From Candidatus Kapaibacterium sp. (lineage in GTDB: Bacteria; Bacteroidota; Ignavibacteria; Kapaibacteriales; UBA2268): a stretch of DNA of 64,000 nucleotides. The stretch is from positions 1,984,001-2,048,000 of the forward strand of contig OY761611.1 in the NCBI GenBank assembly GCA_963664875.1, written 5' to 3'. Positions within the stretch are counted from its first letter, which is position 1; each line of letters opens with the position of its first letter. Position numbers and translations under genes: made by a program. Shown here piece after piece: positions 1 through 64,000 of the stretch. The notes under the pieces are model-generated. The model ran no database searches. It was not told where the DNA came from and saw nothing but the letters and a program-made list of their open reading frames with translations.

Positions 1-705
1 TCCATATCTATTCCACCTTTAGGTGCAGGTAACGGTAGGCTGGAATGGACTAAAGTAAAAAGGATTATTGAGCAGTATTTGTCCGAAATCTCAAAAGAAA
101 TGGATATAGTGATTTTTGAACCGGGATACCAAGACCAGACCACTACTGTTCCGAGAGATGCTTCTTTGACAGATAAGAGAGCAATTTTTCTTTATATGTT
201 ATGGAAGTACCAAGTGCTTGGCTATCAAACTAATCTAATTGTTGCTCAGAAAGTTGCATACTTCATACAACGATTTCAAGAGGATTTGAATTTAGTATAT
301 CAAAAAGGTATTTATGGCCCTTATGCGCATAATTTGACTCATCTTTTGAAAAAAATAAATAACACATATATTCAATATGATGAGAACAAAACTGCACCGA
401 TGACACCAATTCAGATGATAGATGCTAAGTATGATGAGATTGAAACATTTTTTAAGTATAGACTTTCTGAAGATCAGCATCATAAGATAAGCAGATTAGT
501 TGAATTTATTGAGGGATTTGAATCTCCATATGGTTTGGAATTATTAGCTACTATAGATTTTATTTATACTCAAACACAAAAAAATACAATCGAAGAAATT
601 GAATCTGAAATTGGGAGTTGGACAGATAGAAAAAGAGAGATTATGAAATCTAAACATATCGGTATAGCCATAGAGCGCCTTAGGGAATTCGATTTGATAA
701 AATAA
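1..705 (+). CDS. darG: DarG-type macrodomain antitoxin (DNA ADP-ribosyl glycohydrolase), 5' end outside window
   Basis: Frame is open from base 1 (SISIPPLGAGNGRLEWTKVKRII, macrodomain C-terminal motif). It continues into DarG-like C-terminal motifs QKVAYFIQ, YGPYA, FIEGFESPYGLELLATIDF. The ORF-track start at 79 is internal. Confidence 0.8.
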   Translation, partial: SISIPPLGAGNGRLEWTKVKRIIEQYLSEISKEMDIVIFEPGYQDQTTTVPRDASLTDKRAIFLYMLWKYQVLGYQTNLIVAQKVAYFIQRFQEDLNLVYQKGIYGPYAHNLTHLLKKINNTYIQYDENKTAPMTPIQMIDAKYDEIETFFKYRLSEDQHHKISRLVEFIEGFESPYGLELLATIDFIYTQTQKNTIEEIESEIGSWTDRKREIMKSKHIGIAIERLREFDLIK

Positions 706-726
706 AACAAACATTACTTAATATAT

Positions 727-764
727 AAAGCTGCCCGGAGAATATAGTTCCGAGCAGCTTTTTC
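727..764 (+). terminator. Probable intrinsic terminator after darG
   Basis: aaagctgcccgga...tccgagcagcttt inverted repeat followed by a T run. Confidence 0.65.
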
Positions 765-854
765 TATTTTTTCATACTTTTTCATTTTGTCTGAAATAAC
801 GGAACAGCTTATTCGACTCTGCTTAATACTTGTTATTAACTTATCTAAGAAAAA

Positions 855-2114
855 ATGTTCAATCTTTTTAAAAATATTGATAAAGAAGGCTACAAAGCTA
901 AGTATGGGGCTCTTGATATTTTCAAATTCATAGGGCCGGGTTTGTTGGTTACAGTTGGGTTTATTGATCCGGGTAATTGGGCTTCTAACCTTGCTGCCGG
1001 AGCGGATTACGGTTATGCACTTTTGTGGATGGTAACGCTTTCGACTATTATGCTTATTATTTTACAGCACAACGTTGCCCACCTTGGCATTGCTACAGGA
1101 CTTTGCCTTTCGGAAGCTACAACTAAATATCTGAAGCCGCGCAATTCCAAGTTTTTACTTTCATCAGCGATGCTGGCATCTGTCTCAACTTCTCTTGCGG
1201 AGATACTGGGAGGTGCTATTGCTCTTAATATGCTGTGGGATATTCCTATCAGGGCAGGGGCTGTTCTTGTAACAATCTTTGTGTATATCATGCTTTTTAC
1301 TAATTCATACAAGATGATAGAGAAGTGGATTATTGCCTTTGTTTCAGTGATTGGCTTGTCTTTTCTCTATGAGCTTTCTTTAGTAAATGTTGATTGGAAT
1401 AGTGCTATTGTCGGCTGGGTGAAGCCTTCATTTCCTGATGGCTCAATGATAGTAATCATGAGTGTGCTCGGGGCAGTGGTCATGCCGCACAATTTATTTC
1501 TACACTCAGAGGTTATTCAGAGTAGGCAGTGGAATCTGAAAGATGATAAAGTTATCAAAAAGCAGCTTAAATATGAGTTTATGGATACAATGCTCTCGAT
1601 GGTGATTGGCTGGGCGATTAACAGCGCTATGATTTTGCTTGCTGCTGCAACATTTTTCACAAACAAAACTCCCGTTACTGAGTTGCAGCAGGCAAATGAG
1701 CTGCTTACTCCATTGCTTGGCGAGCATGCTTCTGTAGTCTTTGCTGTCGCTCTTTTGTTTGCAGGAATTGCTTCTACAATTACCTCAGGTATGGCTGCGG
1801 GTTCAATATTTTCAGGCATTTATGAAGAACCTTATGATATAAAAGATAATCACTCAAGATTGGGGGTTTCCATATCTTTATTAGTGGGTTTGGGAATAAT
1901 CTTTTTAATATCAAATCCTTTTAACGGCTTGATTCTTTCTCAGATGTTTCTAAGTATTCAGTTGCCTTTTACTATCTTCCTTCAAGTACACCTTACTTCT
2001 TCTGAAGAGGTAATGGGTAAGTACAAGAACAGCAAACCAACGAAATATATTTTATATTTGATAGGTGCGATTGTAACTATTCTGAATATAGCCTTGTTTA
2101 TTAGTATGTTTTAG
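855..2114 (+). CDS. mntH: Nramp-family divalent metal (Mn2+) transporter
   Basis: GFIDPGNW and VMPHNLFLHS signature motifs, many TM segments. Confidence 0.92.
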   Translation: MFNLFKNIDKEGYKAKYGALDIFKFIGPGLLVTVGFIDPGNWASNLAAGADYGYALLWMVTLSTIMLIILQHNVAHLGIATGLCLSEATTKYLKPRNSKFLLSSAMLASVSTSLAEILGGAIALNMLWDIPIRAGAVLVTIFVYIMLFTNSYKMIEKWIIAFVSVIGLSFLYELSLVNVDWNSAIVGWVKPSFPDGSMIVIMSVLGAVVMPHNLFLHSEVIQSRQWNLKDDKVIKKQLKYEFMDTMLSMVIGWAINSAMILLAAATFFTNKTPVTELQQANELLTPLLGEHASVVFAVALLFAGIASTITSGMAAGSIFSGIYEEPYDIKDNHSRLGVSISLLVGLGIIFLISNPFNGLILSQMFLSIQLPFTIFLQVHLTSSEEVMGKYKNSKPTKYILYLIGAIVTILNIALFISMF

Positions 2115-2121
2115 AGAAAAT

Positions 2122-2154
2122 AAGCTGCTCAGATATTTGATTGATGAGCAGCTT
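2122..2154. terminator. Hairpin between convergent genes (probable bidirectional terminator)
   Basis: aagctgctca...tgagcagctt perfect 10-bp stem. Confidence 0.6.
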
Positions 2155-2178
2155 GTAAAACTATAAACAAAGTATCTT

Positions 2179-2757
2179 CTATTTATATGTGTCGCAAATT
2201 TTCAGGAAGTTTTTTATCATAATCATTCCGTCTTCGCCGGATACTTCGGGGTGAGACTGGAAGCCATAAATGGGTTTTTCTTTGTGCCTGATAATTTCAT
2301 TGGGTGTAGTTTCTGATGAAGCTAAACTTATAAAATCAGCAGGAAGCTCCGCGACATGAAAAGAATGTCTTTTGGTCAAAAGTAGTTCTGTTTTATTTAA
2401 ACCTGCAAAAATTGGATCATCCGGCAGGTCTATTGTAACGCTCTCTTTTTTGTTATGTGTCGCCGGAAGCCTTTTGATTCTGCCACGATAAGCCGCTGCT
2501 ATAATCTCATGCCCAAGGCAAAAACCTATAGTAGGAACATTGAAGCAATTAAGAGCCACAAAGTCAGATGTCAAATTTAGGGGCTCGAAAGGATTACCTT
2601 TGCCGCCTGAGAGTATAAGTCCCTTAATATCAGTCTTTGCTGATAGAGTAATTGGCTGATTATGATCAAAAAATATGTAATCAAAATCCTGCTCAGCAAG
2701 AAATTGTCTTTTGAATTTTTTTATAAAAGAGCTCTGGTTATCAATGATAAGTAGCAT
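2179..2757 (-). CDS. Stand-alone class I glutamine amidotransferase (GMP synthase subunit A-like)
   Basis: MLLIIDNQS start with GAGGA RBS; SGGKG, GFCLGHE (nucleophile Cys), FQSHPE (His-Glu). Start moved from 2883 to ATG 2757. Confidence 0.85.
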   Translation of the reverse strand: MLLIIDNQSSFIKKFKRQFLAEQDFDYIFFDHNQPITLSAKTDIKGLILSGGKGNPFEPLNLTSDFVALNCFNVPTIGFCLGHEIIAAAYRGRIKRLPATHNKKESVTIDLPDDPIFAGLNKTELLLTKRHSFHVAELPADFISLASSETTPNEIIRHKEKPIYGFQSHPEVSGEDGMIMIKNFLKICDTYK

Positions 2758-2949
2758 CGTTGTAATCCTCGTCAATCTGAGAACACTAAACTTATTAAAC
2801 TCTATGAGTTTCTGAAATATCAAATAACACAAATAATATACGTAATAAGTTTGGATTACTCTAAAGAATAATTTGTGCAACAATCCTTTCCTTTCATCTA
2901 AAATATTTGCTATATTAGAGCCACCTAAATACTAAACAAAGGATAAAAT

Positions 2950-5028
2950 ATGAAATTACATCTACTTCTGCTTACAGTGCTTATTCTGCCTTTTGCTTAT
3001 CTGACAAGCTGTGCTGAAGCAAGTCAAAATTTACAACATGACATCAAAATAGAGCTAATACCTTCTACAAGCAAGCTTATTGCTACGGATAAAATTACTC
3101 TCAATTCTAAATCTGTAACTCTGACTTTATTGAATGACTTGCAGATAGAAAAGATTGTTGATGATAGTGGAAAAAGTATTGAGTACAAAACTGAAAAGTC
3201 TGAAAACTATAGAGATATTACCATTTCAGGTGCAAATGAGTTTACTATTTATTACTCCGGGACTGTCTATCATCAGCCGGGCGAGACTTCGCTTAAAGTA
3301 ACTCACGCTCATTCTCTTGGAATGATTTCAGAAAAAGAAGGCGAAGGAATTTATCTACCTGCAGGTAGTTTTTATCCTTATAATGGCGAGCTGGCTGACT
3401 ATAAAGTAGATGTAACTTTTCCTGCTAATCTTGAAATAATTACTTCAGGAAAGGTGCTCGCTGAAAAAGTAAATGCTGAGAAGAAAACAAAAGTATTCCA
3501 GTCTGAACTTGCTATGGATAATATCACACTTGTTGGCGGAAAATATATAAAAGCGGAAACTGAACATAAAGGTGTTATGTTTCGAGTATATACATTTGCG
3601 GAAAGCAGATCAAGTCAATCATATTTGAAATCCATGACTGAGTATTATGATATTTATACTGAGCTATTTGGAGACTATCCATACAGCAGCTTCGATGTAG
3701 TCGAAAACTTCTTTGCAACCGGCTTTGGTATGCCTAATTATACTCTAATCACTGGTATGCTGATGAAAATGCCATGGGTGTTTTTAGCTCCCGGCTCGCT
3801 TGCTCACGAATTTGTACATAACTGGTGGGGCAATAGTGTTTACGTAGCTGAAGGAGACGGTAACTGGTGCGAGGCACTTACTACATTTAGCTCTAATTAT
3901 TACTATAATGTTGTTACCGGAAACGCAGCGAAAGAGCTTGAGTGGCGTAAAAAAGCCTTAATAGATATCGAAGCATTGCCTGAGGAAATGAATTACCCTG
4001 TCAAAGACTTTGTTACTCAGAGACACACAGATGACGCTGTTGTTGGCTATTCCAAAGGTGCATTTGTCTTTTATGAGCTTTATAAATTATATGGTAAGGA
4101 TAATTTCTTTGCAGCATTAAAGCAGTTTGCTAAAGAATATAAAGGTAAACGTGCAGGCTGGAAAGATATAAAATCAATTTTTGCAGCTACTGCCAAAGCA
4201 AATAATCTTGATTTAGATGTAAATAAAATATTCGCTCAATGGCTTGAAAAAACAGAAAGACCAACTTTAAAATTAGAAGTATTAAGTCATAACGGAAACA
4301 AATTAGACATTTCTATCAAGCAGGATCTGGATTTTATATTGAGTGTTCCGCTTGTAATTACTACTGACAAAGTCGAAACTCAGCAAGAATTAGTAATCAG
4401 CTCCAAAGATAACAAGTTTAGCTTTGAGCTTGACGGTAAATTGCAAAAAGTAAGTTTAGATCCTAACTATCAGGTGCTTCGCCATTTAAATAATTTTGAG
4501 ATCCCTTATACTTTGCAAAGCACTTTAAATAACAATCCGCTTGTGATTATTCCTGATGAAAGCAAGCCTACACATAAAGTCTCTAAAGAGTTTACCGAAT
4601 TACTAAACCAAAGTGGCTATAAATGTGAAAGCTTAACTGCAAGCCAAGCTGCTAAATCGGACTGGAAAAACAGACCAATAGTTATTCTTAGCTCTCAGGC
4701 TGATAATAGTTTCTATTCTGAGTTTTCCGGCAAATATCCTAGCGGTTTGAATTTTGAAAATGATATGCTCAAAGCTGCAGATAAAGAATTGCCTCTCACA
4801 GGGAACTTGATGCTGATGAACCTAACTCATCCGGCAAATAAGTCGCTTCCGGCAACAATTATAGCTTTTGATAATTTGGAATCAACAGACCAGCTTAAGC
4901 GTTTATTTCACTACATGAGCTATTCTATGCTCATGATAAGCCAGACTAAGCGAGGAACGCCTCTTCATTCGCAGGAGATTTTCCCGGAAGCACCTGTGAA
5001 TAACGACATCAGATTTGATGCTAAATAA
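2950..5028 (+). CDS. Secreted M1-family (gluzincin) zinc aminopeptidase
   Basis: Signal peptide; HEFVHNWWG...WCEALT zinc motif; GYSKG catalytic Tyr region. Confidence 0.85.
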   Translation: MKLHLLLLTVLILPFAYLTSCAEASQNLQHDIKIELIPSTSKLIATDKITLNSKSVTLTLLNDLQIEKIVDDSGKSIEYKTEKSENYRDITISGANEFTIYYSGTVYHQPGETSLKVTHAHSLGMISEKEGEGIYLPAGSFYPYNGELADYKVDVTFPANLEIITSGKVLAEKVNAEKKTKVFQSELAMDNITLVGGKYIKAETEHKGVMFRVYTFAESRSSQSYLKSMTEYYDIYTELFGDYPYSSFDVVENFFATGFGMPNYTLITGMLMKMPWVFLAPGSLAHEFVHNWWGNSVYVAEGDGNWCEALTTFSSNYYYNVVTGNAAKELEWRKKALIDIEALPEEMNYPVKDFVTQRHTDDAVVGYSKGAFVFYELYKLYGKDNFFAALKQFAKEYKGKRAGWKDIKSIFAATAKANNLDLDVNKIFAQWLEKTERPTLKLEVLSHNGNKLDISIKQDLDFILSVPLVITTDKVETQQELVISSKDNKFSFELDGKLQKVSLDPNYQVLRHLNNFEIPYTLQSTLNNNPLVIIPDESKPTHKVSKEFTELLNQSGYKCESLTASQAAKSDWKNRPIVILSSQADNSFYSEFSGKYPSGLNFENDMLKAADKELPLTGNLMLMNLTHPANKSLPATIIAFDNLESTDQLKRLFHYMSYSMLMISQTKRGTPLHSQEIFPEAPVNNDIRFDAK

Positions 5029-5040
5029 CTAAAAAGCTAA

Positions 5041-5086
5041 AAGCCTTAACTTATGCAATATTTGACATGGTTAAGGTTTTTTTTTG
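5041..5086 (+). terminator. Intrinsic terminator after peptidase
   Basis: ccttaac...gttaagg stem followed by a long T run. Confidence 0.55.
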
Positions 5087-5144
5087 TTCTTCCAATTTCC
5101 CATCCTTTTGTGTCAACTCTTTTTAGGACGGGCACATATCACAC

Positions 5145-5189
5145 AAAAAAAAAGACCTGACGATTTTTTCTACCGTGCAGGTCTTTTTT
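5145..5189. terminator. Terminator for the 518-aa gene (probably bidirectional)
   Basis: aaaaagacctg...caggtcttttt. Confidence 0.6.
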
Positions 5190-5206
5190 ATTTTTTGTCT
5201 ATAGTC

Positions 5207-6763
5207 TTAGTAATGCAACTTGAGTATTGCTTTTCTTTTCGGACGGCTATCTAACTGTGTAAGCAGATAGTTCCATAACTTATCGTAAGGCATTACTTCA
5301 AGATTGTCTAAGTATGAAGTATCTTCTTCGGAGAAAGGAGCCAACTCCATAAACATCTTTTCAGCTGAGTTTCTGACACGAATATAGTCAAAATTATGCT
5401 GCACTAATTTGAGGAGCATATGTATGAAAATATTGCTTCTTTCGTGGCCGTAGCGTTTCAAATGCTTACGGGCATAAAAGTGCAGAGCATCAGTTGTATT
5501 GTAAATACCTTCGAAATCGTTGTGTGCGAATAAAATAAGCACTCTCATAATCACTGCAGAAACGTTATAATCCAATGTTTCTTTGGAGAATTCAGGAATA
5601 GATTCCATCAAGTCTAACAAGCCATGGCGTTTTTGGAATGGTCTGTTTGTACATTTTTTGGACATAAGCCATTCTGTTGTAGCTGTAAAGTAGAGGTAGC
5701 CTGCATAAATATTATATCTATTAGTGATATAATCAGGCATTTCTGCATACTTAGGCTCTTTAATAACTTTAAGGAAATGCTCTTCTGCTTCGTCGAAGCG
5801 TTCGGCATGGAACAACATAAGGATATAGAAATCCATAAATTCGAACCATTCCAAATTCCCTTTAACAAAGAATTTGAACATTTTATTAGTTTCTACGACA
5901 CCTCTTTCGAAATCACGAAGTTTGATAAAGCTCTTAATCTTCATAATAGAGAACAGTTTAAGAGTTTCGATATTTTCAATAAACTCGTTTCTCGCATAAA
6001 GGTTTTGGATATCGTTGCAATGCTCGATTACCTTTTCGTACTCTTTTTTCATATAGTGAAACGCGATGCGGCATCTGTGGTAAGCCACAGTAGTGTTATA
6101 GTAGTCGAGCTTATCGGCTCTTTCTTTGATAACATTTAGTTCTTCTTCCACTTTGTGGAAATAATCTTTGCGATAACTTGCCGCTCTACTGATATGTTTT
6201 TCTAATTGAGTATAAAAATGTTTCGATTCGACCTCCGCGAAATAATATTCGTTGTATTTTTTGACAATTTTAGCATATCTATCAAAAGAGTATTTAGTCT
6301 TGTGTTGATAAGATAAGCTCATTAGCATTTGTGCAGATTCCAGAACTAAGCTAGTGAAACAGTATTTTTTCGCATCTTCCAATAGATGATCTAAAAGCTT
6401 AATAGCTGTTTCAAAAACATTTCCTTCGATAAGCGTTTTGATAAAAAACATACTTTTGTTTGCTTCAAAGTATGCTTCTTGATATGCACTGTATTTAGGC
6501 TGGTTGATATTCAAAAATATCAATGAATCCAAAAGGCGCGATCTCAATCTACCTTTGAGCATCTGATATTTTTTTTCCAACTCATCCACATTGTATAAGT
6601 CTTGTGCAGCTTCAGCATCAGTTGCGTATTTTTGATAGCGGATACCTGCATAAAACCTATTTAAAATAGTCTGTTTAGAAGGATCATCGACCTCGTTGAA
6701 AACTTCAATCACACGATGTCTTCTCTTCTTAATCAGATTTACCAAGTTAGTCAATTCTTGCAT
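5207..6763 (-). CDS. Hypothetical 518-aa all-helical (TPR-like) cytoplasmic protein
   Basis: Long ORF with GAGG RBS and helical repeat-like pattern; no recognisable catalytic motif. Confidence 0.7.
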   Translation of the reverse strand: MQELTNLVNLIKKRRHRVIEVFNEVDDPSKQTILNRFYAGIRYQKYATDAEAAQDLYNVDELEKKYQMLKGRLRSRLLDSLIFLNINQPKYSAYQEAYFEANKSMFFIKTLIEGNVFETAIKLLDHLLEDAKKYCFTSLVLESAQMLMSLSYQHKTKYSFDRYAKIVKKYNEYYFAEVESKHFYTQLEKHISRAASYRKDYFHKVEEELNVIKERADKLDYYNTTVAYHRCRIAFHYMKKEYEKVIEHCNDIQNLYARNEFIENIETLKLFSIMKIKSFIKLRDFERGVVETNKMFKFFVKGNLEWFEFMDFYILMLFHAERFDEAEEHFLKVIKEPKYAEMPDYITNRYNIYAGYLYFTATTEWLMSKKCTNRPFQKRHGLLDLMESIPEFSKETLDYNVSAVIMRVLILFAHNDFEGIYNTTDALHFYARKHLKRYGHERSNIFIHMLLKLVQHNFDYIRVRNSAEKMFMELAPFSEEDTSYLDNLEVMPYDKLWNYLLTQLDSRPKRKAILKLHY

Positions 6764-7337
6764 ACCTAACCCTCGTTTAGTTTGAAAAAAGGCAATCTAT
6801 TTGTTATTTCTTTTAACTGTCAAAGAACTGTTTAATTTCTTCCTTAAATAAACAAAAAAAATCGAAATATCCTAATGAAAATTACCAAAAATTGCAGTCG
6901 TTTTAATATAAATAATGACAATAGAACTTGTTAAATCTTCTATATTCCCAATAAATAAGTGATTTAGAGAATTTGTAAATATTTTATATTAAAAGAGTAT
7001 TTATAGACTTCGTTCGACCATTCTTATGATTTATGAGCTTTACATAGTAATATTTCTATCAAATTGGTAGGCAATAATTATCAAATCCAATGTTATTAGA
7101 TATTTTATTGACATATACTGCCCACAGGTTTGGCTTTTTGTAGTGTTAACTTAGTTGTACTCTTTTGAGACAGTCATTGTATCATTTCCGTACATATTCT
7201 TTTAGATTTCATAAACATAAAGACTGTTCTATTTTTACCTATTCTACTTAATTTACAGTGAGTTACAATTACAATCAAACTATAAGTTATATTTATGGCA
7301 CGCAAATGGGAGTATCGTAAATGAGGATTTGAAGATA

Positions 7338-7625
7338 AACTACCCGAGTTATTCAGGCAATAATCTAATTAAAGTTTGAATCATGGGGTGCAAAGCTCGG
7401 GTAGTTCCTTTCTTTACTTCTCAGAGTCTTATTTGGTCAGTAAGACTTCGGGCTTGCCCGAACAACTAATGGAAAATCATCAAAAATGCAATTTATATTT
7501 TCTGCTCGGATTTTGCTCCTTTCCCGGCTTTTCTGGAAGCACTCTCTGGGCAGAAGATAAAAAAAATTCCCCGGAAAAAGCAACTGCCCGGGTCTTAACA
7601 AACAAGCTCCGGGCAGTTTTGCTAA
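7338..7625 (+). ncRNA. Candidate structured non-coding RNA or hairpin cluster
   Basis: Five GC-rich stems in AT-rich intergenic DNA; G-U pairs favour the + strand; G(CUUG)C tetraloop; last stem followed by Ts. Confidence 0.4.
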
Positions 7626-7689
7626 TTTCTTTAAACCGCTACTCTCCAATTATACATTATAATCTATTCCCACTTTTTGAATTTTTAGG

Positions 7690-7697
7690 TATATTTG
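7690..7697 (+). promoter_or_regulatory. Bacteroidota/Chlorobi-type -7 promoter element (TAnnTTTG)
   Basis: tatatttg about 30 bp upstream of ATG 7728. Confidence 0.45.
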
Positions 7698-7727
7698 CTC
7701 TGGTAACATAAAAATAATAGAGCACCT

Positions 7728-8966
7728 ATGAGCAAGTATCTACTCAAATTTTCTAAGTGGATAGACCAATATGCAAATCAAAAAACTCTGATTGCTTTGA
7801 TGGCTGTTACTATTTTCTGTCGAATCATTTTTGCTCTGTCATCAGGTAATTATAACTACGCAGAGGATTATAAAATTGCTTTAAATCTGGTGCAGAACTG
7901 TGAGTATGTTCTTTATCCGCATCTTGGCAGCACGGCAATGAAATCTCCTTTATATCCTATGTTTTTAGCTGCTTTTATCAAAGTATTTGCTAGTTTATCT
8001 CAGCAGGCTATTGTTGTCGTGCAGCATATCATGATTGGTTTTGTGCCGCTTTTGATTTATAAATCTTCTGTCTTATATACTGATAAGAGAAATGCGTTTT
8101 TTGCATCATTGCTTTTTATGCTCCATATTAGCTATTTTTACTATCCCAACGTAATTGAAGCTACAAATTTGTTTGTGCCCATATTTGCAGTTTATTTTTA
8201 TTTACTCCTCCTTGCTAGAACTTCTCAAAGATATATTAGCTTAGCTATCACCGGAGGCTTACTGGTAATGTTGCAACCTACTATCATTCCTGTTTTGATT
8301 TTTAGTGCTGTGTTTCTGAGAAAGAATTTGAATTGGACTTCCCTGCTTAAAATCGTTCTTATTATCAGTCTAATGCAGCTACCTTGGATTTACAGGAACT
8401 ATGCAAGTTTTGATAAGTTTATTCCTACAAAATCCCCTTTCTGGATGAATTTGTACATAGGGATACTACCCGAAAGCCAAGAGAATTCGGTTAATCACTA
8501 TCTTAGGAAAGAAACGATACAAACCATAGATTCACTGAAAGACAAGCTCAATGATGTGGATATGGAAATCCATTATAAGCACGCTTTTTTGAGTTTTTGG
8601 GAGAAAACCCCGGGAAGGTATTTAGAGAAGGTTGGTAACCATCTGAAGTACTATTGGATACTACCCCCAAGATATATAGATAATCTCTCGTTACCTATAA
8701 TCGTTGTAAGGCTTATTCCAAATATTGCCCTATTGATTCTTACTCTACTCGGACTCAAAAGAGCATATCACAAGGATAAATCTGTTTTCTGGTTTATCAT
8801 ATCTATCCTTGTGTATTTTTCACTCGTTTATTCTTTAACCGCAGCTGTAAATATTCGTTACAAACTCGATATAGAGTTTTTGCAGGTTTTTATAGCATCA
8901 TTTGGTTTGATTTCTATTGCTGAAAGAATCAATATCGAATCAAAGAATCATGCAAACAATGATTAG
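7728..8966 (+). CDS. GT-C fold membrane glycosyltransferase (ArnT/PMT, GT39-like)
   Basis: Multi-TM; early loop EDY..IA.NL, PLYPMFLA, PWIYRNY, NIRYK motifs. Confidence 0.75.
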   Translation: MSKYLLKFSKWIDQYANQKTLIALMAVTIFCRIIFALSSGNYNYAEDYKIALNLVQNCEYVLYPHLGSTAMKSPLYPMFLAAFIKVFASLSQQAIVVVQHIMIGFVPLLIYKSSVLYTDKRNAFFASLLFMLHISYFYYPNVIEATNLFVPIFAVYFYLLLLARTSQRYISLAITGGLLVMLQPTIIPVLIFSAVFLRKNLNWTSLLKIVLIISLMQLPWIYRNYASFDKFIPTKSPFWMNLYIGILPESQENSVNHYLRKETIQTIDSLKDKLNDVDMEIHYKHAFLSFWEKTPGRYLEKVGNHLKYYWILPPRYIDNLSLPIIVVRLIPNIALLILTLLGLKRAYHKDKSVFWFIISILVYFSLVYSLTAAVNIRYKLDIEFLQVFIASFGLISIAERINIESKNHANND

Positions 8967-8979
8967 AACTACCGGCTAA

Positions 8980-9576
8980 TTAAAACAGCTCAGGGAACAT
9001 TAACTCTTCTACCATTTCGCACCAAATATGACCAATCATGATGTGAGACTCCTGCACTCGAGCTGTTACATTGCTCGGTACAACAACAGCCGTGTCACAC
9101 AAAGGTAACAAAAAGCCTCCGTCTTTGCCTAAAAGCCCAATAATCTTCATGTTTTTCTTTTTTGCTTGTTCGCAGGCTCTTCTGACATTTTCTGAATTAC
9201 CGGATGTAGAAATTGCGATAAGTACATCTCCATCATTGCCGTATGCTTCCACACCGCGAGCAAAAACGTTGTCAAATCCAATATCATTGCCACCGGCAGT
9301 CATGATAGATGGATCAACAGTAAGAGCAATTGCCGGTATGGCAGCCCTGTTTATTTCGCTTCGAAGGCGAACTACAAGCTCTGCAGCAAGATGCTGGCTA
9401 TCAGCAGCACTACCACCGTTACCGCAAAAAAGAACTTTTTTGCCTGCGTTAAGTCTTTCAGCGAGCAAATCGCCACATACTTTTATATCATTTGCTTTTT
9501 CATTCAACACTTTTTGCTTAACAGCAATGCTTTCAGAAATTACATTATTTATTTTTTGAATAGTATCCATTTTCAT
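8980..9576 (-). CDS. gmhA: D-sedoheptulose-7-phosphate isomerase
   Basis: CGNGGSAADSQHLAAEL, ISTSGNSENV, TARVQESH motifs. Confidence 0.95.
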   Translation of the reverse strand: MKMDTIQKINNVISESIAVKQKVLNEKANDIKVCGDLLAERLNAGKKVLFCGNGGSAADSQHLAAELVVRLRSEINRAAIPAIALTVDPSIMTAGGNDIGFDNVFARGVEAYGNDGDVLIAISTSGNSENVRRACEQAKKKNMKIIGLLGKDGGFLLPLCDTAVVVPSNVTARVQESHIMIGHIWCEMVEELMFPELF

Positions 9577-9600
9577 CAAACTCCAAAAATCAGATTTTTA

Positions 9601-10194
9601 TCAAATTTGACATTCTCTTTTTATAACCTGTTGCAACTCTGCTCTTCCTAAACCTGTTTTCGCAGAATATGGTAGCACTTCAATAGCAAAGGCACACTGC
9701 GAAATTAGAGTGTCGAGCTGCTCTTTGCGTTCCTCAATTTCTGTTTTCGATATTTTGTCGCATTTAGTCAATATTATGATATAACGCTTGCCGTTATTCT
9801 CTAACCATTCTATCAACTCAAGGTCAGTAGCCTGCGGATCGTGCCTGCTATCAATCAATACGCAAATCAGCTTAAGATGTTCTCTTTTCTCTAAGTAGTC
9901 ATAGTTCAGAAAATGCCAGTGTGAGCGTTGCTTTTTGGAACGCTGAGCATAACCGAAACCGGGCAAATCGGCAAAGCACCATTGCTTATCTACAAGAAAA
10001 AAGTTGATTGCAGCAGTTTTGCCGGGCGTCTGACTTGTGCGTGCAAGATTTTTTCTGTGAACTATGCTATTTATCAGAGACGATTTCCCTACATTAGATC
10101 TACCTGAAAAAGCTACTTCAGGATAAATACTCTCAGGATAGTCTCCAATTTTTTGAGTACCAAAAACAAATTGAGCTTCGTTTATTTTAATCAT
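9601..10194 (-). CDS. yihA: Ribosome biogenesis GTPase YihA/YsxC (EngB)
   Basis: GRSNVGKSSLIN, TPGKT, DLPGFGY, TKCDK. Confidence 0.95.
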   Translation of the reverse strand: MIKINEAQFVFGTQKIGDYPESIYPEVAFSGRSNVGKSSLINSIVHRKNLARTSQTPGKTAAINFFLVDKQWCFADLPGFGYAQRSKKQRSHWHFLNYDYLEKREHLKLICVLIDSRHDPQATDLELIEWLENNGKRYIIILTKCDKISKTEIEERKEQLDTLISQCAFAIEVLPYSAKTGLGRAELQQVIKRECQI

Positions 10195-10421
10195 GTTATA
10201 TTTTATTTCTATTAATTTGACAATTCAAATCTACGAAAAAAATCGCTTTGAGATATTTCTTTTACATCCAATGAAGTTGCTTCTTCTCAGTATTATCGTC
10301 ATTCTAATCAGCCATTGTTTCATCTCTGCCATACAAACAAAAAAGGAAGGCAACTATTACCTCCCTCTCTAATTCTTTATTAGCACCTGAATAAAATCAC
10401 CAGATTCACTCAATAGATATT

Positions 10422-11495
10422 CTACTTTTGAGCTACTATACTTCTGTTTATAGCCTCAAAAACATCATCTACTTCTAAATGATCCATACAGAAGTATTCT
10501 TTGTTTGAGCATTTTGGGCTGAAATAGCAGGTACATTCTTTTCGTGGCTGCACTATTTCACCTCTGCCGTACAATTCAAATTCATAAGGGTTGAAAATAT
10601 TATTCATTAGCACAAGTGGCTTTTTTAAGCCTATTGCAATGTGCATACCCATAGTTACAGCAGAAACTACTACATCAGTAGTATCGACCAACGAGATGAA
10701 TTGTGGAAGAGAATAATAACCAAGATATGTAGCTCCTGTTTTTTGCTGAAGCAATATATTATTTTCATCTTCTTGTTTTCCGCCAAGCAATAAAGCCTGA
10801 TAACCTGCCTGATGAATTTTAGCAATTAAAGCTTCCCATTTCTCATTTGCCCATAATCTCGAAACCCACCTTGCTCCACAGCCGGTATTGAGACCAATAA
10901 CTGGCTTGTTAGAGGTTTTGTAATCCCATGTGATGTCTTTATCGCAATCGAGCAAATAATCCTCTCCTGCGAACTGCCAGCCGCATATTTCAAATATTTC
11001 TTCAGGGTATGATTTACGATTGGCTTTGTTTACATCGTCAAACAGCCCGGTAACGAACTTATGTTCTGCAAGTTCATTAGCTGGAGCTGGCACACCGTCT
11101 TTGAGTATAAAGCCGAATTTTTTATCAGCTCGGACGATATTTGCAAGCGCACATGCCTGTATGTCTTTGTCAAGATTTATCATAACATCAAAACTAACTT
11201 CCTGCATTATTGCAAGGGTTTCGGCATTATAGTTAAACACTTTGTCCACTAAAGAAGGAACAATATCAGGTGAATACGTAATCCACCAAATCTGTGCAGT
11301 TGGATATTCCTTTTTTATTCGCGGCAATAGAGTAGTTGTCCTAATGACATCACCGATTGCACCGAGTTTAATAATCAATATCTTTTTATCAGTCTTATCG
11401 TAATATTTACAATCCGAGCAATGTACCCCTTCTTTTTTATGGAATTTGCAAGGTATATGCCCAAGAAAATGTCTGCAATCACTTTTGTAAATCAC
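10422..11495 (-). CDS. GT9 glycosyltransferase (ADP-heptose:LPS heptosyltransferase-like) with Cys-rich termini
   Basis: KILIIKLGAIGDVIRTT, TMGMHIAIGL; two genes from gmhA. Confidence 0.85.
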   Translation of the reverse strand: MIYKSDCRHFLGHIPCKFHKKEGVHCSDCKYYDKTDKKILIIKLGAIGDVIRTTTLLPRIKKEYPTAQIWWITYSPDIVPSLVDKVFNYNAETLAIMQEVSFDVMINLDKDIQACALANIVRADKKFGFILKDGVPAPANELAEHKFVTGLFDDVNKANRKSYPEEIFEICGWQFAGEDYLLDCDKDITWDYKTSNKPVIGLNTGCGARWVSRLWANEKWEALIAKIHQAGYQALLLGGKQEDENNILLQQKTGATYLGYYSLPQFISLVDTTDVVVSAVTMGMHIAIGLKKPLVLMNNIFNPYEFELYGRGEIVQPRKECTCYFSPKCSNKEYFCMDHLEVDDVFEAINRSIVAQK

Positions 11496-11507
11496 TACTG
11501 TTCCTAA

Positions 11508-12290
11508 TTATAAATGGTACTGTATAACAAGTGAGAAATCAAGGAAAGTAACGTAAGATTCCTGTACCTCAATTTTATTAGTATATGTAAAGAGTTCTCC
11601 TCTTTCATCGTCTCGTCCAAAAAGGTTGAGCACTCCGAGTCCTAATCCGACATTGATATAAACTCGTTGATGCAAATGACCTTCAACTCCTAACCTTATC
11701 ATGCCTCCTATTCTTGTGGCATTTGCTTTTGAAAGTCTCGCAACTTCTATATCAGGTTCGTTCGGCGATAGGTTATCAAACTTTTCGACGTACAAAGAAT
11801 TAGTAATAAAAGAGTACATAAACTCAGGGCCGATATAAACTTTTGCTTCTGAAGAATCTAAATCCCAGAAGGCAAACTGGAATCCTGCGTTTATTTTTAT
11901 TAAATCAATATTATGATTGTATCTTGTTAGTATTCCTTGAGATGCCGCCGGACGGGTCTGTGCAGCATTCAAAAAATTGTGCGACACACCGATAGGTATT
12001 TTATAATCTTCTTCTTTATCCAAATAAGCAGTAAATTGGATATGATAGCCGGGATGACCGCCCCCCATTTGACCACCAATTACTAAATCTCCTTCTTCTG
12101 AAGCGATAGGCATCAAAGAAGCAGTATTCAGATTATTGTCGCCTGCTACAATCGAAAAGACATTGAGCCCTGCACCAATTTTGTAATGGTCAAACAGACC
12201 GCTTCCGGAATTAGTGTTTATTTCTTTCTGTGCTAATAAGCTAAGTGTAGGTATCAGCAATATAAGTAAAATGTATTTCAGTTGTCTCAT
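11508..12290 (-). CDS. Probable outer-membrane beta-barrel protein
   Basis: Signal peptide, alternating amphipathic strands, C-terminal ...LVIQYHL. Confidence 0.6.
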   Translation of the reverse strand: MRQLKYILLILLIPTLSLLAQKEINTNSGSGLFDHYKIGAGLNVFSIVAGDNNLNTASLMPIASEEGDLVIGGQMGGGHPGYHIQFTAYLDKEEDYKIPIGVSHNFLNAAQTRPAASQGILTRYNHNIDLIKINAGFQFAFWDLDSSEAKVYIGPEFMYSFITNSLYVEKFDNLSPNEPDIEVARLSKANATRIGGMIRLGVEGHLHQRVYINVGLGLGVLNLFGRDDERGELFTYTNKIEVQESYVTFLDFSLVIQYHL

Positions 12291-13306
12291 AATAGACGCT
12301 CTTTTATGTTATAATTCTGTGGTTTAAACGAATTCTTTATTATCAATTCCCCTAATAGTCCCATAGAGATAAACTGCACACCAACTATTATAAACGCTAT
12401 ACCCATTAGAAAAAGAGGGCGTTCGCTTAAGTATGTCATACCGAGTGCCCACTCAACCGCAAGATAGGAATCTATGCTCAAACCTAAAATTACAAACATA
12501 GTCCCTAAAAGACCAAAGAAATGGAGAGGTCTTTTCATATATCTGGTAGTAAACATTACCGTGAGTAAGTCAAGAAAACCATACAAAAATCGTGATAAGC
12601 CAAATTTAGAAACACCGTAAGGTCTCGCATGGTGCGTTACAGGTATTTCAGTTACCTTAAATCCATCCCAGTGAGCAAGTGCCGGCAGGTATCTATGCAT
12701 TTCGCCATAAACCTGCAAACGTTTAGCAACTTCTCGTCTGTATAGTTTGAACCCGCAGTTGAAATCGTGTAAACGAATACCGCTTGTTTTTGAAGTAACA
12801 TAATTGAAAAATTTAGATGGCAGTGTCTTTGAAACAGGATCATGTCTAACTTTTTTCCAGCCCGATACCAAATCCCAGCCTTGATTGATAGTATCCACCA
12901 TTCTTTTCAGCTCTTTTGGATCATCTTGAAGATCTGCATCCATTGTACCAATAAGCTTGCCGGATGCAGCCTGAAAACCAACAGATAAAGCCGCAGACTT
13001 ACCGTAATTCCTTCTAAAGCGAATACATTTAAAGTTATTATTTCTCGAATGTATCTTTTTAATTACTTCGTAAGAACTATCCGTAGAACCATCATCTATA
13101 AAAATCACTTCCCATTTATCGTCAGCGATGTCAGTTAGTTCGCCTTCTAAAGAAATAGCTAATTCCTGCAGTGATTCTTCTTCATTGAGTAAAGGAATCA
13201 CCATAGAAATATAAATATTCTTAGACCTGCCTTTATTGACATTACCTGATTTAGGATTGTGTTGTTTTCTTATGTTATATCGTATATTTTCTTTATGTTG
13301 CTCCAC
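12287..13306 (-). CDS. GT2 polyprenol-phosphate glycosyltransferase (ArnC/DPM1-like)
   Basis: VIPLLNEE, IDDGSTD, RNYGKSAAL, MDADLQDDP, two C-terminal TM helices. Confidence 0.92.
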   Translation of the reverse strand: MEQHKENIRYNIRKQHNPKSGNVNKGRSKNIYISMVIPLLNEEESLQELAISLEGELTDIADDKWEVIFIDDGSTDSSYEVIKKIHSRNNNFKCIRFRRNYGKSAALSVGFQAASGKLIGTMDADLQDDPKELKRMVDTINQGWDLVSGWKKVRHDPVSKTLPSKFFNYVTSKTSGIRLHDFNCGFKLYRREVAKRLQVYGEMHRYLPALAHWDGFKVTEIPVTHHARPYGVSKFGLSRFLYGFLDLLTVMFTTRYMKRPLHFFGLLGTMFVILGLSIDSYLAVEWALGMTYLSERPLFLMGIAFIIVGVQFISMGLLGELIIKNSFKPQNYNIKERLL

Positions 13307-13323
13307 TAAGCAGCTCCGAGATA

Positions 13324-14088
13324 CTATAATTTTATGAATTTTTTAGAAATCATCTTAGCGTTATTATCTATCAAAACAATATTATAAAATCCATTTTCCA
13401 AAGCAGAGATATCTATCATTTCTCCGTTGTACACCTGATTTAATACTTCGTTTCCTTTAGAATCGAATATTTTGTAATAACTTATATCAGAGGCAATTAT
13501 TTTAAGATAGTCCTGAGCAGGATTAGGATATAAAGCGATCGCATCATTTTGTACATCATCTATTACAGAAACAGGGTTCTTGAATACAAGTGTAATTTTA
13601 ATTCTTTTCCATGCACTGTTATTTAAGGTACATTGATCCTGAGCAAGCATATCATAATAAAATAGATTACCTGTAAGGTTATCTTTGATATACGCAGAAT
13701 CTAATCTTGCATTAGCAGGGATATTCCATTTGAGTGTAAGATCCTGAGCTCCAAATTGTGCATACATATTGTATTCTCTAACAAAAGCTTCGTTAGTATC
13801 TTCCTGTTTATAATCAATATAAGTATTCGTAGAGGCACCTTCAATATTTTTATCTGGCACTATAAAAAAGCACGCCAACTGCCCCCCTCTTCCAAGACCG
13901 GGATGTTCATATTCATTTAACGGAGGCTCTTCATCAATATAATCTGTAGCAGCAGGATCTACTCCAATAATCAGATTATTTTGTGTTTCACCGTTGCTGT
14001 TAGATGCTTCTATATTGATAGTATATTGTGCAAAAGAAATAGTCTGGGAAAAAACTACTAAAAATAATAATGTAAAAAGCTTATTCAT
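13324..14088 (-). CDS. T9SS type A sorting domain-containing protein (254 aa)
   Basis: Signal peptide; C-terminal LYPNPAQD...IFDSKG...GFY...KKFIKL. Confidence 0.85.
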   Translation of the reverse strand: MNKLFTLLFLVVFSQTISFAQYTINIEASNSNGETQNNLIIGVDPAATDYIDEEPPLNEYEHPGLGRGGQLACFFIVPDKNIEGASTNTYIDYKQEDTNEAFVREYNMYAQFGAQDLTLKWNIPANARLDSAYIKDNLTGNLFYYDMLAQDQCTLNNSAWKRIKITLVFKNPVSVIDDVQNDAIALYPNPAQDYLKIIASDISYYKIFDSKGNEVLNQVYNGEMIDISALENGFYNIVLIDNNAKMISKKFIKL

Positions 14089-14143
14089 GTTTATAGACCG
14101 ATTTATTGAAATAATGTTACTTACAAAAATAGATAAATTGTAT

Positions 14144-14182
14144 AAAAAAAGGCAACATTTCTGAAAAATGTTGCCTCTTTTT
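14144..14182 (-). terminator. Terminator after the 1017-aa T9SS gene
   Basis: aggcaacattt...aaatgttgcct stem with A/T tails. Confidence 0.7.
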
Positions 14183-14194
14183 ATTTGTTAGATC

Positions 14195-17100
14195 TTACTT
14201 AACAACAACAACTTTCAATACAGAATTGAAACCGTTTGCAGTAAGTTTGCAGATATAGCTACCTGAAGTCAATGCAGAAGCATTGAATTCGATAGTGTTA
14301 ATACCTGCATTAGCAGTCTGATTGTTTACTAAAGTCATTACTTCATTACCTAATTCATCGAATAATGCGATAGTTACATTTTCTTGAGCAGGCATGTTGT
14401 AAGAAATAGTAGCCATAGAAGTTACAGGGTTAGGACCTACTGTAAATTCAAATGTATTAACATCAGCTTCTACTTTAATAACTTTTACAGCGTCAGCAGC
14501 TGTTTCAGTAATTTCGATGTTTCCGTTTTCGCCTTTATTGATAAAGCCTAAAACGTCGTTAGTAGCAGCGTCAACAAATTGATAATCTGCATCAGCATAA
14601 GACATAGAAATTGAAACAGGATAAGTTACACCTTGCAAATTGATAACGCTTTCGTTTTTGTTAGATACATAAGTACCTTCTTCGAAACGTACGTCAAACA
14701 ATTCAACCATAGGCATAGGAGGCATTTGGAAAGTAGCAGTGCTAACATTGTTAGAAGCTAAGTACAATGAAGTATTGTGCTGAGCATTATCAACGATGTT
14801 TAACTGAGTGCTAGATGCCAAAACTGCTTCGTTATTGTTATAAGTAGCTTTACCAGTATAATTACCACCTTTAAGGTTCAAGAAACCGTTTTTGTCAGTT
14901 TTGATCCAGTAACCTCTGCCAGGTTCCATCATGTTTACAGCTACGTAACCATTTTCTAATGTGTATTTGTAAACATTGTGTTTCAAAGTAAATTCAGAAG
15001 TTGGTACTTCGCCATTGAATTCATCAAATTTGATATTAGAGATAGAAGTGTTCATTGTAGGACAGCCGATAGCGTTCCATCCACCTTTATCATCAGTATC
15101 GCCAGGATAAACTCTTACTTCGTAACCTTTGTCTCTAGAAATTTCATTAACAAACGCACCCGCAAATTTTGTATCTACAAGGTTGTTGTATTTTACAAAG
15201 TAACCATAACCAGGTTTAACGATGTCAGCTGGTTCCCACATATTGTAAGCCCAGTGCATTGGTTTAGTTACAGCATTTGGATATACGTTTTTGTATTCGT
15301 TGTTGATTGGGCTAACAGGTACAGATACCAAGTTCCAACCTTTAACGATAACAGGAGTACCATCAGCATTTACATAGTCAATAACTGAAGGAAGAGTATA
15401 TTCAATTAAGAACTCATTGATTTCAGGATCATTGATGTAGTATGTGCCTTTAGCAACTCTCATGTTAGTAGCTTCTTGTGGTACACCGTGCAATACTGAA
15501 CGGATGAATAACTGAGCACCAACCGGGAAGTCAGCAGCGTCCCAAGAAACAACTACAGGGTAGTTTTGTACGCCGTCAGCGTTAAATTTAACATTGTAGA
15601 TAATAGAGTTTACAGTGTCTTTAGAAGATCTGATATCTCTTGAAGCATACAAAGGAGCTTCCAAGTTTGGATTGATACATTCGAAACCGTAAGGGATCAA
15701 TGTTTCTAAAACAGGATCAACAGGGTAGAAACGAGCACCAAAACCAGACAATGGGTAATTGAAAGCTCTTTCGCCGAATAACAAGTCAACATTGTCAGTA
15801 GCTCTTGGAGCAGTACCGAATACTAATGAAGTCATGTCACCTGCAGAACCTCTTGAGTTACGTACATTTAATCTGATACCTGTGCCATTAGCAGCCAAAG
15901 TTGGTTCGTAAGGGCTACGGAAATAGATGAAAGTAACTTTAACTCTTACTGGAGAGATTTCAGCATTTTCTGATCTGATAGTTACATAACCGGTATAGAT
16001 ACCTTCTGATTCTTCAGCAGCACCTTTTACTTTGTTTTGATCGCAAACGATGTTGAAATATACTTTTTTATCAACAGGACCACTGATGTTCATAGGATCA
16101 GCCTGACCCATGATACCATTATCGATAAAGATACCATCTCTGAAAGTTTTAGAATCACCTTTTTTAGCTGATTCAACTTCTAACCATTCTTGGTCTGTTT
16201 CGATTCTGATATCTCTTAAACGAGTACCTGTAACTATATTTTGTAATTCTAAAACTAATTCACCTTTTGCATCTGATTCATCAGAAGCAGTAATTGGTTT
16301 AGTGATTACATAGAAAGCACCATTTTGTTCACCTTTGATTGGATCATCTTTTTCGTTGAAACCAATTTTAGGCAATTTATCCATAACACGGATATAAATA
16401 CTACCTTCTACTGTAGGCTCTGTCAACCAAAGCGGAGTCAAGCTGTTATTGATACCAGCCAAACCTGTTTTTTCAGTTGGATCCGGATAGTAGTTGATAA
16501 TTTGAGGATCTACAGCTCTGAATTCTTTGAAAGGAGCTTCTTTTCTAATGTTTAAACCATTGTAATTGATTTCCTGTCTGCCAATGTAGATAGGAGCAAT
16601 TTTTGTCAGCGGGTTAGTAGCATTAGGAATAACTCTAAAACGGATAAACATCAAAGGACGGAACTCAGGAGTTCTTGGGTCTTCGTTTACCGGTAATGAG
16701 TCAAAAGTATGTCCAACGATAGTAATTTTGTGACCATGTTTTTTGTTTTCAATACTTGCATTTGGCATGATGTCTTCCAAATAAGATTTATCAGGAACAT
16801 CATTAAAGTCAATTGAAAAACCATCTGCAGTACCGATTACTGGTTTACCTTCTTCAGTAGCATAATCAGCCAATTCAGGGATTGATGCAACTGTTTCGTA
16901 ACCTACGGCTCTAACCATAGTAGAGTCATAAAAGATATGGAATTTAAAATCTTTTATTGGTTCAGGATTTACCAAGTGGTGTCTATCTGCGAAAGGATGC
17001 CACTGATTGCTGATAAATATAGGCATCAAGAATTCTCTTGGCCCATTATCAGAAGGAGCAACCCAGATACGTCCATCAGGATATAATTCTGTATTATACG

Positions 17101-17248
17101 ACCCATCCGCACCGGTCAAAGAAAGAACCGGAATGGAAGGATTGTCAGCTTGAGCTTTTTCAAATGTTGCAAATGAAAAGCCCATGACTAGCATCAAGCC
17201 AAGAATCAACTTACTAGTCAACCCCTTTGCTTTAAAAGCTATTGTCAT
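14195..17248 (-). CDS. Large T9SS-secreted protein with N-terminal cohesin-like domain and BACON/Ig-like region
   Basis: GGAGGT RBS places start at ATG 17248; signal peptide; cohesin-like pattern (MPIFISN...FKFHIFYD...LMFIRFRV); TDQEWLEV BACON-like motif; CTD GPNPVT...LFDELG...GSYICKL...KVVVVK. Confidence 0.8.
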   Translation of the reverse strand: MTIAFKAKGLTSKLILGLMLVMGFSFATFEKAQADNPSIPVLSLTGADGSYNTELYPDGRIWVAPSDNGPREFLMPIFISNQWHPFADRHHLVNPEPIKDFKFHIFYDSTMVRAVGYETVASIPELADYATEEGKPVIGTADGFSIDFNDVPDKSYLEDIMPNASIENKKHGHKITIVGHTFDSLPVNEDPRTPEFRPLMFIRFRVIPNATNPLTKIAPIYIGRQEINYNGLNIRKEAPFKEFRAVDPQIINYYPDPTEKTGLAGINNSLTPLWLTEPTVEGSIYIRVMDKLPKIGFNEKDDPIKGEQNGAFYVITKPITASDESDAKGELVLELQNIVTGTRLRDIRIETDQEWLEVESAKKGDSKTFRDGIFIDNGIMGQADPMNISGPVDKKVYFNIVCDQNKVKGAAEESEGIYTGYVTIRSENAEISPVRVKVTFIYFRSPYEPTLAANGTGIRLNVRNSRGSAGDMTSLVFGTAPRATDNVDLLFGERAFNYPLSGFGARFYPVDPVLETLIPYGFECINPNLEAPLYASRDIRSSKDTVNSIIYNVKFNADGVQNYPVVVSWDAADFPVGAQLFIRSVLHGVPQEATNMRVAKGTYYINDPEINEFLIEYTLPSVIDYVNADGTPVIVKGWNLVSVPVSPINNEYKNVYPNAVTKPMHWAYNMWEPADIVKPGYGYFVKYNNLVDTKFAGAFVNEISRDKGYEVRVYPGDTDDKGGWNAIGCPTMNTSISNIKFDEFNGEVPTSEFTLKHNVYKYTLENGYVAVNMMEPGRGYWIKTDKNGFLNLKGGNYTGKATYNNNEAVLASSTQLNIVDNAQHNTSLYLASNNVSTATFQMPPMPMVELFDVRFEEGTYVSNKNESVINLQGVTYPVSISMSYADADYQFVDAATNDVLGFINKGENGNIEITETAADAVKVIKVEADVNTFEFTVGPNPVTSMATISYNMPAQENVTIALFDELGNEVMTLVNNQTANAGINTIEFNASALTSGSYICKLTANGFNSVLKVVVVK

Positions 17249-17264
17249 TCTAACCTCCATTGAG

Positions 17265-18416
17265 TTATTTAATATTTAAATATCTTACTTTTGCAATTTT
17301 ATTTTGGGCTTTTATGACGACTAAATACAATCCAGCACTTTTATCGTCAAAGCTTATTATCTGTCTATCTTGATATTTTGTACAGTTTCCATTCAAATCA
17401 TATATCTCTATAATGTTATCTTGGTCTTTTACGATTATGCTGTTGTCGGCAATTTCGTAAACTGACTGTACATCTACATCTGTGACACTTGTAGTTCTGT
17501 TTGCAAAGACACACGTATCTTTTTCAAGAGTTTTGGCACAGTTACAGTCGTTTAAGTCTGCAATCTCTACCTCAATAGACTCATCATAGTTTTCGTTTAT
17601 CACTCTGTCTATTTCAAAATCTAAAAAGTACTCTTGAGTGTTTTCTTTTATATTTAGAACAATATCGTAACTGCTATCTGACTCTATTACATTTGCTATT
17701 TCGATGTCGCTGTTTTTTGCAGCAAAGTTTGAAAATAAGAATTTATCTGATTTTTGAAGTTTCAAAAGAAAATTGCTTACTTTTGCCTCTTCCGGAATAT
17801 CTAAAATCATAGTAGAATTTAGTTTTCCTGTTTCATCAAATTCTTTTTCTTCAGCATCAAAGCTAACTTTTGCATATCTGTTTTCACCTGATTTAACTTC
17901 TGATTCAATATAGAATGTTTTATTGGCAAAAGCAGGTATTTTACATTCGGATGTAAATGATAATTCTTCTACAACAAGGCTCGCAGAATCCGGACAATCT
18001 CCGATATAAGTAAACTGCAAAGCTATTAACGGCAAGTCTCCATAACTAGGAACATTTATATGTCCACTTAAGATGCCTGCATTTAACAATATATGATTAT
18101 CATCTATCACTTTTATACTAACTTTATCAAACCTCTCAGAAAGAGTATTTAAAGTGGCATAAGTATTACCAAAGTATAGTTTGGTATTATCATATTCCAT
18201 GTATAAAGTAATACCGAACAGTGAGTCAGATGGCTCTATAGTGCCTAAATCTAAATGTATAAGAACGTCTCTTTTGCTGTTTTGAAATACTATTCCGCAA
18301 GCATCAGCTTTTGACTTAGGAATTATTTCTAAGTTATAATCTTTTGCATTGCTCGGGATACTGCTCCAAAAGAGCAGTATTCCGATGCAAAATATATAAT
18401 AGCTGAGTTTACGCAT
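17265..18416 (-). CDS. T9SS-secreted protein with one or two cohesin-like domains
   Basis: Signal peptide; VLIHLD...LFGITLYMEYDNTKL...PLIALQF cohesin-like pattern; degenerate CTD IYDLNG...GLYLV...KVRYLNIK. Confidence 0.7.
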   Translation of the reverse strand: MRKLSYYIFCIGILLFWSSIPSNAKDYNLEIIPKSKADACGIVFQNSKRDVLIHLDLGTIEPSDSLFGITLYMEYDNTKLYFGNTYATLNTLSERFDKVSIKVIDDNHILLNAGILSGHINVPSYGDLPLIALQFTYIGDCPDSASLVVEELSFTSECKIPAFANKTFYIESEVKSGENRYAKVSFDAEEKEFDETGKLNSTMILDIPEEAKVSNFLLKLQKSDKFLFSNFAAKNSDIEIANVIESDSSYDIVLNIKENTQEYFLDFEIDRVINENYDESIEVEIADLNDCNCAKTLEKDTCVFANRTTSVTDVDVQSVYEIADNSIIVKDQDNIIEIYDLNGNCTKYQDRQIISFDDKSAGLYLVVIKAQNKIAKVRYLNIK

Positions 18417-18417
18417 A

Positions 18418-20307
18418 TTATTTGCTTAGAACTACTTTTTCTGTTACAGAAGTATCATTACCTGATAGTCTGATAATATATACACCATTTGCAACAGCAT
18501 TACCGTTGTCATCTTTACCGTCCCAAACGTATTCGCTACCGCTAATTGCAAATGATTTTACTTTGTTACCTAACATATCGTAGATAGCCAAGTTCATATC
18601 ATTTGTCAAATTAGCATTTAAGCTGAATATAGCATTTGAAGAGAATGGATTTTTAGACAACATTTTAATGCCTAATGTATAGTTTGAAGTTTCAACTTGA
18701 CTTACAGTTGAAGTCAAATCTGCTACTTCATTATCGTTCAATCTGATACCGCTTAATTTTACTTCTTTTTCATTTAAGCTAATTTCGATATCGCAAACTT
18801 TAGAATCTTTAGCTAAGTCTTGATTAGCACCAGCAATAACTACTCTGTTTTGAGTAAAGCTTACCATCAAATCTTTGTTAGCAAGTTTCACATCAGCTAC
18901 GTTAGCATTGATGTCAAATTTAGTACTAAAAGCACCTTTTACATCGCCATTAACATATACAGGAATAGTATAGTTACCGTTTTCAAGTTTAGTCATTGTA
19001 CCAAGAACTAAGTTAGTAGCTTGAACATCAACATCTACAGCTGATTTGCCTTTATAATCAATCGGATGTTTCCAAGGCAACTGAGAAATCTGACCACCTA
19101 AGTATTCTAATACATAAGCAGCATCATGTTCGTTACATTGGAATCTAATTTGTTTGATAGAAGCAATTGCTTCAGGTAAATCATCAGAGTATTTGTCAGA
19201 TTTTGCTTCAATTCTAACTTTGTTACCATCAACGTCGAAGTAGAAACGACCATCGTGAGTAACGTCGCCATGGTATGCTTGTCTTCTTCTTGCATCATCC
19301 AATGGTTGGTTAGTAGCTACAGATTTCATAATGATGCGAGCATCATTTATAGAAACGAATCTGTTTTGTGGCTGACCTTCGTGAATATTACCTACAGCTT
19401 TAGAGAAATCAACATCGCCATCGCCCCACCATTCTTCGATTTTGTTAGTAGCTTTAGCAATAAATTTGATTCTTGCATCAGATCTTTGACCTGAAGGCTG
19501 CCAGATATTAGTCAAGTCAGTTGTAGTTTTTTGAAGGTTGATGTCTTGATCGTACAACAAACCGTTCATATAGTCATCAGCTTCACCTTTGATACCAACT
19601 GAAGCGTCTTTGTAAACAACTACAGTATTTGGTGAGTTAGGGTTACCACCGATACCGCCGTAGCAAAATTCGATATCGCCTTGAGCAGAGTACAAAGAAG
19701 TTGATTTATAGATAATCAACTGGAAGTTTGCAACGCTTGAAGGTTGATTTTTATCGTTGATATTCAAATTTTTCCACTGAACGATAAATTTATCAGTTTC
19801 TTTCAAATAAGAAATTTCAGAAGCTAAGTAAGAATTTTTTTCATCCAAAACATTTCTGTAGTAGTGGTCACCCCAGAAAGGAGCCAATACGTTTACAGGA
19901 TATGAAGAAGATTCGATAAACAAAGCTTCTGCATCTACAGCAGGAACCATTGGAGGATCGATTCTAACGATCTGATTGTATTGGTTCTTTTCATATTTGC
20001 TGAATGTTACAAAGCCATTGACGTTGATAAATATTGAGTTATAGACTTCTCCATTATATTCGAAATCAAAACCCAAATCAACCTGATAGTAACCGTCGTC
20101 GTAGTCAACTTCATTTGCCGGAGGCAAAATGAACTCTTCGCGAGGTATAACGGTTTTCTCGTTATCATTTAGCTCTGCATATGGAACTCCGGTTATCAAT
20201 GTAGCAGGCTGAAACTCTGTCCATATTTGAGCTTGGAGATTTGGTGATACAGCTGTTAAACTTGCGATAGCGGCAAGTCCAACTGCAACCTTTTTAAATC
20301 TCTTCAT
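18418..20307 (-). CDS. T9SS-secreted protein: nidogen-like domain, dockerin-like module, cohesin-like domain, FlgD-Ig/CTD
   Basis: GGAG RBS places start at ATG 20307; DLGFDFEYNG...INVNGFVTF...LAPFWGD; GDVD...INDARIIMK / GDVTHDG...DAAYVLEYLGG; WDGKDDNG...GVYIIRL CTD. Confidence 0.8.
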   Translation of the reverse strand: MKRFKKVAVGLAAIASLTAVSPNLQAQIWTEFQPATLITGVPYAELNDNEKTVIPREEFILPPANEVDYDDGYYQVDLGFDFEYNGEVYNSIFINVNGFVTFSKYEKNQYNQIVRIDPPMVPAVDAEALFIESSSYPVNVLAPFWGDHYYRNVLDEKNSYLASEISYLKETDKFIVQWKNLNINDKNQPSSVANFQLIIYKSTSLYSAQGDIEFCYGGIGGNPNSPNTVVVYKDASVGIKGEADDYMNGLLYDQDINLQKTTTDLTNIWQPSGQRSDARIKFIAKATNKIEEWWGDGDVDFSKAVGNIHEGQPQNRFVSINDARIIMKSVATNQPLDDARRRQAYHGDVTHDGRFYFDVDGNKVRIEAKSDKYSDDLPEAIASIKQIRFQCNEHDAAYVLEYLGGQISQLPWKHPIDYKGKSAVDVDVQATNLVLGTMTKLENGNYTIPVYVNGDVKGAFSTKFDINANVADVKLANKDLMVSFTQNRVVIAGANQDLAKDSKVCDIEISLNEKEVKLSGIRLNDNEVADLTSTVSQVETSNYTLGIKMLSKNPFSSNAIFSLNANLTNDMNLAIYDMLGNKVKSFAISGSEYVWDGKDDNGNAVANGVYIIRLSGNDTSVTEKVVLSK

Positions 20308-20355
20308 TGTTTTCTCCAATTTATTTATTAATCTCTTTTTCTATTTTTTAAGTAG

Positions 20356-20383
20356 GCAGGTCTTCAGTCTAAAGAAGACCTGC
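20356..20383 (-). promoter_or_regulatory. Intra-cluster stem-loop (terminator or mRNA stabiliser) after the giant gene
   Basis: gcaggtcttc...gaagacctgc perfect 10-bp stem; no immediate U-tract on the - strand. Confidence 0.55.
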
Positions 20384-20396
20384 TATATTCTAAGTG

Positions 20397-23300
20397 TTAT
20401 TTTACTAAAACAACCGGCATAGAAGAAGAAACGTTACCTGCTTTCATTCTGATAGTGTAAGTTCCACTTACGATGCCTGAATTAGCTACTTTCCAGTCGA
20501 TTGTATGAGTACCGGCTTGGTAATTACCACTGTTAATTACTTCAACTACGTTACCTAATACATCGATCAATTCGAATGATACTGATTCACTTCTTGTCAA
20601 AGTAAATTCAATGTTAGCACTTGTTGTAACAGGGTTTGGACTTACTGAGTTCAAGCTTGTTACGAACATTTCGTTATCATCGATGCTCATAGCAGGATCA
20701 TAAACGATTACAAATTCTGTAAGAGCTAAGTCATTGATTGTAATAGTACATTCAGAACCGTTTTTCTCGAATTGAACTGTAGATACATGGTTGCCTTCAC
20801 CATCTTTCATGTTGAAAGAGTAGTAGTTACCATCTGTAGTCAATCTGTCTTTGATAAAGAACTGACCATCAGTTGGGATTTGGTCTGTATTCCATGCGAT
20901 AGTTACAGGAACTAATGGACCTGTAGCACCGTTTTCACCACCTGGTTGGAACTGACCATTGTATCTAAACAAACCATCTACGTTTGAAGGATAGATATTT
21001 CTAGCAACACCGTTAGTTGCAGGGATATCCCATCTTGCATCAAATGCGTCTAATGGCGGAATTGGAGCCAATTCAAATTCGCAATGTGTTTCATCGATAA
21101 TACCTACTTCTTTACCATCATCGCCATAACCTGTAGTTGCGTTTGCAGGAGCAGTACCGAAAGAAAGTACTTTTGCAGCGCCGATGCTATTTGTAATAGT
21201 CAAATCAGCAACGAAATCTGTAGGATCAGCAAGTCTGATAATGTAAGGGATAACCAATTCTTCACCATATTTATCAGTGATAACAATCAACAATCTTGCA
21301 GAAGATTTATCAATTGGATCTCTGTCTAGATCTAAGTTAGAAGCTGTGATTTCGATATCTTGTTCTTCGTTGATAGGACCAACTAAAGAAGAAGGGCTAA
21401 ATGTAAATTTGCTAGTAATTTTTTGACCTTTAGTCCAATCTGCCTGAGCATAATAGATATCGATAGTCAATTCTTCTTCGTGTCCATCTATGTTACGTAA
21501 CAAGTCTCTGTCGCTGATAGTGATTTCATCTCTGAAGTTACCACCAAGATCAGCACAAATTACTTCTTGTTGAGCTACATAGTTTGGAGCGTGGTTAAGT
21601 GAGTCAACTTGTAACTGCAATACTTTAATTGTTGGAAGACCTTCTTCGTCTCTTACTACTACAAATACAGGGTCTGTTTTTGGAGCATCAAGTACGCCAG
21701 GTGTACCGAACAACAAGCCTGATTTAGGATTGATTTTCAACCAAGCAGGAGTTGCATAAGTCAAGTCAGCAACATTGAAGCCTGCAGCTGTCAATTCATC
21801 TTTAACATTCCAAGCACCTGCTTCAGGGAAACAAGGATCTTTTGGTATGTCTGCAGCATTGATGTCATAAACTAATTCGAATTCGTGTGTTTGATCGAAG
21901 TTAGCATCTTTTACATGAATCATTCTATTAGAGTCAAGTAGGTCGATGTTGTAATCTTCGTCTTCTTTAGCATTGTCTAATGCTTCAGTGATGATTTCAG
22001 GAGCGATATTGATAAGTACTTTGTACTGTTGCAATGCCATAGCACCATGACCATCATTAACAACGATATTTACGATTGTGTCTAAGTTTAATGCACCATT
22101 AACTGATTTAGAATCAGCTTTAGCTGTAAGCAATTCGATAGCTTCTGCTCTGTCGATGCGGATGTTCAATTGACCTTTGCTAGTGAATAGCAAGCCATTA
22201 ACATCAGGAATAGTAGCATCGTCGAAAGTCATCATATATTCCGGAGCCAACCATTTAGGAGCGATTCTATTGATCATAGAAATGCCACTTGGGTCGTAAC
22301 CGTCACTATCAAAATCAACTGCTAATGTATCAAGGTCAATTACGTTACCGTCGTTATCATAAGCTACGTGTTGGAAGCCGTAAGCTGTTTTACCATAAGG
22401 GAACGTCCAAGGAGTTCTACCTGCAGCTACGTCATGAGCAAGAGCCCATTGGTCTTCGTTTTCATCGTTAGTGTTAACGTCGATTTGGAAACGCAATTTA
22501 TCTGTTAAGTTAGCTTTCAACTGACCGTCATCAGTAATATCGCAAGCTGACAATGAAGGAGTGTATTCAACCCAAGTTTTAGTTGTACCTTGAGCATCTG
22601 TTCTGATTTCAACTACTTCTTTAGCTGCATCTACTGCTGCCTGATCTCTCATATCTACGAAATCTGCAAATTGAGGAACAGAGTCAACAACGATAAGTTT
22701 GAAAGTGTAAGAACGTTTGTAGTTAGTACCAAAGTTGATAGTATCTTGTTGCAAGAATCTTGCATTATCAGTATCGTATTTTTCTGCATGGAAATATTCA
22801 GGATAAGTTTCGATATACTTATCTATTTCGTTTAAGTCAAAGTTAGGATCATGTGCTAACAATGAATCAAGTACTCTGTAGTGAGGAGGGAAGTTAGAAA
22901 CTGTAACAGTTACATCTTCACCGCCAGGTACTACAAATGGGTTCAACGGACGACCACGGAAGATCATGTAACCATTTGCAGAATCAGCAACAGAAGGAAC
23001 ATTGATATTTGCAATGTCAGTAGTAGTTCTGTAAACTTTATCAAACATCAACCAACGAGAAACTGCTGTGTTAGGATCAACATTCCAATCGTAGAACAAT
23101 TCAGAATATTGGTCACCAGCGATTTCAGATCTTGGATCGATAAATTTGTTTAAGTCTTTTGCAGTAATTTTTACGATTACGTTATTGTTGTTGTTACCTA
23201 ATTCATAAAGATGATCTTCAAGAACAAATTTAGTGTTCAAGAATTCTTCAACTTGAATTGTGTCTGGTCTGTTAGGAATATCAGAACCTGCAAGGTATTC

Positions 23301-26300
23301 AGGAACTTCAGTTTGCAATTTAACAACATCACCTGTAAACACTGGAGGATTTGTAGATTCAGAGATACCGAATTTCAAACCATCTTCCATAGCTTTTACA
23401 ACACCTTCTCTCCACAATACTGTACGAGAAACGATTCTGATTGTATCGCCAACGTTTACCGGAAGTGCTTTATATCTTTCACCAGCGAAGTACGCTTGGT
23501 TACCATCGTTAGAAGCAGGCATATCAGGTCTGTTGCTATAGATTTTAGCAAAGTCACCTAAGTTATAGTTATTGATTGCTTCTAATACAGAGTATTTACG
23601 ACCTTGAAGAGCAGCGCCATCTTCATTATAAGGATTGCGAGCTAATTTTTCAAGTAAAGGCTGACCAGAACCTAAGTTCATCAAACCTTCTTCGTTACGA
23701 CGGAACAAGAATTTGTTATTTCTGTTTGTAGAGTCAGGAACCAATTCAACTCTTGCACGGAATACTTCTTTGTTAGCACCGGCTTCAGCAACCTGTTTCA
23801 TGTTAACGCGGATGTAGTCAGTAGTAGTTTCATTGATTACAAAGAATACTGTTTCGTTTACAACGTTTGTGTCGTGGTTAGATCTTTCAATCATACCATC
23901 GTAATCAACCATAGATTCTAAGAACATTGGGTATCCGATTGGATGAGAATCTTCTTTGAAGTCTGTGATTAATTTAGAAACGATTGCATCATCTTCCATA
24001 TAAGGATCGCGAGTCATACGACGAACATATTTACCGTCGAATACTTCACCTGCAGCAGCATATCTATCTACAACAGGAGCGATACCAACTGCGAAGTCTT
24101 CAATTGGAGACATTCTGCGGTTAGAATAGTCAGCAGTTTTGATGTCAGTACCTTTGTCATATACGTCATAAACGCGACCTGACATAAGTAATGTTTCTTT
24201 GATTGAATTAGTACCAGGTAAAGTAACGTCATTAACGTCATTTACTAATGGTATTGGAGTATAGTTATATTTGTTGTAAGATTCAAATGGACCTTGTTCT
24301 CTTGGATCAGCCAAAGTAGTTGGATCAGCAGCATACATAGTTTTCATATGAGTTTCGCCGTCACCTTCGATGTAGAATGTTTCGAAACGTGCGTTAGCGA
24401 TACCGCCACCAGCATTTGGCAATTCAAAGATAATGTTTGCTTGAGTTTCACCCCAGTAGTTACCGCGCAATGTGTCAGTACCACCGGAACCGATACCTGT
24501 AATACCAGCCAATAAGCCTTTAGTATTAGGAGCATCCGGTAATCTTACAAAGAAGCGAGCGCTGTTATCATAAACAGAGTTAGCTGCTTCAGAGTAAATG
24601 TAAGAAGGTAGTGGACCTTGAACTTCACCATAAATAGTAGTAGAAGCCAAATCGCTTGAAGCTAAGTTTTTAGGGTTAGAGTTAGGATTGAAAGGACCAT
24701 CGATTGTGTTTTGTTCCCAACCGTATTGGTTTCTTGCATCTACATCATTACCTGCAATAAGAGATCTATTGAAGATAAGTTTCAAATCGTAGTTGTCAGA
24801 GTAAACAGCTGAACCAGTAAATGATTTGTTACCAACCATTCTTACGCGGTTAAAGTTTACAGAGTCAATTCTACCAATTCTGTTTTGAGTTACTGAGTCA
24901 AGGATGTACAATGCACCGCCAAGACCAACGCCATTTTCAGGAAGCATCACTTCTTGGTGATAACGAGTAACATCAGTGAAGCCTTCGTCAGCTGGTTTAA
25001 CAGAAGTCCATTCAGTAGCGCCGTTTGTAAGTACAAGACCGGCATCACCTACTACAAAACCTTTGTTAGGAGCTGAGAAGAAGATATCAGCAAAAGAATA
25101 TTTAGCATATTTGTTTTCAACTTTTTCTTCAGTCCAAGTCAAACCACCGTCAACTGATTTGAAGAAAGTACCAAACTGACCAACCATATAGCCTGTAGTC
25201 TGAGCAACAAAGTAAACTTTATTGATAGTGTGAGTAGCAGGGCTATTAGGATTGATTACCCAGTTATCGCCTTTGTTAGCAGTAGTCATCATGATACCGC
25301 CTTCACCTACAGCGTAACCGTCGTTAGGATTTTTGAAGAATACAGATTTCAAGTTTTGAGTAACGCCGGCAACTGTTCTTAAGATCCAGTCTTGGCCACC
25401 GTTAGTAGTTTTCAACATAGTACCACGATCACCAACAATGAAACCATTGTTAAGACCATCGTTGAAATCTACAGCATTCAAATGAGCAGTAACAGGTTGA
25501 GTTGAAGTCCAAGTCTGACCTGCATCAGTTGTTTTCAAGATATAACCATTATCGCAAGCAGCAACAGCTACGTTAGTACCAATAAATTTAACATCATTGA
25601 TTTTAGCTGAAACAGGAGTAGTCATTTTTACCCAAGTTTTACCTGCGTTTGTAGTTTTCAATACAGTACCGCGGTCACCAACTACATAACCTGTTTGGTA
25701 GTCAGTAAAGTGAACGTCAGTAAGTCTGTAGTTAGTACCTGAAGTCAAGTATTCCCAGTTTGCACCACCGTTAGTAAATTTAACGATAAGACCACCCATA
25801 CCAACGCCATAACCAATGTTGTTATCCAACCAGTTAGTAGCGATAATATTGTTAGTAGTTACTTGAGTACCTTGATTAACTTGAGTAGCACCTGAGCCAG
25901 TTTGAGAAGCAAGAATATTATCATCAACGATAATTTCGTTGTTGTAGAATCTTGTCAACATTCTAACATCAGGAGGGAAGTTTTCAGAGTCATAAGTAAA
26001 TACATCATTGTATGAGTTGTAAGAAACAGGCATACCGTACATGTCATACTGAACATCATCAACGTCAGTGATAAAGAAACGTTTAGAAGAAGTTTCAGGA
26101 TTAACCATACAGATTGCACCACCGTTACCGTTATAAACAGTATTGTGAGCAAACTCAACACCTTTAACTAAAGTAAGGTCAGCGTTAAGAGCATAAATAG
26201 CACCGCCACCTCTGATTTCAGGTTTGTTAGCATCAACAGTAATGTCTTTACCAACAGTGTTGCCTAAGAAAGAAGCTCTTACAAATGAGCAAGCTCTTTC

Positions 26301-28397
26301 GTGAGCAGGAAGAACAGGATATGCATTAGGTATTCTCAAATCGATAGCACCACCAGCATAACCGGCTTTGTTATTTTCAAAGATTACAGGGTAATTACCG
26401 CCATAACCGATAATTTCTTTAGAAGCTACACCACCGGCGCCATTTACAGACATTGCTCTTTTAGAGAATACTGCACCACCGAAAGTTTGAGCTACGTTAT
26501 CTTTAAATTTGATATTGAAACCATAATCTCTTGTAAGCAATGAAGCATCAGAACCACCGATTACAGGTGATTTCATGTGGTCAACATTACCATCAACAAA
26601 AATCGCACCGCCAGCACCAGCTTCGTTACCTTGGAATAAAGTAGCGTTATTGATTGCATCGCGAGCAGGACCACCAACTACTTGCAAACGACCGATTGTA
26701 TTTGCATGGAACACAGCACCACCCATAGAGAAGTAACCGCTGTTAGAACCTGCAACATCGTCTTGCAAGAATTTAGTGTAAGTTTTGTTGAATTTGAATT
26801 CACCGGCTAAGATCATAGAAGTGTAATCACCAACGTACAAAGCACCACCACGTGCACCGTAAGTAGAGCCTGAGCTTTGGAAGTTACGAGCTTCGTTACC
26901 TTCAGCAACAAATTCGTCAGCATCAGCAAAAGTAATCAAATTACCATGAGCATCTTTTATAGTATTGTTTATACCAAAACCAACTTCAATCTGGCGAGGA
27001 TTAGCACCGTAGAAACCGGCAACATAAATCGCACCACCGAAAGCGTGGTTACCATATTTTTGTGGGTAATTAGCAGGGTTGTCAGTATCGTCAACAACTA
27101 CGTCAACGCCACCGATTTTTTTAACAACAACATTAGCTAATTGAGCTTTGTTACCTGAGAAAGTAAGATTACGCATACGACCTAAGTAAAGAGCAACGCG
27201 AGCGTCGTCCCATGCTTGACGATCGAAATCTGTAGCAAATGGTTCCTGAACATCACTATCTATATTATCAATAGCAGGAACAGGATTATTTCTGATGATT
27301 TCAGAAATTTCGCCTTGAGCATTTACAATCTGAGGGTTTTTGTCAGAAGCATAAGTAGGCAATGAAGTAACATTTTTAGGGTAACCTTCTGGAGCTTGCA
27401 AAATCTGCAATGCACCACCGCGGTTACGAGACATGTTATTTACAAATTCGCAATTCAACAACCAAGTTCTTGAAGACAAAGTAGTGATAACACCACCGCC
27501 ACCATTAGTTAGAGTGCGAATTTTTTCATTCATTTCAGCAGTTTTAGCGCCGAATTCATTACCATTATAAATAGGGTCTCTATCTACAGTAGTGTCTTTT
27601 TTGAAACCTTCGAAACGTACGTTTCTAAAGAATGCAGCTCTTGCACCTGGAAGAACCACGATGTGACCCCATTCTCTTGAAGCGTTATTTACAGGTTGAC
27701 CGATGAAGTTGATTTGTTCAGCTTCAACAGCAACATCTGCACCACTAACTCTTTTCCAAGGTTGAGTGTTTAGAAGGATGTCGATTTTAGGATCAAACTG
27801 CAAACGAGCGTTTTTGAACATTAACGCTTGTTCGAAAGGAACGATGAATTTGTGAGGACCAACCACGTCATTTGCTCTGTGGTTTGCATCAATCATCTGG
27901 AAGTCTTCGATTTTTCTGTTTAGAGTATCGACAACAACATTGAAAACAGTGTTGTATTTAGATGTATGAACAGACAAATCGCGAGTAGTATTTACATCAA
28001 CTGTTTTAGTGTCAGATGTATATCCTAAACCACGAGTGAAATAAGCCATATCAGCATAGCCGGTATAGCCGGAACCGGGAGCGATAGGGTTAACACCATC
28101 CGGTGCTTTAATGTAATTAGCAACAGCTTCGCCATCGGCGATGATTCTACCACCAACTGAGTCAATTAGTCTTGAGTTAGGGTAGAAGTAAACTGTTGTA
28201 CCCGGCTCGATAATCAAAGACCCGCCAACTACGTAATTCTTATCGATTACGTAAACGGTATCTTTTTGGAACAACCTTACATCCCCGGGTGCTATTCGAC
28301 CGGAAACGTAAGCTTGCGGTTTTTGAGCCATAGCCTGTCCAAACGAGAGGACACAGAGTAATACAGCTAAAAAGCTCAAACGAATCAATCGTTGCAT
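20397..28397 (-). CDS. Giant (2666 aa) T9SS-secreted surface protein: Pmp-like beta-helix, YCF48/BNR propeller, cadherin/He_PIG Ig repeats, CTD
   Basis: GGAGGT RBS; signal peptide; repeated GGA(I/L/V) and FxxN; KTTNAGKTW/KTTDAGQTW BNR repeats; PAWLKINPKSGLLFGTP; SPNPVT...IDVLG...GTYTIRM CTD. Confidence 0.88.
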   Translation of the reverse strand: MQRLIRLSFLAVLLCVLSFGQAMAQKPQAYVSGRIAPGDVRLFQKDTVYVIDKNYVVGGSLIIEPGTTVYFYPNSRLIDSVGGRIIADGEAVANYIKAPDGVNPIAPGSGYTGYADMAYFTRGLGYTSDTKTVDVNTTRDLSVHTSKYNTVFNVVVDTLNRKIEDFQMIDANHRANDVVGPHKFIVPFEQALMFKNARLQFDPKIDILLNTQPWKRVSGADVAVEAEQINFIGQPVNNASREWGHIVVLPGARAAFFRNVRFEGFKKDTTVDRDPIYNGNEFGAKTAEMNEKIRTLTNGGGGVITTLSSRTWLLNCEFVNNMSRNRGGALQILQAPEGYPKNVTSLPTYASDKNPQIVNAQGEISEIIRNNPVPAIDNIDSDVQEPFATDFDRQAWDDARVALYLGRMRNLTFSGNKAQLANVVVKKIGGVDVVVDDTDNPANYPQKYGNHAFGGAIYVAGFYGANPRQIEVGFGINNTIKDAHGNLITFADADEFVAEGNEARNFQSSGSTYGARGGALYVGDYTSMILAGEFKFNKTYTKFLQDDVAGSNSGYFSMGGAVFHANTIGRLQVVGGPARDAINNATLFQGNEAGAGGAIFVDGNVDHMKSPVIGGSDASLLTRDYGFNIKFKDNVAQTFGGAVFSKRAMSVNGAGGVASKEIIGYGGNYPVIFENNKAGYAGGAIDLRIPNAYPVLPAHERACSFVRASFLGNTVGKDITVDANKPEIRGGGAIYALNADLTLVKGVEFAHNTVYNGNGGAICMVNPETSSKRFFITDVDDVQYDMYGMPVSYNSYNDVFTYDSENFPPDVRMLTRFYNNEIIVDDNILASQTGSGATQVNQGTQVTTNNIIATNWLDNNIGYGVGMGGLIVKFTNGGANWEYLTSGTNYRLTDVHFTDYQTGYVVGDRGTVLKTTNAGKTWVKMTTPVSAKINDVKFIGTNVAVAACDNGYILKTTDAGQTWTSTQPVTAHLNAVDFNDGLNNGFIVGDRGTMLKTTNGGQDWILRTVAGVTQNLKSVFFKNPNDGYAVGEGGIMMTTANKGDNWVINPNSPATHTINKVYFVAQTTGYMVGQFGTFFKSVDGGLTWTEEKVENKYAKYSFADIFFSAPNKGFVVGDAGLVLTNGATEWTSVKPADEGFTDVTRYHQEVMLPENGVGLGGALYILDSVTQNRIGRIDSVNFNRVRMVGNKSFTGSAVYSDNYDLKLIFNRSLIAGNDVDARNQYGWEQNTIDGPFNPNSNPKNLASSDLASTTIYGEVQGPLPSYIYSEAANSVYDNSARFFVRLPDAPNTKGLLAGITGIGSGGTDTLRGNYWGETQANIIFELPNAGGGIANARFETFYIEGDGETHMKTMYAADPTTLADPREQGPFESYNKYNYTPIPLVNDVNDVTLPGTNSIKETLLMSGRVYDVYDKGTDIKTADYSNRRMSPIEDFAVGIAPVVDRYAAAGEVFDGKYVRRMTRDPYMEDDAIVSKLITDFKEDSHPIGYPMFLESMVDYDGMIERSNHDTNVVNETVFFVINETTTDYIRVNMKQVAEAGANKEVFRARVELVPDSTNRNNKFLFRRNEEGLMNLGSGQPLLEKLARNPYNEDGAALQGRKYSVLEAINNYNLGDFAKIYSNRPDMPASNDGNQAYFAGERYKALPVNVGDTIRIVSRTVLWREGVVKAMEDGLKFGISESTNPPVFTGDVVKLQTEVPEYLAGSDIPNRPDTIQVEEFLNTKFVLEDHLYELGNNNNNVIVKITAKDLNKFIDPRSEIAGDQYSELFYDWNVDPNTAVSRWLMFDKVYRTTTDIANINVPSVADSANGYMIFRGRPLNPFVVPGGEDVTVTVSNFPPHYRVLDSLLAHDPNFDLNEIDKYIETYPEYFHAEKYDTDNARFLQQDTINFGTNYKRSYTFKLIVVDSVPQFADFVDMRDQAAVDAAKEVVEIRTDAQGTTKTWVEYTPSLSACDITDDGQLKANLTDKLRFQIDVNTNDENEDQWALAHDVAAGRTPWTFPYGKTAYGFQHVAYDNDGNVIDLDTLAVDFDSDGYDPSGISMINRIAPKWLAPEYMMTFDDATIPDVNGLLFTSKGQLNIRIDRAEAIELLTAKADSKSVNGALNLDTIVNIVVNDGHGAMALQQYKVLINIAPEIITEALDNAKEDEDYNIDLLDSNRMIHVKDANFDQTHEFELVYDINAADIPKDPCFPEAGAWNVKDELTAAGFNVADLTYATPAWLKINPKSGLLFGTPGVLDAPKTDPVFVVVRDEEGLPTIKVLQLQVDSLNHAPNYVAQQEVICADLGGNFRDEITISDRDLLRNIDGHEEELTIDIYYAQADWTKGQKITSKFTFSPSSLVGPINEEQDIEITASNLDLDRDPIDKSSARLLIVITDKYGEELVIPYIIRLADPTDFVADLTITNSIGAAKVLSFGTAPANATTGYGDDGKEVGIIDETHCEFELAPIPPLDAFDARWDIPATNGVARNIYPSNVDGLFRYNGQFQPGGENGATGPLVPVTIAWNTDQIPTDGQFFIKDRLTTDGNYYSFNMKDGEGNHVSTVQFEKNGSECTITINDLALTEFVIVYDPAMSIDDNEMFVTSLNSVSPNPVTTSANIEFTLTRSESVSFELIDVLGNVVEVINSGNYQAGTHTIDWKVANSGIVSGTYTIRMKAGNVSSSMPVVLVK

Positions 28398-28492
28398 GTT
28401 ACCTCCAAAAAATAAATACTTAAATGAAAAAATTTATTTCTACTATTTAAATTGTTTCACACTTTTACGGCATAAAATGATGTAAGATGTAA

Positions 28493-29215
28493 TTACTCAA
28501 TTTTCATGCCAAGACGTGCCAAGCCTGATTTAGCAAGCGTTGTAAACTCGTTCTGATATGTATCGGCAACTATCTGATTATAAAGCTCTTCAGCTTTTTT
28601 TGTATCTTTTGCCACTTCAAATAATTTACCTGCATAATATTTATATCTGAATTCTGTATTTTTTTGCACTGCTAATTGGCTTGCCTGAAGGTATAAATCC
28701 GCTGCTTCAAGAGCTTTTCCTTCTTTTTCCCTGCATGCTCCCATACCGGCTAAAGCACCCATTTTCAACACGTTAGACTCACTTTCGCCAGCCATATCAA
28801 AAAATTTTGCAGCTTCTGCCAATTTGTTTTGTACCAAATAAGCGTTTGCTGCATACAATGCTGCCTGCATACCCTGATCAGTACCTGAGTACTGCTCAGC
28901 CACTTCCGGAAGACTCATGATAGGCATTCCGTCGATTTTTATAGACTTATCGCCATTGAGTGCTTTGTCGTATTCGCCGTTAAAATAATAAGCCTGAATA
29001 CGGGATAGAGCCACAGATGCTTCGTTAATCTCTTCTTCTTTCTGGGAGTTAACGAAATATCCGACTAATAAAACTACTAATAGACCGGCAGCTCCTGCCA
29101 AGATATAACGACCATATTTCTTTACTTTTTCCATTATGTCTTCATGGTCGTCTATCAAAATCTCGTTCTCAACCTGAATCATAGGTTCTTGATTGAGCTC
29201 TTCTTGGTTTTTCAT
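28493..29215 (-). CDS. Membrane-anchored TPR protein (YfgM-like ancillary SecYEG subunit)
   Basis: One N-terminal TM followed by TPR helices; YSGTDQG..A.LYA pattern. Confidence 0.7.
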   Translation of the reverse strand: MKNQEELNQEPMIQVENEILIDDHEDIMEKVKKYGRYILAGAAGLLVVLLVGYFVNSQKEEEINEASVALSRIQAYYFNGEYDKALNGDKSIKIDGMPIMSLPEVAEQYSGTDQGMQAALYAANAYLVQNKLAEAAKFFDMAGESESNVLKMGALAGMGACREKEGKALEAADLYLQASQLAVQKNTEFRYKYYAGKLFEVAKDTKKAEELYNQIVADTYQNEFTTLAKSGLARLGMKIE

Positions 29216-29250
29216 TATCAACCTTTCTTCTATATTTTTAAAATACTTAG

Positions 29251-29324
29251 CACGCCCGAAGGGATTCGAACCCCCAACCTCTGGAACCGGAATCCAACAC
29301 TCTATCCAGTTGAGCTACGGGCGT
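29251..29324 (-). tRNA. tRNA-Arg (CCG)
   Basis: ACGCCCG/CGGGCGT acceptor stem, TAGCTCAACTGGATAGAG D arm, TTGGA-TTCCGGT-TCCAG anticodon arm, GGTTCGAATCC; CCA not encoded. Confidence 0.96.
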
Positions 29325-29485
29325 AAATATACTATACGCTCCTTAGCCTACAAATATAAAACACATACCTTACATTTCCAATCTAAATTGTGAATGAATT
29401 CAAGGTATGTGTCTTTTATCTGTTTTTTCTTGTCAATGCTATTCCACAGTGTCAGGTTTTTTACACATTACACAAAATGTGTCAA

Positions 29486-31615
29486 CTAATACCTGACAGT
29501 TTCCAAAGCAGCCAATTTTACATCTTCAATATTTAGCAATATACTCTTTTCGTACTCTTTCGCAAAACCTACCGGAGTATTTTTTGAGCCTATTCTTTTT
29601 ACAGGTGCGTCTAAGTATTTGAACATTTTATCTGTTATTTCCGCAGCTATTTCGCCACCAAATCCACCGATAACTCTGTCCTCATGAGCAATTAGTACTT
29701 TGCCTGTTTTTTCAACAGAGGCGAATACGGTTTCCTTATCCCAAGGGGCAAGAGTTCTTAAGTCTATTACTTCTGCTTCGATACCTTCTTTTGCCAACTC
29801 TTCAGCAGCGAATAATGAAAGATGGACAGCAGTACCATAACTAACGATGGTCAAATCTTTGCCTTCTCTTCTGATTTTCGCCTTGCCAAAAGGTACGATG
29901 AAATCATCTCCGGGTTTAGGAGCAGCTGCAGGTTTAAAATTATATAAAAATTTTGGTTCGAGGAACATAGTCGGACCTTCGGAACGAATTGAATTACGCA
30001 TTAGCCCCACAGCATCATCAGCAAATGCAGGAATTACTACTCTAATCCCAGGCTGTGTTGTGAATATTGCTTCAAGATTTTGTGAGTGATAAAGTCCGCC
30101 TTGAATATAGCCACCACTTGCCAGCCTAAGAGTAACGTTAGGTGAAAATTGTCCTTTTGTTCTCCAGTATTCGTGAGTCAGTTCAATAAACTGTTCCATA
30201 GCCGGCCAGAAGTAATCTGCAAATTCAGCACCTTCAATCACAACTCGTATATCTTTGTCGTATCTACTGAATCCGTTAGCAGAGCCAACTATTAAATCTT
30301 CAGCTATAGGGGCATTAAAGATTCTGTCTTTTCCAAATTCTTCAGGCATTCCTTTTACTATATTAAAAACGCCACCTTTACCTATGTCCTGCCCCCACAT
30401 AAACGTTTTTGGGTTTCTTCTGAATTCACCTTTTAATGCTAAATTCAGACCTTCCAGATAAGTAATGGGTTCAGCATTTGGGTCAATATCTTTTTCTTTA
30501 TCATCCCATATATTAATGTATGCAGGAGGCATTAAAAATTCCATATAGGAATCCCCGTTTGCGTTTGGTGCTGCTTCGGCTTTGTCCGCAGCTGCAAACA
30601 TTTCGATTTTATTATCCTCTTCAATTTTCAGAACTTCTTCTTCTGTAAGTATGCCTCTGTTAATTACATGCCATCTAAACTGCATCAGTGGATCACGCCT
30701 TTTCACAGCAGCGAGCTCTTCTTCTGATCTGTAAGATTCATGCCTGTCTGAGTTAGAGTGAGAAGTTACACGGTCGCAATCAGCATGAACCATCGCCGGT
30801 CCATTACCTTCGAGAGAATAATTCCTTGCTTCTTCTAAGGCTCTAAAAGAATCAAATGGGTCTCTACCGTCGCAGTTGATAATTTTTAGGTTTTTCATAC
30901 CGCTATAGTTGTCAGAAACAACATGATTAGCTGTCTGATCTATAATTGGTACTGAAATGCCGTATTTGTTGTTTTGAATAACATAAATTACCGGCAATTT
31001 TTCTAATGTCGCTGCATTTAATGATTCCCAGAAGTATCCTTCGGAAATTGCAGATTCGCCACTTGAATAATATGCCACAATATCATCGTTAAATTTTTTT
31101 GCAGCTCTTGCAAGTCCAACTGCGTGAAGTGAATGATTGCCTGTGCAAGAAGAAACATTTTGAATATTTATCGAAGGTTTAGCGAAGTGGTTACTCATGT
31201 GTCTTCCACCTCCTGCGACGTCAGTTTCTTTACTCAAGCCGTTAAGAATTATTTCTTCAGGAGTAATTCCTGCGGCAAGACTAGTCATCATATCACGATA
31301 ATAAGGGAACAAGTAATCTTTCTTTTGTCTGAAAATGCGTCCGAGAGCCAATTGGATTCCGTCATGACCTGCAAAAGGAGCATGATAAGACCATCCTTTA
31401 GCCATTTTTAAATAAAGAGCAGCTTTTTCATCCATTTTTCTGCCGAGATGCATTAGCTTATACCACTCTATAATCTTTTCTTTATCAAAACCTTCGAAAT
31501 CAAATTTGCTCGAAAGTTCTATTTCTACCTCTTTGCCATTGTAAATCATTTTCTCTACAGAAGGCACCACTTTGTCACCGGCCTTTTTCGAGTTAGTCGC
31601 TTTCTTTGCTGCCAT
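29486..31615 (-). CDS. 2-oxoacid (probably branched-chain) dehydrogenase E1, fused alpha/beta subunits
   Basis: TPP-binding GESAISEG...NNKYGIS; HSNSD; beta-part APIAE, GGLYHSQ, DLRTLAPWD. Confidence 0.9.
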   Translation of the reverse strand: MAAKKATNSKKAGDKVVPSVEKMIYNGKEVEIELSSKFDFEGFDKEKIIEWYKLMHLGRKMDEKAALYLKMAKGWSYHAPFAGHDGIQLALGRIFRQKKDYLFPYYRDMMTSLAAGITPEEIILNGLSKETDVAGGGRHMSNHFAKPSINIQNVSSCTGNHSLHAVGLARAAKKFNDDIVAYYSSGESAISEGYFWESLNAATLEKLPVIYVIQNNKYGISVPIIDQTANHVVSDNYSGMKNLKIINCDGRDPFDSFRALEEARNYSLEGNGPAMVHADCDRVTSHSNSDRHESYRSEEELAAVKRRDPLMQFRWHVINRGILTEEEVLKIEEDNKIEMFAAADKAEAAPNANGDSYMEFLMPPAYINIWDDKEKDIDPNAEPITYLEGLNLALKGEFRRNPKTFMWGQDIGKGGVFNIVKGMPEEFGKDRIFNAPIAEDLIVGSANGFSRYDKDIRVVIEGAEFADYFWPAMEQFIELTHEYWRTKGQFSPNVTLRLASGGYIQGGLYHSQNLEAIFTTQPGIRVVIPAFADDAVGLMRNSIRSEGPTMFLEPKFLYNFKPAAAPKPGDDFIVPFGKAKIRREGKDLTIVSYGTAVHLSLFAAEELAKEGIEAEVIDLRTLAPWDKETVFASVEKTGKVLIAHEDRVIGGFGGEIAAEITDKMFKYLDAPVKRIGSKNTPVGFAKEYEKSILLNIEDVKLAALETVRY

Positions 31616-31715
31616 CGTTCTATTCCATATTTTTTATTAATACTAATTATTTTCTTTGTCGTAACTAAATCGGCTTGCACCAATATGGATAGAACGAATA
31701 TTGCCAATAGAGATT

Positions 31716-33086
31716 TTATATTAAATCATTTTTTAGGTATTCCGAAATATATTTAGGATTTATATCAGGGTAAGTTAATGTTATGATTTTTATTAGTTTA
31801 CCAACGTTTTTAATAGGATCTGTCGCAATTTTGAGCTGGCTCATAGTTTCTGTATCAAGTACTTTGTTTATACTTTGAGCGATATACTCTCTATCATTAT
31901 TATATATCATTTTGTTCTTTTTCGCAAATTCTATGTAATCGAAATTACAATCAACTATCGAGAGTTTAAGAAGCTCTACACAACTTTCTTTGCTAATCTG
32001 TTCGTCTGCTAAAAGTTTTAAAATATCTACAAAGCAATGTTGGTACTCAATTTTCTTAGCATCTACAAACACTGCAGCGGATAATACATTAAACAAAAGA
32101 TTTGGCTTTAGATTGCTAATCTCTTTGCGAATCATATCAAAAAGATTGGAATGTTCAAAGTTATCTCTTAAGTACTCAACTGAATTTTTTTCTAACCCTA
32201 TAGAACTATATAATAATAATTTATCGGATGGAGGTACAAATTTTGTAGGAACACTTCCCGGCATTTTAAGCAGAGGCAAGTCAGGCTCTTTCATGTAACG
32301 ATAGCTTAGTTTACTATCTCCATTCCGCAAAGGAATTGTACTGCCCTCGTCTTCATTTACAGTGCGTGTCTCTGAAACAGGAAGCCCCCCATTGTCAATT
32401 ATTTCAATTTGTCTTTGCCATTCAAATTCCAAAGCTTTTTCCAATACTTTAAAGCTATTTACATTCTTAATTTCTACTTTGTATGCGGGCAATTCTTGAT
32501 CAGTACTTATAGAAATATTTGCATCACATCGAAGATCACCATCCTGCATCTCCCCATTTGATATGCCAAGATATATTGCTGTAAGTCTGACATTTCTAAA
32601 ACACTCAACCGCATCAGCAGCTGAGCGTATTGTTGGCTTAGTAACTACTTCCAATAGTGGAGCTGAAGAACGATTAAAATCAACAAGCGTGGCATCTCTG
32701 TTATGCTTCATTTTGGCGGCATCTTCTTCTATGTGCATTTTTTCTAACTCGACTATGCCGGAAGATGTTTTTATTGTGCCTCCAAAGGCGAGCGGAAAAA
32801 AGAACTGAGTAATTTGATATCCTTTCGGCAAGTCGGGATAAAAGTAATTCTTCCTGTCGAAAGCAAGTACATCATTTGCTTTTGCACCAACTGCATCGGC
32901 AAATTGGAGTGCATATTTAACAGCTTTAATGTTCAAAACAGGTAAAGTACCGGGATAACCAAGACAGTATGGACATATATTTGTGTTCGGCTCAGAAATT
33001 TTGTTATAACATCTACAAAACAGCTTAGTTTCAGTATTTAGTCTTATGTGAATTTCCAGCCCGATATTGCAATAGTATTTCTGCAT
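31716..33086 (-). CDS. gatB: Asp/Glu-tRNA amidotransferase subunit B (divergent C-terminal half)
   Basis: IGLEIH, RKNYFYPDLPKGYQITQ, HIEEDAAK, LRCDANIS, EIKNVNSF, EPDLP. Confidence 0.88.
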   Translation of the reverse strand: MQKYYCNIGLEIHIRLNTETKLFCRCYNKISEPNTNICPYCLGYPGTLPVLNIKAVKYALQFADAVGAKANDVLAFDRKNYFYPDLPKGYQITQFFFPLAFGGTIKTSSGIVELEKMHIEEDAAKMKHNRDATLVDFNRSSAPLLEVVTKPTIRSAADAVECFRNVRLTAIYLGISNGEMQDGDLRCDANISISTDQELPAYKVEIKNVNSFKVLEKALEFEWQRQIEIIDNGGLPVSETRTVNEDEGSTIPLRNGDSKLSYRYMKEPDLPLLKMPGSVPTKFVPPSDKLLLYSSIGLEKNSVEYLRDNFEHSNLFDMIRKEISNLKPNLLFNVLSAAVFVDAKKIEYQHCFVDILKLLADEQISKESCVELLKLSIVDCNFDYIEFAKKNKMIYNNDREYIAQSINKVLDTETMSQLKIATDPIKNVGKLIKIITLTYPDINPKYISEYLKNDLI

Positions 33087-33161
33087 AACCGTTTGTGCCT
33101 TTACCTTATATTGCTTACTTAAACAACAGTATTATTACTTACGTATATTTTTACTATCTAT

Positions 33162-33842
33162 ATGCCTACTAATAAAAATACATATATTATTGGAGATATC
33201 CATGGGTGTATTCATACTTTACGATATCTACTTTATTTGCAGCTAAAAGTTGAAAAGAAAGACAGACTATACTTCATGGGCGACTATATTGACCGAGGTC
33301 CAAATTCTAAAGCTGTATTAGATGAATTTATTATGCTAAGAAACAACGGCTTTGAGATACATCTGCTAAGAGGCAATCATGAGCAGATGATGTTGGATTC
33401 CCTCCTATCAGAAAAGCAACACACACATTGGGTTAAAAATGGCGGAATATTCACTCTTCAGAGCTTTAAAGTTGCACACGGTAAAGATATTCCTGAAAAG
33501 TACTACAGAATGCTCGAAACGATGGATTATTTTTATGAATTAGAAGAGTTTTTTCTTGTACATGGTGGCATGAATTTCCTAGAAGAAGACCCATTCTGCC
33601 ATAAAGAAGACATGCTATGGATAAGAAATGATAAGATTGATAAGAGTAAGACAAAAGGAAAAAGAATAATAGTTGGCCACACCCCTGTGAGTCCCGCAGA
33701 ATCATACGAATCTTTAAAATCTGACATCATAATGATAGATACAGGCTGTATTTACAAGAAAATAGATACTTCTCTTGGCTATCTGACTGCCTTCAATCCT
33801 GATACAAAACGTTTTTACCGTGCAGAAAATATGGATACATAG
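33162..33842 (+). CDS. Metallophosphoesterase (PPP Ser/Thr phosphatase, PphA-like)
   Basis: GDIHG, GDYIDRG, RGNHE, VHGG, GHTP, IDTGC. Confidence 0.92.
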   Translation: MPTNKNTYIIGDIHGCIHTLRYLLYLQLKVEKKDRLYFMGDYIDRGPNSKAVLDEFIMLRNNGFEIHLLRGNHEQMMLDSLLSEKQHTHWVKNGGIFTLQSFKVAHGKDIPEKYYRMLETMDYFYELEEFFLVHGGMNFLEEDPFCHKEDMLWIRNDKIDKSKTKGKRIIVGHTPVSPAESYESLKSDIIMIDTGCIYKKIDTSLGYLTAFNPDTKRFYRAENMDT

Positions 33843-33869
33843 CCTCACTTTGTGAAATAATTTGATTTC

Positions 33870-34886
33870 TCAGCGCCCGGCATTCTTCCGAAATATTCTT
33901 ATATTTTCCGTATGCCCATTAATATCTTCTGAGAAATTGTGCTTACCACTGCCGTCACCGACTGCTACCATGTAAAACCACTTGTGATGTTCGTAGTCAA
34001 GCACGGCCTCCAAAGAGGCCTTACTCGGGTTATTGATTGGTCCCGGAGGCAGTCCTGCATATTTATAAGTATTGTAAGCATTATCGATTTCTAAATCTTT
34101 ATAGAGCACCCTGCGTTTTTCTCCTATTGCAAACTGCACAGTAGGATCTGCCTGCAAGAGCCAGCCGTTTTTTAGTCTGTTCATATATAGACCTGCAACA
34201 GTTTTTCTTTCAGTAACGGAGGGTGTTTCTGCTTCAACTATTGAGGCTAAAGTAGTAATTTGGTGGACTGTCATATTCATAGCTTTGGCTTTTGCTATGT
34301 TTTCATCAGTCCAAAAGTCAGAAAATTCGCTTAACAATTTATCTAAGATTTGTGGTTCTTTGTCATCCATAAAGAAAGTATAGGTATTTGGCAAAAGATA
34401 CCCAAGTGCATTGTCTTGATAGATTCCATATTTTGCAAGGATGTCTTTATCAGAACACAACCTAAAAAACTTTGCAGAATCAAGATTCATTTCTTGCCGA
34501 ATGATTGAAGCATATCTTTTTACATCCAAACCTTCGGGAAAGGTAAGTGTAGCTGTATATAAATTATCTCCTGTAAATATTGATTCTATCAAATCAATAT
34601 TGCTGATACCCTGTTCAAATTTATAATAACCTGCCTGTAGAGAATTTTTTTTCTTGCCGGCAATGTATCTTATGTATGCATCAAAAAACCAATCAGGATG
34701 CAACGCACCTTTTTCCTGAAGCATATCTATAGTTTTATAAACAGAAGTGCCGTAAGGAATCCTCAACACGATTGCACTGTCTGCTGCCGGTCTGTGGAGC
34801 ATATCTTTGTACCACAAATAGGAACCTGCAGCAGAAACAATAAACAAGACAAGTATAGAAATGAAAACATATTTTAGAAACTTCAT
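33870..34886 (-). CDS. mltG: Endolytic transglycosylase MltG
   Basis: N-terminal TM, LASIVEAE, LQADPTV, YNTYKYAGLPPGPINNP. Confidence 0.95.
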   Translation of the reverse strand: MKFLKYVFISILVLFIVSAAGSYLWYKDMLHRPAADSAIVLRIPYGTSVYKTIDMLQEKGALHPDWFFDAYIRYIAGKKKNSLQAGYYKFEQGISNIDLIESIFTGDNLYTATLTFPEGLDVKRYASIIRQEMNLDSAKFFRLCSDKDILAKYGIYQDNALGYLLPNTYTFFMDDKEPQILDKLLSEFSDFWTDENIAKAKAMNMTVHQITTLASIVEAETPSVTERKTVAGLYMNRLKNGWLLQADPTVQFAIGEKRRVLYKDLEIDNAYNTYKYAGLPPGPINNPSKASLEAVLDYEHHKWFYMVAVGDGSGKHNFSEDINGHTENIRIFRKNAGR

Positions 34887-34888
34887 TT

Positions 34889-35428
34889 CTACCACTTATC
34901 CCAGTGTATTTTTTCTTTTACAAATTTATCTTTAGGCAATTCGTTACCAATAGGCACACCAACCGGAATGACACTTAGAGGCAAGATGCCTTTAGGCAGT
35001 TCCAATATATCTTTTACGGTATTTATTCTATCACTGGCAGGATAAACAGCTGTCCATACAGCACCATAGCCTAATGCTTCAGCGGCAAGTAAAATATTGA
35101 GCGTAGCAGCAGAGCAATCCTGCACCCATAGGCTTCCTTCGGGCTCGCTAAAAGCTTCGCCGGGTTTACCGCAAACAACTATACCTGCAGCAGCATCTTT
35201 TAACATTTTAGCATAAGGTAACCTTTCTGCTAAAAATCCTTTGATGTATTTGTCAGTTACAACAATAAATTCCCAAGGTTGATGATTGTTTGCTGACGGC
35301 GCCGCCATAGCTGCTCTAACCATTTCCTCTAAGTGCTCTTTAGGAATTGATTCTTGTTTGAATTCTCTAACGCTTTTTCGTGTATGTATTGTGTGTAGTG
35401 CAGTATTCTTTTCGTACTTTTTAAGCAT
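34889..35428 (-). CDS. Nitroreductase family protein
   Basis: RKSVREF, APSANNHQPWEF, QDCSAATLNILLAA. Confidence 0.92.
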   Translation of the reverse strand: MLKKYEKNTALHTIHTRKSVREFKQESIPKEHLEEMVRAAMAAPSANNHQPWEFIVVTDKYIKGFLAERLPYAKMLKDAAAGIVVCGKPGEAFSEPEGSLWVQDCSAATLNILLAAEALGYGAVWTAVYPASDRINTVKDILELPKGILPLSVIPVGVPIGNELPKDKFVKEKIHWDKW

Positions 35429-35579
35429 TTTTGAAATTCCTCAATGTACAATTAGCATTTTAACAAATATACGTCCAAAATTTTTTTTATTTCAATACAA
35501 TATTCGTATATTGAAAACTTCTATATTGCTAAAGAGCAATATTCTTTTATAAATTATATATTTTGGGAGACTCAGAGTT

Positions 35580-35990
35580 ATGAGCATGAAGATAACATTC
35601 CCGGGCAATAAGAAGGTAAATGCGGAATTTAACGGTTGGGTTGTGGCAACTGATCAGCCTATTAATGGTGGTGGCGACGGCACTGCTCCTGCTCCTTTTG
35701 AATTATTTTTGGCATCATTAGGCACTTGTGCCGGCATCTATGTAGCAGGTTTCTGCCAATCGCGCGGAATCAGCATGGAAGGCATTGAAATAGAACAAGA
35801 TTTAAAATGGGATCCTATCAAACAAAAAATAGGTAAAATTACTTTGGACATCAAAGTTCCAAAAGATTTCCCTGAAAAATACTATGACGCTCTTATTAAA
35901 TCTGCATCTATGTGTGCAGTAAAGAAAACTATTCAGGATCCGCCTGAATTTGTAATTCAGACAGTAGTAAACGAAGCGATTTCTGCTTAA
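35580..35990 (+). CDS. OsmC family protein
   Basis: TDQP..GGG...PAPFELFLASLGTC...CAVKK. Confidence 0.88.
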   Translation: MSMKITFPGNKKVNAEFNGWVVATDQPINGGGDGTAPAPFELFLASLGTCAGIYVAGFCQSRGISMEGIEIEQDLKWDPIKQKIGKITLDIKVPKDFPEKYYDALIKSASMCAVKKTIQDPPEFVIQTVVNEAISA

Positions 35991-36029
35991 AATAAATTTT
36001 CACTATGACACAGCACACGTCAGAATAAG

Positions 36030-36068
36030 AAAAGGAGCCGATATTCTCAAAATAGAGGCTCCTTTTTT
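36030..36068. terminator. Bidirectional terminator between the OsmC gene and flagellin
   Basis: aaaaggagcc...ggctcctttt. Confidence 0.7.
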
Positions 36069-36122
36069 ACTTTTCTGAGCGGTAATCTTTAGATATCAAA
36101 CCACTCTCCAACATGCATTTTT

Positions 36123-37070
36123 TTAGAACAACAATAGATAAGAACGAGGGTTTTGATTTGCCTGAGCAAGAGACAAAATTGATGTCTGCTGCAAAAATTG
36201 ATTTTTTACAACATTTAGCTGTTCATTAGCCACATCAGCGTCTTCAAGTCGAGAAATTGCAGAATCATAATTAACAATCTGAGAGCGAATCGCTTCTTCC
36301 TGAGAGTTGATTCTGCCCTGAACACCACCTAAATAAGAAGCCACATTTCTAACGTTTTTCATCGCTAACGAAAGACTATATAAAGTACTTCCAATTTCGT
36401 CACTAGCAAATATGTTCAAATCAGATGCAGTAACATCATTGAGTTTGGACAGATCTAAGCCTGTCACACCTGCGAAGTTCGAAACGTCTAAGCCTGAGCC
36501 TTCATCAACTGCATTCAGATTAAAATTTAGGCTATCAACATTGAGATCTTCGTTATCTGACTGCAAATCAATCCCTAAGGTAATCATATTATTTACGTGG
36601 TCGTAACCGATTACCCAATCAGCTTTGTAATCACCGCTAAAAAGTTGGTAGCCTCCAAAAACAGAAGATTCAACCACCGATTGGATTTGTTGAGATAATC
36701 TGTAAGAGCTTTTTGCCAATGCTACTTTTTCGTCTTTACCTATCGAATCAGCAGATGCCAAAGTAGTAGCTTCTTTTATTTTAGCGAGTAAGCCATTAAT
36801 ATTATCTAAAGTGTCCTGCGAAATGGAAGCAACGTTGCCTGCTTCGCCACTTAGTCTCAAAGCCGCTTTTAATGAGCCATTTCTTGCTTCTAAGGACTTG
36901 GAAGTAATATAAGCAGAGACATCGTCCGCAGCTACATTTATCCTTTTGCCTGTAGAAATCCTGAGCTGGCTGCTCGCAATCTCCTGCGATGATCTAACAT
37001 TGCTGTTATAAGCCTGCTCAGCAGAAATATTGGCACGTATTCTTGCTTCACCCGAAATTGTTGCCGGCAT
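36123..37070 (-). CDS. fliC: Flagellin (short, minimal variable domain)
   Basis: RISTGKRINVAADD N-terminal and LGGVQGRI...SRLEDADVANEQ...LAQANQ C-terminal flagellin motifs. Confidence 0.9.
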   Translation of the reverse strand: MPATISGEARIRANISAEQAYNSNVRSSQEIASSQLRISTGKRINVAADDVSAYITSKSLEARNGSLKAALRLSGEAGNVASISQDTLDNINGLLAKIKEATTLASADSIGKDEKVALAKSSYRLSQQIQSVVESSVFGGYQLFSGDYKADWVIGYDHVNNMITLGIDLQSDNEDLNVDSLNFNLNAVDEGSGLDVSNFAGVTGLDLSKLNDVTASDLNIFASDEIGSTLYSLSLAMKNVRNVASYLGGVQGRINSQEEAIRSQIVNYDSAISRLEDADVANEQLNVVKNQFLQQTSILSLAQANQNPRSYLLLF

Positions 37071-37102
37071 AATCTATGCTCACATTAAAGAATTACATTT
37101 CG

Positions 37103-37113
37103 GGCATCCTACC
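37103..37113 (-). promoter_or_regulatory. Possible CsrA-binding GGA hairpin in flagellin leader
   Basis: GGTA-GGA-TGCC mini-hairpin between the promoter and the start codon. Confidence 0.4.
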
Positions 37114-37136
37114 TGTTTACTATTCCTCTTAGTTTC

Positions 37137-37163
37137 TTATCGGCACATTGGAAAACAACTTTA
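37137..37163 (-). promoter_or_regulatory. Sigma-28 (FliA) promoter of flagellin
   Basis: - strand reads TAAA-gttgttttccaatgt(15 nt)-GCCGATAA, the exact consensus. Confidence 0.88.
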
Positions 37164-37408
37164 GCTTTTTTTATTGATTTTATATAAAATTTTTGAAATA
37201 GTAGAATCTACTTATTTATTTCATTCATGCTATAAGTGATGATACCGATATAAAGAAAGTGTGTGTTTCGGCTATAATCGTATTTTGATAGTTTTATCTC
37301 TTTTGAATTGATATCCTAATTCGATACCGGGGTAGATGATATCATAATATTTTTTAAATTAGAATTAGTTAGTTACATTGATACAAGAAACAACATAAAG
37401 AAACAAAG

Positions 37409-39199
37409 ATGAGAAATATAAATGCAATTTTTTTATTCCTTGTCCTAATGCTAAGTATAATTGGGAAAAGCAAGGCAAATAATGATACGTTTTTTGACGA
37501 TTATATGAAACGTAATGGTGAGCTTTATCCTTGGGAAAGAGATGCTACATTTTTGAACAAAGATAGTTTATGGATAGAATTTTACTTAACAAAAGCTGAG
37601 GCATTTATCACTAACGACAATGATTCAGCACTACATTTTTTAAAGATTGCAGAAAAGAAAATACAAAATAAAAACTACACTCGACTTATTCCTGAACTAT
37701 ATTCCAAATATGGCAATTATTACTTCTTTATAGATAAACAGGACACAGCGATTTATTATTTCAAGGCAGCAGCTAAAATGGCAGAAAAAGAAAAAGATAC
37801 ACTAACTGCCGGAATATCTTTCAGTAATTTAGCTCTAATTTACTCTTACCAATCGCAATATGACAAATTTCTTACATCAGCTCAAAATGCTATCATCTAT
37901 AACAATTTGCTCAATAGGCATATTGCAAATATGAAAATATGGACAGCTCTTTCCGATTACTATTCTCATGAAAAAGATACTTTAAAAGCAGAGCATGCTT
38001 CTTATATGGCTCTAAGAGCTGCAGATTTGAGCAAGAATTTTGTATGGCAGCCCTGGGCGAAGAATCAGTATGCCTTATTGCTATTAGATTTTGGGAAAAT
38101 AGAAAAAGCAGATAGTCTTATCTCGGAGCTCTTGCCTATAGCTGACACCATTTACTACAAGAAATTATCGAAAAATATTTATAAAACAAAAGCAGTCATA
38201 CTAAATCTACAAAAAGATGGCAACCGTGCTATACAATTTCTCAATAAAGCAAAAGATGCAGCACCATTTTCATCAACTTTTGATTCTCTCGATTATGAGA
38301 TGTCTTTTGCTGATGCGTACGCAATTATGAATAAGCATCAATTTGCTATAGATATTTATAGAGGAATATTGAGCGTAAAATCAGATGTTTTAGATTTGGA
38401 ACTGAAATTAAAGACTTATGACAAGCTAATCGCCTCGCTACAAGCAACTAACCAATATAAGGAGCTTTCTTATGTATGGGCACGTCGAACAGAAATCGCT
38501 AATGAGTTGCTAAATTCACGAAATATAGAATTGACTAAAAAATACGAAGTTGAACTCAATCTTCAGGATAAAGAACTTCAAACGAAAAAAGCAGAGTTGC
38601 AAGCACAGGAAGCAGAAGAAAAGACGACTTATTTGGCTTTTAGCTCTGTAATCCTTGCCTTTATCGTACTGTCTATAATATTAAGGATGCGTATTGCAAA
38701 AAAACAATCTGCACTGCAATTTCGAAATAATGAGTTGCAAAAAACAATCGAACTCAACGAGCAAAAAAACCTTTTAAAACAAAAGGAAAATGAGCTTTTT
38801 GAGCAAACAAAAGCTCTTGCAGAAAAACAGGAAATTGTAAATCGTCTCGAAGAAGAAATTACAAAAAGCAAATCTCTTAATATGCCAACTTACAGCATTG
38901 AGCAAATTTTAAGTGAAATACAGCAAAATAATATGACTATAGAATCTTTTGATTTGAAATTCAACGAGATCTATCCCGATTTTTATACTCGTTTATATCA
39001 AACATGCTCTGACCTTTCTCAGTCAGAAATAAGGGTTTGTGCTTTGATAAAGATGAATATGAACACTAAAGAAATAGCAAATCTGCTAAATGTATCACCC
39101 TCAACTATCGACAACCACAGATTCCGAGTCCGCAAAAAATTAGAATTGGAAAAAGGCACTAACTTATTTGATGCAATTCAAAATTTAGACAACTCGTAA
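37409..39199 (+). CDS. Membrane-spanning one-component regulator: exported TPR sensor, TM helix, coiled coil, LuxR-type HTH
   Basis: Signal-like N-terminus, TPR helices, TM YLAFSSVILAFIVLSIIL, C-terminal LSQSEIRVCALIKMNMNTKEIANLLNVSPSTIDNHRFRVRKKL. Confidence 0.88.
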   Translation: MRNINAIFLFLVLMLSIIGKSKANNDTFFDDYMKRNGELYPWERDATFLNKDSLWIEFYLTKAEAFITNDNDSALHFLKIAEKKIQNKNYTRLIPELYSKYGNYYFFIDKQDTAIYYFKAAAKMAEKEKDTLTAGISFSNLALIYSYQSQYDKFLTSAQNAIIYNNLLNRHIANMKIWTALSDYYSHEKDTLKAEHASYMALRAADLSKNFVWQPWAKNQYALLLLDFGKIEKADSLISELLPIADTIYYKKLSKNIYKTKAVILNLQKDGNRAIQFLNKAKDAAPFSSTFDSLDYEMSFADAYAIMNKHQFAIDIYRGILSVKSDVLDLELKLKTYDKLIASLQATNQYKELSYVWARRTEIANELLNSRNIELTKKYEVELNLQDKELQTKKAELQAQEAEEKTTYLAFSSVILAFIVLSIILRMRIAKKQSALQFRNNELQKTIELNEQKNLLKQKENELFEQTKALAEKQEIVNRLEEEITKSKSLNMPTYSIEQILSEIQQNNMTIESFDLKFNEIYPDFYTRLYQTCSDLSQSEIRVCALIKMNMNTKEIANLLNVSPSTIDNHRFRVRKKLELEKGTNLFDAIQNLDNS

Positions 39200-39226
39200 A
39201 TATCTTTAAATAAGACACTTAGCCTC

Positions 39227-39248
39227 ATAGGTGAAATATGTGAGATAA
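39227..39248 (+). promoter_or_regulatory. Operator-like motif, copy 1 (ataggtgaaatatgtgagataa)
   Basis: Identical 22-mer upstream of all three IPTL-CTERM genes. Confidence 0.75.
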
Positions 39249-39308
39249 TAAAGTACTTCATAAATACTACTTTACAACTATCAATAACATCAACTATGAG
39301 GTAGTAAT

Positions 39309-40952
39309 ATGATTTTTAAAACTCCTTTTTTTATAGCGGCTATGGTTTTTCTAATGATAGCTTCTACGATTACAAGAGCTGTATCTTGGTACCCAAATCG
39401 AAATATAAATTCATCAAACTGGGCTTATGCGAACAGCCAAGAAGCAGATTTTGATGGAGATGGAGATGTTGATATTTTGGTTAATGGAAGGAAGGGATCG
39501 ACCGGCACACCTTTTTCAACTGTTCTATACGTGAATGATGGAACCGGAAACTTTACAGAAACTTCAATCCCATCTTTTTCTATATACCAATTTAAAGAGA
39601 TCCACATTTTAGATATTGATTCAGATGGTGATATCGATCTTCTGCTCCCATTTTACAATACTACGCTTTCTCGTATTCAGTTTGGCTTGTTCTTAAACAA
39701 CGGAAATGGTCTATCATATACTCAAACACAAGCTATCGACTATATTAATAGGATTGAAGTCGGTGATATTGATGGAGATGGCGATATTGATATTGTAGGT
39801 ATCAATAGCGATACAAAACAAATTGTCAAATTGGTAAATAATGGTGCAAATGCCTTTAGTTCTACTGATATTGAACTTTTAGGTGATGATGTGAATCCGG
39901 TAACAAATCCCGCCCTAATATCAGCTACTTACTACGACATAGAGCTTTTTGATATTAACAATGACGGTGATCTTGACATAGTCTCTGCATATACAAATGC
40001 AGTTGGGCTTCCATCTCAAGCTGGTGTATTACAAGTGTTTGAGAATAATGGCTCAGGTTCATTTACTGAACTATCTAAGATCATAGACACAGAAGCCGCA
40101 TCGGCTAATTTCAAACCAGGGACAGGAATAATGATAGTACCTGCTCATATCAATGGAGATAATTTTAAGGATTTCTTGATATCCGCCCAAGGTGCTCTTT
40201 ATAGTTTTACCAATAATCAAGCTTCAGGTTTTACATCCTCAGGTAGTTCTATTGCCTCGAGTGAGTCTAATAGTTACAATCCTAATTCATACAGAATCGC
40301 TGATTTAGACGATGATGGAGATGATGACATAATAATTTGGGGTGCAGGTACTACCGGCACTGTTATCTTAGGAAGAAACGGAGGCAATTTTAGTTATTCA
40401 TTTGCAACATTCAACAGCGGTAATAAAATTAATGGGCAACCTACAAGTACTTTCCAGGTATGGGCAAGTGGCTCAATTAATGTTGCTGATTTTGACGGAG
40501 ATGGCGAAATAGATATGCATGTGTTTAGTTTATATGATAACAGTGGACCGGGGCTTTATGGTTCAGCATGTCCAACAAACGTTTCCATCTCCGCAGTATC
40601 CAAAATATCAGATACTGAATACGAGATAAGTGCCACTCCCGATGACGGTGCTTGTTCTACGATTTTAGCGAAGGGTATAGTATGGGGAACATCAACAAAT
40701 CCAACTCTCGCATCAAATTCGGGTTCAGTTGCTGCAGGTTCCGGTTCAGCATCATATAGTGCGAACGCTATAAATGTTACAGTAGGTCCGGGCTATTACG
40801 TGAGAGCTTATGTTACTACTTCTATTGGGACATATTATTCTGAGCAGGTTCACTTTGGTGTAGTTCCTACATTGCCTGAATGGGGTCTGATAATCCTCGC
40901 AGGCGGATTTTTAGTAACAGGCGGATGGTTTATGTTTAGAAAGTTTATGTAG
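39309..40952 (+). CDS. FG-GAP/VCBS-repeat surface protein with IPTL-CTERM anchor
   Basis: Signal peptide; repeated D(F/I)DGDGDxD; C-terminal VPTLPEWG + TM + RK. Confidence 0.85.
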   Translation: MIFKTPFFIAAMVFLMIASTITRAVSWYPNRNINSSNWAYANSQEADFDGDGDVDILVNGRKGSTGTPFSTVLYVNDGTGNFTETSIPSFSIYQFKEIHILDIDSDGDIDLLLPFYNTTLSRIQFGLFLNNGNGLSYTQTQAIDYINRIEVGDIDGDGDIDIVGINSDTKQIVKLVNNGANAFSSTDIELLGDDVNPVTNPALISATYYDIELFDINNDGDLDIVSAYTNAVGLPSQAGVLQVFENNGSGSFTELSKIIDTEAASANFKPGTGIMIVPAHINGDNFKDFLISAQGALYSFTNNQASGFTSSGSSIASSESNSYNPNSYRIADLDDDGDDDIIIWGAGTTGTVILGRNGGNFSYSFATFNSGNKINGQPTSTFQVWASGSINVADFDGDGEIDMHVFSLYDNSGPGLYGSACPTNVSISAVSKISDTEYEISATPDDGACSTILAKGIVWGTSTNPTLASNSGSVAAGSGSASYSANAINVTVGPGYYVRAYVTTSIGTYYSEQVHFGVVPTLPEWGLIILAGGFLVTGGWFMFRKFM

Positions 40953-40985
40953 ATTTTAAAAGTTTGAGAATTATTGATTATTGAG

Positions 40986-41019
40986 ATACCGCAGGCATTT
41001 TTGCTTGCGGTATTTTTTT
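40986..41019 (+). terminator. Intrinsic terminator inside repeat A
   Basis: ataccgcaggca-tttt-tgcttgcggtat followed by a T run. Confidence 0.8.
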
Positions 41020-41058
41020 TATTGCTTCTAAATAGTTGTAATATAACTATTTACCCTC

Positions 41059-41080
41059 ATAGGTGAAATATGTGAGATAA
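41059..41080 (+). promoter_or_regulatory. Operator-like motif, copy 2
   Basis: Identical 22-mer. Confidence 0.75.
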
Positions 41081-41142
41081 GATTTTTCTGGTATATCGTT
41101 AGATTTAGCATGGGTTAATCTATACATATACAAGGTTGAGTT

Positions 41143-43038
41143 ATGAAAAAGTATATCATGTTGACTTTAATCATCTTATTCATCAACAGTTCTTTGTTGT
41201 TTTCTCAAGGATTTTCAGTTACTCCAGTATTCTTTGCCTGGGATTCTATTCACGATGAAGCTCCTATAAGCATTGTGTCGGGAGATGATGGAAACGCCGA
41301 TTTAGCTCCTCCATTTACATTTCAATATTTTGGAGAAAATGTTACAAATATTAATGTAACAACAAATGGCTATATCACTTTAACGACAGCCTCGGGAACA
41401 AGGGACCTAAATATTTGTCGTGCAGATTTAGAAGCTTTCGATTTTGCTGTAAGATATGTAGTTAGAGGTGTTAGCCCAAATAGAGTTTTAGTGATAGAGC
41501 ACACAGATTTAGACTATTTTAATAATATCAGCACTACAATGGATTTACAATGGATTTTTTACGAAAACAGTACAATCTTTACATTTGTATATAACCAAGT
41601 TGATTTTGTCAACAATAGTAATCTATCTATACAAAACGGAGTAGGTTCCACCTATTATCTAACTCCTACTTCGGGATGGGGACAACCGACTATTACAGAT
41701 TTCAATATTTTTGGACTAAATTCAACAACTGAATCTTATTTTTATGATGGTTGTGCATATACTTTTACACCAAGCTTAACCGTATCTGCAACAACGGTAG
41801 CTTCTGCAATAACCACCAATAGTGCTTCTTCAGGCGGCAATATATCTAATGGTGGGCTAACCCCTGTAACTGCTCGTGGTGTATGTTGGAACACTAGCGG
41901 AACTCCAACTACCGCTGACAGTAAAACTTTAGATGGCACTGGTACGGGGGTCTTTACAAGTATTCTATCTGGTCTTTCTTCAAATACCCAATATTTTGTC
42001 AGAGCTTATGGTACAAATACGGAAAGTACTGAGTATGGCCCTCAAATATCTTTTTATTCTTTAGCTAATGTTCCTACTGCCCCCACTGTAGATAATGCAA
42101 CTTCTACAACAGTAGATGTTGATGTAAATACTAATTCCAATCCTGCTATAACCACTTATGCTATCCAAGAGACATCCACAGGCAATTATCTGCAATCAAA
42201 TGGAACTCTCTCAGGCGTGGCAGTATGGCAAACAGATGCAATATGGGCTACCAAAACTGTTACCGGACTTTCGCAAGGGACTACATACACATTCCAGGTT
42301 AAAGCAAGAAACGGTAATAATACAGAAACTGTATTTGGAGCTACGAGTTCTATTATGACTTTGGGCGAGCCAATTCTTGACGCCACAACGGCAGCAAGTT
42401 CTATCTCAGAAGGCTCAGCAGTAAGTGGCGGTAATATAAGCAATGACTACGGATTAGGAGTAACTTCCCGAGGCGTCTGCTGGAATACAGGAGGTAATCC
42501 TACCACTGCTGATTCTAAAACTACAGATGGTACCGGAACAGGTGTTTTTATAAGTAATATTACAGGACTACAACCTAACACTACTTACTATGTTAGGGCT
42601 TATGCTACAAGTTCAGGCGGAACCGGGTACGGTGCGCAAATAAGCTTTACTACATTAGCCCTTTCTGTATCAATTACTAATGTGCTTAAAGTTAGTGATA
42701 CACAATATACTTTTACGAGCGACCTAACTAATCCAAATACGATAACAATTTTAGACAAAGGAATCGTTTGGAGTACCTCTCAAAATCCGACAACTACCTC
42801 AAATAGCGGTTCGGTATCTTCGGGAGCAGGGAGTGTACAGTTTACTGACGACGCGACCGGTTTATTGGTCGGACCTGGTTACTATGTTCGTGCTTACATC
42901 ACAACAGCAAACGGAACATTCTATTCTGAGCAGGTTCACTTTGGTGTAGTTCCTACATTGCCTGAATGGGGTTTGATAATCCTTGCCGGCGGATTTTTGG
43001 TAACAGGTGGATGGTTTATGTTTAGAAAGTTTATGTAG
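41143..43038 (+). CDS. Surface protein: nidogen-like domain, FN3-like stalk repeats, IPTL-CTERM anchor
   Basis: Signal peptide; PFTFQYFG...TTNGYITL; duplicated SGGNIS...RGVCW...YxVRAY domain; VPTLPEWG tail. Confidence 0.85.
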   Translation: MKKYIMLTLIILFINSSLLFSQGFSVTPVFFAWDSIHDEAPISIVSGDDGNADLAPPFTFQYFGENVTNINVTTNGYITLTTASGTRDLNICRADLEAFDFAVRYVVRGVSPNRVLVIEHTDLDYFNNISTTMDLQWIFYENSTIFTFVYNQVDFVNNSNLSIQNGVGSTYYLTPTSGWGQPTITDFNIFGLNSTTESYFYDGCAYTFTPSLTVSATTVASAITTNSASSGGNISNGGLTPVTARGVCWNTSGTPTTADSKTLDGTGTGVFTSILSGLSSNTQYFVRAYGTNTESTEYGPQISFYSLANVPTAPTVDNATSTTVDVDVNTNSNPAITTYAIQETSTGNYLQSNGTLSGVAVWQTDAIWATKTVTGLSQGTTYTFQVKARNGNNTETVFGATSSIMTLGEPILDATTAASSISEGSAVSGGNISNDYGLGVTSRGVCWNTGGNPTTADSKTTDGTGTGVFISNITGLQPNTTYYVRAYATSSGGTGYGAQISFTTLALSVSITNVLKVSDTQYTFTSDLTNPNTITILDKGIVWSTSQNPTTTSNSGSVSSGAGSVQFTDDATGLLVGPGYYVRAYITTANGTFYSEQVHFGVVPTLPEWGLIILAGGFLVTGGWFMFRKFM

Positions 43039-43170
43039 ATTTTAAAAGTTTGAGAATTATTGATTATTGAGATACCGCCGGCATTTTTGCTTGCGGTATT
43101 TTTTGTTGCTTCTAAATAGTTGTAATATAATAGCTTACCAATATAGGTGAAATATGTGAGATAAGATTTT
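42922..43170 (+). repeat. ~250-bp direct repeat, copy B (includes terminator 43072-43104 and operator)
   Basis: Near-identical to 40836-41087. Confidence 0.9.
43143..43164 (+). promoter_or_regulatory. Operator-like motif, copy 3
   Basis: Identical 22-mer. Confidence 0.75.
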
Positions 43171-43231
43171 CCCAAAAAATTCGTTGATTAAGAAAGTGTT
43201 CAACTAAACAGCACAATTAAGGTGTATCAAA

Positions 43232-45226
43232 ATGAAACTTTATTTTCTACTTTTTACTCTATTTTTTCTAAGTTTGACTTCGACTCTTCAGTCACAATCT
43301 TGGGATCAACTAATCAAAATTTGTGCCTCAGACAGAGCTGCAAATGCAAGTTTTGGGACTTCGGTTTCAATCGACGGAGATTATGCTATCGTGGGTGTTC
43401 AAGGAGAGGATAGTGGAGGAAATGATGCAGGAGCTGCATACATTTTTAAGAAAAATGCAGGCACATGGACACAAATAAAAAAAATTGTAGCCTCTGATCC
43501 AACTGCTGCAGACAATTTTGGTCGTTCAGTATCTATTTCCGGTGATTATGCAATAGTGGGAGCTCCCTCCAATCAGTTTGATCCAGGAGGCAACAATCCA
43601 CTTAGTAATGCAGGTAGTGCATATATATTTTATAAAGATCAAGGCGGAGTAGATAATTGGGGACAAATTCAAAAAATTGTGGCACTTGACAGAGCACAAG
43701 GCGACAGTTTTGGTTCATCTGTGTCAATTTCAGGAAATTATTTAATTGTGGGTGCATACGCAGAAAGTCATGACGAAGCAGGTAGTAATTTCTTACATGC
43801 TGCCGGCAGTGCATATATTTTCTATAAAACCGGTGTAACCACCTGGGACTCGGGCATTAAAATTGTTGCTTCGGATAGAGTAGCCGATGCGTATTTTGGG
43901 AATTCAGTATCAATATACGGAGATTATGCCATTGTAGGAGCACCTTATGAAGACAAAGACGCAGCCGGCTTAAACAGCGTAAGTCGAGCTGGTGGGGCTT
44001 ACATTTTTTACAGAACCGGTACCAATTCGTGGACATCTCGATATAAAATTGTTGCAACGGACAGAGAGAGTGATGATAATTTTGGTATATCTGTTTCTAT
44101 TTCCGGAAATTATGCTATTGTTGGTGCTCCCGGGGAAGATCCAAGTGCAATCCAAAATGCAGGTAGTGCATACATATTTTATAGAACAGCTACTAATACA
44201 TGGGATTCCGGCACCAAGATTGTAGCACCTGATGCAGGAGGCAGCGATTTGTTTGGCCAAGCAGTAGCAATTTCGGGAAATTTTGCTGCTATCGGAGTCA
44301 GTTATGAAGACGAAAATCTTTTAGGTGGAAATACTTTAAACAATGCCGGAAGCGCATATATTTTCAAAAGGACAGGGACAACAACCTGGGATTCCGGTAC
44401 AAAAGCAATTACTACCGACAGAGCTTCCAATGATTGGTTTGGATACTCAGTGTCGATTTCCGGAAGCAATGTTATTTTAACTGCCCCTTATGATTCTGAA
44501 GATGCTTTAGGTGCCAATACTTTGTCAAGTTCAGGAAGTGCCTACATTTTTGGAGGATCTCCTTTAGTCTCTACTGTTTCAATAAGTAACATTACAAGCT
44601 CAACTGCAAGTTCTGGTGGAAATGTATCCGACGAAGGTTCTGCTGCTGTAATTGCTCGTGGCGTCTGCTTGAATACAGGAGGCAATCCTACTACCGCCGA
44701 TAGTAAAACTACAGATGGAATCGGTACAGGAGTGTTTTCCAGCAACATTACAGGACTTCAGCCCAACACTACTTACTATGTTAGAGCTTATGCCACAAAT
44801 AGTGTAGGGACATCTTACGGCGATCAAATAAGCTTTACTACTTTAGCTCTTTCAGTTTCAATTACTAATGTACTTAAAGTTAGTGATACACAATATACTT
44901 TTACGAGTGATATAAATAATCCCGGTGCAGTAGCAGTCCTCGACAAAGGTATCGTTTGGAGTACCTCTCAAAATCCGACAACTACCTCAAATAGCGGTTC
45001 GCTATCTTCGGGAGCAGGGAGTGTGCAGTTTACTGAAGACGCAACAGGGTTAATCATCGGGCCTGGTTACTATGTTCGTGCTTACATCACCACTCCAAAC
45101 GGAACATTCTATTCTGAGCAGGTTCACTTTGGTGTAGTTCCTACATTGCCTGAATGGGGGCTTATAATCCTTGCCGGCGGATTTTTAGTTACAGGAGGCT
45201 GGTTAATGTTTAGAAAGTTTATGTAG
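43232..45226 (+). CDS. FG-GAP (integrin-alpha-like) beta-propeller surface protein with FN3-like stalk and IPTL-CTERM anchor
   Basis: Seven FGxSVSISGxYAIVGAP...AGSAYIF-type repeats; VPTLPEWG tail. Confidence 0.9.
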   Translation: MKLYFLLFTLFFLSLTSTLQSQSWDQLIKICASDRAANASFGTSVSIDGDYAIVGVQGEDSGGNDAGAAYIFKKNAGTWTQIKKIVASDPTAADNFGRSVSISGDYAIVGAPSNQFDPGGNNPLSNAGSAYIFYKDQGGVDNWGQIQKIVALDRAQGDSFGSSVSISGNYLIVGAYAESHDEAGSNFLHAAGSAYIFYKTGVTTWDSGIKIVASDRVADAYFGNSVSIYGDYAIVGAPYEDKDAAGLNSVSRAGGAYIFYRTGTNSWTSRYKIVATDRESDDNFGISVSISGNYAIVGAPGEDPSAIQNAGSAYIFYRTATNTWDSGTKIVAPDAGGSDLFGQAVAISGNFAAIGVSYEDENLLGGNTLNNAGSAYIFKRTGTTTWDSGTKAITTDRASNDWFGYSVSISGSNVILTAPYDSEDALGANTLSSSGSAYIFGGSPLVSTVSISNITSSTASSGGNVSDEGSAAVIARGVCLNTGGNPTTADSKTTDGIGTGVFSSNITGLQPNTTYYVRAYATNSVGTSYGDQISFTTLALSVSITNVLKVSDTQYTFTSDINNPGAVAVLDKGIVWSTSQNPTTTSNSGSLSSGAGSVQFTEDATGLIIGPGYYVRAYITTPNGTFYSEQVHFGVVPTLPEWGLIILAGGFLVTGGWLMFRKFM

Positions 45227-45256
45227 TTAGAGCCAATTGCATTCACTAAATAATAC

Positions 45257-45299
45257 AAATCCGCAATATACTTTTTATTAGTAACATTGCGGATTTTTT
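45257..45299. terminator. Terminator between convergent genes
   Basis: aaatccgcaat...attgcggattt + T run. Confidence 0.7.
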
Positions 45300-45326
45300 A
45301 TATAGAAAAGAAATCGCTTACTCTTC

Positions 45327-46895
45327 CTATTCTTTACTGCCTTTGTCTTTTTTGAAATGGCTGAGAATGTCAACTCCGGTTGCATTTTCAAGCATTTCTG
45401 AAAGAGATACTACTGAGCCGGGCAACTGATTGACAAGTTTTTGAATTTGATTGCCGCTGCTGTCGCCGCCGTTGTCAACCATTGTGATTTTGTCAATAGT
45501 AATACCCTGAATAGTTGAAGTAAGTTTTTCAATGATTTCAGGCAACATTTTAAGCATGAGGATTTTATCCCCGCTACCGTCTGCTGTCTGATATGTTTCA
45601 ATCATACGTTTTAAGACTTCAATTTCAGCATTTCCGCTTTCGATGATTGAAGCAGCCTGACCTTTAGCATCAAGTTCTGCAGCTTCTTTACGAGCTTTTG
45701 CAGGTTCGATAACGTCAGCCATCAATCTTCTTTGTTGCAATTCGATTCTTTCTTTTTCGAGCTCTTGTTCGAATTTGGCTTTCGCCCTTTCGCCGGCAAC
45801 TCTTGCTTCCTGCTCGCGAACTATTGCTTCTTTTTCGAGTTCAGCTTTTTTCAATCTTAAATTGTTATTTTCAATTTCTACATTTTGATCTGCGAGTGCT
45901 CGATTTACTTTGATAATCTTATCCGCTTCGATCTGAGCAGATTCGATATTGCGTTTAGCTTCTGCCTGAGCCTGCTCGTAGCGAGCTTTTGCCTGAGCTT
46001 CGGCTTCGCGTGCTTCAGCTTCTTTCAATGCTTTGGAAATAAGCACATTCTGCTCAGCTTCCACTTTTGCCTTTTCGGCTCTTTCTTTTGCTCTTGCCTC
46101 TGCCTCCTGAGTGGCAGCTGCTTTGTTGGCTTCAGAGATAGCAATTTGCTGGTCAGTTTCGATTCTCGCCTGTTCTATATTTTGGCGGGCAAGTGCTTTT
46201 GCTTTTTCAGCTCTTTCGAGAGCGGTAGCTTCTGCTTCCTGAGCTTCAGCATTTTTTTCAGCTTCAGCCTTTTTAGCTCTTGCAATAACTTCAGCAGTCT
46301 TGCCACGGCCAATAGAATTTAGATAGCCGGATTCGTCGCTAATATTAGTAATTTTTAGAGTATCGAGCTGAAGACCGAGTTTTTGCAAATCTATATCTGC
46401 TTCTTCCATCAGCGTATCAGCAAATTTCAATCTGTCTTCGTTTACCTCTTCAGGTGTAAGAGCTGCCAATACACCACGCAAGTTACCTTCAAGAGTTTCT
46501 TTTGCTATAGCGTGGATATCTGATTCGCTCATTGTCAAAAATCTTTCAACTGCATTGCCAAATTCAGGCTCTTTAGAGCAGATTTTAGTATTGGCAATAG
46601 CATCAATTATTAGAGGGATACCGCCTTTTGAATATGCATTGCTGACAGAAAGCTCGATTGGAATAGTTTCCAAGGACATACGAGATGCTTTTTCCAAAAA
46701 CGGAATACGTAAAGCTCTGCCACCTTTGATAATTCGGTATCCAACTAAGCTGCCGTCCGGCAAAGTCCTTTTCCTACCGGACAAGATTATCACCTCGTTG
46801 GGCTGAGAAATTAAGAGCAACCTACTGATCGCAAAAAATACAACTACAAGTGCAAATGCACCTAGTGCAACTATGGTAAGAACAAACTCACCCAT
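45327..46895 (-). CDS. Flotillin / SPFH-domain protein
   Basis: N-terminal TM, PNEVIILSG, ETLEGNLRGVLA.LTPEEVNEDR, long AEA-rich coiled coil. Confidence 0.92.
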   Translation of the reverse strand: MGEFVLTIVALGAFALVVVFFAISRLLLISQPNEVIILSGRKRTLPDGSLVGYRIIKGGRALRIPFLEKASRMSLETIPIELSVSNAYSKGGIPLIIDAIANTKICSKEPEFGNAVERFLTMSESDIHAIAKETLEGNLRGVLAALTPEEVNEDRLKFADTLMEEADIDLQKLGLQLDTLKITNISDESGYLNSIGRGKTAEVIARAKKAEAEKNAEAQEAEATALERAEKAKALARQNIEQARIETDQQIAISEANKAAATQEAEARAKERAEKAKVEAEQNVLISKALKEAEAREAEAQAKARYEQAQAEAKRNIESAQIEADKIIKVNRALADQNVEIENNNLRLKKAELEKEAIVREQEARVAGERAKAKFEQELEKERIELQQRRLMADVIEPAKARKEAAELDAKGQAASIIESGNAEIEVLKRMIETYQTADGSGDKILMLKMLPEIIEKLTSTIQGITIDKITMVDNGGDSSGNQIQKLVNQLPGSVVSLSEMLENATGVDILSHFKKDKGSKE

Positions 46896-46906
46896 TGATA
46901 AATCTC

Positions 46907-47548
46907 CTAAATTTGTTGTTGACTGACTATGAAATAAATACCGTTGCTATAATCGATTATAAAAACTTCCTCTCCCCTGTCATATGAGTCTGATTCGGAA
47001 GTATCAGATACTTTTACCATGAGTTCATGGATTTCGTTATTTGATTTGACAATAATTTTCCCAATTTTGTCTTTCTTTGCAGGTATGGTTACTTTGCCGC
47101 TTCTGCCGATAAAATTGCTGCTATTCAGGGCTTCGCCACTCTCAGAATCTTTGAGATAGCTCATCAGCTTGTGCCCCGCAGCCCAGGACAAAGTTCCAAT
47201 CCCTAAGGCAGATGCTAATGTTACTATGAAAGGCATAGCCATCAAAGTCAAAATAGTACCTGTAAGTCCATAAAAAGTTGAGAAGTAAATCACATTCCTG
47301 AAACTAAGAAATTTCACGGCATCAGTCGGATGAATTATATCTTTCGATATTTCTGAATGGGACATATCAATATGATCCACAGAAGCATCTGCAGTCAAAT
47401 CAAAATCCGAGTGTGTGTCTAAAGAATGTAAGTCTGCGTGGCCGCTGTCCAAAGCGTCCGTTCCGTCGATATCTCCGCCTCCGGAAAGCAAAGATACTCC
47501 CAGCAAAATGCCCCCAAAAAGAAGACAAGCCAGATAAAAGATAAGCAT
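46907..47548 (-). CDS. NfeD-like / YqiJ-like flotillin partner
   Basis: TM, Asp/His-rich loop, two more TMs, C-terminal OB-fold (IGRSGKVTIP); directly upstream of flotillin. Confidence 0.8.
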   Translation of the reverse strand: MLIFYLACLLFGGILLGVSLLSGGGDIDGTDALDSGHADLHSLDTHSDFDLTADASVDHIDMSHSEISKDIIHPTDAVKFLSFRNVIYFSTFYGLTGTILTLMAMPFIVTLASALGIGTLSWAAGHKLMSYLKDSESGEALNSSNFIGRSGKVTIPAKKDKIGKIIVKSNNEIHELMVKVSDTSESDSYDRGEEVFIIDYSNGIYFIVSQQQI

Positions 47549-47807
47549 AATTACTCCTGTTCAGTTGGAGTCAATAGTAAAGTGTAGTTTTTTTGATATG
47601 CCTCAAGATAATATAAATCGTTTTAATAATTGATAGTTTTTTCAGAAATATATCTACTTGAATAATAATACGCCACCCGAAATAAAAGGTTGCGAAAAAT
47701 CGACGCCAAAATATTTTTATCCCGTGTAGAATCTTACATCATATTAAAATTTATTTTTCTATATTTGTATATTGTATATTTAAACACCAAAATATAAGAG
47801 GTAAATA

Positions 47808-48476
47808 ATGTTTAATAACTTCGCAAAATTGAAATCTTTGCTTTTAATTGCATGCCTAAGTGTAATTTTTGTAGCTTGTGGAGACGATGATACTGCAACA
47901 AGTCCATCTACTCCTAAAATCACTTTAGATTTACCAACAGACTTGGAAGGCTCTACTTTTTCTGGGGCTGTGCCTATACTTTATAATGAAAAGTATAAGG
48001 ATCTTGATTTAAGCTCAGTTAGTGCTTATCTTGGAAATTTCCATCAGGATAACTACATCGCTCCTGCTAATTTAATCCAAAACGCTTCGGGTAGCTGTTT
48101 AAGCTTTACTTTGCCTGCAAGAATTAGCACTACTAAACGCTTCGTTGCCTATAAAAATCTAAATTATAACAATCTTGATTGCAACCCTGAAAATCTTGGA
48201 AGAACTACATCTAAAGTAAGATTCTTCTCTACTACTAATGGTAAAAAACAATACGAACTTATGATTGGTACTCCTTCAATTACTAATCCTGAAGTTCTTA
48301 CTAAAGAATATCATTTGTACTTCTGGAGCGATTACGGCACAGCTACTGGTACAGAAACTCCGTACAAAGTTAGCTATGCTGTAGATAAAGGATGGAATAT
48401 TACTGAAAAGGACGGTAATAATTTAACTACTGTCGCAGGCTTCCAAGGCGAAGTAATGTTTACTATAATTCCATAA
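47808..48476 (+). CDS. Hypothetical lipoprotein
   Basis: Lipobox FVAC followed by GDDD; TAnnTTTG element at about 47760. Confidence 0.75.
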   Translation: MFNNFAKLKSLLLIACLSVIFVACGDDDTATSPSTPKITLDLPTDLEGSTFSGAVPILYNEKYKDLDLSSVSAYLGNFHQDNYIAPANLIQNASGSCLSFTLPARISTTKRFVAYKNLNYNNLDCNPENLGRTTSKVRFFSTTNGKKQYELMIGTPSITNPEVLTKEYHLYFWSDYGTATGTETPYKVSYAVDKGWNITEKDGNNLTTVAGFQGEVMFTIIP

Positions 48477-48500
48477 GCACAATAAAATTTACATTTTCGG

Positions 48501-48530
48501 GCTAATATCTTCAAGGGTATTAGCTTTTTT
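48501..48530 (+). terminator. Intrinsic terminator
   Basis: gctaatatc...ggtattagc + T run. Confidence 0.6.
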
Positions 48531-48542
48531 TATGTGCATTCT

Positions 48543-48631
48543 TGAGCCTGCACTGCGATACTTTGACAGGCTCAGTACATTGCTCGCTGCTCTCGCTGTT
48601 GTCGAGCGAATAAGGAAGTCGAGATGCAGTG
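48543..48631. repeat. Degenerate REP-like palindromic element
   Basis: tgagcctg...caggctca and cactgc...gcagtg; contains ttgacaggctcagt and gtcgag motifs. Confidence 0.4.
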
Positions 48632-48875
48632 ACCTTGTTTTAAATCAGTAGGAGGCTGTCTTATAAGTCTTTTCTTCGATTTTACAATCTAAATTCAAGT
48701 AATAAATGCAACACTTATTTGAGACGTTATAGAAGAAAAGCATAAATTTTTCAATACAGGAAAGCAGAAAAAATCTGCCTCCCGTGTTTTGATTGCCCCC
48801 TCTCAAAAAACAAGGCTCCTCATTACTGAGAAGCCTTGCTTTTTATTATATCATATAATCGATGTCGAAGTTAAT

Positions 48876-51326
48876 CTATTCTTTATCTTCTTTTTTTCTG
48901 CCTCTGAAATGGAGGAAGATGCCACCAAGAAGTGCAAGTATGGTCAGACCATTTGTTGCCATACTTATAGTTTTGCCGGTTTCGTACGAGTCGGAGTGGT
49001 ATTTGAATTCCACTTTGTGCTGACCCGCAGGTACTACAATAGATCGGAAAGCAAAGTTAGTTTTATAGATTTCTGTTTCTTTGCCATCTATATATGCTTT
49101 CCACGCAACGGGATAGTAAATTTCAGATAAAAGCAGAAGGTTGTTACCTGTTGCATTTACATTTAGTTCAATGAGTTCGTTTTCGTATTTAGTAACTTCA
49201 GCTTTTGCTGATTCGCCCGCAGGGTCGATATTTAGACCTTTGTCTTCTTCCATGTATGCAACCTGCTTCGGATCGAAAGATCCTGTTTTTAGTTTTTCTA
49301 AGATTGCTTTAGCGTCTGCTATTTCTACAGAATTGACAAACTCAGCACGTTTCAGCATATTCGGATTTTGGAATACATAAGCACCTGATTGTTGCGACTG
49401 CATCACAGGAGGCAAGCCTACGTTCTGACCTGCAATAATATATTTCACATTAAGAAGATTCCAAAGGAATGGATTTGTTACATAAGAAGTTGAAGCTCTG
49501 TCTGCATTGTCGAGCATATCCTGATATACTCTTAGTTTTGCTGAGTGGTAGCCACCAACATTTTGTAGCCCGAAATAAGCAGGAATATTAGCCTGACGAG
49601 TAAAATCAGTAATACGGAATAAATCTTTGTCTTGTTTTAAAAATGCTTCGATATCACTTTCCTTGAAGTATTCCTTGCTCATGTCATATTTAGATACTTC
49701 CATTGGACGGTAAGCAATTCGCCACATATCAAAAACTGAAAGCACGACAAGCACTACCACGAGTCCTGCATATTTAAGTTTATTAGCACGGAAAGCCCAG
49801 AAAAGCCCCCCGGCAACAGCAAGAATAGCTACATTGATAAACCAGTCGCTTATCATTATACTCCATAATTCTTTTTGCAGAGGCATGTGCTGTAGCTTTT
49901 CGCCAACTGAGGCGATGTAGTCATCTTTAAATGCTGCAGCCCAGATAGCTCCAAGCAAAGCAAACCCACCAACTCCATAGAAGAAAAATTTAAGATATTT
50001 GCTAACTTTTTCTTCGTTGCTGATAAGTGAATTGATGCCGTAACCTGCAAGTATCGGGAAAGTAAAGTGCATCATAGCCAAAGACATTGAAGGAGCACGA
50101 AACTTATTGAACATTGGCACATAGTAGTAAAAGAAGTCAAAAAGAATCGGCAAATTATCGCCGAATGATAACAGCAATCCTATCATTGCAATAGTCATCA
50201 TTGCCTGGACAAAAATATCTTTTCTGTTATATATGAACCCTACAATAGCCAGAGCAAAAACAATAATACCCATATAAGGAGGGGAATCTTCTATTTCTTT
50301 TTGTCCCCAATAAGTAACAATTTTATCCGGGATACCCTGCTGAGTCGGCAAGCGAAGAGTGTTGTCAGTTTTGCCGAAACCGTAGTAACTTGGCACTGCA
50401 AAAGTCAAACATTCAGAAGGTGTGTATGAAAACATTGTTGCATATTCATAGTCATGCCCACCGTTTTCAGTTACATGTGCATCTTGTTTGACAAGAGGAG
50501 CAGACCCGCGAGTGGAATAAGGCATATATTCCTGTGTGCTGAAAAATCTATCTGAAGACATCAGATAGGACAAACCACCTGCCAATGCCAAAAGTCCAGC
50601 CACATAAACTACATTCAGTGCTTTATCTTTTCTGATAAGACGAGAAACGAACTCAAATATCAGATATATACCAAAAGACAAGATACCGTAAAAAATCATC
50701 TGATAGTGAGCACCTTCGAGCATGATATGTACCACTACTATCAGCAGAGCAGCATGCAGCAGTGTGATTTTCTCACGGAGCCGTTCCATCAGCATAAATA
50801 TATAAGGGAACATAGCTATCACCATTGGTTTGGTGTTGTGCCCTATCATTATCCAAGTAATAACATAAGTAGAAAACACTGCTGCAAATGCAGTAATAAA
50901 TGAAGCAAGTCTATCCTGCTTTTTACTCCTCATAAGCAGATACATACCAACAGCATACACTGCATAGAAAGAAGCTACGCGAGCGGCATCGCTGGAGAAT
51001 ATATTACCCACAAACTCAGTAAGAGCGAAGAAAAGATGCGGTATAAGGTCATAAGCCCTTGAGCCGGTAGTAAGCAAAGAAGCAAAACTTGGCATGCCAC
51101 TAAAAATATATGGAATCCATTGCGGGAATTCCCCTTTAGAATTTGCTTTTTCGAGAAAGGGTTTGAAACTTTCGGATGCAACGTTGTCAGAAGCGTTGAA
51201 ACCACCGGACATTATTGCATTGCCGAAAAAGATATAAATCAGCAGCACCAGTAGCCCTGCAAAAAAGACATCCTGGTACTTTTCAGGAATGAAGAACTTC
51301 CTGTCATTCGGGTTAAAATTGCTCAT
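48876..51326 (-). CDS. YfhO-family GT-C membrane glycosyltransferase
   Basis: PQWIPYIFSGMP, NKFRAP, GGYHSAK, LLNVKYI, SEIYYP.AWKAYIDGK. Confidence 0.88.
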   Translation of the reverse strand: MSNFNPNDRKFFIPEKYQDVFFAGLLVLLIYIFFGNAIMSGGFNASDNVASESFKPFLEKANSKGEFPQWIPYIFSGMPSFASLLTTGSRAYDLIPHLFFALTEFVGNIFSSDAARVASFYAVYAVGMYLLMRSKKQDRLASFITAFAAVFSTYVITWIMIGHNTKPMVIAMFPYIFMLMERLREKITLLHAALLIVVVHIMLEGAHYQMIFYGILSFGIYLIFEFVSRLIRKDKALNVVYVAGLLALAGGLSYLMSSDRFFSTQEYMPYSTRGSAPLVKQDAHVTENGGHDYEYATMFSYTPSECLTFAVPSYYGFGKTDNTLRLPTQQGIPDKIVTYWGQKEIEDSPPYMGIIVFALAIVGFIYNRKDIFVQAMMTIAMIGLLLSFGDNLPILFDFFYYYVPMFNKFRAPSMSLAMMHFTFPILAGYGINSLISNEEKVSKYLKFFFYGVGGFALLGAIWAAAFKDDYIASVGEKLQHMPLQKELWSIMISDWFINVAILAVAGGLFWAFRANKLKYAGLVVVLVVLSVFDMWRIAYRPMEVSKYDMSKEYFKESDIEAFLKQDKDLFRITDFTRQANIPAYFGLQNVGGYHSAKLRVYQDMLDNADRASTSYVTNPFLWNLLNVKYIIAGQNVGLPPVMQSQQSGAYVFQNPNMLKRAEFVNSVEIADAKAILEKLKTGSFDPKQVAYMEEDKGLNIDPAGESAKAEVTKYENELIELNVNATGNNLLLLSEIYYPVAWKAYIDGKETEIYKTNFAFRSIVVPAGQHKVEFKYHSDSYETGKTISMATNGLTILALLGGIFLHFRGRKKEDKE

Positions 51327-51436
51327 AGCTATTCCCAATATTACTATTTAGAAACTATTATTTTTCCAATTTTTCAAGTTAACAATAAAAAAGCAAAAAT
51401 CTAACTCTAAATGTGCTATTGCAGGTGCAAATAGAT

Positions 51437-52018
51437 TTATTCCCAAACATACACAGTAGCTACAATAGCATCTCCCGAGCTATAGAGAGTAATTTCATCT
51501 GATGCAAGGTCTGTGCAGGCAAGGAAGTCTCCTTCATCGAGTTCGACAAGTGTGGAATTGATGCGAATGGAAACAGCACCACTATATGAATAAAAGAATG
51601 TCTTATTTATTTCTGCTCTTGGAATAAATTTGACTGAATTGTCTCTGCTTATCAGCCAATACGACATTTCTGCTTCTGTAGTACCTATGGTCATTAGATT
51701 GAAATCAATACACTTACCAATAGATTTTGTATTCACTCCGCCGGAAAACCTATGAATCTGTAGTGGGGCTAAATCGATAGGATTTTTACCATCATGTATC
51801 AATTTGATATTTCCGACTAAAGTCATAATCTGCCTATCTACACCCTCGAGTGGAGTAAAATCTGACTCTTCAAGTTCTACAGTTGCTGTGCTTATCCTAA
51901 ATTCAAAAGTTTTTTCTTTATAATCAGCATTTTCCGGGAATATGTATAACTGAGTTGTCGTGCCGCCAGCCCAAGTGCTTTTTTTCAATTCATTTTTTTT
52001 AAACAAGCGATATTGCAT
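51437..52018 (-). CDS. HutD/Ves-family cupin protein
   Basis: WAGGTTTQL, FRISTA, FT...GVDR, DFNLM. Confidence 0.85.
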   Translation of the reverse strand: MQYRLFKKNELKKSTWAGGTTTQLYIFPENADYKEKTFEFRISTATVELEESDFTPLEGVDRQIMTLVGNIKLIHDGKNPIDLAPLQIHRFSGGVNTKSIGKCIDFNLMTIGTTEAEMSYWLISRDNSVKFIPRAEINKTFFYSYSGAVSIRINSTLVELDEGDFLACTDLASDEITLYSSGDAIVATVYVWE

Positions 52019-52227
52019 TTGATTTTTTTCCTTATTACAAAACGGATTGTGCAAAATAGCAACAAATCAACAAATGTTTGCCAAATAATACCCGCTAATT
52101 TTGCAAAATACAAGGTATTAACAAACTCGATAAAGACGCAGGGTTTGAGTAAAATTACTTTGAAACATAATATTTTTGATTTCGTTTATGTAAATATTAC
52201 AGATTCACAGTTTAGGCGAGGCTATTT

Positions 52228-52938
52228 ATGCAAGTGTTATATAAAGCAGAGGAAAGAGGACATGCAAATCATGGCTGGTTAGACTCCTATCACTCATTTA
52301 GTTTTGCAGGCTATTATGACCCCAAAAAAATGAATTTCGGATCTTTGCGGGTATTGAATGATGATACTATCTCTCCGGGTAGTGGCTTCGATGCGCATCC
52401 CCACGACAATATGGAAATTATATCCATACCTCTTGAAGGGAAATTAGCTCATAAAGACAGTATGGGGAACGGCTCTGTCATTGAGGAGGGCGACATACAG
52501 ATTATGAGTGCAGGGACAGGTATCCTGCATAGTGAATTCAACGGTAGTGATACAGAAATTGGCAAATTCCTGCAGATTTGGATTTTCCCTAAAGAGAGAA
52601 ACATCAAACCAAGATATGACCAGATTTCAATCAGAGATTTGCGAATGGAAAATAAATTGTATCAAATTGTTTCTCCTTACGTCAATGAGCAGGGAGTGCA
52701 AATCATGCAGGATGCTTGGTTTCACATGGGGGAATTTGACGAGGGTGTAACCGAAACTTATAAAATTCGTAAAGAAGGAAACGGTGTTTACATCTTTGTA
52801 ATTGAAGGAAATATAGAAATCAACGGAACGGTATTAAAGGATAGAGATGCTCTGGGAATAAGTGATGCGGAGCTATTAGAAGTAAAATCGAACACAAAAT
52901 CAAAATTTTTAATAATGGACATACCAATGTCGCGATAG
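52228..52938 (+). CDS. Pirin family protein (YhhW-like)
   Basis: RGHANHGWL.SYHSFSF, HPHDNMEI, MSAGTGILHSE, FLQIWI. Confidence 0.93.
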   Translation: MQVLYKAEERGHANHGWLDSYHSFSFAGYYDPKKMNFGSLRVLNDDTISPGSGFDAHPHDNMEIISIPLEGKLAHKDSMGNGSVIEEGDIQIMSAGTGILHSEFNGSDTEIGKFLQIWIFPKERNIKPRYDQISIRDLRMENKLYQIVSPYVNEQGVQIMQDAWFHMGEFDEGVTETYKIRKEGNGVYIFVIEGNIEINGTVLKDRDALGISDAELLEVKSNTKSKFLIMDIPMSR

Positions 52939-52949
52939 GAGATAAAAAA

Positions 52950-53579
52950 ATGCAACTTTTAGAAAGCCTAAATTGGCGTTATGCTACTAAAAAATTTGAC
53001 TCTACAAAAAAAGTCAATGCTGAAGACTTAGATAAACTTTTAGAAGCAATCAGGCTATCAGCTTCTTCTTATGGATTGCAGCTATTTAAGGTATTCGTGG
53101 TTGAAGATAAAGAAACACGAGAAAAATTAAAAGCGGCAGCATGGAATCAGTCTCAAATTACCGATGCCTCTCAGGTACTCGTATTTTGTAGCCACAGTGA
53201 TGTAACAGCAGAGGATATTGACAATTACATAATCAGAACCACAGAAACAAGAAATTTGGATGTAAATGCTTTGGCTCAATACGGCGAATTCATGAAAGGT
53301 ACAATTTTAGGGCTGGACACCAATGTAAAACAGGCATGGACAGCTCGCCAAACATATATTGCTTTAGGTACTTTACTTGCGGCATGTGCAGAATTGAGAA
53401 TAGATTCATGCCCTATGGAAGGATTTGACAATGCTCAGTTTGATGAAATACTCGGTTTGGAAGCGAAAGGTTTAAAATCTGCAGTTGTAGCAACTATCGG
53501 CTATCGCTCTGAAGAAGACCAATTACAATACGCAGCAAAAGTAAGAAAAAGCAAAGAAGATTTATTCGAAACTATATAA
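52950..53579 (+). CDS. NAD(P)H-dependent nitroreductase (NfsB-like)
   Basis: WRYATKKFD, SASSYGLQ, IDSCPMEGF. Confidence 0.9.
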   Translation: MQLLESLNWRYATKKFDSTKKVNAEDLDKLLEAIRLSASSYGLQLFKVFVVEDKETREKLKAAAWNQSQITDASQVLVFCSHSDVTAEDIDNYIIRTTETRNLDVNALAQYGEFMKGTILGLDTNVKQAWTARQTYIALGTLLAACAELRIDSCPMEGFDNAQFDEILGLEAKGLKSAVVATIGYRSEEDQLQYAAKVRKSKEDLFETI

Positions 53580-53603
53580 ATCCGAATATTTTGCTTATAT
53601 TTT

Positions 53604-53644
53604 AACTCCAATCTTTATGATTTCACAGAGATTGGAGTTTTTTT
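53604..53644 (+). terminator. Intrinsic terminator
   Basis: aactccaatct...agattggagtt + T run. Confidence 0.75.
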
Positions 53645-53666
53645 ATATTATTAAGAGAAGGGAAAA

Positions 53667-54068
53667 ATGGAATATTTGGGCTCATGTCTTTGTAGAAAAG
53701 TCAAGTATAAAGTAACCGGTAATATTGATAATTTCTTTCTTTGCCACTGTGGTTATTGCCAAAAAGGGAGTGGCTCCGCACACTCAGCGAATGCCTTTTT
53801 AGGTGATGCCAAATTGGATTGGCTAAGCGGTGCAGAGCTTATTCAATCTTACAAAGTTCCTAATTCACCTCATCAGAGGAGTTTTTGCACAAATTGTGGC
53901 TCTCCCCTGCCTTATATACTTACAGAATGGAATCAGGTAGTTGTACCCGCCGGAAGTGTCGATACAAATATTGATAAAGAACCTAAGGGGCACATATTCA
54001 TTTCCAAAAAAGCAAATTGGGATAGTAATTTGCATAATCTCGACCAATTCGACTCTTTACCGGAATAG
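53667..54068 (+). CDS. GFA/CENP-V family zinc protein
   Basis: GSCLC, CHCGYCQK, RSFCTNCGS. Confidence 0.92.
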   Translation: MEYLGSCLCRKVKYKVTGNIDNFFLCHCGYCQKGSGSAHSANAFLGDAKLDWLSGAELIQSYKVPNSPHQRSFCTNCGSPLPYILTEWNQVVVPAGSVDTNIDKEPKGHIFISKKANWDSNLHNLDQFDSLPE

Positions 54069-54095
54069 GAACGTGTTTAAGTACTTTTGTTTCAA

Positions 54096-54119
54096 TTCAA
54101 TTTGGGTTAGTCCTTTAGT
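54096..54119. repeat. 24-bp direct repeat, copy 1
   Basis: ttcaatttgggttagtcctttagt; 23/24 identical to 54623-54646. Confidence 0.8.
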
Positions 54120-54627
54120 TTGGTCGTACAGTGAATACTATGAAGAGAATCATTATGATCAATATGGCTGAAGTCATTATGCTATTTACTTTTGCATTAA
54201 TTGCCATAGTGTTTCTAAGTGTTTCGCCTCTTCTTTTACCGAGTCTGTAATAGAAATAGTAATCATAAACAACAGAAAAGAAAAAGTAGAAGAAGGTAGT
54301 AAACACCCAAATTATAATTTTGTCTAACACACTATCTTCTATAAACTCACTCCTAACCAATAGAAAGCTACTTAATACTCCGGCAGAGACAAAACTTAGT
54401 ATGAAGGAAAATGATTTGTACAAAGTAAATGACCAATACTCCTTATTTGATAAATCTTTCCAAAATATAGCAATAACTACCGAATTTATCATTGATAGAA
54501 AAATACCAACGAAAAACAATATTAGTAACCAGAAAGTGAAGAAAGCAGGACCAAAAGAGTGAGCCCACATCACCTGGGGTAGAAGCAGTGCAAAGATTAC
54601 AAGTAATATCTTAGATTTTAAGTTCAA
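54115..54627 (-). CDS. Hypothetical membrane protein (170 aa)
   Basis: TTG start after AAAGGA RBS; several hydrophobic segments. Confidence 0.65.
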   Translation of the reverse strand: MNLKSKILLVIFALLLPQVMWAHSFGPAFFTFWLLILFFVGIFLSMINSVVIAIFWKDLSNKEYWSFTLYKSFSFILSFVSAGVLSSFLLVRSEFIEDSVLDKIIIWVFTTFFYFFFSVVYDYYFYYRLGKRRGETLRNTMAINAKVNSIMTSAILIIMILFIVFTVRPN

Positions 54628-54646
54628 TTCGGGTTAGTCCTTTAGT
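54623..54646. repeat. 24-bp direct repeat, copy 2
   Basis: ttcaattcgggttagtcctttagt. Confidence 0.8.
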
Positions 54647-54879
54647 GCTTTTTTATTTCCGTACTTCTGATCTAAGTGCATAAAGAAATATCCTACTGCA
54701 TTGCCGAGGGCAAATTTTAGAAGTAGAAAGAGCATATCTATGCCAAGGTAGGGTTTTACTTCATCTGTACCCAAGATTGCCCACATAAAAATCAGGTAGG
54801 CAGTTGCTATCAGAGTTGTCTCTAAAATAAAAAACACCGCCTTTGGGAGCGGTGTCTTATCAGATTTTCTAAGAATCAC
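54634..54879 (-). CDS. Small hypothetical membrane protein
   Basis: GTG start overlapping the upstream TGA (GTGA) with GGAG RBS; two TM segments. Confidence 0.55.
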   Translation of the reverse strand: MILRKSDKTPLPKAVFFILETTLIATAYLIFMWAILGTDEVKPYLGIDMLFLLLKFALGNAVGYFFMHLDQKYGNKKALKD

Positions 54880-55493
54880 GCCGTAGCTCCCTTCCGTATA
54901 AAAATGCCGTCGAATGTTTCCCAAATTTTTTCAAATACACCATACATAAACACCCAGCCAATCAGCGAGCATATTGTGTATCCGAAATATCCTTTAAAAT
55001 ATACAATTTTAGGGATTAGTCCCACAGGTGAAAACTGCAAAAGATAAATGTTCCAATCCGTGCCTAAGCTGATAAGGACAAACAGCAAAAATGCTGAGTA
55101 AAAACTGTACTTATCGAACTTGGTAAGATTGAGGTTTTCCGCTTCTTCTCTGTATTCAAAGTTGGTAACTGCCCAATTTGAGATGCGCCTCATGCGGTAA
55201 TAAAGTGCATAAAGACAAAAAGACATAAACGCAACTGTTCCGGAGGTTGATGACACACCCGCAGAATTGCCCATTATCACACCTGAAGAAACATAGCCGG
55301 CACCAATGGCAAGCACAAAATACTGCATATTTCGCAGTATAAATCTGAGCTTTGCCTGATTCATGGCATTTTTCAACATGAACCACGCCGGAATATATAC
55401 CGTCAGATAGTAGAAGGCAAGCAGAAAAAGAAATGTAAAGCCCAAAAAGCCTACATAATAGAAAACACTTTTAATGAGTAACAAAATGTCCAT
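54876..55493 (-). CDS. Hypothetical membrane protein (205 aa)
   Basis: Multiple hydrophobic segments. Confidence 0.6.
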   Translation of the reverse strand: MDILLLIKSVFYYVGFLGFTFLFLLAFYYLTVYIPAWFMLKNAMNQAKLRFILRNMQYFVLAIGAGYVSSGVIMGNSAGVSSTSGTVAFMSFCLYALYYRMRRISNWAVTNFEYREEAENLNLTKFDKYSFYSAFLLFVLISLGTDWNIYLLQFSPVGLIPKIVYFKGYFGYTICSLIGWVFMYGVFEKIWETFDGIFIRKGATA

Positions 55494-55572
55494 AAGTACC
55501 TGTCTTTATGAATATTAACCTAATTGGACAATTTAGAAATTTTATTCAAATTAAGGAAGTGTTTTTTTCTAT

Positions 55573-55941
55573 CTACTTCTTAAATATAAAATAAACTGCC
55601 AAAATCAAAAATACAAACCCTACAAAATGATTCCATCGGAAGGTTTCATTCTTGAACAGAAGAAGAGAAAACACTGTAAAAACTGATAATGTGATCACTT
55701 CCTGCAAAACTTTTAGTTCTATCAGGCTAAAACTACCACCATTTTCGATATAACCGAATTTATTTGCCGGCACTTGAAAGCAATATTCAAAAAATGCCAC
55801 GCCCCAACTTATCAGAATTACCATATATAGATTAAGATTTTCAAATCCCTTCCATTCTGCAAATTTCAAATGCCCATACCAGGCAAATGTCATAAATGTA
55901 TTAGAAGCAATAAGCAGTAAAATTGTCCAAATCGCGTTCAT
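55573..55941 (-). CDS. Small DMT-superfamily protein (DUF486-like)
   Basis: SNTFMTFAWYGHLK, SWGVAFFEYCFQVPAN, LKVLQEVITL. Confidence 0.88.
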   Translation of the reverse strand: MNAIWTILLLIASNTFMTFAWYGHLKFAEWKGFENLNLYMVILISWGVAFFEYCFQVPANKFGYIENGGSFSLIELKVLQEVITLSVFTVFSLLLFKNETFRWNHFVGFVFLILAVYFIFKK

Positions 55942-55977
55942 AGTTGCGTCCCTTTCCGGATTTAATAAAACTGTTTC

Positions 55978-56835
55978 TTACCCTTTCTGCGTTATAATCA
56001 CACCGCTTATAATCAGCAAACCACCGATCATGAAGATAAAAGATGGGGAATAAGCAAAAAATATCATTGTCAGAATTGTTGTAAATATTGGCTGGATATT
56101 GTTAAATACAGATACTTTTGAAGCATCTATTTTTGTTAGAGCGAGATACCAAAGTGCATAGCCAACTGCGGAGGTAACAGCACCAAGATAGAATATCTGA
56201 AGCCACTGAGTCCCGTTAATTTCTGTAAAAACAAACTCAGCAGGGTGTATCAAATATACAGGGATATAGCTCAAAAGCCCCATAATCATCGCCATACCTG
56301 TCATATAAAATGCCCCGTACTTTCGAGATAAGGTTTTACCAAGTATTGTATAAATTGCCCAAGAGAAGCTGGCAGTTAGAGCCATAATATCTCCAAGAAA
56401 GGAGTCAGAGCTAAAGTCGAATCCCTTTTCTGCGAGAATCAAAACAGTGCCGGCGATTGCAACTCCAATCCCAAGTGTTCGCTTCCAGTTGATTGCTTCC
56501 CGAAGGAAAACTGTTGCAATAATCAGAACAAAAGCAGGAGTTAGTGCGTATGCAAGAGCTACATTTGGTGGAGAGCTCAGCTTCACTCCTGTAAGGAATA
56601 GGAACTGGTTGATTGGAATATTGATAATTCCAAGAATTAGGAATTTCCACCAATCCTCTTTTTCAAGTGGTTTAAGTTTTTTCTTTTGAATTAGTATATA
56701 TCCACCGTAAATTCCGGCAGCGAGCATTGCTCTATATAGTAAAACGGTTGCCGGCGGCAACTCCATAGTAACAGACTTAGCAAGGACGTGAGTGCCCGAA
56801 GCTATAAGCTGTTGCAAAACAAGCAATAGATACAT
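55978..56835 (-). CDS. EamA/DMT family transporter
   Basis: Two EamA halves; ATG overlaps the upstream stop (TAATG), so start moved to 56835. Confidence 0.9.
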   Translation of the reverse strand: MYLLLVLQQLIASGTHVLAKSVTMELPPATVLLYRAMLAAGIYGGYILIQKKKLKPLEKEDWWKFLILGIINIPINQFLFLTGVKLSSPPNVALAYALTPAFVLIIATVFLREAINWKRTLGIGVAIAGTVLILAEKGFDFSSDSFLGDIMALTASFSWAIYTILGKTLSRKYGAFYMTGMAMIMGLLSYIPVYLIHPAEFVFTEINGTQWLQIFYLGAVTSAVGYALWYLALTKIDASKVSVFNNIQPIFTTILTMIFFAYSPSFIFMIGGLLIISGVIITQKG

Positions 56836-57941
56836 TATTTGAAAATCTCCGAAATCGTGGTGTGCTGTGCTGCATAGTTGTATTTTAATGCAGCTTTTTT
56901 GCATTCGCTTTTATATTTAGCGGAATTATTCAGAAGCAGGCGACACTTTTCTGCGAACTGTTCATTGCTTGCGTTGATTGGAAGAAGCTCGCCAATAGAA
57001 AATTCTAATAATATCCGGCGCATAGCAGGCAAATCAGATACGAGAGACGGCAGCTCAGCCATGGCATATTCAAAAAGTTTATTTGGAAGGGCAAGTTCGT
57101 AAGAAAAACTGATTGGCTCTATATAAACTATCCCAATATCAGCTGAGCAAGTCCATTTGTGTAAATCCTGATAATCAATTTTTCCGATAAAGACTACTCT
57201 GTCCTGAAGGTTTTTGGATTTAATTATCTGCTCGAATTCAGCTTTATAAGAGCCCTCACCTGCAATAGCAAGGTAAGTATTCTCCAAATAATCTAAAGAG
57301 TTTAGAGCAGGAAACAAACCTCTGCCTTTGAGAATCATCCCTTGGTAAAGAATAATTTTAGACTCTGCCGGAAGATTGAAGTTCTCCCGGATTATGTTAG
57401 TGTCTAACTTTTCTTTGGAATAGGGCAGGTTCATTACAAGTGAAAATGGTTTATCTGTGCGAAAATGTTTGATTAGATACTTTGCATCTAAATCACCTGA
57501 AACAACGAGATGGTCAACAAATCGAACATAATACTTTTCGAGGAAAGTAATTACCATTTGTTTAAGTGGTTGTCCTGCAAGAGGGCCGAGAGCAGAATAT
57601 ATCTCTCGGGAATCATAGATAAGCTTAGCTTTAGATTTCTTCGCTACTAAAGAGGCAGCAGGAAGTACATATAAATCGGAAGCCCAGATATATTTCCCTT
57701 TAATATCTAAACCGGAAATCTTCTTTTTAAACTCAGCAATTTGCTTATATACCCTTTGCGATTGCATTGCAACCGGCAGGAACTCAACTCCCTTAGGTAA
57801 GTCGGGCTGCGAGCTTGCGACAGCAACATACAATATGCTTTTTCCGATACTGCTAAGGTAATTGATTAGATTCAATGTCCTTGCATCAGTAACAGGATCA
57901 GTCATTGAGATAAAAATTATATCGTAAGTTTTGCTTGCCAT
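56835..57941 (-). CDS. GT4 glycosyltransferase
   Basis: D.R, YDSREIY, LYQG, LPNKLFEYAMA; probable start MASK at 57941. Confidence 0.88.
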   Translation of the reverse strand: MASKTYDIIFISMTDPVTDARTLNLINYLSSIGKSILYVAVASSQPDLPKGVEFLPVAMQSQRVYKQIAEFKKKISGLDIKGKYIWASDLYVLPAASLVAKKSKAKLIYDSREIYSALGPLAGQPLKQMVITFLEKYYVRFVDHLVVSGDLDAKYLIKHFRTDKPFSLVMNLPYSKEKLDTNIIRENFNLPAESKIILYQGMILKGRGLFPALNSLDYLENTYLAIAGEGSYKAEFEQIIKSKNLQDRVVFIGKIDYQDLHKWTCSADIGIVYIEPISFSYELALPNKLFEYAMAELPSLVSDLPAMRRILLEFSIGELLPINASNEQFAEKCRLLLNNSAKYKSECKKAALKYNYAAQHTTISEIFK

Positions 57942-58246
57942 AAGTTCTTGATGTACAATGTTGTTAATCCTAACTCTACTGAAATAAACCCAAATCCCTA
58001 CTACAAACTTGCGTTTGTGGCAAAAAGGAGCTAACTGTTTGTCTATTTTTTTCTTTATAAATATCATTTAGTCGAAATAATATATATAATATCATAGTAA
58101 ATAGTCCTTGCGTTGCCTATATATATTGCATCAGCACTCCATAATATAGAAATTTGTTTTCAGTAATTTCTTAATTGAATGTGCATCTTACGCTTAAACA
58201 CTAGATGAGGAGAGGAAACAAAGCGTTCTTTTTTCTTTTTCTTTGG

Positions 58247-58297
58247 TTTCCGTTTCTTTTTCTTTTTTATCGCAAAAAAAAGAAAAAGAAATGGAAA
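58247..58297. repeat. Long pyrimidine/purine palindrome (REP-like)
   Basis: tttccgtttctttttctttttt / aaaaaagaaaaagaaatggaaa, about 22-bp stem. Confidence 0.55.
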
Positions 58298-58343
58298 AAG
58301 TAACACTAATCTCTTATTTATATCACCTGTAAAGGAAAGTCTT

Positions 58344-58430
58344 GCCGCCCTTACAGGGCTCTGTTTACTCAATAGTTGCAACCGTCCCATGGCGCTGCCA
58401 TGGGCTATTATCTATCAGCCTTTCAGGCTG
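58344..58430. repeat. REP-like composite palindrome
   Basis: gccct-tac-agggc; cccatggc-gct-gccatggg; cagcct-ttc-aggctg. Confidence 0.6.
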
Positions 58431-58784
58431 AAAATATATTCTTATTAACCTACATTATTCGACTACAACGTTTAACTAATAAACTCAATATGATTTAAAA
58501 TAATAAAAATTTTCTTCATATCGTTGTCTTTCATTGTAACAACTACTTTCTTGCAATTAGTTAGATGGAAAATGTAATTTGAAAACCCAATTGAGTTATT
58601 ATCTTATTTCTTGGCAAGGGGTTATACTTTGCCTCGAATTTGCTCGGTTTATAATCTCAGCTCAGTTGCCTTTCCCCTTGTTCAATAATGCAACACGTCA
58701 GATTTGCTTACAGAACAAATGGTATCCTTCTCAGACAATAAGTAAAGTAACGAGTAAGTTAGACTTCTAATGACAAATCCGGCT

Positions 58785-60257
58785 TTAAACTGCTTTATAT
58801 ATATAAGCTGATTTGTTTTTATTATGTTTAGGATTCAATTTGTAAAAAACCCAATCCAACAAACTAGGGCTTATTTCGGTTTCTGTAGCTAATTGTATCC
58901 CAAAATCTAATTCTACTTGTTTCACACGCTCTTCCAACTTATCGGCACCGTAAAAGATGTAATAATTTGGTTTTTCGTAAGCATTTGTAACTATGTCTGC
59001 TTTGATTTTATCTGCTTTATTACCTTCAAAAAGTTCGAATACCGGCACTTGTTTGTTTAAGTAGAAAGTAGGTTGTTTTATGCCACCCATGTCACCTGTT
59101 TCGACAACAACTCCTGCAACATCTGACTTCTGCGAAAGATAGTAAAGCGATTCTACTCTGGTCTTTTTACTATAAGTGAAAGTAAATGCTACAAGTATAA
59201 TAGTGTTTGCAATCCAGAACCAGCCCCACATAGCAGACAAAGTTTTTCGTTTATTCGCCCAAAATGTTGATTTCGCAACAAATGCCTCCCAGCCAGTGAT
59301 TCCAAGAATTATAATAAACGGGATGGCAGGCAAAATAAATCTCTCCTGTTTGTTCGGAAAGTAAGAATGGAAGGCAAAAAACAAAAGTACAGGCAAATAA
59401 ATAATGATATTTTCTTTGTAGTTTTTCAGCCATCCGAAGATTAGAAATCCGCTAATTGGTGGTATCAGCAAGCCAAAAAGCAATAACAGATATTGATACC
59501 AAGGTCCGGAAGTATAGTCAGTTCCATGCCCTGCGTTGTACAAAAAGTACTCCAAAGGTGCAGCAAAAGGATAGCCCCAAGCAAGGTAATCTACAATGCC
59601 CTGAGTGAGCGAAACTGAGACAACAAAACCGGATGTAATTAGTAAGGCATTGCTAAATTGTTTCCTGAAAAGGAATACAAGCCCGACTCCACCCAACATT
59701 AGCATTGTGTGGTATCTGAAAATAAATGACAATCCAAACAGGACACCAGCCCAAAAAATATTTTTCCCTTTGTCGTGCTTTACTACAAGATACATAGCCC
59801 AAATCAATGGAGGGATAGTTACCATCTCTATTAGGTTTCTGACACTCATAAACGGGAATATCCCAAAAAGAGCCAAAACCAGCCCCACTTTCTTCGCTGT
59901 TTCTTTATTGCTGATGTGTAGAGCAATCAGATAACCAAAATACACTATCAGCAAGGAATAAAATGCATGAGCAATTCTGACTATATACATTTTTGTTTGA
60001 GGATCATCTATACCAACAGAATTCAGCCCCAAAAAGAGATAATAATGCAAGGAAGGATAAATAATACTGTGCCCATGCGGCTCAGTCCTACTTTCCCAAT
60101 ATGAATAATCAGCAATAATATCATAGGGTTGCTGGATAGGCCCAAAATGATCATCGTGCATACCGTAACCCTTAGCAAAAAATGCTGCTAAAAGTCTTAC
60201 AAGTAATGCAATTATTAAGATTGTACGCAAAGGCTGAGTTTCAAAATATTTTTTCAT
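58785..60257 (-). CDS. GT-C membrane glycosyltransferase (Alg9/GT22-like mannosyltransferase)
   Basis: Early HDDHF loop, multi-TM, PNKQERFILP motif. Confidence 0.75.
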   Translation of the reverse strand: MKKYFETQPLRTILIIALLVRLLAAFFAKGYGMHDDHFGPIQQPYDIIADYSYWESRTEPHGHSIIYPSLHYYLFLGLNSVGIDDPQTKMYIVRIAHAFYSLLIVYFGYLIALHISNKETAKKVGLVLALFGIFPFMSVRNLIEMVTIPPLIWAMYLVVKHDKGKNIFWAGVLFGLSFIFRYHTMLMLGGVGLVFLFRKQFSNALLITSGFVVSVSLTQGIVDYLAWGYPFAAPLEYFLYNAGHGTDYTSGPWYQYLLLLFGLLIPPISGFLIFGWLKNYKENIIIYLPVLLFFAFHSYFPNKQERFILPAIPFIIILGITGWEAFVAKSTFWANKRKTLSAMWGWFWIANTIILVAFTFTYSKKTRVESLYYLSQKSDVAGVVVETGDMGGIKQPTFYLNKQVPVFELFEGNKADKIKADIVTNAYEKPNYYIFYGADKLEERVKQVELDFGIQLATETEISPSLLDWVFYKLNPKHNKNKSAYIYKAV

Positions 60258-60280
60258 TGTTTTTCTTTAAAATGGGAATC

Positions 60281-61363
60281 TTATCGTATTGTTTTGTTGA
60301 CTCTGAAGTCTATAGCTTTTTCAAATTCAGGAACTTCAAAAACTGTTTCACCGGATTTGTTGATATAAGCTTTTAAGTTGTTTTCTTTAGCGGACACATA
60401 AGCTATCCCATTGGCAAAATCAAGGGCATAATTATATACTGATGCAATTGCTACTTGGCCTTCATAATTGAGGTATCCGAGTTTTCCATCTTTCATAACC
60501 AAAGCCATAGAATCATTGTAGTCTGAAGCCCAATCATAGACGACTTCACATAAGCGCTCACCGGATTTATTGATATATGCATACTTAAATTTGTAATTGT
60601 GATCAGCAAATCCGACTACAGCTCTGCCTTCTTTAAAAGGCTTTGCCAGATCAAATTGTTTTTCAATTACATAATTACCGGTAGTGTCAATAAATCCAAC
60701 TTTATCATAGACTAAAGCATGAGCGAGGCCTTCTGAAAACTCACCCGGTTCGTCAAATTTCATATCAATTACAATCTCACCGGCAGTGTTCATATACCCG
60801 CACTTCAGAGCTTTTGTAGTAATGCAGGCAAGTCCTTCGGAATAAGGATAGCCGACAAGAGAATCTAAGGTAAGTACTTTGTTACCACTTCTATCTAAAT
60901 AAAATTTATTTTTTTCAAAATCCATGCAGTATGCTCTTCCCTCTTTGAAATCGGAAGCATAAATTAGATTTACAGGCACTACCACTTTGCCCGTGGTATC
61001 GATGAAACCAAACTGTTTCGATTTTTTATATTCGCCTACTATCTTAAGAATAACAGCTCTGCCTTCTTTAAAATCTTTTACAAGGTCAGCCTCCGGCACT
61101 ATTGTAACTTTGCCGTCTCTATTAGCATAAGCCCATTGATTAGGGTATTTAGGATGTGTTTCATCAAATTTTAAGGTATAAAAACCCTCACTATAGGATG
61201 TAATTTTTTCGACATGAGGCAGTTCAAACAGCTTTTCACCATCATGATTTATCACATACCAAAGATTATCTTTTTTATATCCCATAAGAGGTTCATTTGC
61301 AAAATCCTCAGAAAAGAGGCTTACGGTAAGCAAGATAAACAATGCGGCTACAAAATATTTCAT
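60281..61363 (-). CDS. WG-repeat (WG_beta_rep) secreted protein
   Basis: Repeated F(S/K)EG.A...(G/A)(F/Y)I(D/N)..G units. Confidence 0.88.
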   Translation of the reverse strand: MKYFVAALFILLTVSLFSEDFANEPLMGYKKDNLWYVINHDGEKLFELPHVEKITSYSEGFYTLKFDETHPKYPNQWAYANRDGKVTIVPEADLVKDFKEGRAVILKIVGEYKKSKQFGFIDTTGKVVVPVNLIYASDFKEGRAYCMDFEKNKFYLDRSGNKVLTLDSLVGYPYSEGLACITTKALKCGYMNTAGEIVIDMKFDEPGEFSEGLAHALVYDKVGFIDTTGNYVIEKQFDLAKPFKEGRAVVGFADHNYKFKYAYINKSGERLCEVVYDWASDYNDSMALVMKDGKLGYLNYEGQVAIASVYNYALDFANGIAYVSAKENNLKAYINKSGETVFEVPEFEKAIDFRVNKTIR

Positions 61364-61663
61364 AGGATTCCCAAAATATACACTTTACATAATAACTAAT
61401 TTACTCAAAAATCTACAGTATAGAAAATCTATCTGATAGACAAAGTTAATAGAGAAAAGTCTCAAGAATCGATAAAATATTAATTTGACAAGAGAAATGC
61501 TTAAATGAGGTAGTGTGCGATGCTATATCTCTCGAATCGCCAAACATCACTGGATTATTGAACCCATAGGAATATGAGCTAAAACTTGGAAATAATCAAA
61601 AGAGCTTATTATAAAATGCTGCCATAATATTTAATATAATAGCAGCATTTATGGTCCTATATT

Positions 61664-61987
61664 TTACTCTTCTTCCGGGAGTTGATCTATAAAGTCATAT
61701 ATATTTTCGAAAAATATATCCCATGCTTTAGATTTGTCATTGTCTGCAGGTCCACAAAGAATACAATATGACCACCACATGGTATAATATTTTAATTGAT
61801 ACTTTTTGTTTATAAATTGTTGAAATAACAAATTGTAATTGTGGCTATTAGCAATAGACAATCCTCGAAACAACCCGTTTGTAAATACCTCCAAATAAGA
61901 ATAATCTTTTTCCATTGGAAAAAATTGTGGCTGCACTTCTAGAATTTTAAGCATTTTAACTACATTGATTTTATCTGTATTTTTCAT
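61664..61987 (-). CDS. Hypothetical 107-aa protein, possible polymorphic-toxin immunity protein
   Basis: Small cytoplasmic helical protein directly downstream of an Rhs-core remnant. Confidence 0.55.
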   Translation of the reverse strand: MKNTDKINVVKMLKILEVQPQFFPMEKDYSYLEVFTNGLFRGLSIANSHNYNLLFQQFINKKYQLKYYTMWWSYCILCGPADNDKSKAWDIFFENIYDFIDQLPEEE

Positions 61988-62021
61988 TATTATCTACTCG
62001 AATTTTAACCAATAAGAATTG

Positions 62022-62250
62022 TTAAATATTGTTTTGTGTTTTTCTAAACCCATGTCCATCAGATTTTGTTATTCTATCATACTTCTTTGCAGCTTTGTAA
62101 TTGGGTTTGCCAAACATAACAGGCTTTTTGAAAGTTGAAAGAGTATGAGTTATATCCGGTAAACATTTCAAAGAGCTGGTCCGTTTTCTATAAAACCGTC
62201 CCATATTCGGAGCGTAATATCTTGCTCCAGCTGATAAAAATCAGATTTAG
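62022..62250 (-). pseudogene. Frameshifted remnant of an RHS repeat-associated core
   Basis: Across frameshifts reads SDFYQ(L)GARYYAPNMGRFY..DQLFEMFTGYNSYSFNF..PVMFGKPN, matching ARYYDP..GRF...DPL.....PY.Y..NNPV...DP.G. Confidence 0.65.
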
Positions 62251-62401
62251 TAGCAAAACCTACATCTTTTGCTCAAATCGAATGAGCTACAATTTGTTTG
62301 CCAAAAAACATCTTAAACGAATCTTTACATCTTCACAAAAATGTATGAAATCTCTTTACATTAATTTCATTTTAATATCTGCAGGAAATTCCGTATATTG
62401 A

Positions 62402-63898
<1,497 letters not shown>

Positions 63899-63917
63899 AT
63901 AATAGCAGCAAAAAACT

Positions 63918-64000
63918 ATGAGCACCGGAAATAACAACTACCCCCAACTAATCGATATTCGATTGAGCCAGCTGCGCTTTACTATGGAAGACCATAAAGT
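63918..64000 (+). CDS. Start of next gene, truncated by window edge
   Basis: ATG about 20 bp after the guaB stop; frame open to the end (MSTGNNNYPQLIDIRL...). Confidence 0.45.
   Translation, partial: MSTGNNNYPQLIDIRLSQLRFTMEDHK

Follow-up and report, generated by a model that had tools for sequence, protein, structure and literature searches.

The five genes described here, P1 to P5, lie co-oriented on the minus strand between positions 13324 and 28397 of the window, by which we mean the whole stretch of 64,000 nucleotides that was analysed. They encode proteins of 2666, 629 or 633, 383, 1017 or 1021 and 254 aa, depending on the start codon in P2 and P4 (Table 1). Five co-oriented genes of these sizes had been listed in the first-pass annotation, and the open reading frames, as well as all peptide strings quoted there, were found at the places given. 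The ATG of P2 at 20307 has GGAG 8 nt upstream, and the closest homologues are 629 aa long, as is the product of this start. Only 1 nt separates P2 from P3, and 4 nt separate P3 from P4. A terminator-like hairpin lies 18 nt past the P4 stop, between P5 and the other four genes; the hairpin scan gave this stem (14140..14176) on the plus strand only, and its minus-strand form was read from the sequence.

Table 1. Genes, domains and other features of the P1-P5 cluster, in window coordinates.
Feature	Residues	Position	Strand	Details and evidence
up1, TPR_21 (YfgM-like) single-pass membrane protein		28493..29221	-	242 aa; Pfam, translation
P1		20397..28397	-	2666 aa, giant T9SS cargo protein
Ycf48-like seven-bladed Asp-box beta-propeller	P1 847-1124	25026..25859	-	phmmer, PSII_BNR
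Shared domain, P1 copy	P1 about 2378-2586	20640..21266	-	located by HMM
P1 T9SS type A CTD		20418..20645	-	TIGR04183, 29.4 bits
P2		18418..20307	-	629 aa from ATG; 633 aa from TTG at 20319
NIDO-like beta-rich domain	P2 30-291	19447..20232	-	Pfam NIDO, Atlas clusters
Dockerin-like module	P2 292-425	19045..19446	-	conservation, Dockerin_1 in orthologues, profile search
Beta-sandwich	P2 428-545	18685..19038	-	pLDDT about 90; cohesin-like reading weak
P2 T9SS type A CTD		18430..18654	-	TIGR04183, 33.4 bits
P3		17265..18416	-	383 aa
Cohesin-like module	P3 24-175	17892..18347	-	Pfam in orthologues, Atlas cluster, predicted complex
P3 T9SS-type sorting domain		17289..17429	-	TIGR04183, 19.9 bits, sub-threshold; Por_Secre_tail in orthologues
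P4		14195..17260	-	1021 aa; 1017 aa from internal ATG
Cohesin-type jelly-roll with long insertions	P4 38-300	16361..17149	-	AlphaFold2, Foldseek, Pfam in orthologues
Shared domain, P4 copy	P4 471-640	15341..15850	-	hhalign, HMM
P4 T9SS type A CTD		14204..14437	-	TIGR04183, 37.8 bits
Terminator-like hairpin		14140..14176	-	11-bp stem then TTTTTTTATA; read directly from sequence
P5		13324..14088	-	254 aa
Shared domain, P5 copy	P5 20-185	13534-14031	-	hhalign
P5 T9SS CTD		13330-13533	-	TIGR04183, 32.0 bits

Of 80 related genome loci, nearly all share the gene order up1-P1-P2-P3-P4-P5, and the five-gene cluster is therefore not a chance run of open reading frames; the conservation in relatives on which the first reading had been staked is present. 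When only loci long enough to show a given feature were counted, the P3 module was found in 72 of 73, the P4 module in 71 of 71 and the C-terminal domain of P1 in 73 of 73, while a P5-like frame followed P4 in 61 of 64. The gene up1, directly upstream of P1 in 68 of the 80 loci, possibly belongs to the unit. Its translation shows a hydrophobic segment, and its TPR_21 match (E 1e-4, 22.6 bits) lies under the Pfam cut-off of 25.5.

All five N-termini, as read by eye, combine a basic n-region and a hydrophobic stretch with an AxA-like site, and to this extent agree with the signal peptides proposed earlier for every protein. The accompanying claim of a T9SS C-terminal domain (CTD) in each stood for P1, P2, P4 and P5, which score above the TIGR04183 cut-off of 23 bits; the P3 copy itself falls under it and was recognised through orthologues, 34 of 50 having Por_Secre_tail at E<=1 (best 2e-8). 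By analogy with characterised type A CTDs, P1-P5 would be exported and anchored at the surface. Gingipains of Porphyromonas gingivalis are anchored T9SS type A cargo, and they have in common with the cluster proteins a signal peptide and the TIGR04183 domain; the likeness is one of signal peptide and CTD sequence, and lipid anchoring in the cluster is putative. Since every subunit has its own CTD, docking would be unnecessary for keeping any of them on the surface.

P1 is composed of a signal peptide, a PMP-repeat region, a Ycf48/BNR-type beta-propeller, an Ig-like He_PIG domain, a shared domain and the CTD. The propeller matched PDB Ycf48 chains at E 1.6e-18 (phmmer), and PSII_BNR was present in 18 of 18 P1 orthologues. 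The shared domain, with the motif 'FGTxxxATxGxD...FDARF', has further copies in P4 and P5, and hhalign related the three at probabilities of 98-99% and E 1e-13 to 9e-20; Pfam gave no match for the P4 or P5 copy, nor PDB for the P4 copy. P1, P4 and P5 are thus tied together by an undescribed domain of about 150 aa, which is distinct from cohesin and dockerin. Neither of the latter was found in P1 or P5 by family and profile searches, including those of P1 orthologues, and cohesin-dockerin docking alone therefore cannot connect all five proteins.

In P2, a NIDO-like domain is followed by the dockerin-like module, a beta-sandwich and the CTD. The first of these matched Pfam NIDO at E 0.003 and 18 bits, under the cut-off of 25; its model has a pLDDT of about 90, and its top three Atlas clusters score 0.95, with NIDO in 14%, 12% and 69% of the members. 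It is likely the 'payload' of the dockerin-bearing protein. The module itself is the best conserved stretch of P2 (50% mean column identity) and runs from loop 1 (WGDGDVDFSK) over a 14-aa insert to helix 1 (NDARIIMKSVA), and then from loop 2 (HGDVTHDGR) over a hairpin insert of 35-50 aa to a helix (HDAAYVLEYL) and LPW, both putative calcium loops being broken by the inserts. Dockerin_1 was the commonest Pfam family among orthologues of the segment (9 of 57; the next family had 4), the best orthologue reaching 16.8 bits where the cut-off is 22.9, and these matches fell on helix 1 with loop 2 and on the last helix. A profile of the module, searched against 1.84 billion proteins, retrieved 98 at E<=1e-3, of which 91 at <=1e-10, and in nearly all of those listed, which are P2-like proteins of 600-870 aa, the module lies near residues 280-460. 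Three of the six weakest matches exceed 500 aa (P0213-P0215, E 3e-4 to 3.9e-4). These are bona fide multi-dockerin proteins with 7-9 Dockerin_1 stretches, the first full-length matches from outside the family to be checked, and their residue-level alignments with P2 span both halves of the module. The duplicated dockerin-like motif noticed in the first pass is accordingly of a remote dockerin type, both by Dockerin_1 in orthologues and by the reciprocal profile search. Judged by its sequence, P2 bears one highly conserved, atypical dockerin, in which both loop/helix repeats are split by insertions. A third cohesin, suggested earlier for the beta-sandwich, is no more than a candidate: the fold hint is weak, whole-P2 Foldseek placing the cohesin+FN3 entry 2w1n on top with single cohesins at TMt 0.51-0.56 and many Ig-like matches, and sequence searches of residues 428-545 gave no cohesin support.

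The cohesin-like patterns reported for P3 and for the N-terminus of P4 proved to be of a remote cohesin type, by orthologue Pfam matches in both and by fold search in P4. P3 consists of the module, a variable middle with four conserved cysteines and the CTD. It is fast-evolving (26% mean column identity), an odd match to the very conserved dockerin (50%) if the two are a fixed partner pair. Pfam Cohesin was found, weakly, in 12 of 50 orthologues of the P3 N-terminus (best E 2.4e-4), other families matching one member each, and the module belongs to an Atlas cluster (score 0.93) with Cohesin in 14% of the members. In P4 the cohesin-like N-terminus precedes unknown domains, the shared domain and the CTD. 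An AlphaFold2 model of residues 38-300 (pLDDT 94.5, pTM 0.92) was compared with PDB by Foldseek, and 31 of the 34 matches listed were cohesins or cohesin-dockerin complexes, including the archaeal non-cellulosomal cohesin 2xdh; the remaining three were YcnI. The cohesin rows have E 1e-4 to 1.6e-3, and because of the insertions TMt is mostly only 0.42-0.52, with an rmsd of 7-10 A. The generic Ig/FN3 fold that would have spoken against a cohesin is thus not what the P4 N-terminus resembles. Weak Cohesin matches occurred in 10 of 54 orthologues of this region, no other family matching more than one member, and its sole PDB profile match was the cohesin 4dh2_A (E 0.074). The HMMER check proposed with the first reading gave a divided result: TIGR04183 was positive in four proteins, Pfam Cohesin and Dockerin had no match in any of the window's own proteins even at E<=10, and in orthologues they appeared below the gathering score wherever a score was shown. 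The precomputed Pfam annotation of the orthologues contains CTD-type domains only. The cohesin and dockerin modules of the cluster are very diverged, and homologous at the fold or profile level.

Docking of the modules, the core of the earlier proposal, is predicted for one pair. The complex of P3 24-175 with P2 292-425 obtained a score of 0.79 (runs 0.81, 0.79, 0.79), and the best of three controls, which were unrelated proteins and not non-cognate dockerins, obtained 0.00. In the benchmark, 116 of 157 solved complexes and 2 of 215 mismatched pairs scored this high, counts that apply only roughly here, custom alignments having been the input. At least 98% of the contacts agree between runs, and the partner pLDDT is at least 83. 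On the P2 side the contacts lie on the two dockerin helices (319-335 and 400-409), and on the P3 side on strands at 67-72, 98-104, 110-121 and 151-156, which we take to be the canonical cohesin face. Since cohesin-dockerin complexes have already been solved, the pass indicates likeness to them and is not proof of binding. The P3 interface is not better conserved than the rest of the P3 N-terminus (column entropy 2.37 vs 2.23), and across 42 paired loci the contact pairs had no excess covariation, the observed value being reached in 1140 of 5000 random sets.

Pfam and NCBIfam searches found no catalytic family, glycoside hydrolase or other, in P1-P5 or in 18 P1 orthologues, in agreement with the first-pass remark that no hydrolase domain could be recognised. 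Secreted surface proteins with cohesin and dockerin modules and no recognisable enzymes would probably form a non-degradative surface assembly, and this is what the cluster conserved across Kapabacteria probably builds; the lack of enzymes and the domain types suggest an adhesive or structural role. We propose that P1-P5 would leave the cell via Sec and T9SS and anchor separately at the surface. After export the P2 dockerin would most likely dock onto the P3 cohesin at the 8-3-6-5 face, as one structure prediction indicates, and possibly onto the P4 cohesin as well. Such docking would join the individually anchored cargo side by side in a surface complex, with the NIDO-like domain of P2 displayed next to P1, the giant protein with beta-helix and propeller. 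To the whole of this reading, a class-wide operon-like cluster of five Sec/T9SS-exported surface proteins in which P2 docks P3 and possibly P4, we give an even chance of being right.

Compared with type I pairs from clostridial and ruminococcal cellulosomes (1ohz, 4uyp, 3ul4, 6kgd), the P4 N-terminus has the same cohesin-type jelly-roll, the P2 module likewise has two calcium-loop-plus-helix repeats aligning to true dockerins, and in the predicted P3-P2 binding, too, dockerin helices lie against one cohesin sheet. Unlike cellulosomes, the cluster comes without catalytic subunits, CBM or tandem-cohesin scaffoldin, has one module per module-bearing protein, and belongs to a Gram-negative host of the Bacteroidota-Chlorobiota group. 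Its modules score below Pfam thresholds, the insertions of 14 and 35-50 aa split both P2 repeats in a way that cellulosomal dockerins are not, and each subunit has a T9SS anchor to itself, which sets the cluster apart from the cellulosome subunits that bear dockerins. Cohesin-type modules outside cellulose degradation also occur in Clostridium perfringens (2w1n, 2vo8, 2jh2) and Archaeoglobus fulgidus (2xdh), entries which are among the structural matches of P2 or P4. These are enzymes (the C. perfringens ones glycoside hydrolases) or single orphan proteins, whereas the cluster modules sit in a conserved five-gene set of non-catalytic T9SS cargo. The cluster may thus be regarded as a non-catalytic, T9SS-linked form of non-cellulosomal cohesin-dockerin systems, with docking predicted. 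In PMC8542988, the Cloacimonadota 'Ca. Stygibacter' is described with a predicted cellulosome-like system of cohesin/dockerin proteins having a conserved T9SS-type C-terminal domain for surface attachment. Its dockerins are borne by enzymes (GH18, GH57 and peptidases), and InterProScan detected tandem cohesins and CBMs in its scaffoldin of 3755 aa. Both systems are non-Firmicutes, have a T9SS-type attachment domain and are inferred from genomes alone, and the Kapabacteria cluster differs by having no enzymes, by its single modules and by being missed by standard annotation.

We consider it rather unlikely that P1-P5 are independent T9SS surface proteins, clustered for co-regulation alone, whose modules are inherited folds used as spacers or for ligand binding and do not dock with each other. 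The dockerin-like segment is the best conserved part of P2, pointing to constraint on an interaction surface, the cohesin genes are packed right behind the dockerin gene, the three module types occur together in nearly every locus, and the complex score stands well above the controls. However, independence agrees with the signal peptide and CTD on each protein, with module scores that are all under family thresholds and with the absent interface conservation and covariation signals, and for a family in which complexes have been solved, likeness alone can yield a passing complex prediction.

Lateral docking of non-catalytic cargo is also preferred over a degradative cellulosome-like complex with catalytic parts too diverged to be recognised, which we regard as improbable. 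Its candidate parts would be the PMP-repeat beta-helix and the propeller of P1 and the NIDO-like domain of P2. There are polysaccharide lyases, and some glycosidases, with beta-helix or Asp-box propeller folds, but the match of the P1 propeller is to Ycf48, an assembly factor without enzymatic function. P1 is the best conserved of the five, unusually so for a surface protein (51% mean column identity and many invariant D, E, R, N and H residues in 18 orthologues), yet GH, PL, CE and peptidase families are absent from the Pfam and NCBIfam matches of these orthologues and of the five proteins, as are carbohydrate-binding module families from those of the five. In cellulosomes the enzyme sits on the dockerin-bearing subunit, and the P2 N-domain has an invariant H152 and a near-invariant D151; this domain, however, matches NIDO, for which we know of no activity.

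Equally little credence is given to an envelope-biogenesis accessory (e.g., one that fixes cargo or a glycan layer on the outer membrane), linked to LPS glycosyltransferases and the YfgM-like protein, instead of an adhesin. Downstream of the cluster GT2, an unknown 260-aa gene and GT9 are found in 53, 49 and 50 of the 80 loci, the TPR_21 gene being upstream as described, and the cluster occurs in every locus long enough, as a core function would. PorZ is a T9SS attachment protein with a propeller and a CTD, a combination which P1 resembles, but the sole PorZ match in the cluster is the CTD of P2, and homology to PorU, PorV, PorZ and PorQ is absent outside the CTD. The GT2 and GT9 neighbours, at 55-89% identity much more conserved than the cluster genes, may be mere housekeeping genes in a stable neighbourhood, and the terminator-like hairpin after P4 speaks against a single transcript into the glycosyltransferases.

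The five open reading frames described by the first-pass annotation are all present, co-oriented and of the expected sizes, and every peptide string quoted there was found in the encoded proteins (see the table). The gaps between them are 77-89 nt (P1-P2), 1 nt (P2-P3), 4 nt (P3-P4) and 106 nt (P4-P5). Inspected by eye, the last gap has an 11-bp hairpin (14150-14176) that runs into seven T's on the coding strand, and since this hairpin comes after P4, it suggests that P5 is transcribed apart from P1-P4. Consensus scanning for promoters and terminators gave no excess over shuffled sequences (54 promoters versus 59.3, and 7 terminators versus 9.8), and no break in base composition was seen across the cluster. 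A further hairpin of 8 bp (AGGTCTTC...GAAGACCT), without T-run, stands right after the P1 stop; it might govern how much P1 transcript is made relative to the genes that follow.

Coordinates of the features discussed, as positions in the window
Feature	Position	Strand	Length or content
Cluster P1-P5	13324-28397	minus	five ORFs
P1	20397-28397	minus	2666 aa
P2	18418-20319	minus	633 aa; 629 aa from an ATG with GGAG 8 nt upstream
P3	17265-18416	minus	383 aa
P4	14195-17260	minus	1021 aa (1017)
P5	13324-14088	minus	254 aa
Shared domain, P1 copy	20640-21266	minus	
Shared domain, P4 copy	15341-15850	minus	
Shared domain, P5 copy	13534-14031	minus	
Hairpin after P1 stop	20350-20373	minus	8 bp
Upstream membrane protein	28493-29221	minus	weak TPR_21 match
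Downstream genes	8980-13306	minus	GT2 to SIS-domain protein
fn3-containing protein	41143-43038	plus	631 aa
FG-GAP repeat protein	39309-40952		
FG-GAP repeat protein	43232-45226		
Flagellin	36123-37070	minus	
TPR + LuxR-type regulator	37409-39199	plus	

A signal-peptide-like N-terminal segment was recognized by eye in each of the five proteins, as had been proposed. The type IX secretion (T9SS) C-terminal sorting domain (CTD) claimed for all five scored above the curated TIGR04183 (type A) cut-off of 23 bits in P1, P2, P4 and P5 (29.4-37.8 bits), but not in P3 (19.9 bits), although 34 of 50 P3 orthologues match Por_Secre_tail. Beyond sorting domains, no Pfam or NCBIfam family was found in P3, P4 or P5. 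The same scans gave a Ycf48/BNR propeller at residues 847-1124 of P1 (PDB Ycf48, E 1.6e-18) together with Chlamydia-PMP repeats and a weak Ig domain, and a weak NIDO domain in P2, the N-domain of which (residues 30-291) is nidogen-like; we know of no activity for the NIDO family. P1 is the most conserved of the five (51% mean column identity), a level unusual for an adhesin.

Full-length homologues of P2, at about 40% identity, make up at least 120 clusters, and those bearing a name are T9SS or hypothetical proteins of Candidatus Kapabacteria or Kapaibacterium. Scanning one genome per species gave 187 stretches encoding a P2 relative, and the 80 best loci were carried forward. When these 80 were searched by tblastn, requiring a query coverage of 50% or more, P1 was found in 71, P3 in 59, P4 in 71 and P5 in 33, with strand and gene order unchanged throughout; short contigs or rapidly evolving genes account for many of the misses. 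Counts with family HMMs, taken over loci whose contig extends far enough, were near-constant: the C-terminal domain of P1 precedes P2 in 73/73 loci, the P3 module follows P2 in 72/73 (L066 lacks it), the P4 module was seen in 71/71, and a P5-like ORF comes after P4 in 61/64 (absent in L007, L008 and L073). Synteny is thus conserved in relatives, and the cluster is a stable trait of the Kapabacteria lineage. Many loci titled 'uncultured Hyphomicrobiales bacterium' (L005, L007, L022, L025 and others) carry the Kapabacteria-type cluster; these titles probably do not reflect taxonomy.

The cohesin and dockerin modules proposed for the cluster would have been rejected on the direct Pfam check taken alone, as the excised window segments gave no match to Cohesin or Dockerin_1 at E<=10. 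Type I dockerins consist of two tandem EF-hand-like segments, each a calcium loop and a helix. The dockerin-like module of P2, residues 292-425, is the most conserved stretch of that protein (50% mean column identity), and its invariant residues include WGDGD-D-S, V-ND, LD, HGDV-H-GR, DA and LPW. It can be read as calcium loop 1, a 14-aa insert, helix 1, a linker, calcium loop 2, a beta-hairpin insert of 35-50 aa and a last helix, so that each predicted calcium loop is parted from its helix by an insertion. Both loops (GDGDVD and GDVTHDG) and helices at 324-336, 346-351 and 397-407 are present in the model, at low to moderate confidence (block means 38-85). The window segment had no PF00404 match and did not reach the curated 22.9 bits. 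Among 57 orthologous segments Dockerin_1 was the commonest Pfam family (9/57, against 4 for the next), with a best score of 16.8 bits against the cut-off of 22.9; these matches cover helix 1 with loop 2 (model positions 7-43 of 57) or the last helix (9-23).

Searched against 1.84 billion representatives, a profile of the P2 module retrieved 98 proteins with E<=1e-3, and for 91 the value was 1e-10 or lower. In nearly all of the listed members of these 91, the module sits at about 280-460 of a P2-like protein of about 600-870 aa. The six weakest of the 98 comprise three proteins of 240-247 aa and three of over 500 aa (P0213-P0215, E 3e-4 to 3.9e-4); the latter three, examined further, contain 7-9 true Dockerin_1 stretches (Pfam E 1e-56 to 1e-59), and the residue alignments to them span both halves of the P2 module. 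The profile link between the P2 module and accepted dockerins is thus reciprocal and significant, but weak, because repeat-rich targets add up score. This reciprocal search is the strongest evidence for the putative dockerin identity, and with it the dockerin-like motif seen in P2 holds as a relative of accepted dockerins, but not at the curated score. One further match, P0199 (1772 aa), carries a P2-type module at 1425-1579 together with a choice-of-anchor I domain, Big_5 and a T9SS CTD; the module is therefore not restricted to the P2 architecture.

The cohesin fold is a nine-stranded flattened beta-barrel or jelly-roll. For the P4 N-terminal candidate (P4-N, residues 38-300), a model built from alignments of syntenic orthologues reached pLDDT 94.5 and pTM 0.92. 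Its Foldseek comparison with the PDB listed 34 rows, 31 of them cohesins or cohesin-dockerin complexes and the remaining three YcnI; the cohesins come from Clostridium, Acetivibrio, Ruminococcus and Pseudobacteroides, and include the non-cellulosomal cohesin of Archaeoglobus. The E values were 1e-4 to 1.6e-3, with target-normalised TM-scores (TMt) mostly of 0.42-0.52, no higher than this because some 120 extra residues lie in insertions. From the dominance of cohesins among these matches, the predicted fold of P4-N is cohesin-type with about 120 aa in insertions, not the generic Ig or FN3 fold that would have spoken against the first-pass annotation. The window segment of P4-N had no PF00963 match at E<=10 and did not reach the curated score. 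Cohesin was matched weakly by 10 of 54 P4-N orthologues scanned separately (best E 0.0089), and the P4-N profile had one PDB match at E<=10, the cohesin 4dh2_A (E 0.074). In the model, the most conserved residues of P4-N appear to lie on strands taken as 3, 5, 6 and 8, an assignment that is itself putative.

For the P3 candidate (P3-N, residues 24-175), the window segment likewise had no PF00963 match and stayed below the curated score, but 12 of 50 orthologues match Cohesin (best E 2.4e-4). In the orthologue sets of P3-N and P4-N alike, Cohesin was the sole Pfam family matching more than one member. An Atlas feature search with P3-N returned a cluster that has Cohesin in 14% of members (score 0.93), and in complex prediction its chain had pLDDT 84-89. 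The P3-N profile had zero matches in the PDB, and a word-indexed search of longer proteins with it returned 13 orthologues only and nothing out-of-family. Comparison of P3-N with P4-N by hhalign aligned the F-x-F-x-I-x-YD strand alone (E 0.009, probability 4.5%). Cysteines 40, 141, 291 and 293 of P3 are invariant or nearly so among 50 orthologues of this otherwise fast-evolving protein, a sequence pattern that suggests disulfides or metal binding.

The third cohesin candidate, P2 residues 428-545, gave a confident beta-sandwich model and no Pfam or PDB sequence match supporting a cohesin. With whole P2, the top Foldseek match was a cohesin+FN3 structure (2w1n, E 1.3e-7) and single cohesins followed at TMt 0.51-0.56, with many Ig-like matches intermixed and the aligned region not reported. 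PDB profile searches with this segment and with the dockerin-like module returned nothing or noise. In profile-profile comparison of all candidate modules no pair exceeded 20% probability, and P2 428-545 resembled neither P3-N nor P4-N. The cohesin-like modules of P3 and P4 and the dockerin-like one of P2 are, in sum, real but remote; they are not classed as Pfam members because they stay below the curated sequence thresholds, despite the fold of P4 and the reciprocal profile link of the dockerin.

Docking was approached by predicting the complex of P3 24-175 with P2 292-425, each with its own alignment. The pair scored 0.79 (runs 0.81, 0.79 and 0.79), while the best of three controls, unrelated proteins and not other dockerins, scored 0.00. 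Among solved complexes 116 of 157 attain this mark, and among mismatched pairs 2 of 215, counts that are approximate here because user-supplied alignments went into the prediction. Contacts agreed by at least 98% between runs, at partner pLDDT of at least 83. On P2 they involve residues 304, 312, 319-320, 323-325, 327-329, 331-332 and 335 (helix 1) and 400, 404 and 407-409 (last helix), and on P3 residues 67-70, 72, 98, 100-102, 104, 110, 112-118, 120-121, 151, 153-156 and 162, a surface which we take to be the canonical 8-3-6-5 cohesin face. As cohesin-dockerin complexes have already been solved, the pass indicates that the predicted pair resembles these complexes, not that it binds. The predicted interface is no more conserved than the rest of P3-N (entropy 2.37 vs 2.23), and mutual information of contact pairs over 42 paired loci showed no excess, with 1140 of 5000 random sets reaching the observed mean. 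Both nulls count against a fixed P2-P3 pair; over these 42 paired loci they are to be read as evidence neither way, because the sequences are few and related. P3 also changes at a much higher rate than the dockerin-like module of P2, and P4 may be an equal or better dockerin partner than P3.

A hidden hydrolase in the cluster was rejected, with no catalytic family in any scan: neither full-length P1-P5 nor their excised segments (at E<=10) matched any family of glycoside hydrolases, lyases, esterases, peptidases or carbohydrate-binding modules (CBM), in agreement with the absence of hydrolases noted from the sequence. Cohesin-dockerin pairing is the textbook device of cellulosome assembly and is widely reused in protein engineering. 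Cellulosomes have enzymes, a CBM and a multi-cohesin scaffoldin, whereas the Kapabacteria cluster lacks all three. It has no GH, PL, CE or CBM family, none of its proteins has more than one cohesin-like module, and searches with HMMs of both module types gave no second, paralogous copy in the window or the 80 loci. The cluster belongs instead with the non-cellulosomal cohesin-dockerin systems; structures of these from Clostridium perfringens and Archaeoglobus fulgidus are both among the fold matches obtained here. Copies of cohesins and dockerins outside cellulosomes are mostly uncharacterised. The cellulosome-like system with a CTD-anchored scaffoldin inferred for Cloacimonadota has enzymes and modules visible to standard tools (PMC8542988), whereas the Kapabacteria cluster has neither. 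Precomputed Pfam annotation of the orthologues holds sorting-domain families only. In the literature searched, no paper tied Kapabacteria to cohesins, or Kapaibacterium to type IX secretion, and one names both Kapabacteria and T9SS.

The two module types leave part of the cluster out, as neither a cohesin nor a dockerin module was found in P1 or P5 (checked in 18 P1 orthologues, and with HMMs over the window and every locus). These two proteins and P4 have a domain of about 150 aa in common, located at P1 ~2378-2586, P4 471-640 and P5 20-185 (hhalign 98-99%, E 1e-13 to 9e-20), with the motif 'FGTxxxATxGxD...FDARF...SRDIR...YPV..W'; searches of Pfam and the PDB gave it no relative. The T9SS cargo of Kapabacteria may thus have a module so far undescribed, and this domain may serve as a second association module or be just a lineage-specific cargo domain. 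Because P1-P5 each have their own CTD (below the cut-off in P3), any docking would tie together proteins already anchored, unlike the enzymes of a cellulosome.

The observation made from the sequence is confirmed, and its interpretation is partly supported. What the whole class keeps is one dockerin-like and two cohesin-like modules in a fixed, enzyme-free five-gene cluster of T9SS cargo, modules that standard annotation misses. Tentatively, and with rather less than even confidence, the cluster may encode a core non-enzymatic surface complex of Kapabacteria, built of T9SS cargo and joined by an ancient, insertion-bearing dockerin subtype, single diverged cohesins and the second, undescribed shared domain. 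Were this true, cohesin-dockerin docking would be a general device of envelope assembly in the Bacteroidota-Chlorobiota lineage, beyond the organising of enzymes. If the predicted docking is real, it would mean a structural, non-degradative use of the pair in a Gram-negative envelope. It would also extend the known interaction types by an unusual dockerin architecture in which the calcium loops are split, and would offer a way into the function of a highly conserved 2666-aa surface protein in a lineage that is poorly known and dominated by uncultured members.

Directly upstream of P1 lies the gene for a single-pass membrane protein that weakly matches TPR_21 (YfgM-like) and was found in 68 of the 80 loci by tblastn; it may act as an export helper dedicated to the very long P1. 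Downstream of the cluster follow GT2, a 260-aa gene of unknown kind, GT9 (heptosyltransferase-like), an EngB-type GTPase and a SIS-domain protein, the first three of which keep their place in about 50 of 80 loci (53/80, 49/80 and 50/80, respectively). The LPS core anchors type A T9SS cargo, and the glycosyltransferase genes may mark a link to it or merely a stable neighbourhood. Farther away, a short N-terminal stretch (residues 44-85) of an fn3-containing protein matches the NIDO-like profile of P2 (E 6.8e-6), and its gene is flanked by two genes for FG-GAP repeat proteins. A flagellin gene and a TPR + LuxR-type regulator gene lie about 8-10 kb from the cluster, and from these the organism appears to be flagellated.

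Follow-up and report, generated by a model that had tools for sequence, protein, structure and literature searches.

Three tandem genes with different heads and a common IPTL-CTERM-type tail in a Kapaibacterium-type bacterium: candidate substrates for exosortase-type sorting

Exosortase-type sorting is widespread, with Proteobacteria and cyanobacteria as the source of most examples described so far. To our knowledge, little has been reported on what this sorting does to its substrates. One class of tails, IPTL-CTERM, has the signature motif [IV]PTLxxWG and has been described mainly from Proteobacteria. The Kapaibacterium-type lineage that is the subject here is known mainly from MAGs. The pattern that defines such sorting tails, i.e., a motif, a transmembrane (TM) helix and basic residues on a protein that also has a signal peptide, is given in PMC3237569.

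The DNA analysed (the window) is a stretch of 64 kb from a contig of 3,827,814 bp. It has three tandem genes at 39309-45226 on the + strand, all with intact ORFs, which are preceded by a regulator gene. The features are:

37409-39199, + strand, regulator gene, 596 aa
39309-40952, + strand, gene 1, 547 aa, signal peptide and a head of FG-GAP_3 (VCBS-like) repeats
about 40560-40850, + strand, FN3-like stalk of gene 1
40851-40949, + strand, IPTL-CTERM tail of gene 1
41143-43038, + strand, gene 2, 631 aa, signal peptide, a head of ~200 aa with no assignment, Ig-like repeats and fn3
about 42646-42936, + strand, FN3-like stalk of gene 2
42937-43035, + strand, IPTL-CTERM tail of gene 2
43232-45226, + strand, gene 3, 664 aa, signal peptide, seven FG-GAP_2 repeats (a propeller-like head) and one Ig-like repeat
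44834-45124, + strand, FN3-like stalk of gene 3
45125-45223, + strand, IPTL-CTERM tail of gene 3

Only the last ~125 residues of the three proteins can be aligned. The tail, HFGVVPTLPEWGLIILAGGFLVTGGW(F/L)MFRKFM, is the same in all three bar one residue. In order, it consists of VPTLPEWG, LIILAGGFLVTGGW(F/L)MF and RKFM, with the stop codon directly after; a six-frame scan of the window finds exactly three such tails. The gene 3 stalk was modelled with a pLDDT of 84.8, and its top Foldseek matches are FN3 folds. Hydropathy indicates hydrophobic N-terminal segments in genes 1-3 and in their full-length relatives. An earlier note on this DNA had described three tandem genes with unrelated heads and a common stalk and tail, and the coordinates, Pfam and the alignment agree on this.

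The heads are probably binding or adhesion domains. In Pfam, the head of gene 1 matches FG-GAP_3 (96.6 bits, 6 stretches), that of gene 3 matches FG-GAP_2 (321.8 bits, 7 stretches) and gene 2 contains Ig-like repeats and an fn3 match of 37.7 bits. A nidogen-like head had been proposed for gene 2. Residues 22-215 match no Pfam family at E <= 10, NIDO (PF06119) included, and a comparison with the atlas (score 0.90), in which NIDO occurs on 12% of the members of one cluster, is a weak lead only; the label is therefore dropped.

The assignment of the tails to the IPTL-CTERM class holds. All three array genes reach the NCBIfam cutoff of TIGR04174 (IPTL_CTERM), which is 20.5 bits, but only just, with 20.9, 20.5 and 22.5 bits. 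The architecture of the class is also present, with VPTLPEWG followed directly by a TM helix and by basic residues at the extreme C-terminus. Together with the N-terminal hydrophobic segments, the tails fit the tripartite and signal-peptide rule of PMC3237569, which counts for a sorting signal. The tail is present in 26 of 51 homologs, where G-x-x-PTLPEWG, GGW and [RK][KR] are essentially invariant; across the several genomes that contribute these 26 tails PTLPEWG never changes, whereas the helix is variable. At least five paralogs with the tail lie on the contig, namely P0024, P0027 and the three of the window, and the stalk is also common to them. In the Kapaibacterium-type lineage the tail has been seen solely behind this FN3-like stalk, so its conservation is not independent of the stalk domain. 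One relative, in L006, has the module joined to a domain of the 'choice-of-anchor D' type (159.9 bits), which counts towards a link with exosortases.

The same motif occurs elsewhere in different company. In both loci found outside the Kapaibacterium-type lineage, a Planctomycetota MAG (L014) and Methylophilus (L015), VPTLPEWG adjoins an exosortase-family gene. The two tails score 23.6 (L014) and 23.8 bits (L015) on TIGR04174, and the proteins that carry them are unrelated to those of the array. The exosortase gene of L014 (8196-8717) scores 84.1 bits as XrtH against a cutoff of 86, and 51.8 bits on TIGR04178; that of L015 (6799-7476) is XrtM/XrtH-like and reaches 41.2 bits on TIGR04178, whose cutoff is 23. 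The exosortase family alignment has invariant Cys, Asn, Arg and His residues. Because the identical motif directly adjoins exosortases in these two loci, the reading of the tail as a sorting signal appears well grounded at the level of sequence.

As the earlier note had stated, the window itself has no exosortase: every ORF of at least 110 aa was scanned against NCBIfam and Pfam, and neither these scans nor a relaxed rescan or a local HMM gave a match. Six ORFs have no assignment, including the small membrane ORFs at 54115-54627 and 54876-55493, and none of them matches an exosortase at E <= 1. There is also no exosortase within 10 kb of 13 related Kapaibacterium-type loci. The local HMM was built from 189 exosortases and run with hmmsearch --max over 945 stop-to-stop ORFs (369 kb); it matched in L014 and L015 alone, and the next best E value was 0.49. 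The library scans covered 97 of 97 ORFs in L001-L007 and, for L008-L015 (128 ORFs), 48 and then 14 selected ORFs, a few re-checks of L001-L007 included. Two database searches were limited by their word index: the Methylophilus enzyme retrieved 7 close relatives only, and an alignment of 22 low-GC exosortases gave 36 matches among 8000 scored candidates, none of them on the relevant contigs. In the analogous rhombosortase system, as reported in PMC3237569, the enzyme adjoins its target in genomes with a single target and is far from it otherwise. With at least five targets here and that precedent, the lack of a neighbouring exosortase is not damaging.

Each of the three genes had been proposed to be its own unit downstream of a regulator with TPR, TM and LuxR parts, and the following elements bear this out:

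39227-39248, + strand, upstream element, copy 1, inside a 52-nt repeat (39197-39248, family D8)
41059-41080, + strand, upstream element, copy 2
43143-43164, + strand, upstream element, copy 3
40983-41016, + strand, terminator-like hairpin and U-tract after gene 1, 15 pairs, -23 kcal/mol, z = -6.8
43069-43102, + strand, terminator-like hairpin and U-tract after gene 2, -18.9 kcal/mol, z = -4.3
45257-45296, + strand, terminator-like hairpin and U-tract after gene 3, inverted repeat I5, -17.5 kcal/mol, z = -6.2

The upstream element is an exact 22-mer, ATAGGTGAAATATGTGAGATAA, with three copies, one upstream of each gene, and 0 expected in shuffles. Its core, TAGGTGAAATATGTGAGAT, is built as a direct repeat of the 7-2-7 type (GTGAAAT-AT-GTGAGAT). 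This core does not vary among the five aligned sites (three in the window and two in L001) while the flanks diverge, and the conserved form across sites is TAGGTGAwwTwTGTGAGAT (19 bp). An RNA structure at the element was considered and rejected (z = -1.1), and Rfam finds no known RNA family there, a tRNA being its sole match in the window. A simple terminator scan listed the gene 1 hairpin only, and fold z-scores support all three. The gene 2 hairpin is a near copy of that of gene 1 with one stem mismatch; the gene 3 hairpin is unrelated in sequence to both. The stretch from the regulator to gene 1 has no terminator-like fold (z = -1.1).

In Pfam the regulator has TPR_12 (31 bits, cutoff 30.1) and a GerE/LuxR HTH (30.1 bits, cutoff 23.5), and hydropathy places hydrophobic segments at residues 1 and 405. 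We predict an N-terminal hydrophobic segment, a TPR region that would be periplasmic, a TM segment at about residue 405 and a cytoplasmic C-terminal LuxR/GerE HTH. The BT3442 family was rejected for this protein, whose score of 24 bits is far from the cutoff of 940. Locus L001 has two full-length orthologs of the regulator (57% and 47% identity), interleaved with its tail genes, and the same DNA element; orthologs and element are placed as in the window. This synteny and the conserved cis-element support a linkage of the regulator to the tail genes. One-component control, as had been proposed, may apply to the window and L001 but is not general: the TPR-LuxR regulator adjoins tail genes in only these two of 14 places, and the neighbours are an ECF sigma factor and a T9SS-tailed protein in L002-L004 and a TetR gene in L005. 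Sites in L002 and L010 that differ from the element by 5 mismatches were discarded as chance, none being upstream of a tail gene.

Four Kapaibacterium-type MAGs (FCB group) are the only source of relatives, and arrays of two or three tail genes occur in independent MAG loci (L001, L002, L004 and L007). The window also has four proteins with TIGR04183 tails at 13324-28397 (29.4-37.8 bits), in line with the earlier description of a T9SS-bearing FCB organism. The modularity of the array proteins is real, and the head and the stalk-tail differ in their nearest relatives. For example, the gene 3 head is closest to FG-GAP_2 heads of other genomes (44-55%), and its stalk-tail is closest to gene 2 (89.6%) and P0003 (81.6%), both with other heads. 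The two modules have separate histories. Genes 1 and 2 agree at third positions far more in the tail (identity 0.88) than in the stalk (0.30), and the DNA downstream of them hardly differs. Judging by these figures, the uniformity of the tail within the array is partly the result of recent gene conversion. The constant anchor that had been described is thus near-identical in the array, but its constancy is partly owed to this process.

The explanation that we favour, with a probability of roughly 0.6, is that these are modular surface proteins with a variable head and a constant stalk and IPTL signal, made from regulator-controlled units and processed by an XrtH-like exosortase encoded elsewhere. 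The proteins would be exported by Sec as envelope or surface proteins. Once exported, the protein would be retained in the inner membrane by its tail, whose RK would lie on the cytoplasmic side, until VPTLPEWG is recognised by the exosortase, presumably encoded elsewhere in the genome, which would cut off the helix and hand the protein on toward the cell surface. Promoter region and terminator would be separate for each gene. The 7-2-7 repeat in the promoter region is probably where the neighbouring TPR/TM/LuxR regulator binds, and this protein may sense a periplasmic signal with its TPR domain. Gene conversion would keep the stalk-tail-terminator-promoter unit uniform within arrays, and, with the constant unit homogenised in this way, heads and anchors would evolve separately. 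In this scheme we infer the cleavage of the tail, the final location of the proteins, the exosortase in this genome and the binding of the regulator, and we observe the gene architecture, the family match, the conserved element with its synteny, the incongruence of the modules and the position of this tail beside exosortases in other phyla.

Several other explanations have to be weighed. The tail may be a stop-transfer helix that permanently tethers the proteins to the inner membrane, facing the periplasm, with no sortase involved. The exosortase-free window and 13 related loci (10 kb on each side) would agree with this, as would the constant pairing of tail and stalk in the lineage and the share of gene conversion in the tail's uniformity. 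However, all 26 tails keep PTLPEWG unchanged while the helix varies, a conserved extracytoplasmic motif would be superfluous in a simple anchor, and the same motif stands on unrelated proteins beside exosortases in two other phyla; propeller and adhesin-like heads would also make more sense outside of the cell. We consider a permanent anchor unlikely. Also unlikely is a version in which a dedicated display cassette consists of a promoter element, a slot for the head, the FN3 stalk, the IPTL tail and a terminator, with converted flanks that enable the exchange or addition of heads. VPTLPEWG would then be read by something other than a canonical neighbouring XrtH, perhaps by a divergent or different sortase alongside T9SS. 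A rhomboid-type or other intramembrane protease could have been re-paired with the IPTL-like tail, and the absence of a nearby exosortase from every Kapaibacterium-type locus suits this idea. Locus L004 does have a rhomboid-family gene (1460-2089), 3 kb upstream of its tail genes, but it is the only one in 13 loci and it scores below the subfamily cutoff (43.2 bits as rhombosortase, cutoff 84). Since the motif is also identical to that of the exosortase-adjacent tails and the exosortase absence covers just 10 kb on each side of the loci, processing of this kind is quite improbable.

The remaining two carry very little weight. If the constant module were a variant T9SS C-terminal domain (CTD), the four T9SS type A tails in the same window and the beta-sandwich stalk, a fold that T9SS CTDs also have, would be accounted for. 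But the three array proteins have no match to TIGR04183 (Por_Secre_tail) at E <= 0.01, while the four neighbours match at 29-38 bits, and the C-terminus of the array proteins is a TM helix followed by basic residues. We know of no T9SS CTD with such an end, and this reading, already disfavoured, is highly improbable. An assembly artefact, i.e., a collapsed or mis-joined repeat, is scarcely credible: the repeated 3' ends (up to 300 nt, 80-89% identity) could mislead assemblers, but the copies have diverged, the heads are unrelated, each ORF is intact, similar arrays of two or three genes occur in independent MAGs and the contig is 3.83 Mb long.

As a new example of a known tail class, the array is fairly ordinary. 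Its interest is that an IPTL-CTERM signal occurs in an FCB-group lineage that also runs T9SS, and so two surface-display routes would coexist in one cell. It is also a compact and testable set, with three substrates, one conserved cis-element and one candidate regulator, and a clear example of a sorting module in concerted evolution while the functional heads diverge.

The described system that is closest to the array is IPTL-CTERM/exosortase H (TIGR04177), with which it shares the motif, TM helix, basic end, signal peptides and several paralogs per genome. It differs in that no enzyme was found near any of the 14 Kapaibacterium-type places, the host is an FCB bacterium with T9SS and a single conserved FN3-like stalk stands before every tail. 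PEP-CTERM/exosortase A (EpsH) has a similar tripartite signal that is suffix-like on unrelated proteins, with many targets per enzyme, in the account of it taken from PMC3237569. There, however, the signature is PEP and not PTLxxWG, and XrtA is a long, eight-helix protein whereas the enzymes beside the array-type motif (L014 and L015) have ~170-230 aa; an EPS locus is also not evident beside the array. GlyGly-CTERM/rhombosortase resembles the array in its tripartite tail and many-to-one pairing, as described in PMC3237569, but has another motif and an unrelated enzyme family, and a rhomboid, below cutoff, is near one related locus only. The T9SS type A cargo in the window is like the array in being large, modular and secreted, in having heads made of repeats or propellers and in carrying its sorting module at the C-terminus; its CTD is a soluble beta-sandwich, whereas the array proteins end in a membrane helix. 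Finally, the S-layer protein mela_00855 of Methylomirabilis lanthanidiphila, likened to the array by description only, is a single small protein from another phylum and not an array of stalk-sharing modular proteins, but it indicates that proteins with this tail can form the outermost layer of a cell.

The regulator and the three tandem genes that the earlier note described as an array were all reproduced with the same coordinates.

Array genes and the RNA gene of the window (window positions)
37409-39199, + strand, regulator (TPR/membrane/LuxR protein), 596 aa
39309-40952, + strand, gene 1, 547 aa
41143-43038, + strand, gene 2, 631 aa
43232-45226, + strand, gene 3, 664 aa
29250-29324, - strand, tRNA-Arg(CCG); no other RNA gene was detected in the window

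The gene 1-3 proteins can be aligned over their last ~125 residues only. In Pfam, the head of gene 1 is FG-GAP_3 (96.6 bits, six stretches) and that of gene 3 is FG-GAP_2 (321.8 bits, seven stretches). Gene 2 has a single fn3 domain (37.7 bits, Pfam) and repeats resembling the N-terminal Ig-like domain of BT0360 (NCBIfam). Pfam does not support the label "nidogen-like" for the gene 2 head; no family was found at E <= 10 over residues 22-215, and the one pointer to NIDO is a weak lead from the atlas (score 0.90; 12% of the members of one cluster have NIDO). The last 33 residues of the three proteins are the same except for one F/L, and a six-frame scan found exactly three tails of this type in the window. 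Their assignment to the IPTL-CTERM class stands in all three genes, at threshold only (20.9, 20.5 and 22.5 bits on NCBIfam TIGR04174 against a cutoff of 20.5). In Pfam, the regulator matches TPR_12 (31 bits) and, at its C-terminus, a GerE/LuxR helix-turn-helix (30.1 bits); its hydrophobic segments are at residues 1 and 405.

The last 130 residues were modelled with AlphaFold2 (mean pLDDT 84.8): residues 7-99 form a beta-sandwich and residues 107-129 a helix, and the linker between them, of lower confidence, contains VPTLPEW. Foldseek matches in the PDB are FN3 domains and Bacteroides DUF3823 proteins (seven at E <= 0.001, TMq 0.42-0.62). Therefore, the constant module consists of one FN3-like domain plus the sorting tail.

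The nearest relatives of the head and of the stalk-tail are not the same. For example, the gene 3 head is nearest to FG-GAP_2 heads of other genomes (44-55%), while its stalk-tail is nearest to gene 2 (89.6%) and the homolog P0003 (81.6%), both of which have unrelated heads. Two further homologs, P0024 and P0027, share 58% identity in their heads and 95% in the stalk-tail; they are on the same 3,827,814-bp contig as genes 1-3, and so the genome has at least five members. At the DNA level, identity between genes 1 and 2 is 52% in the stalk (third-position identity 0.30) and 95% in the 33-codon tail (third-position 0.88), and the downstream non-coding DNA is nearly identical through the terminator into the next promoter element. 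A unit consisting of the 3' end, terminator and promoter element was therefore copied or converted recently. The uniform tail inside the array is not by itself evidence of selection; the invariance of the motif across genomes is.

A search with the stalk-tail module returned 51 proteins, and the tail is present in 26 of them. Essentially invariant in these tails are G-x-x-PTLPEWG, GGW near the end of the helix and the final [RK][KR], and the other helix positions vary. A scan of species-representative genomes gave 15 related loci (L001-L015, taken with ~10 kb on each side), 13 of them from four MAGs that are labelled Candidatus Kapaibacterium sp. (two), Chlorobiota bacterium (one) and "uncultured bacterium" (one); NCBI places Kapaibacterium in the FCB group. 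The 13 loci have 18 tail-bearing ORFs in arrays of one to three, with heads that include an SBBP propeller, FG-GAP types, fn3 arrays and a "choice-of-anchor D" domain (159.9 bits). L011 and L012 (both at 9836-10294) encode a 152-aa mini-protein that consists of an N-terminal segment, a region like the stalk, the VPTLPEWG tail and little else (20.7 bits on TIGR04174, and a weak, sub-cutoff "midcut-by-XrtH" match). L003 has an 806-aa paralog without a tail (5119-7539) in which the frame is lost within the stalk, either as a pseudogene or through an error in the MAG sequence.

Each gene was said to have its own operator and terminator, and a candidate operator element and a terminator-like hairpin were found for all three. 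The exact 22-mer ATAGGTGAAATATGTGAGATAA, embedded in a 52-nt repeat, is 5' of genes 1, 2 and 3 at 39227, 41059 and 43143, with none expected in shuffles, and a strong hairpin with a U-tract is 3' of each gene (z = -6.8, -4.3 and -6.2; a simple terminator scan reported the first hairpin only, not the other two). A terminator-like fold is absent between the regulator stop codon and gene 1 (z = -1.1). Rfam has no known RNA family in the array, its sole match in the window being a tRNA. The core of the element is a 7-2-7 direct repeat, GTGAAAT-AT-GTGAGAT, and a T-n3-TT pattern about 21 nt 3' of it is invariant across the aligned sites. The T-n3-TT pattern is similar to the Bacteroidota -7 box, TAnnTTTG. 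If it is a -7 box, the repeat would lie right against the -33 region, where an activator site is expected.

The proposed control by the regulator has support from one relative and is not general. L001 has two full-length regulator orthologs (57% and 47% identity), each followed by the core element (three and four mismatches to the 22-mer) and then a tail gene. The core TAGGTGAwwTwTGTGAGAT is invariant over the five sites of the window and L001, and the flanks diverge. Comparative support is thus good for a predicted functional cis-element tied to the TPR/LuxR regulator. However, L005 has a TetR gene instead, no regulator is obvious in the remaining related loci, and in L002, L003 and L004 an ECF sigma factor and a T9SS-tailed protein are directly upstream of the IPTL-tailed genes. 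In this last arrangement (L002:4949-7283, L003:2594-4925, L004:2378-4862) the sigma factor gene overlaps the start of the one for the 590-641-aa T9SS-tailed protein, and the two may form a sigma/anti-sigma-like pair that makes use of the other secretion route.

The strongest new evidence on the role of the tail comes from outside the lineage, where both of the two loci pair the identical motif with a short exosortase. In L015 (Methylophilus), a subtilase has VPTLPEWG and a helix at its C-terminus (23.8 bits on TIGR04174), and immediately 5' of it is an exosortase-family gene, closest to XrtM and XrtH, with the TIGR04178 signature (41.2 bits, cutoff 23). In L014 (a Planctomycetota MAG), the gene for a VPTLPEWG-tailed protein (23.6 bits) and an XrtH-like gene (84.1 bits, cutoff 86; TIGR04178 51.8) are adjacent and divergently oriented, and the ORF that comes next matches the XrtH-associated membrane protein weakly, below the cutoff. 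Cys, Asn, Arg and His residues are invariant in the exosortase family, which is large (1437 representatives at E <= 0.001).

As the earlier note had said, no exosortase is present in the window by family scans, nor was one found in a relaxed rescan of six unassigned ORFs. In a local search of 945 stop-to-stop ORFs (the window and the 15 loci, 369 kb) with an HMM of 189 exosortases and every filter switched off, only L015 (E = 6e-55) and L014 (E = 7e-35) matched, and there was no match in the window or the 13 Kapaibacterium-type loci; the next best E was 0.49. Exosortase database queries, whose reach falls short of this lineage, gave 7 matches, and 36 matches among 8000 scored candidates. Among the literature matches listed, partly judged by title, none ties the Ignavibacteria/Kapaibacterium-type lineage to exosortases. 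The lack of a neighbouring exosortase does not speak strongly against an enzyme, because a passage of PMC3237569 describes the analogous rhombosortase as adjacent to its target in single-target genomes and otherwise far apart. Two small multi-pass membrane ORFs of the window (54115-54627 and 54876-55493, - strand; 170 and 205 aa) have lengths within the short-exosortase range; they match no family at E <= 1 and do not match the exosortase HMM.

The tail could possibly be a plain membrane anchor, but this would leave unexplained an invariant extracytoplasmic motif that is common to the exosortase-adjacent tails. Processing by an enzyme other than an exosortase is also possible, and its sole support is a rhomboid-family protease in L004 (1460-2089, - strand), ~3 kb upstream of two tail genes; however, this protein scores 43.2 bits on rhombosortase against a cutoff of 84 and occurs in one of the 13 loci only. 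We disfavour T9SS cargo, since TIGR04183 has no match in genes 1-3 whereas it matches four other proteins of the window. An assembly artefact is unlikely because the copies have diverged, the ORFs are intact and similar arrays are present in independent MAGs.

Next to the regulator, on its upstream side, is a lone flagellin gene in the opposite orientation (36123-37070, - strand; Flagellin_N and Flagellin_C), in a genome with T9SS cargo as well; the window showed no further flagellar genes. On the other side of the array, close behind gene 3 (45327-47548, - strand), a flotillin/SPFH gene (FloT 171 bits, sub-cutoff) is followed by a gene for an unassigned 213-aa membrane protein, which by position may be an NfeD-like partner. 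A row of four proteins with T9SS type A tails (13324-28397, - strand) includes a 2666-aa giant with Ycf48-like propeller repeats (20397-28397) and proteins of 1021 and 633 aa. Scattered PMT_2-like, ArnC/PgfS-like GT2, YfhO-like and Alg9-like GT22 membrane proteins (7728-8966, 12287-13306, 48876-51338 and 58785-60257) hint at protein or lipid glycosylation.

In conclusion, what the earlier note observed is confirmed apart from the nidogen label, and its reading of the array as a second, exosortase-type display route, whose main prediction is a cognate exosortase in this genome, is partly supported. Genes 1-3 encode IPTL-CTERM-class proteins in a T9SS-bearing lineage of the FCB group. Their FN3 stalk-anchor module is conserved and undergoes concerted evolution, and the array has a candidate dedicated regulator and a candidate operator. 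The tripartite pattern of motif, transmembrane helix and basic end is, in a passage of PMC3237569, what defines LPXTG, PEP-CTERM and related signals, and part of PMC8671808 reports a predicted IPTL-CTERM domain on a Methylomirabilis S-layer protein. The tails of the array can already be named by a TIGR04174-based annotation pipeline, and therefore they are of a kind that is already known.
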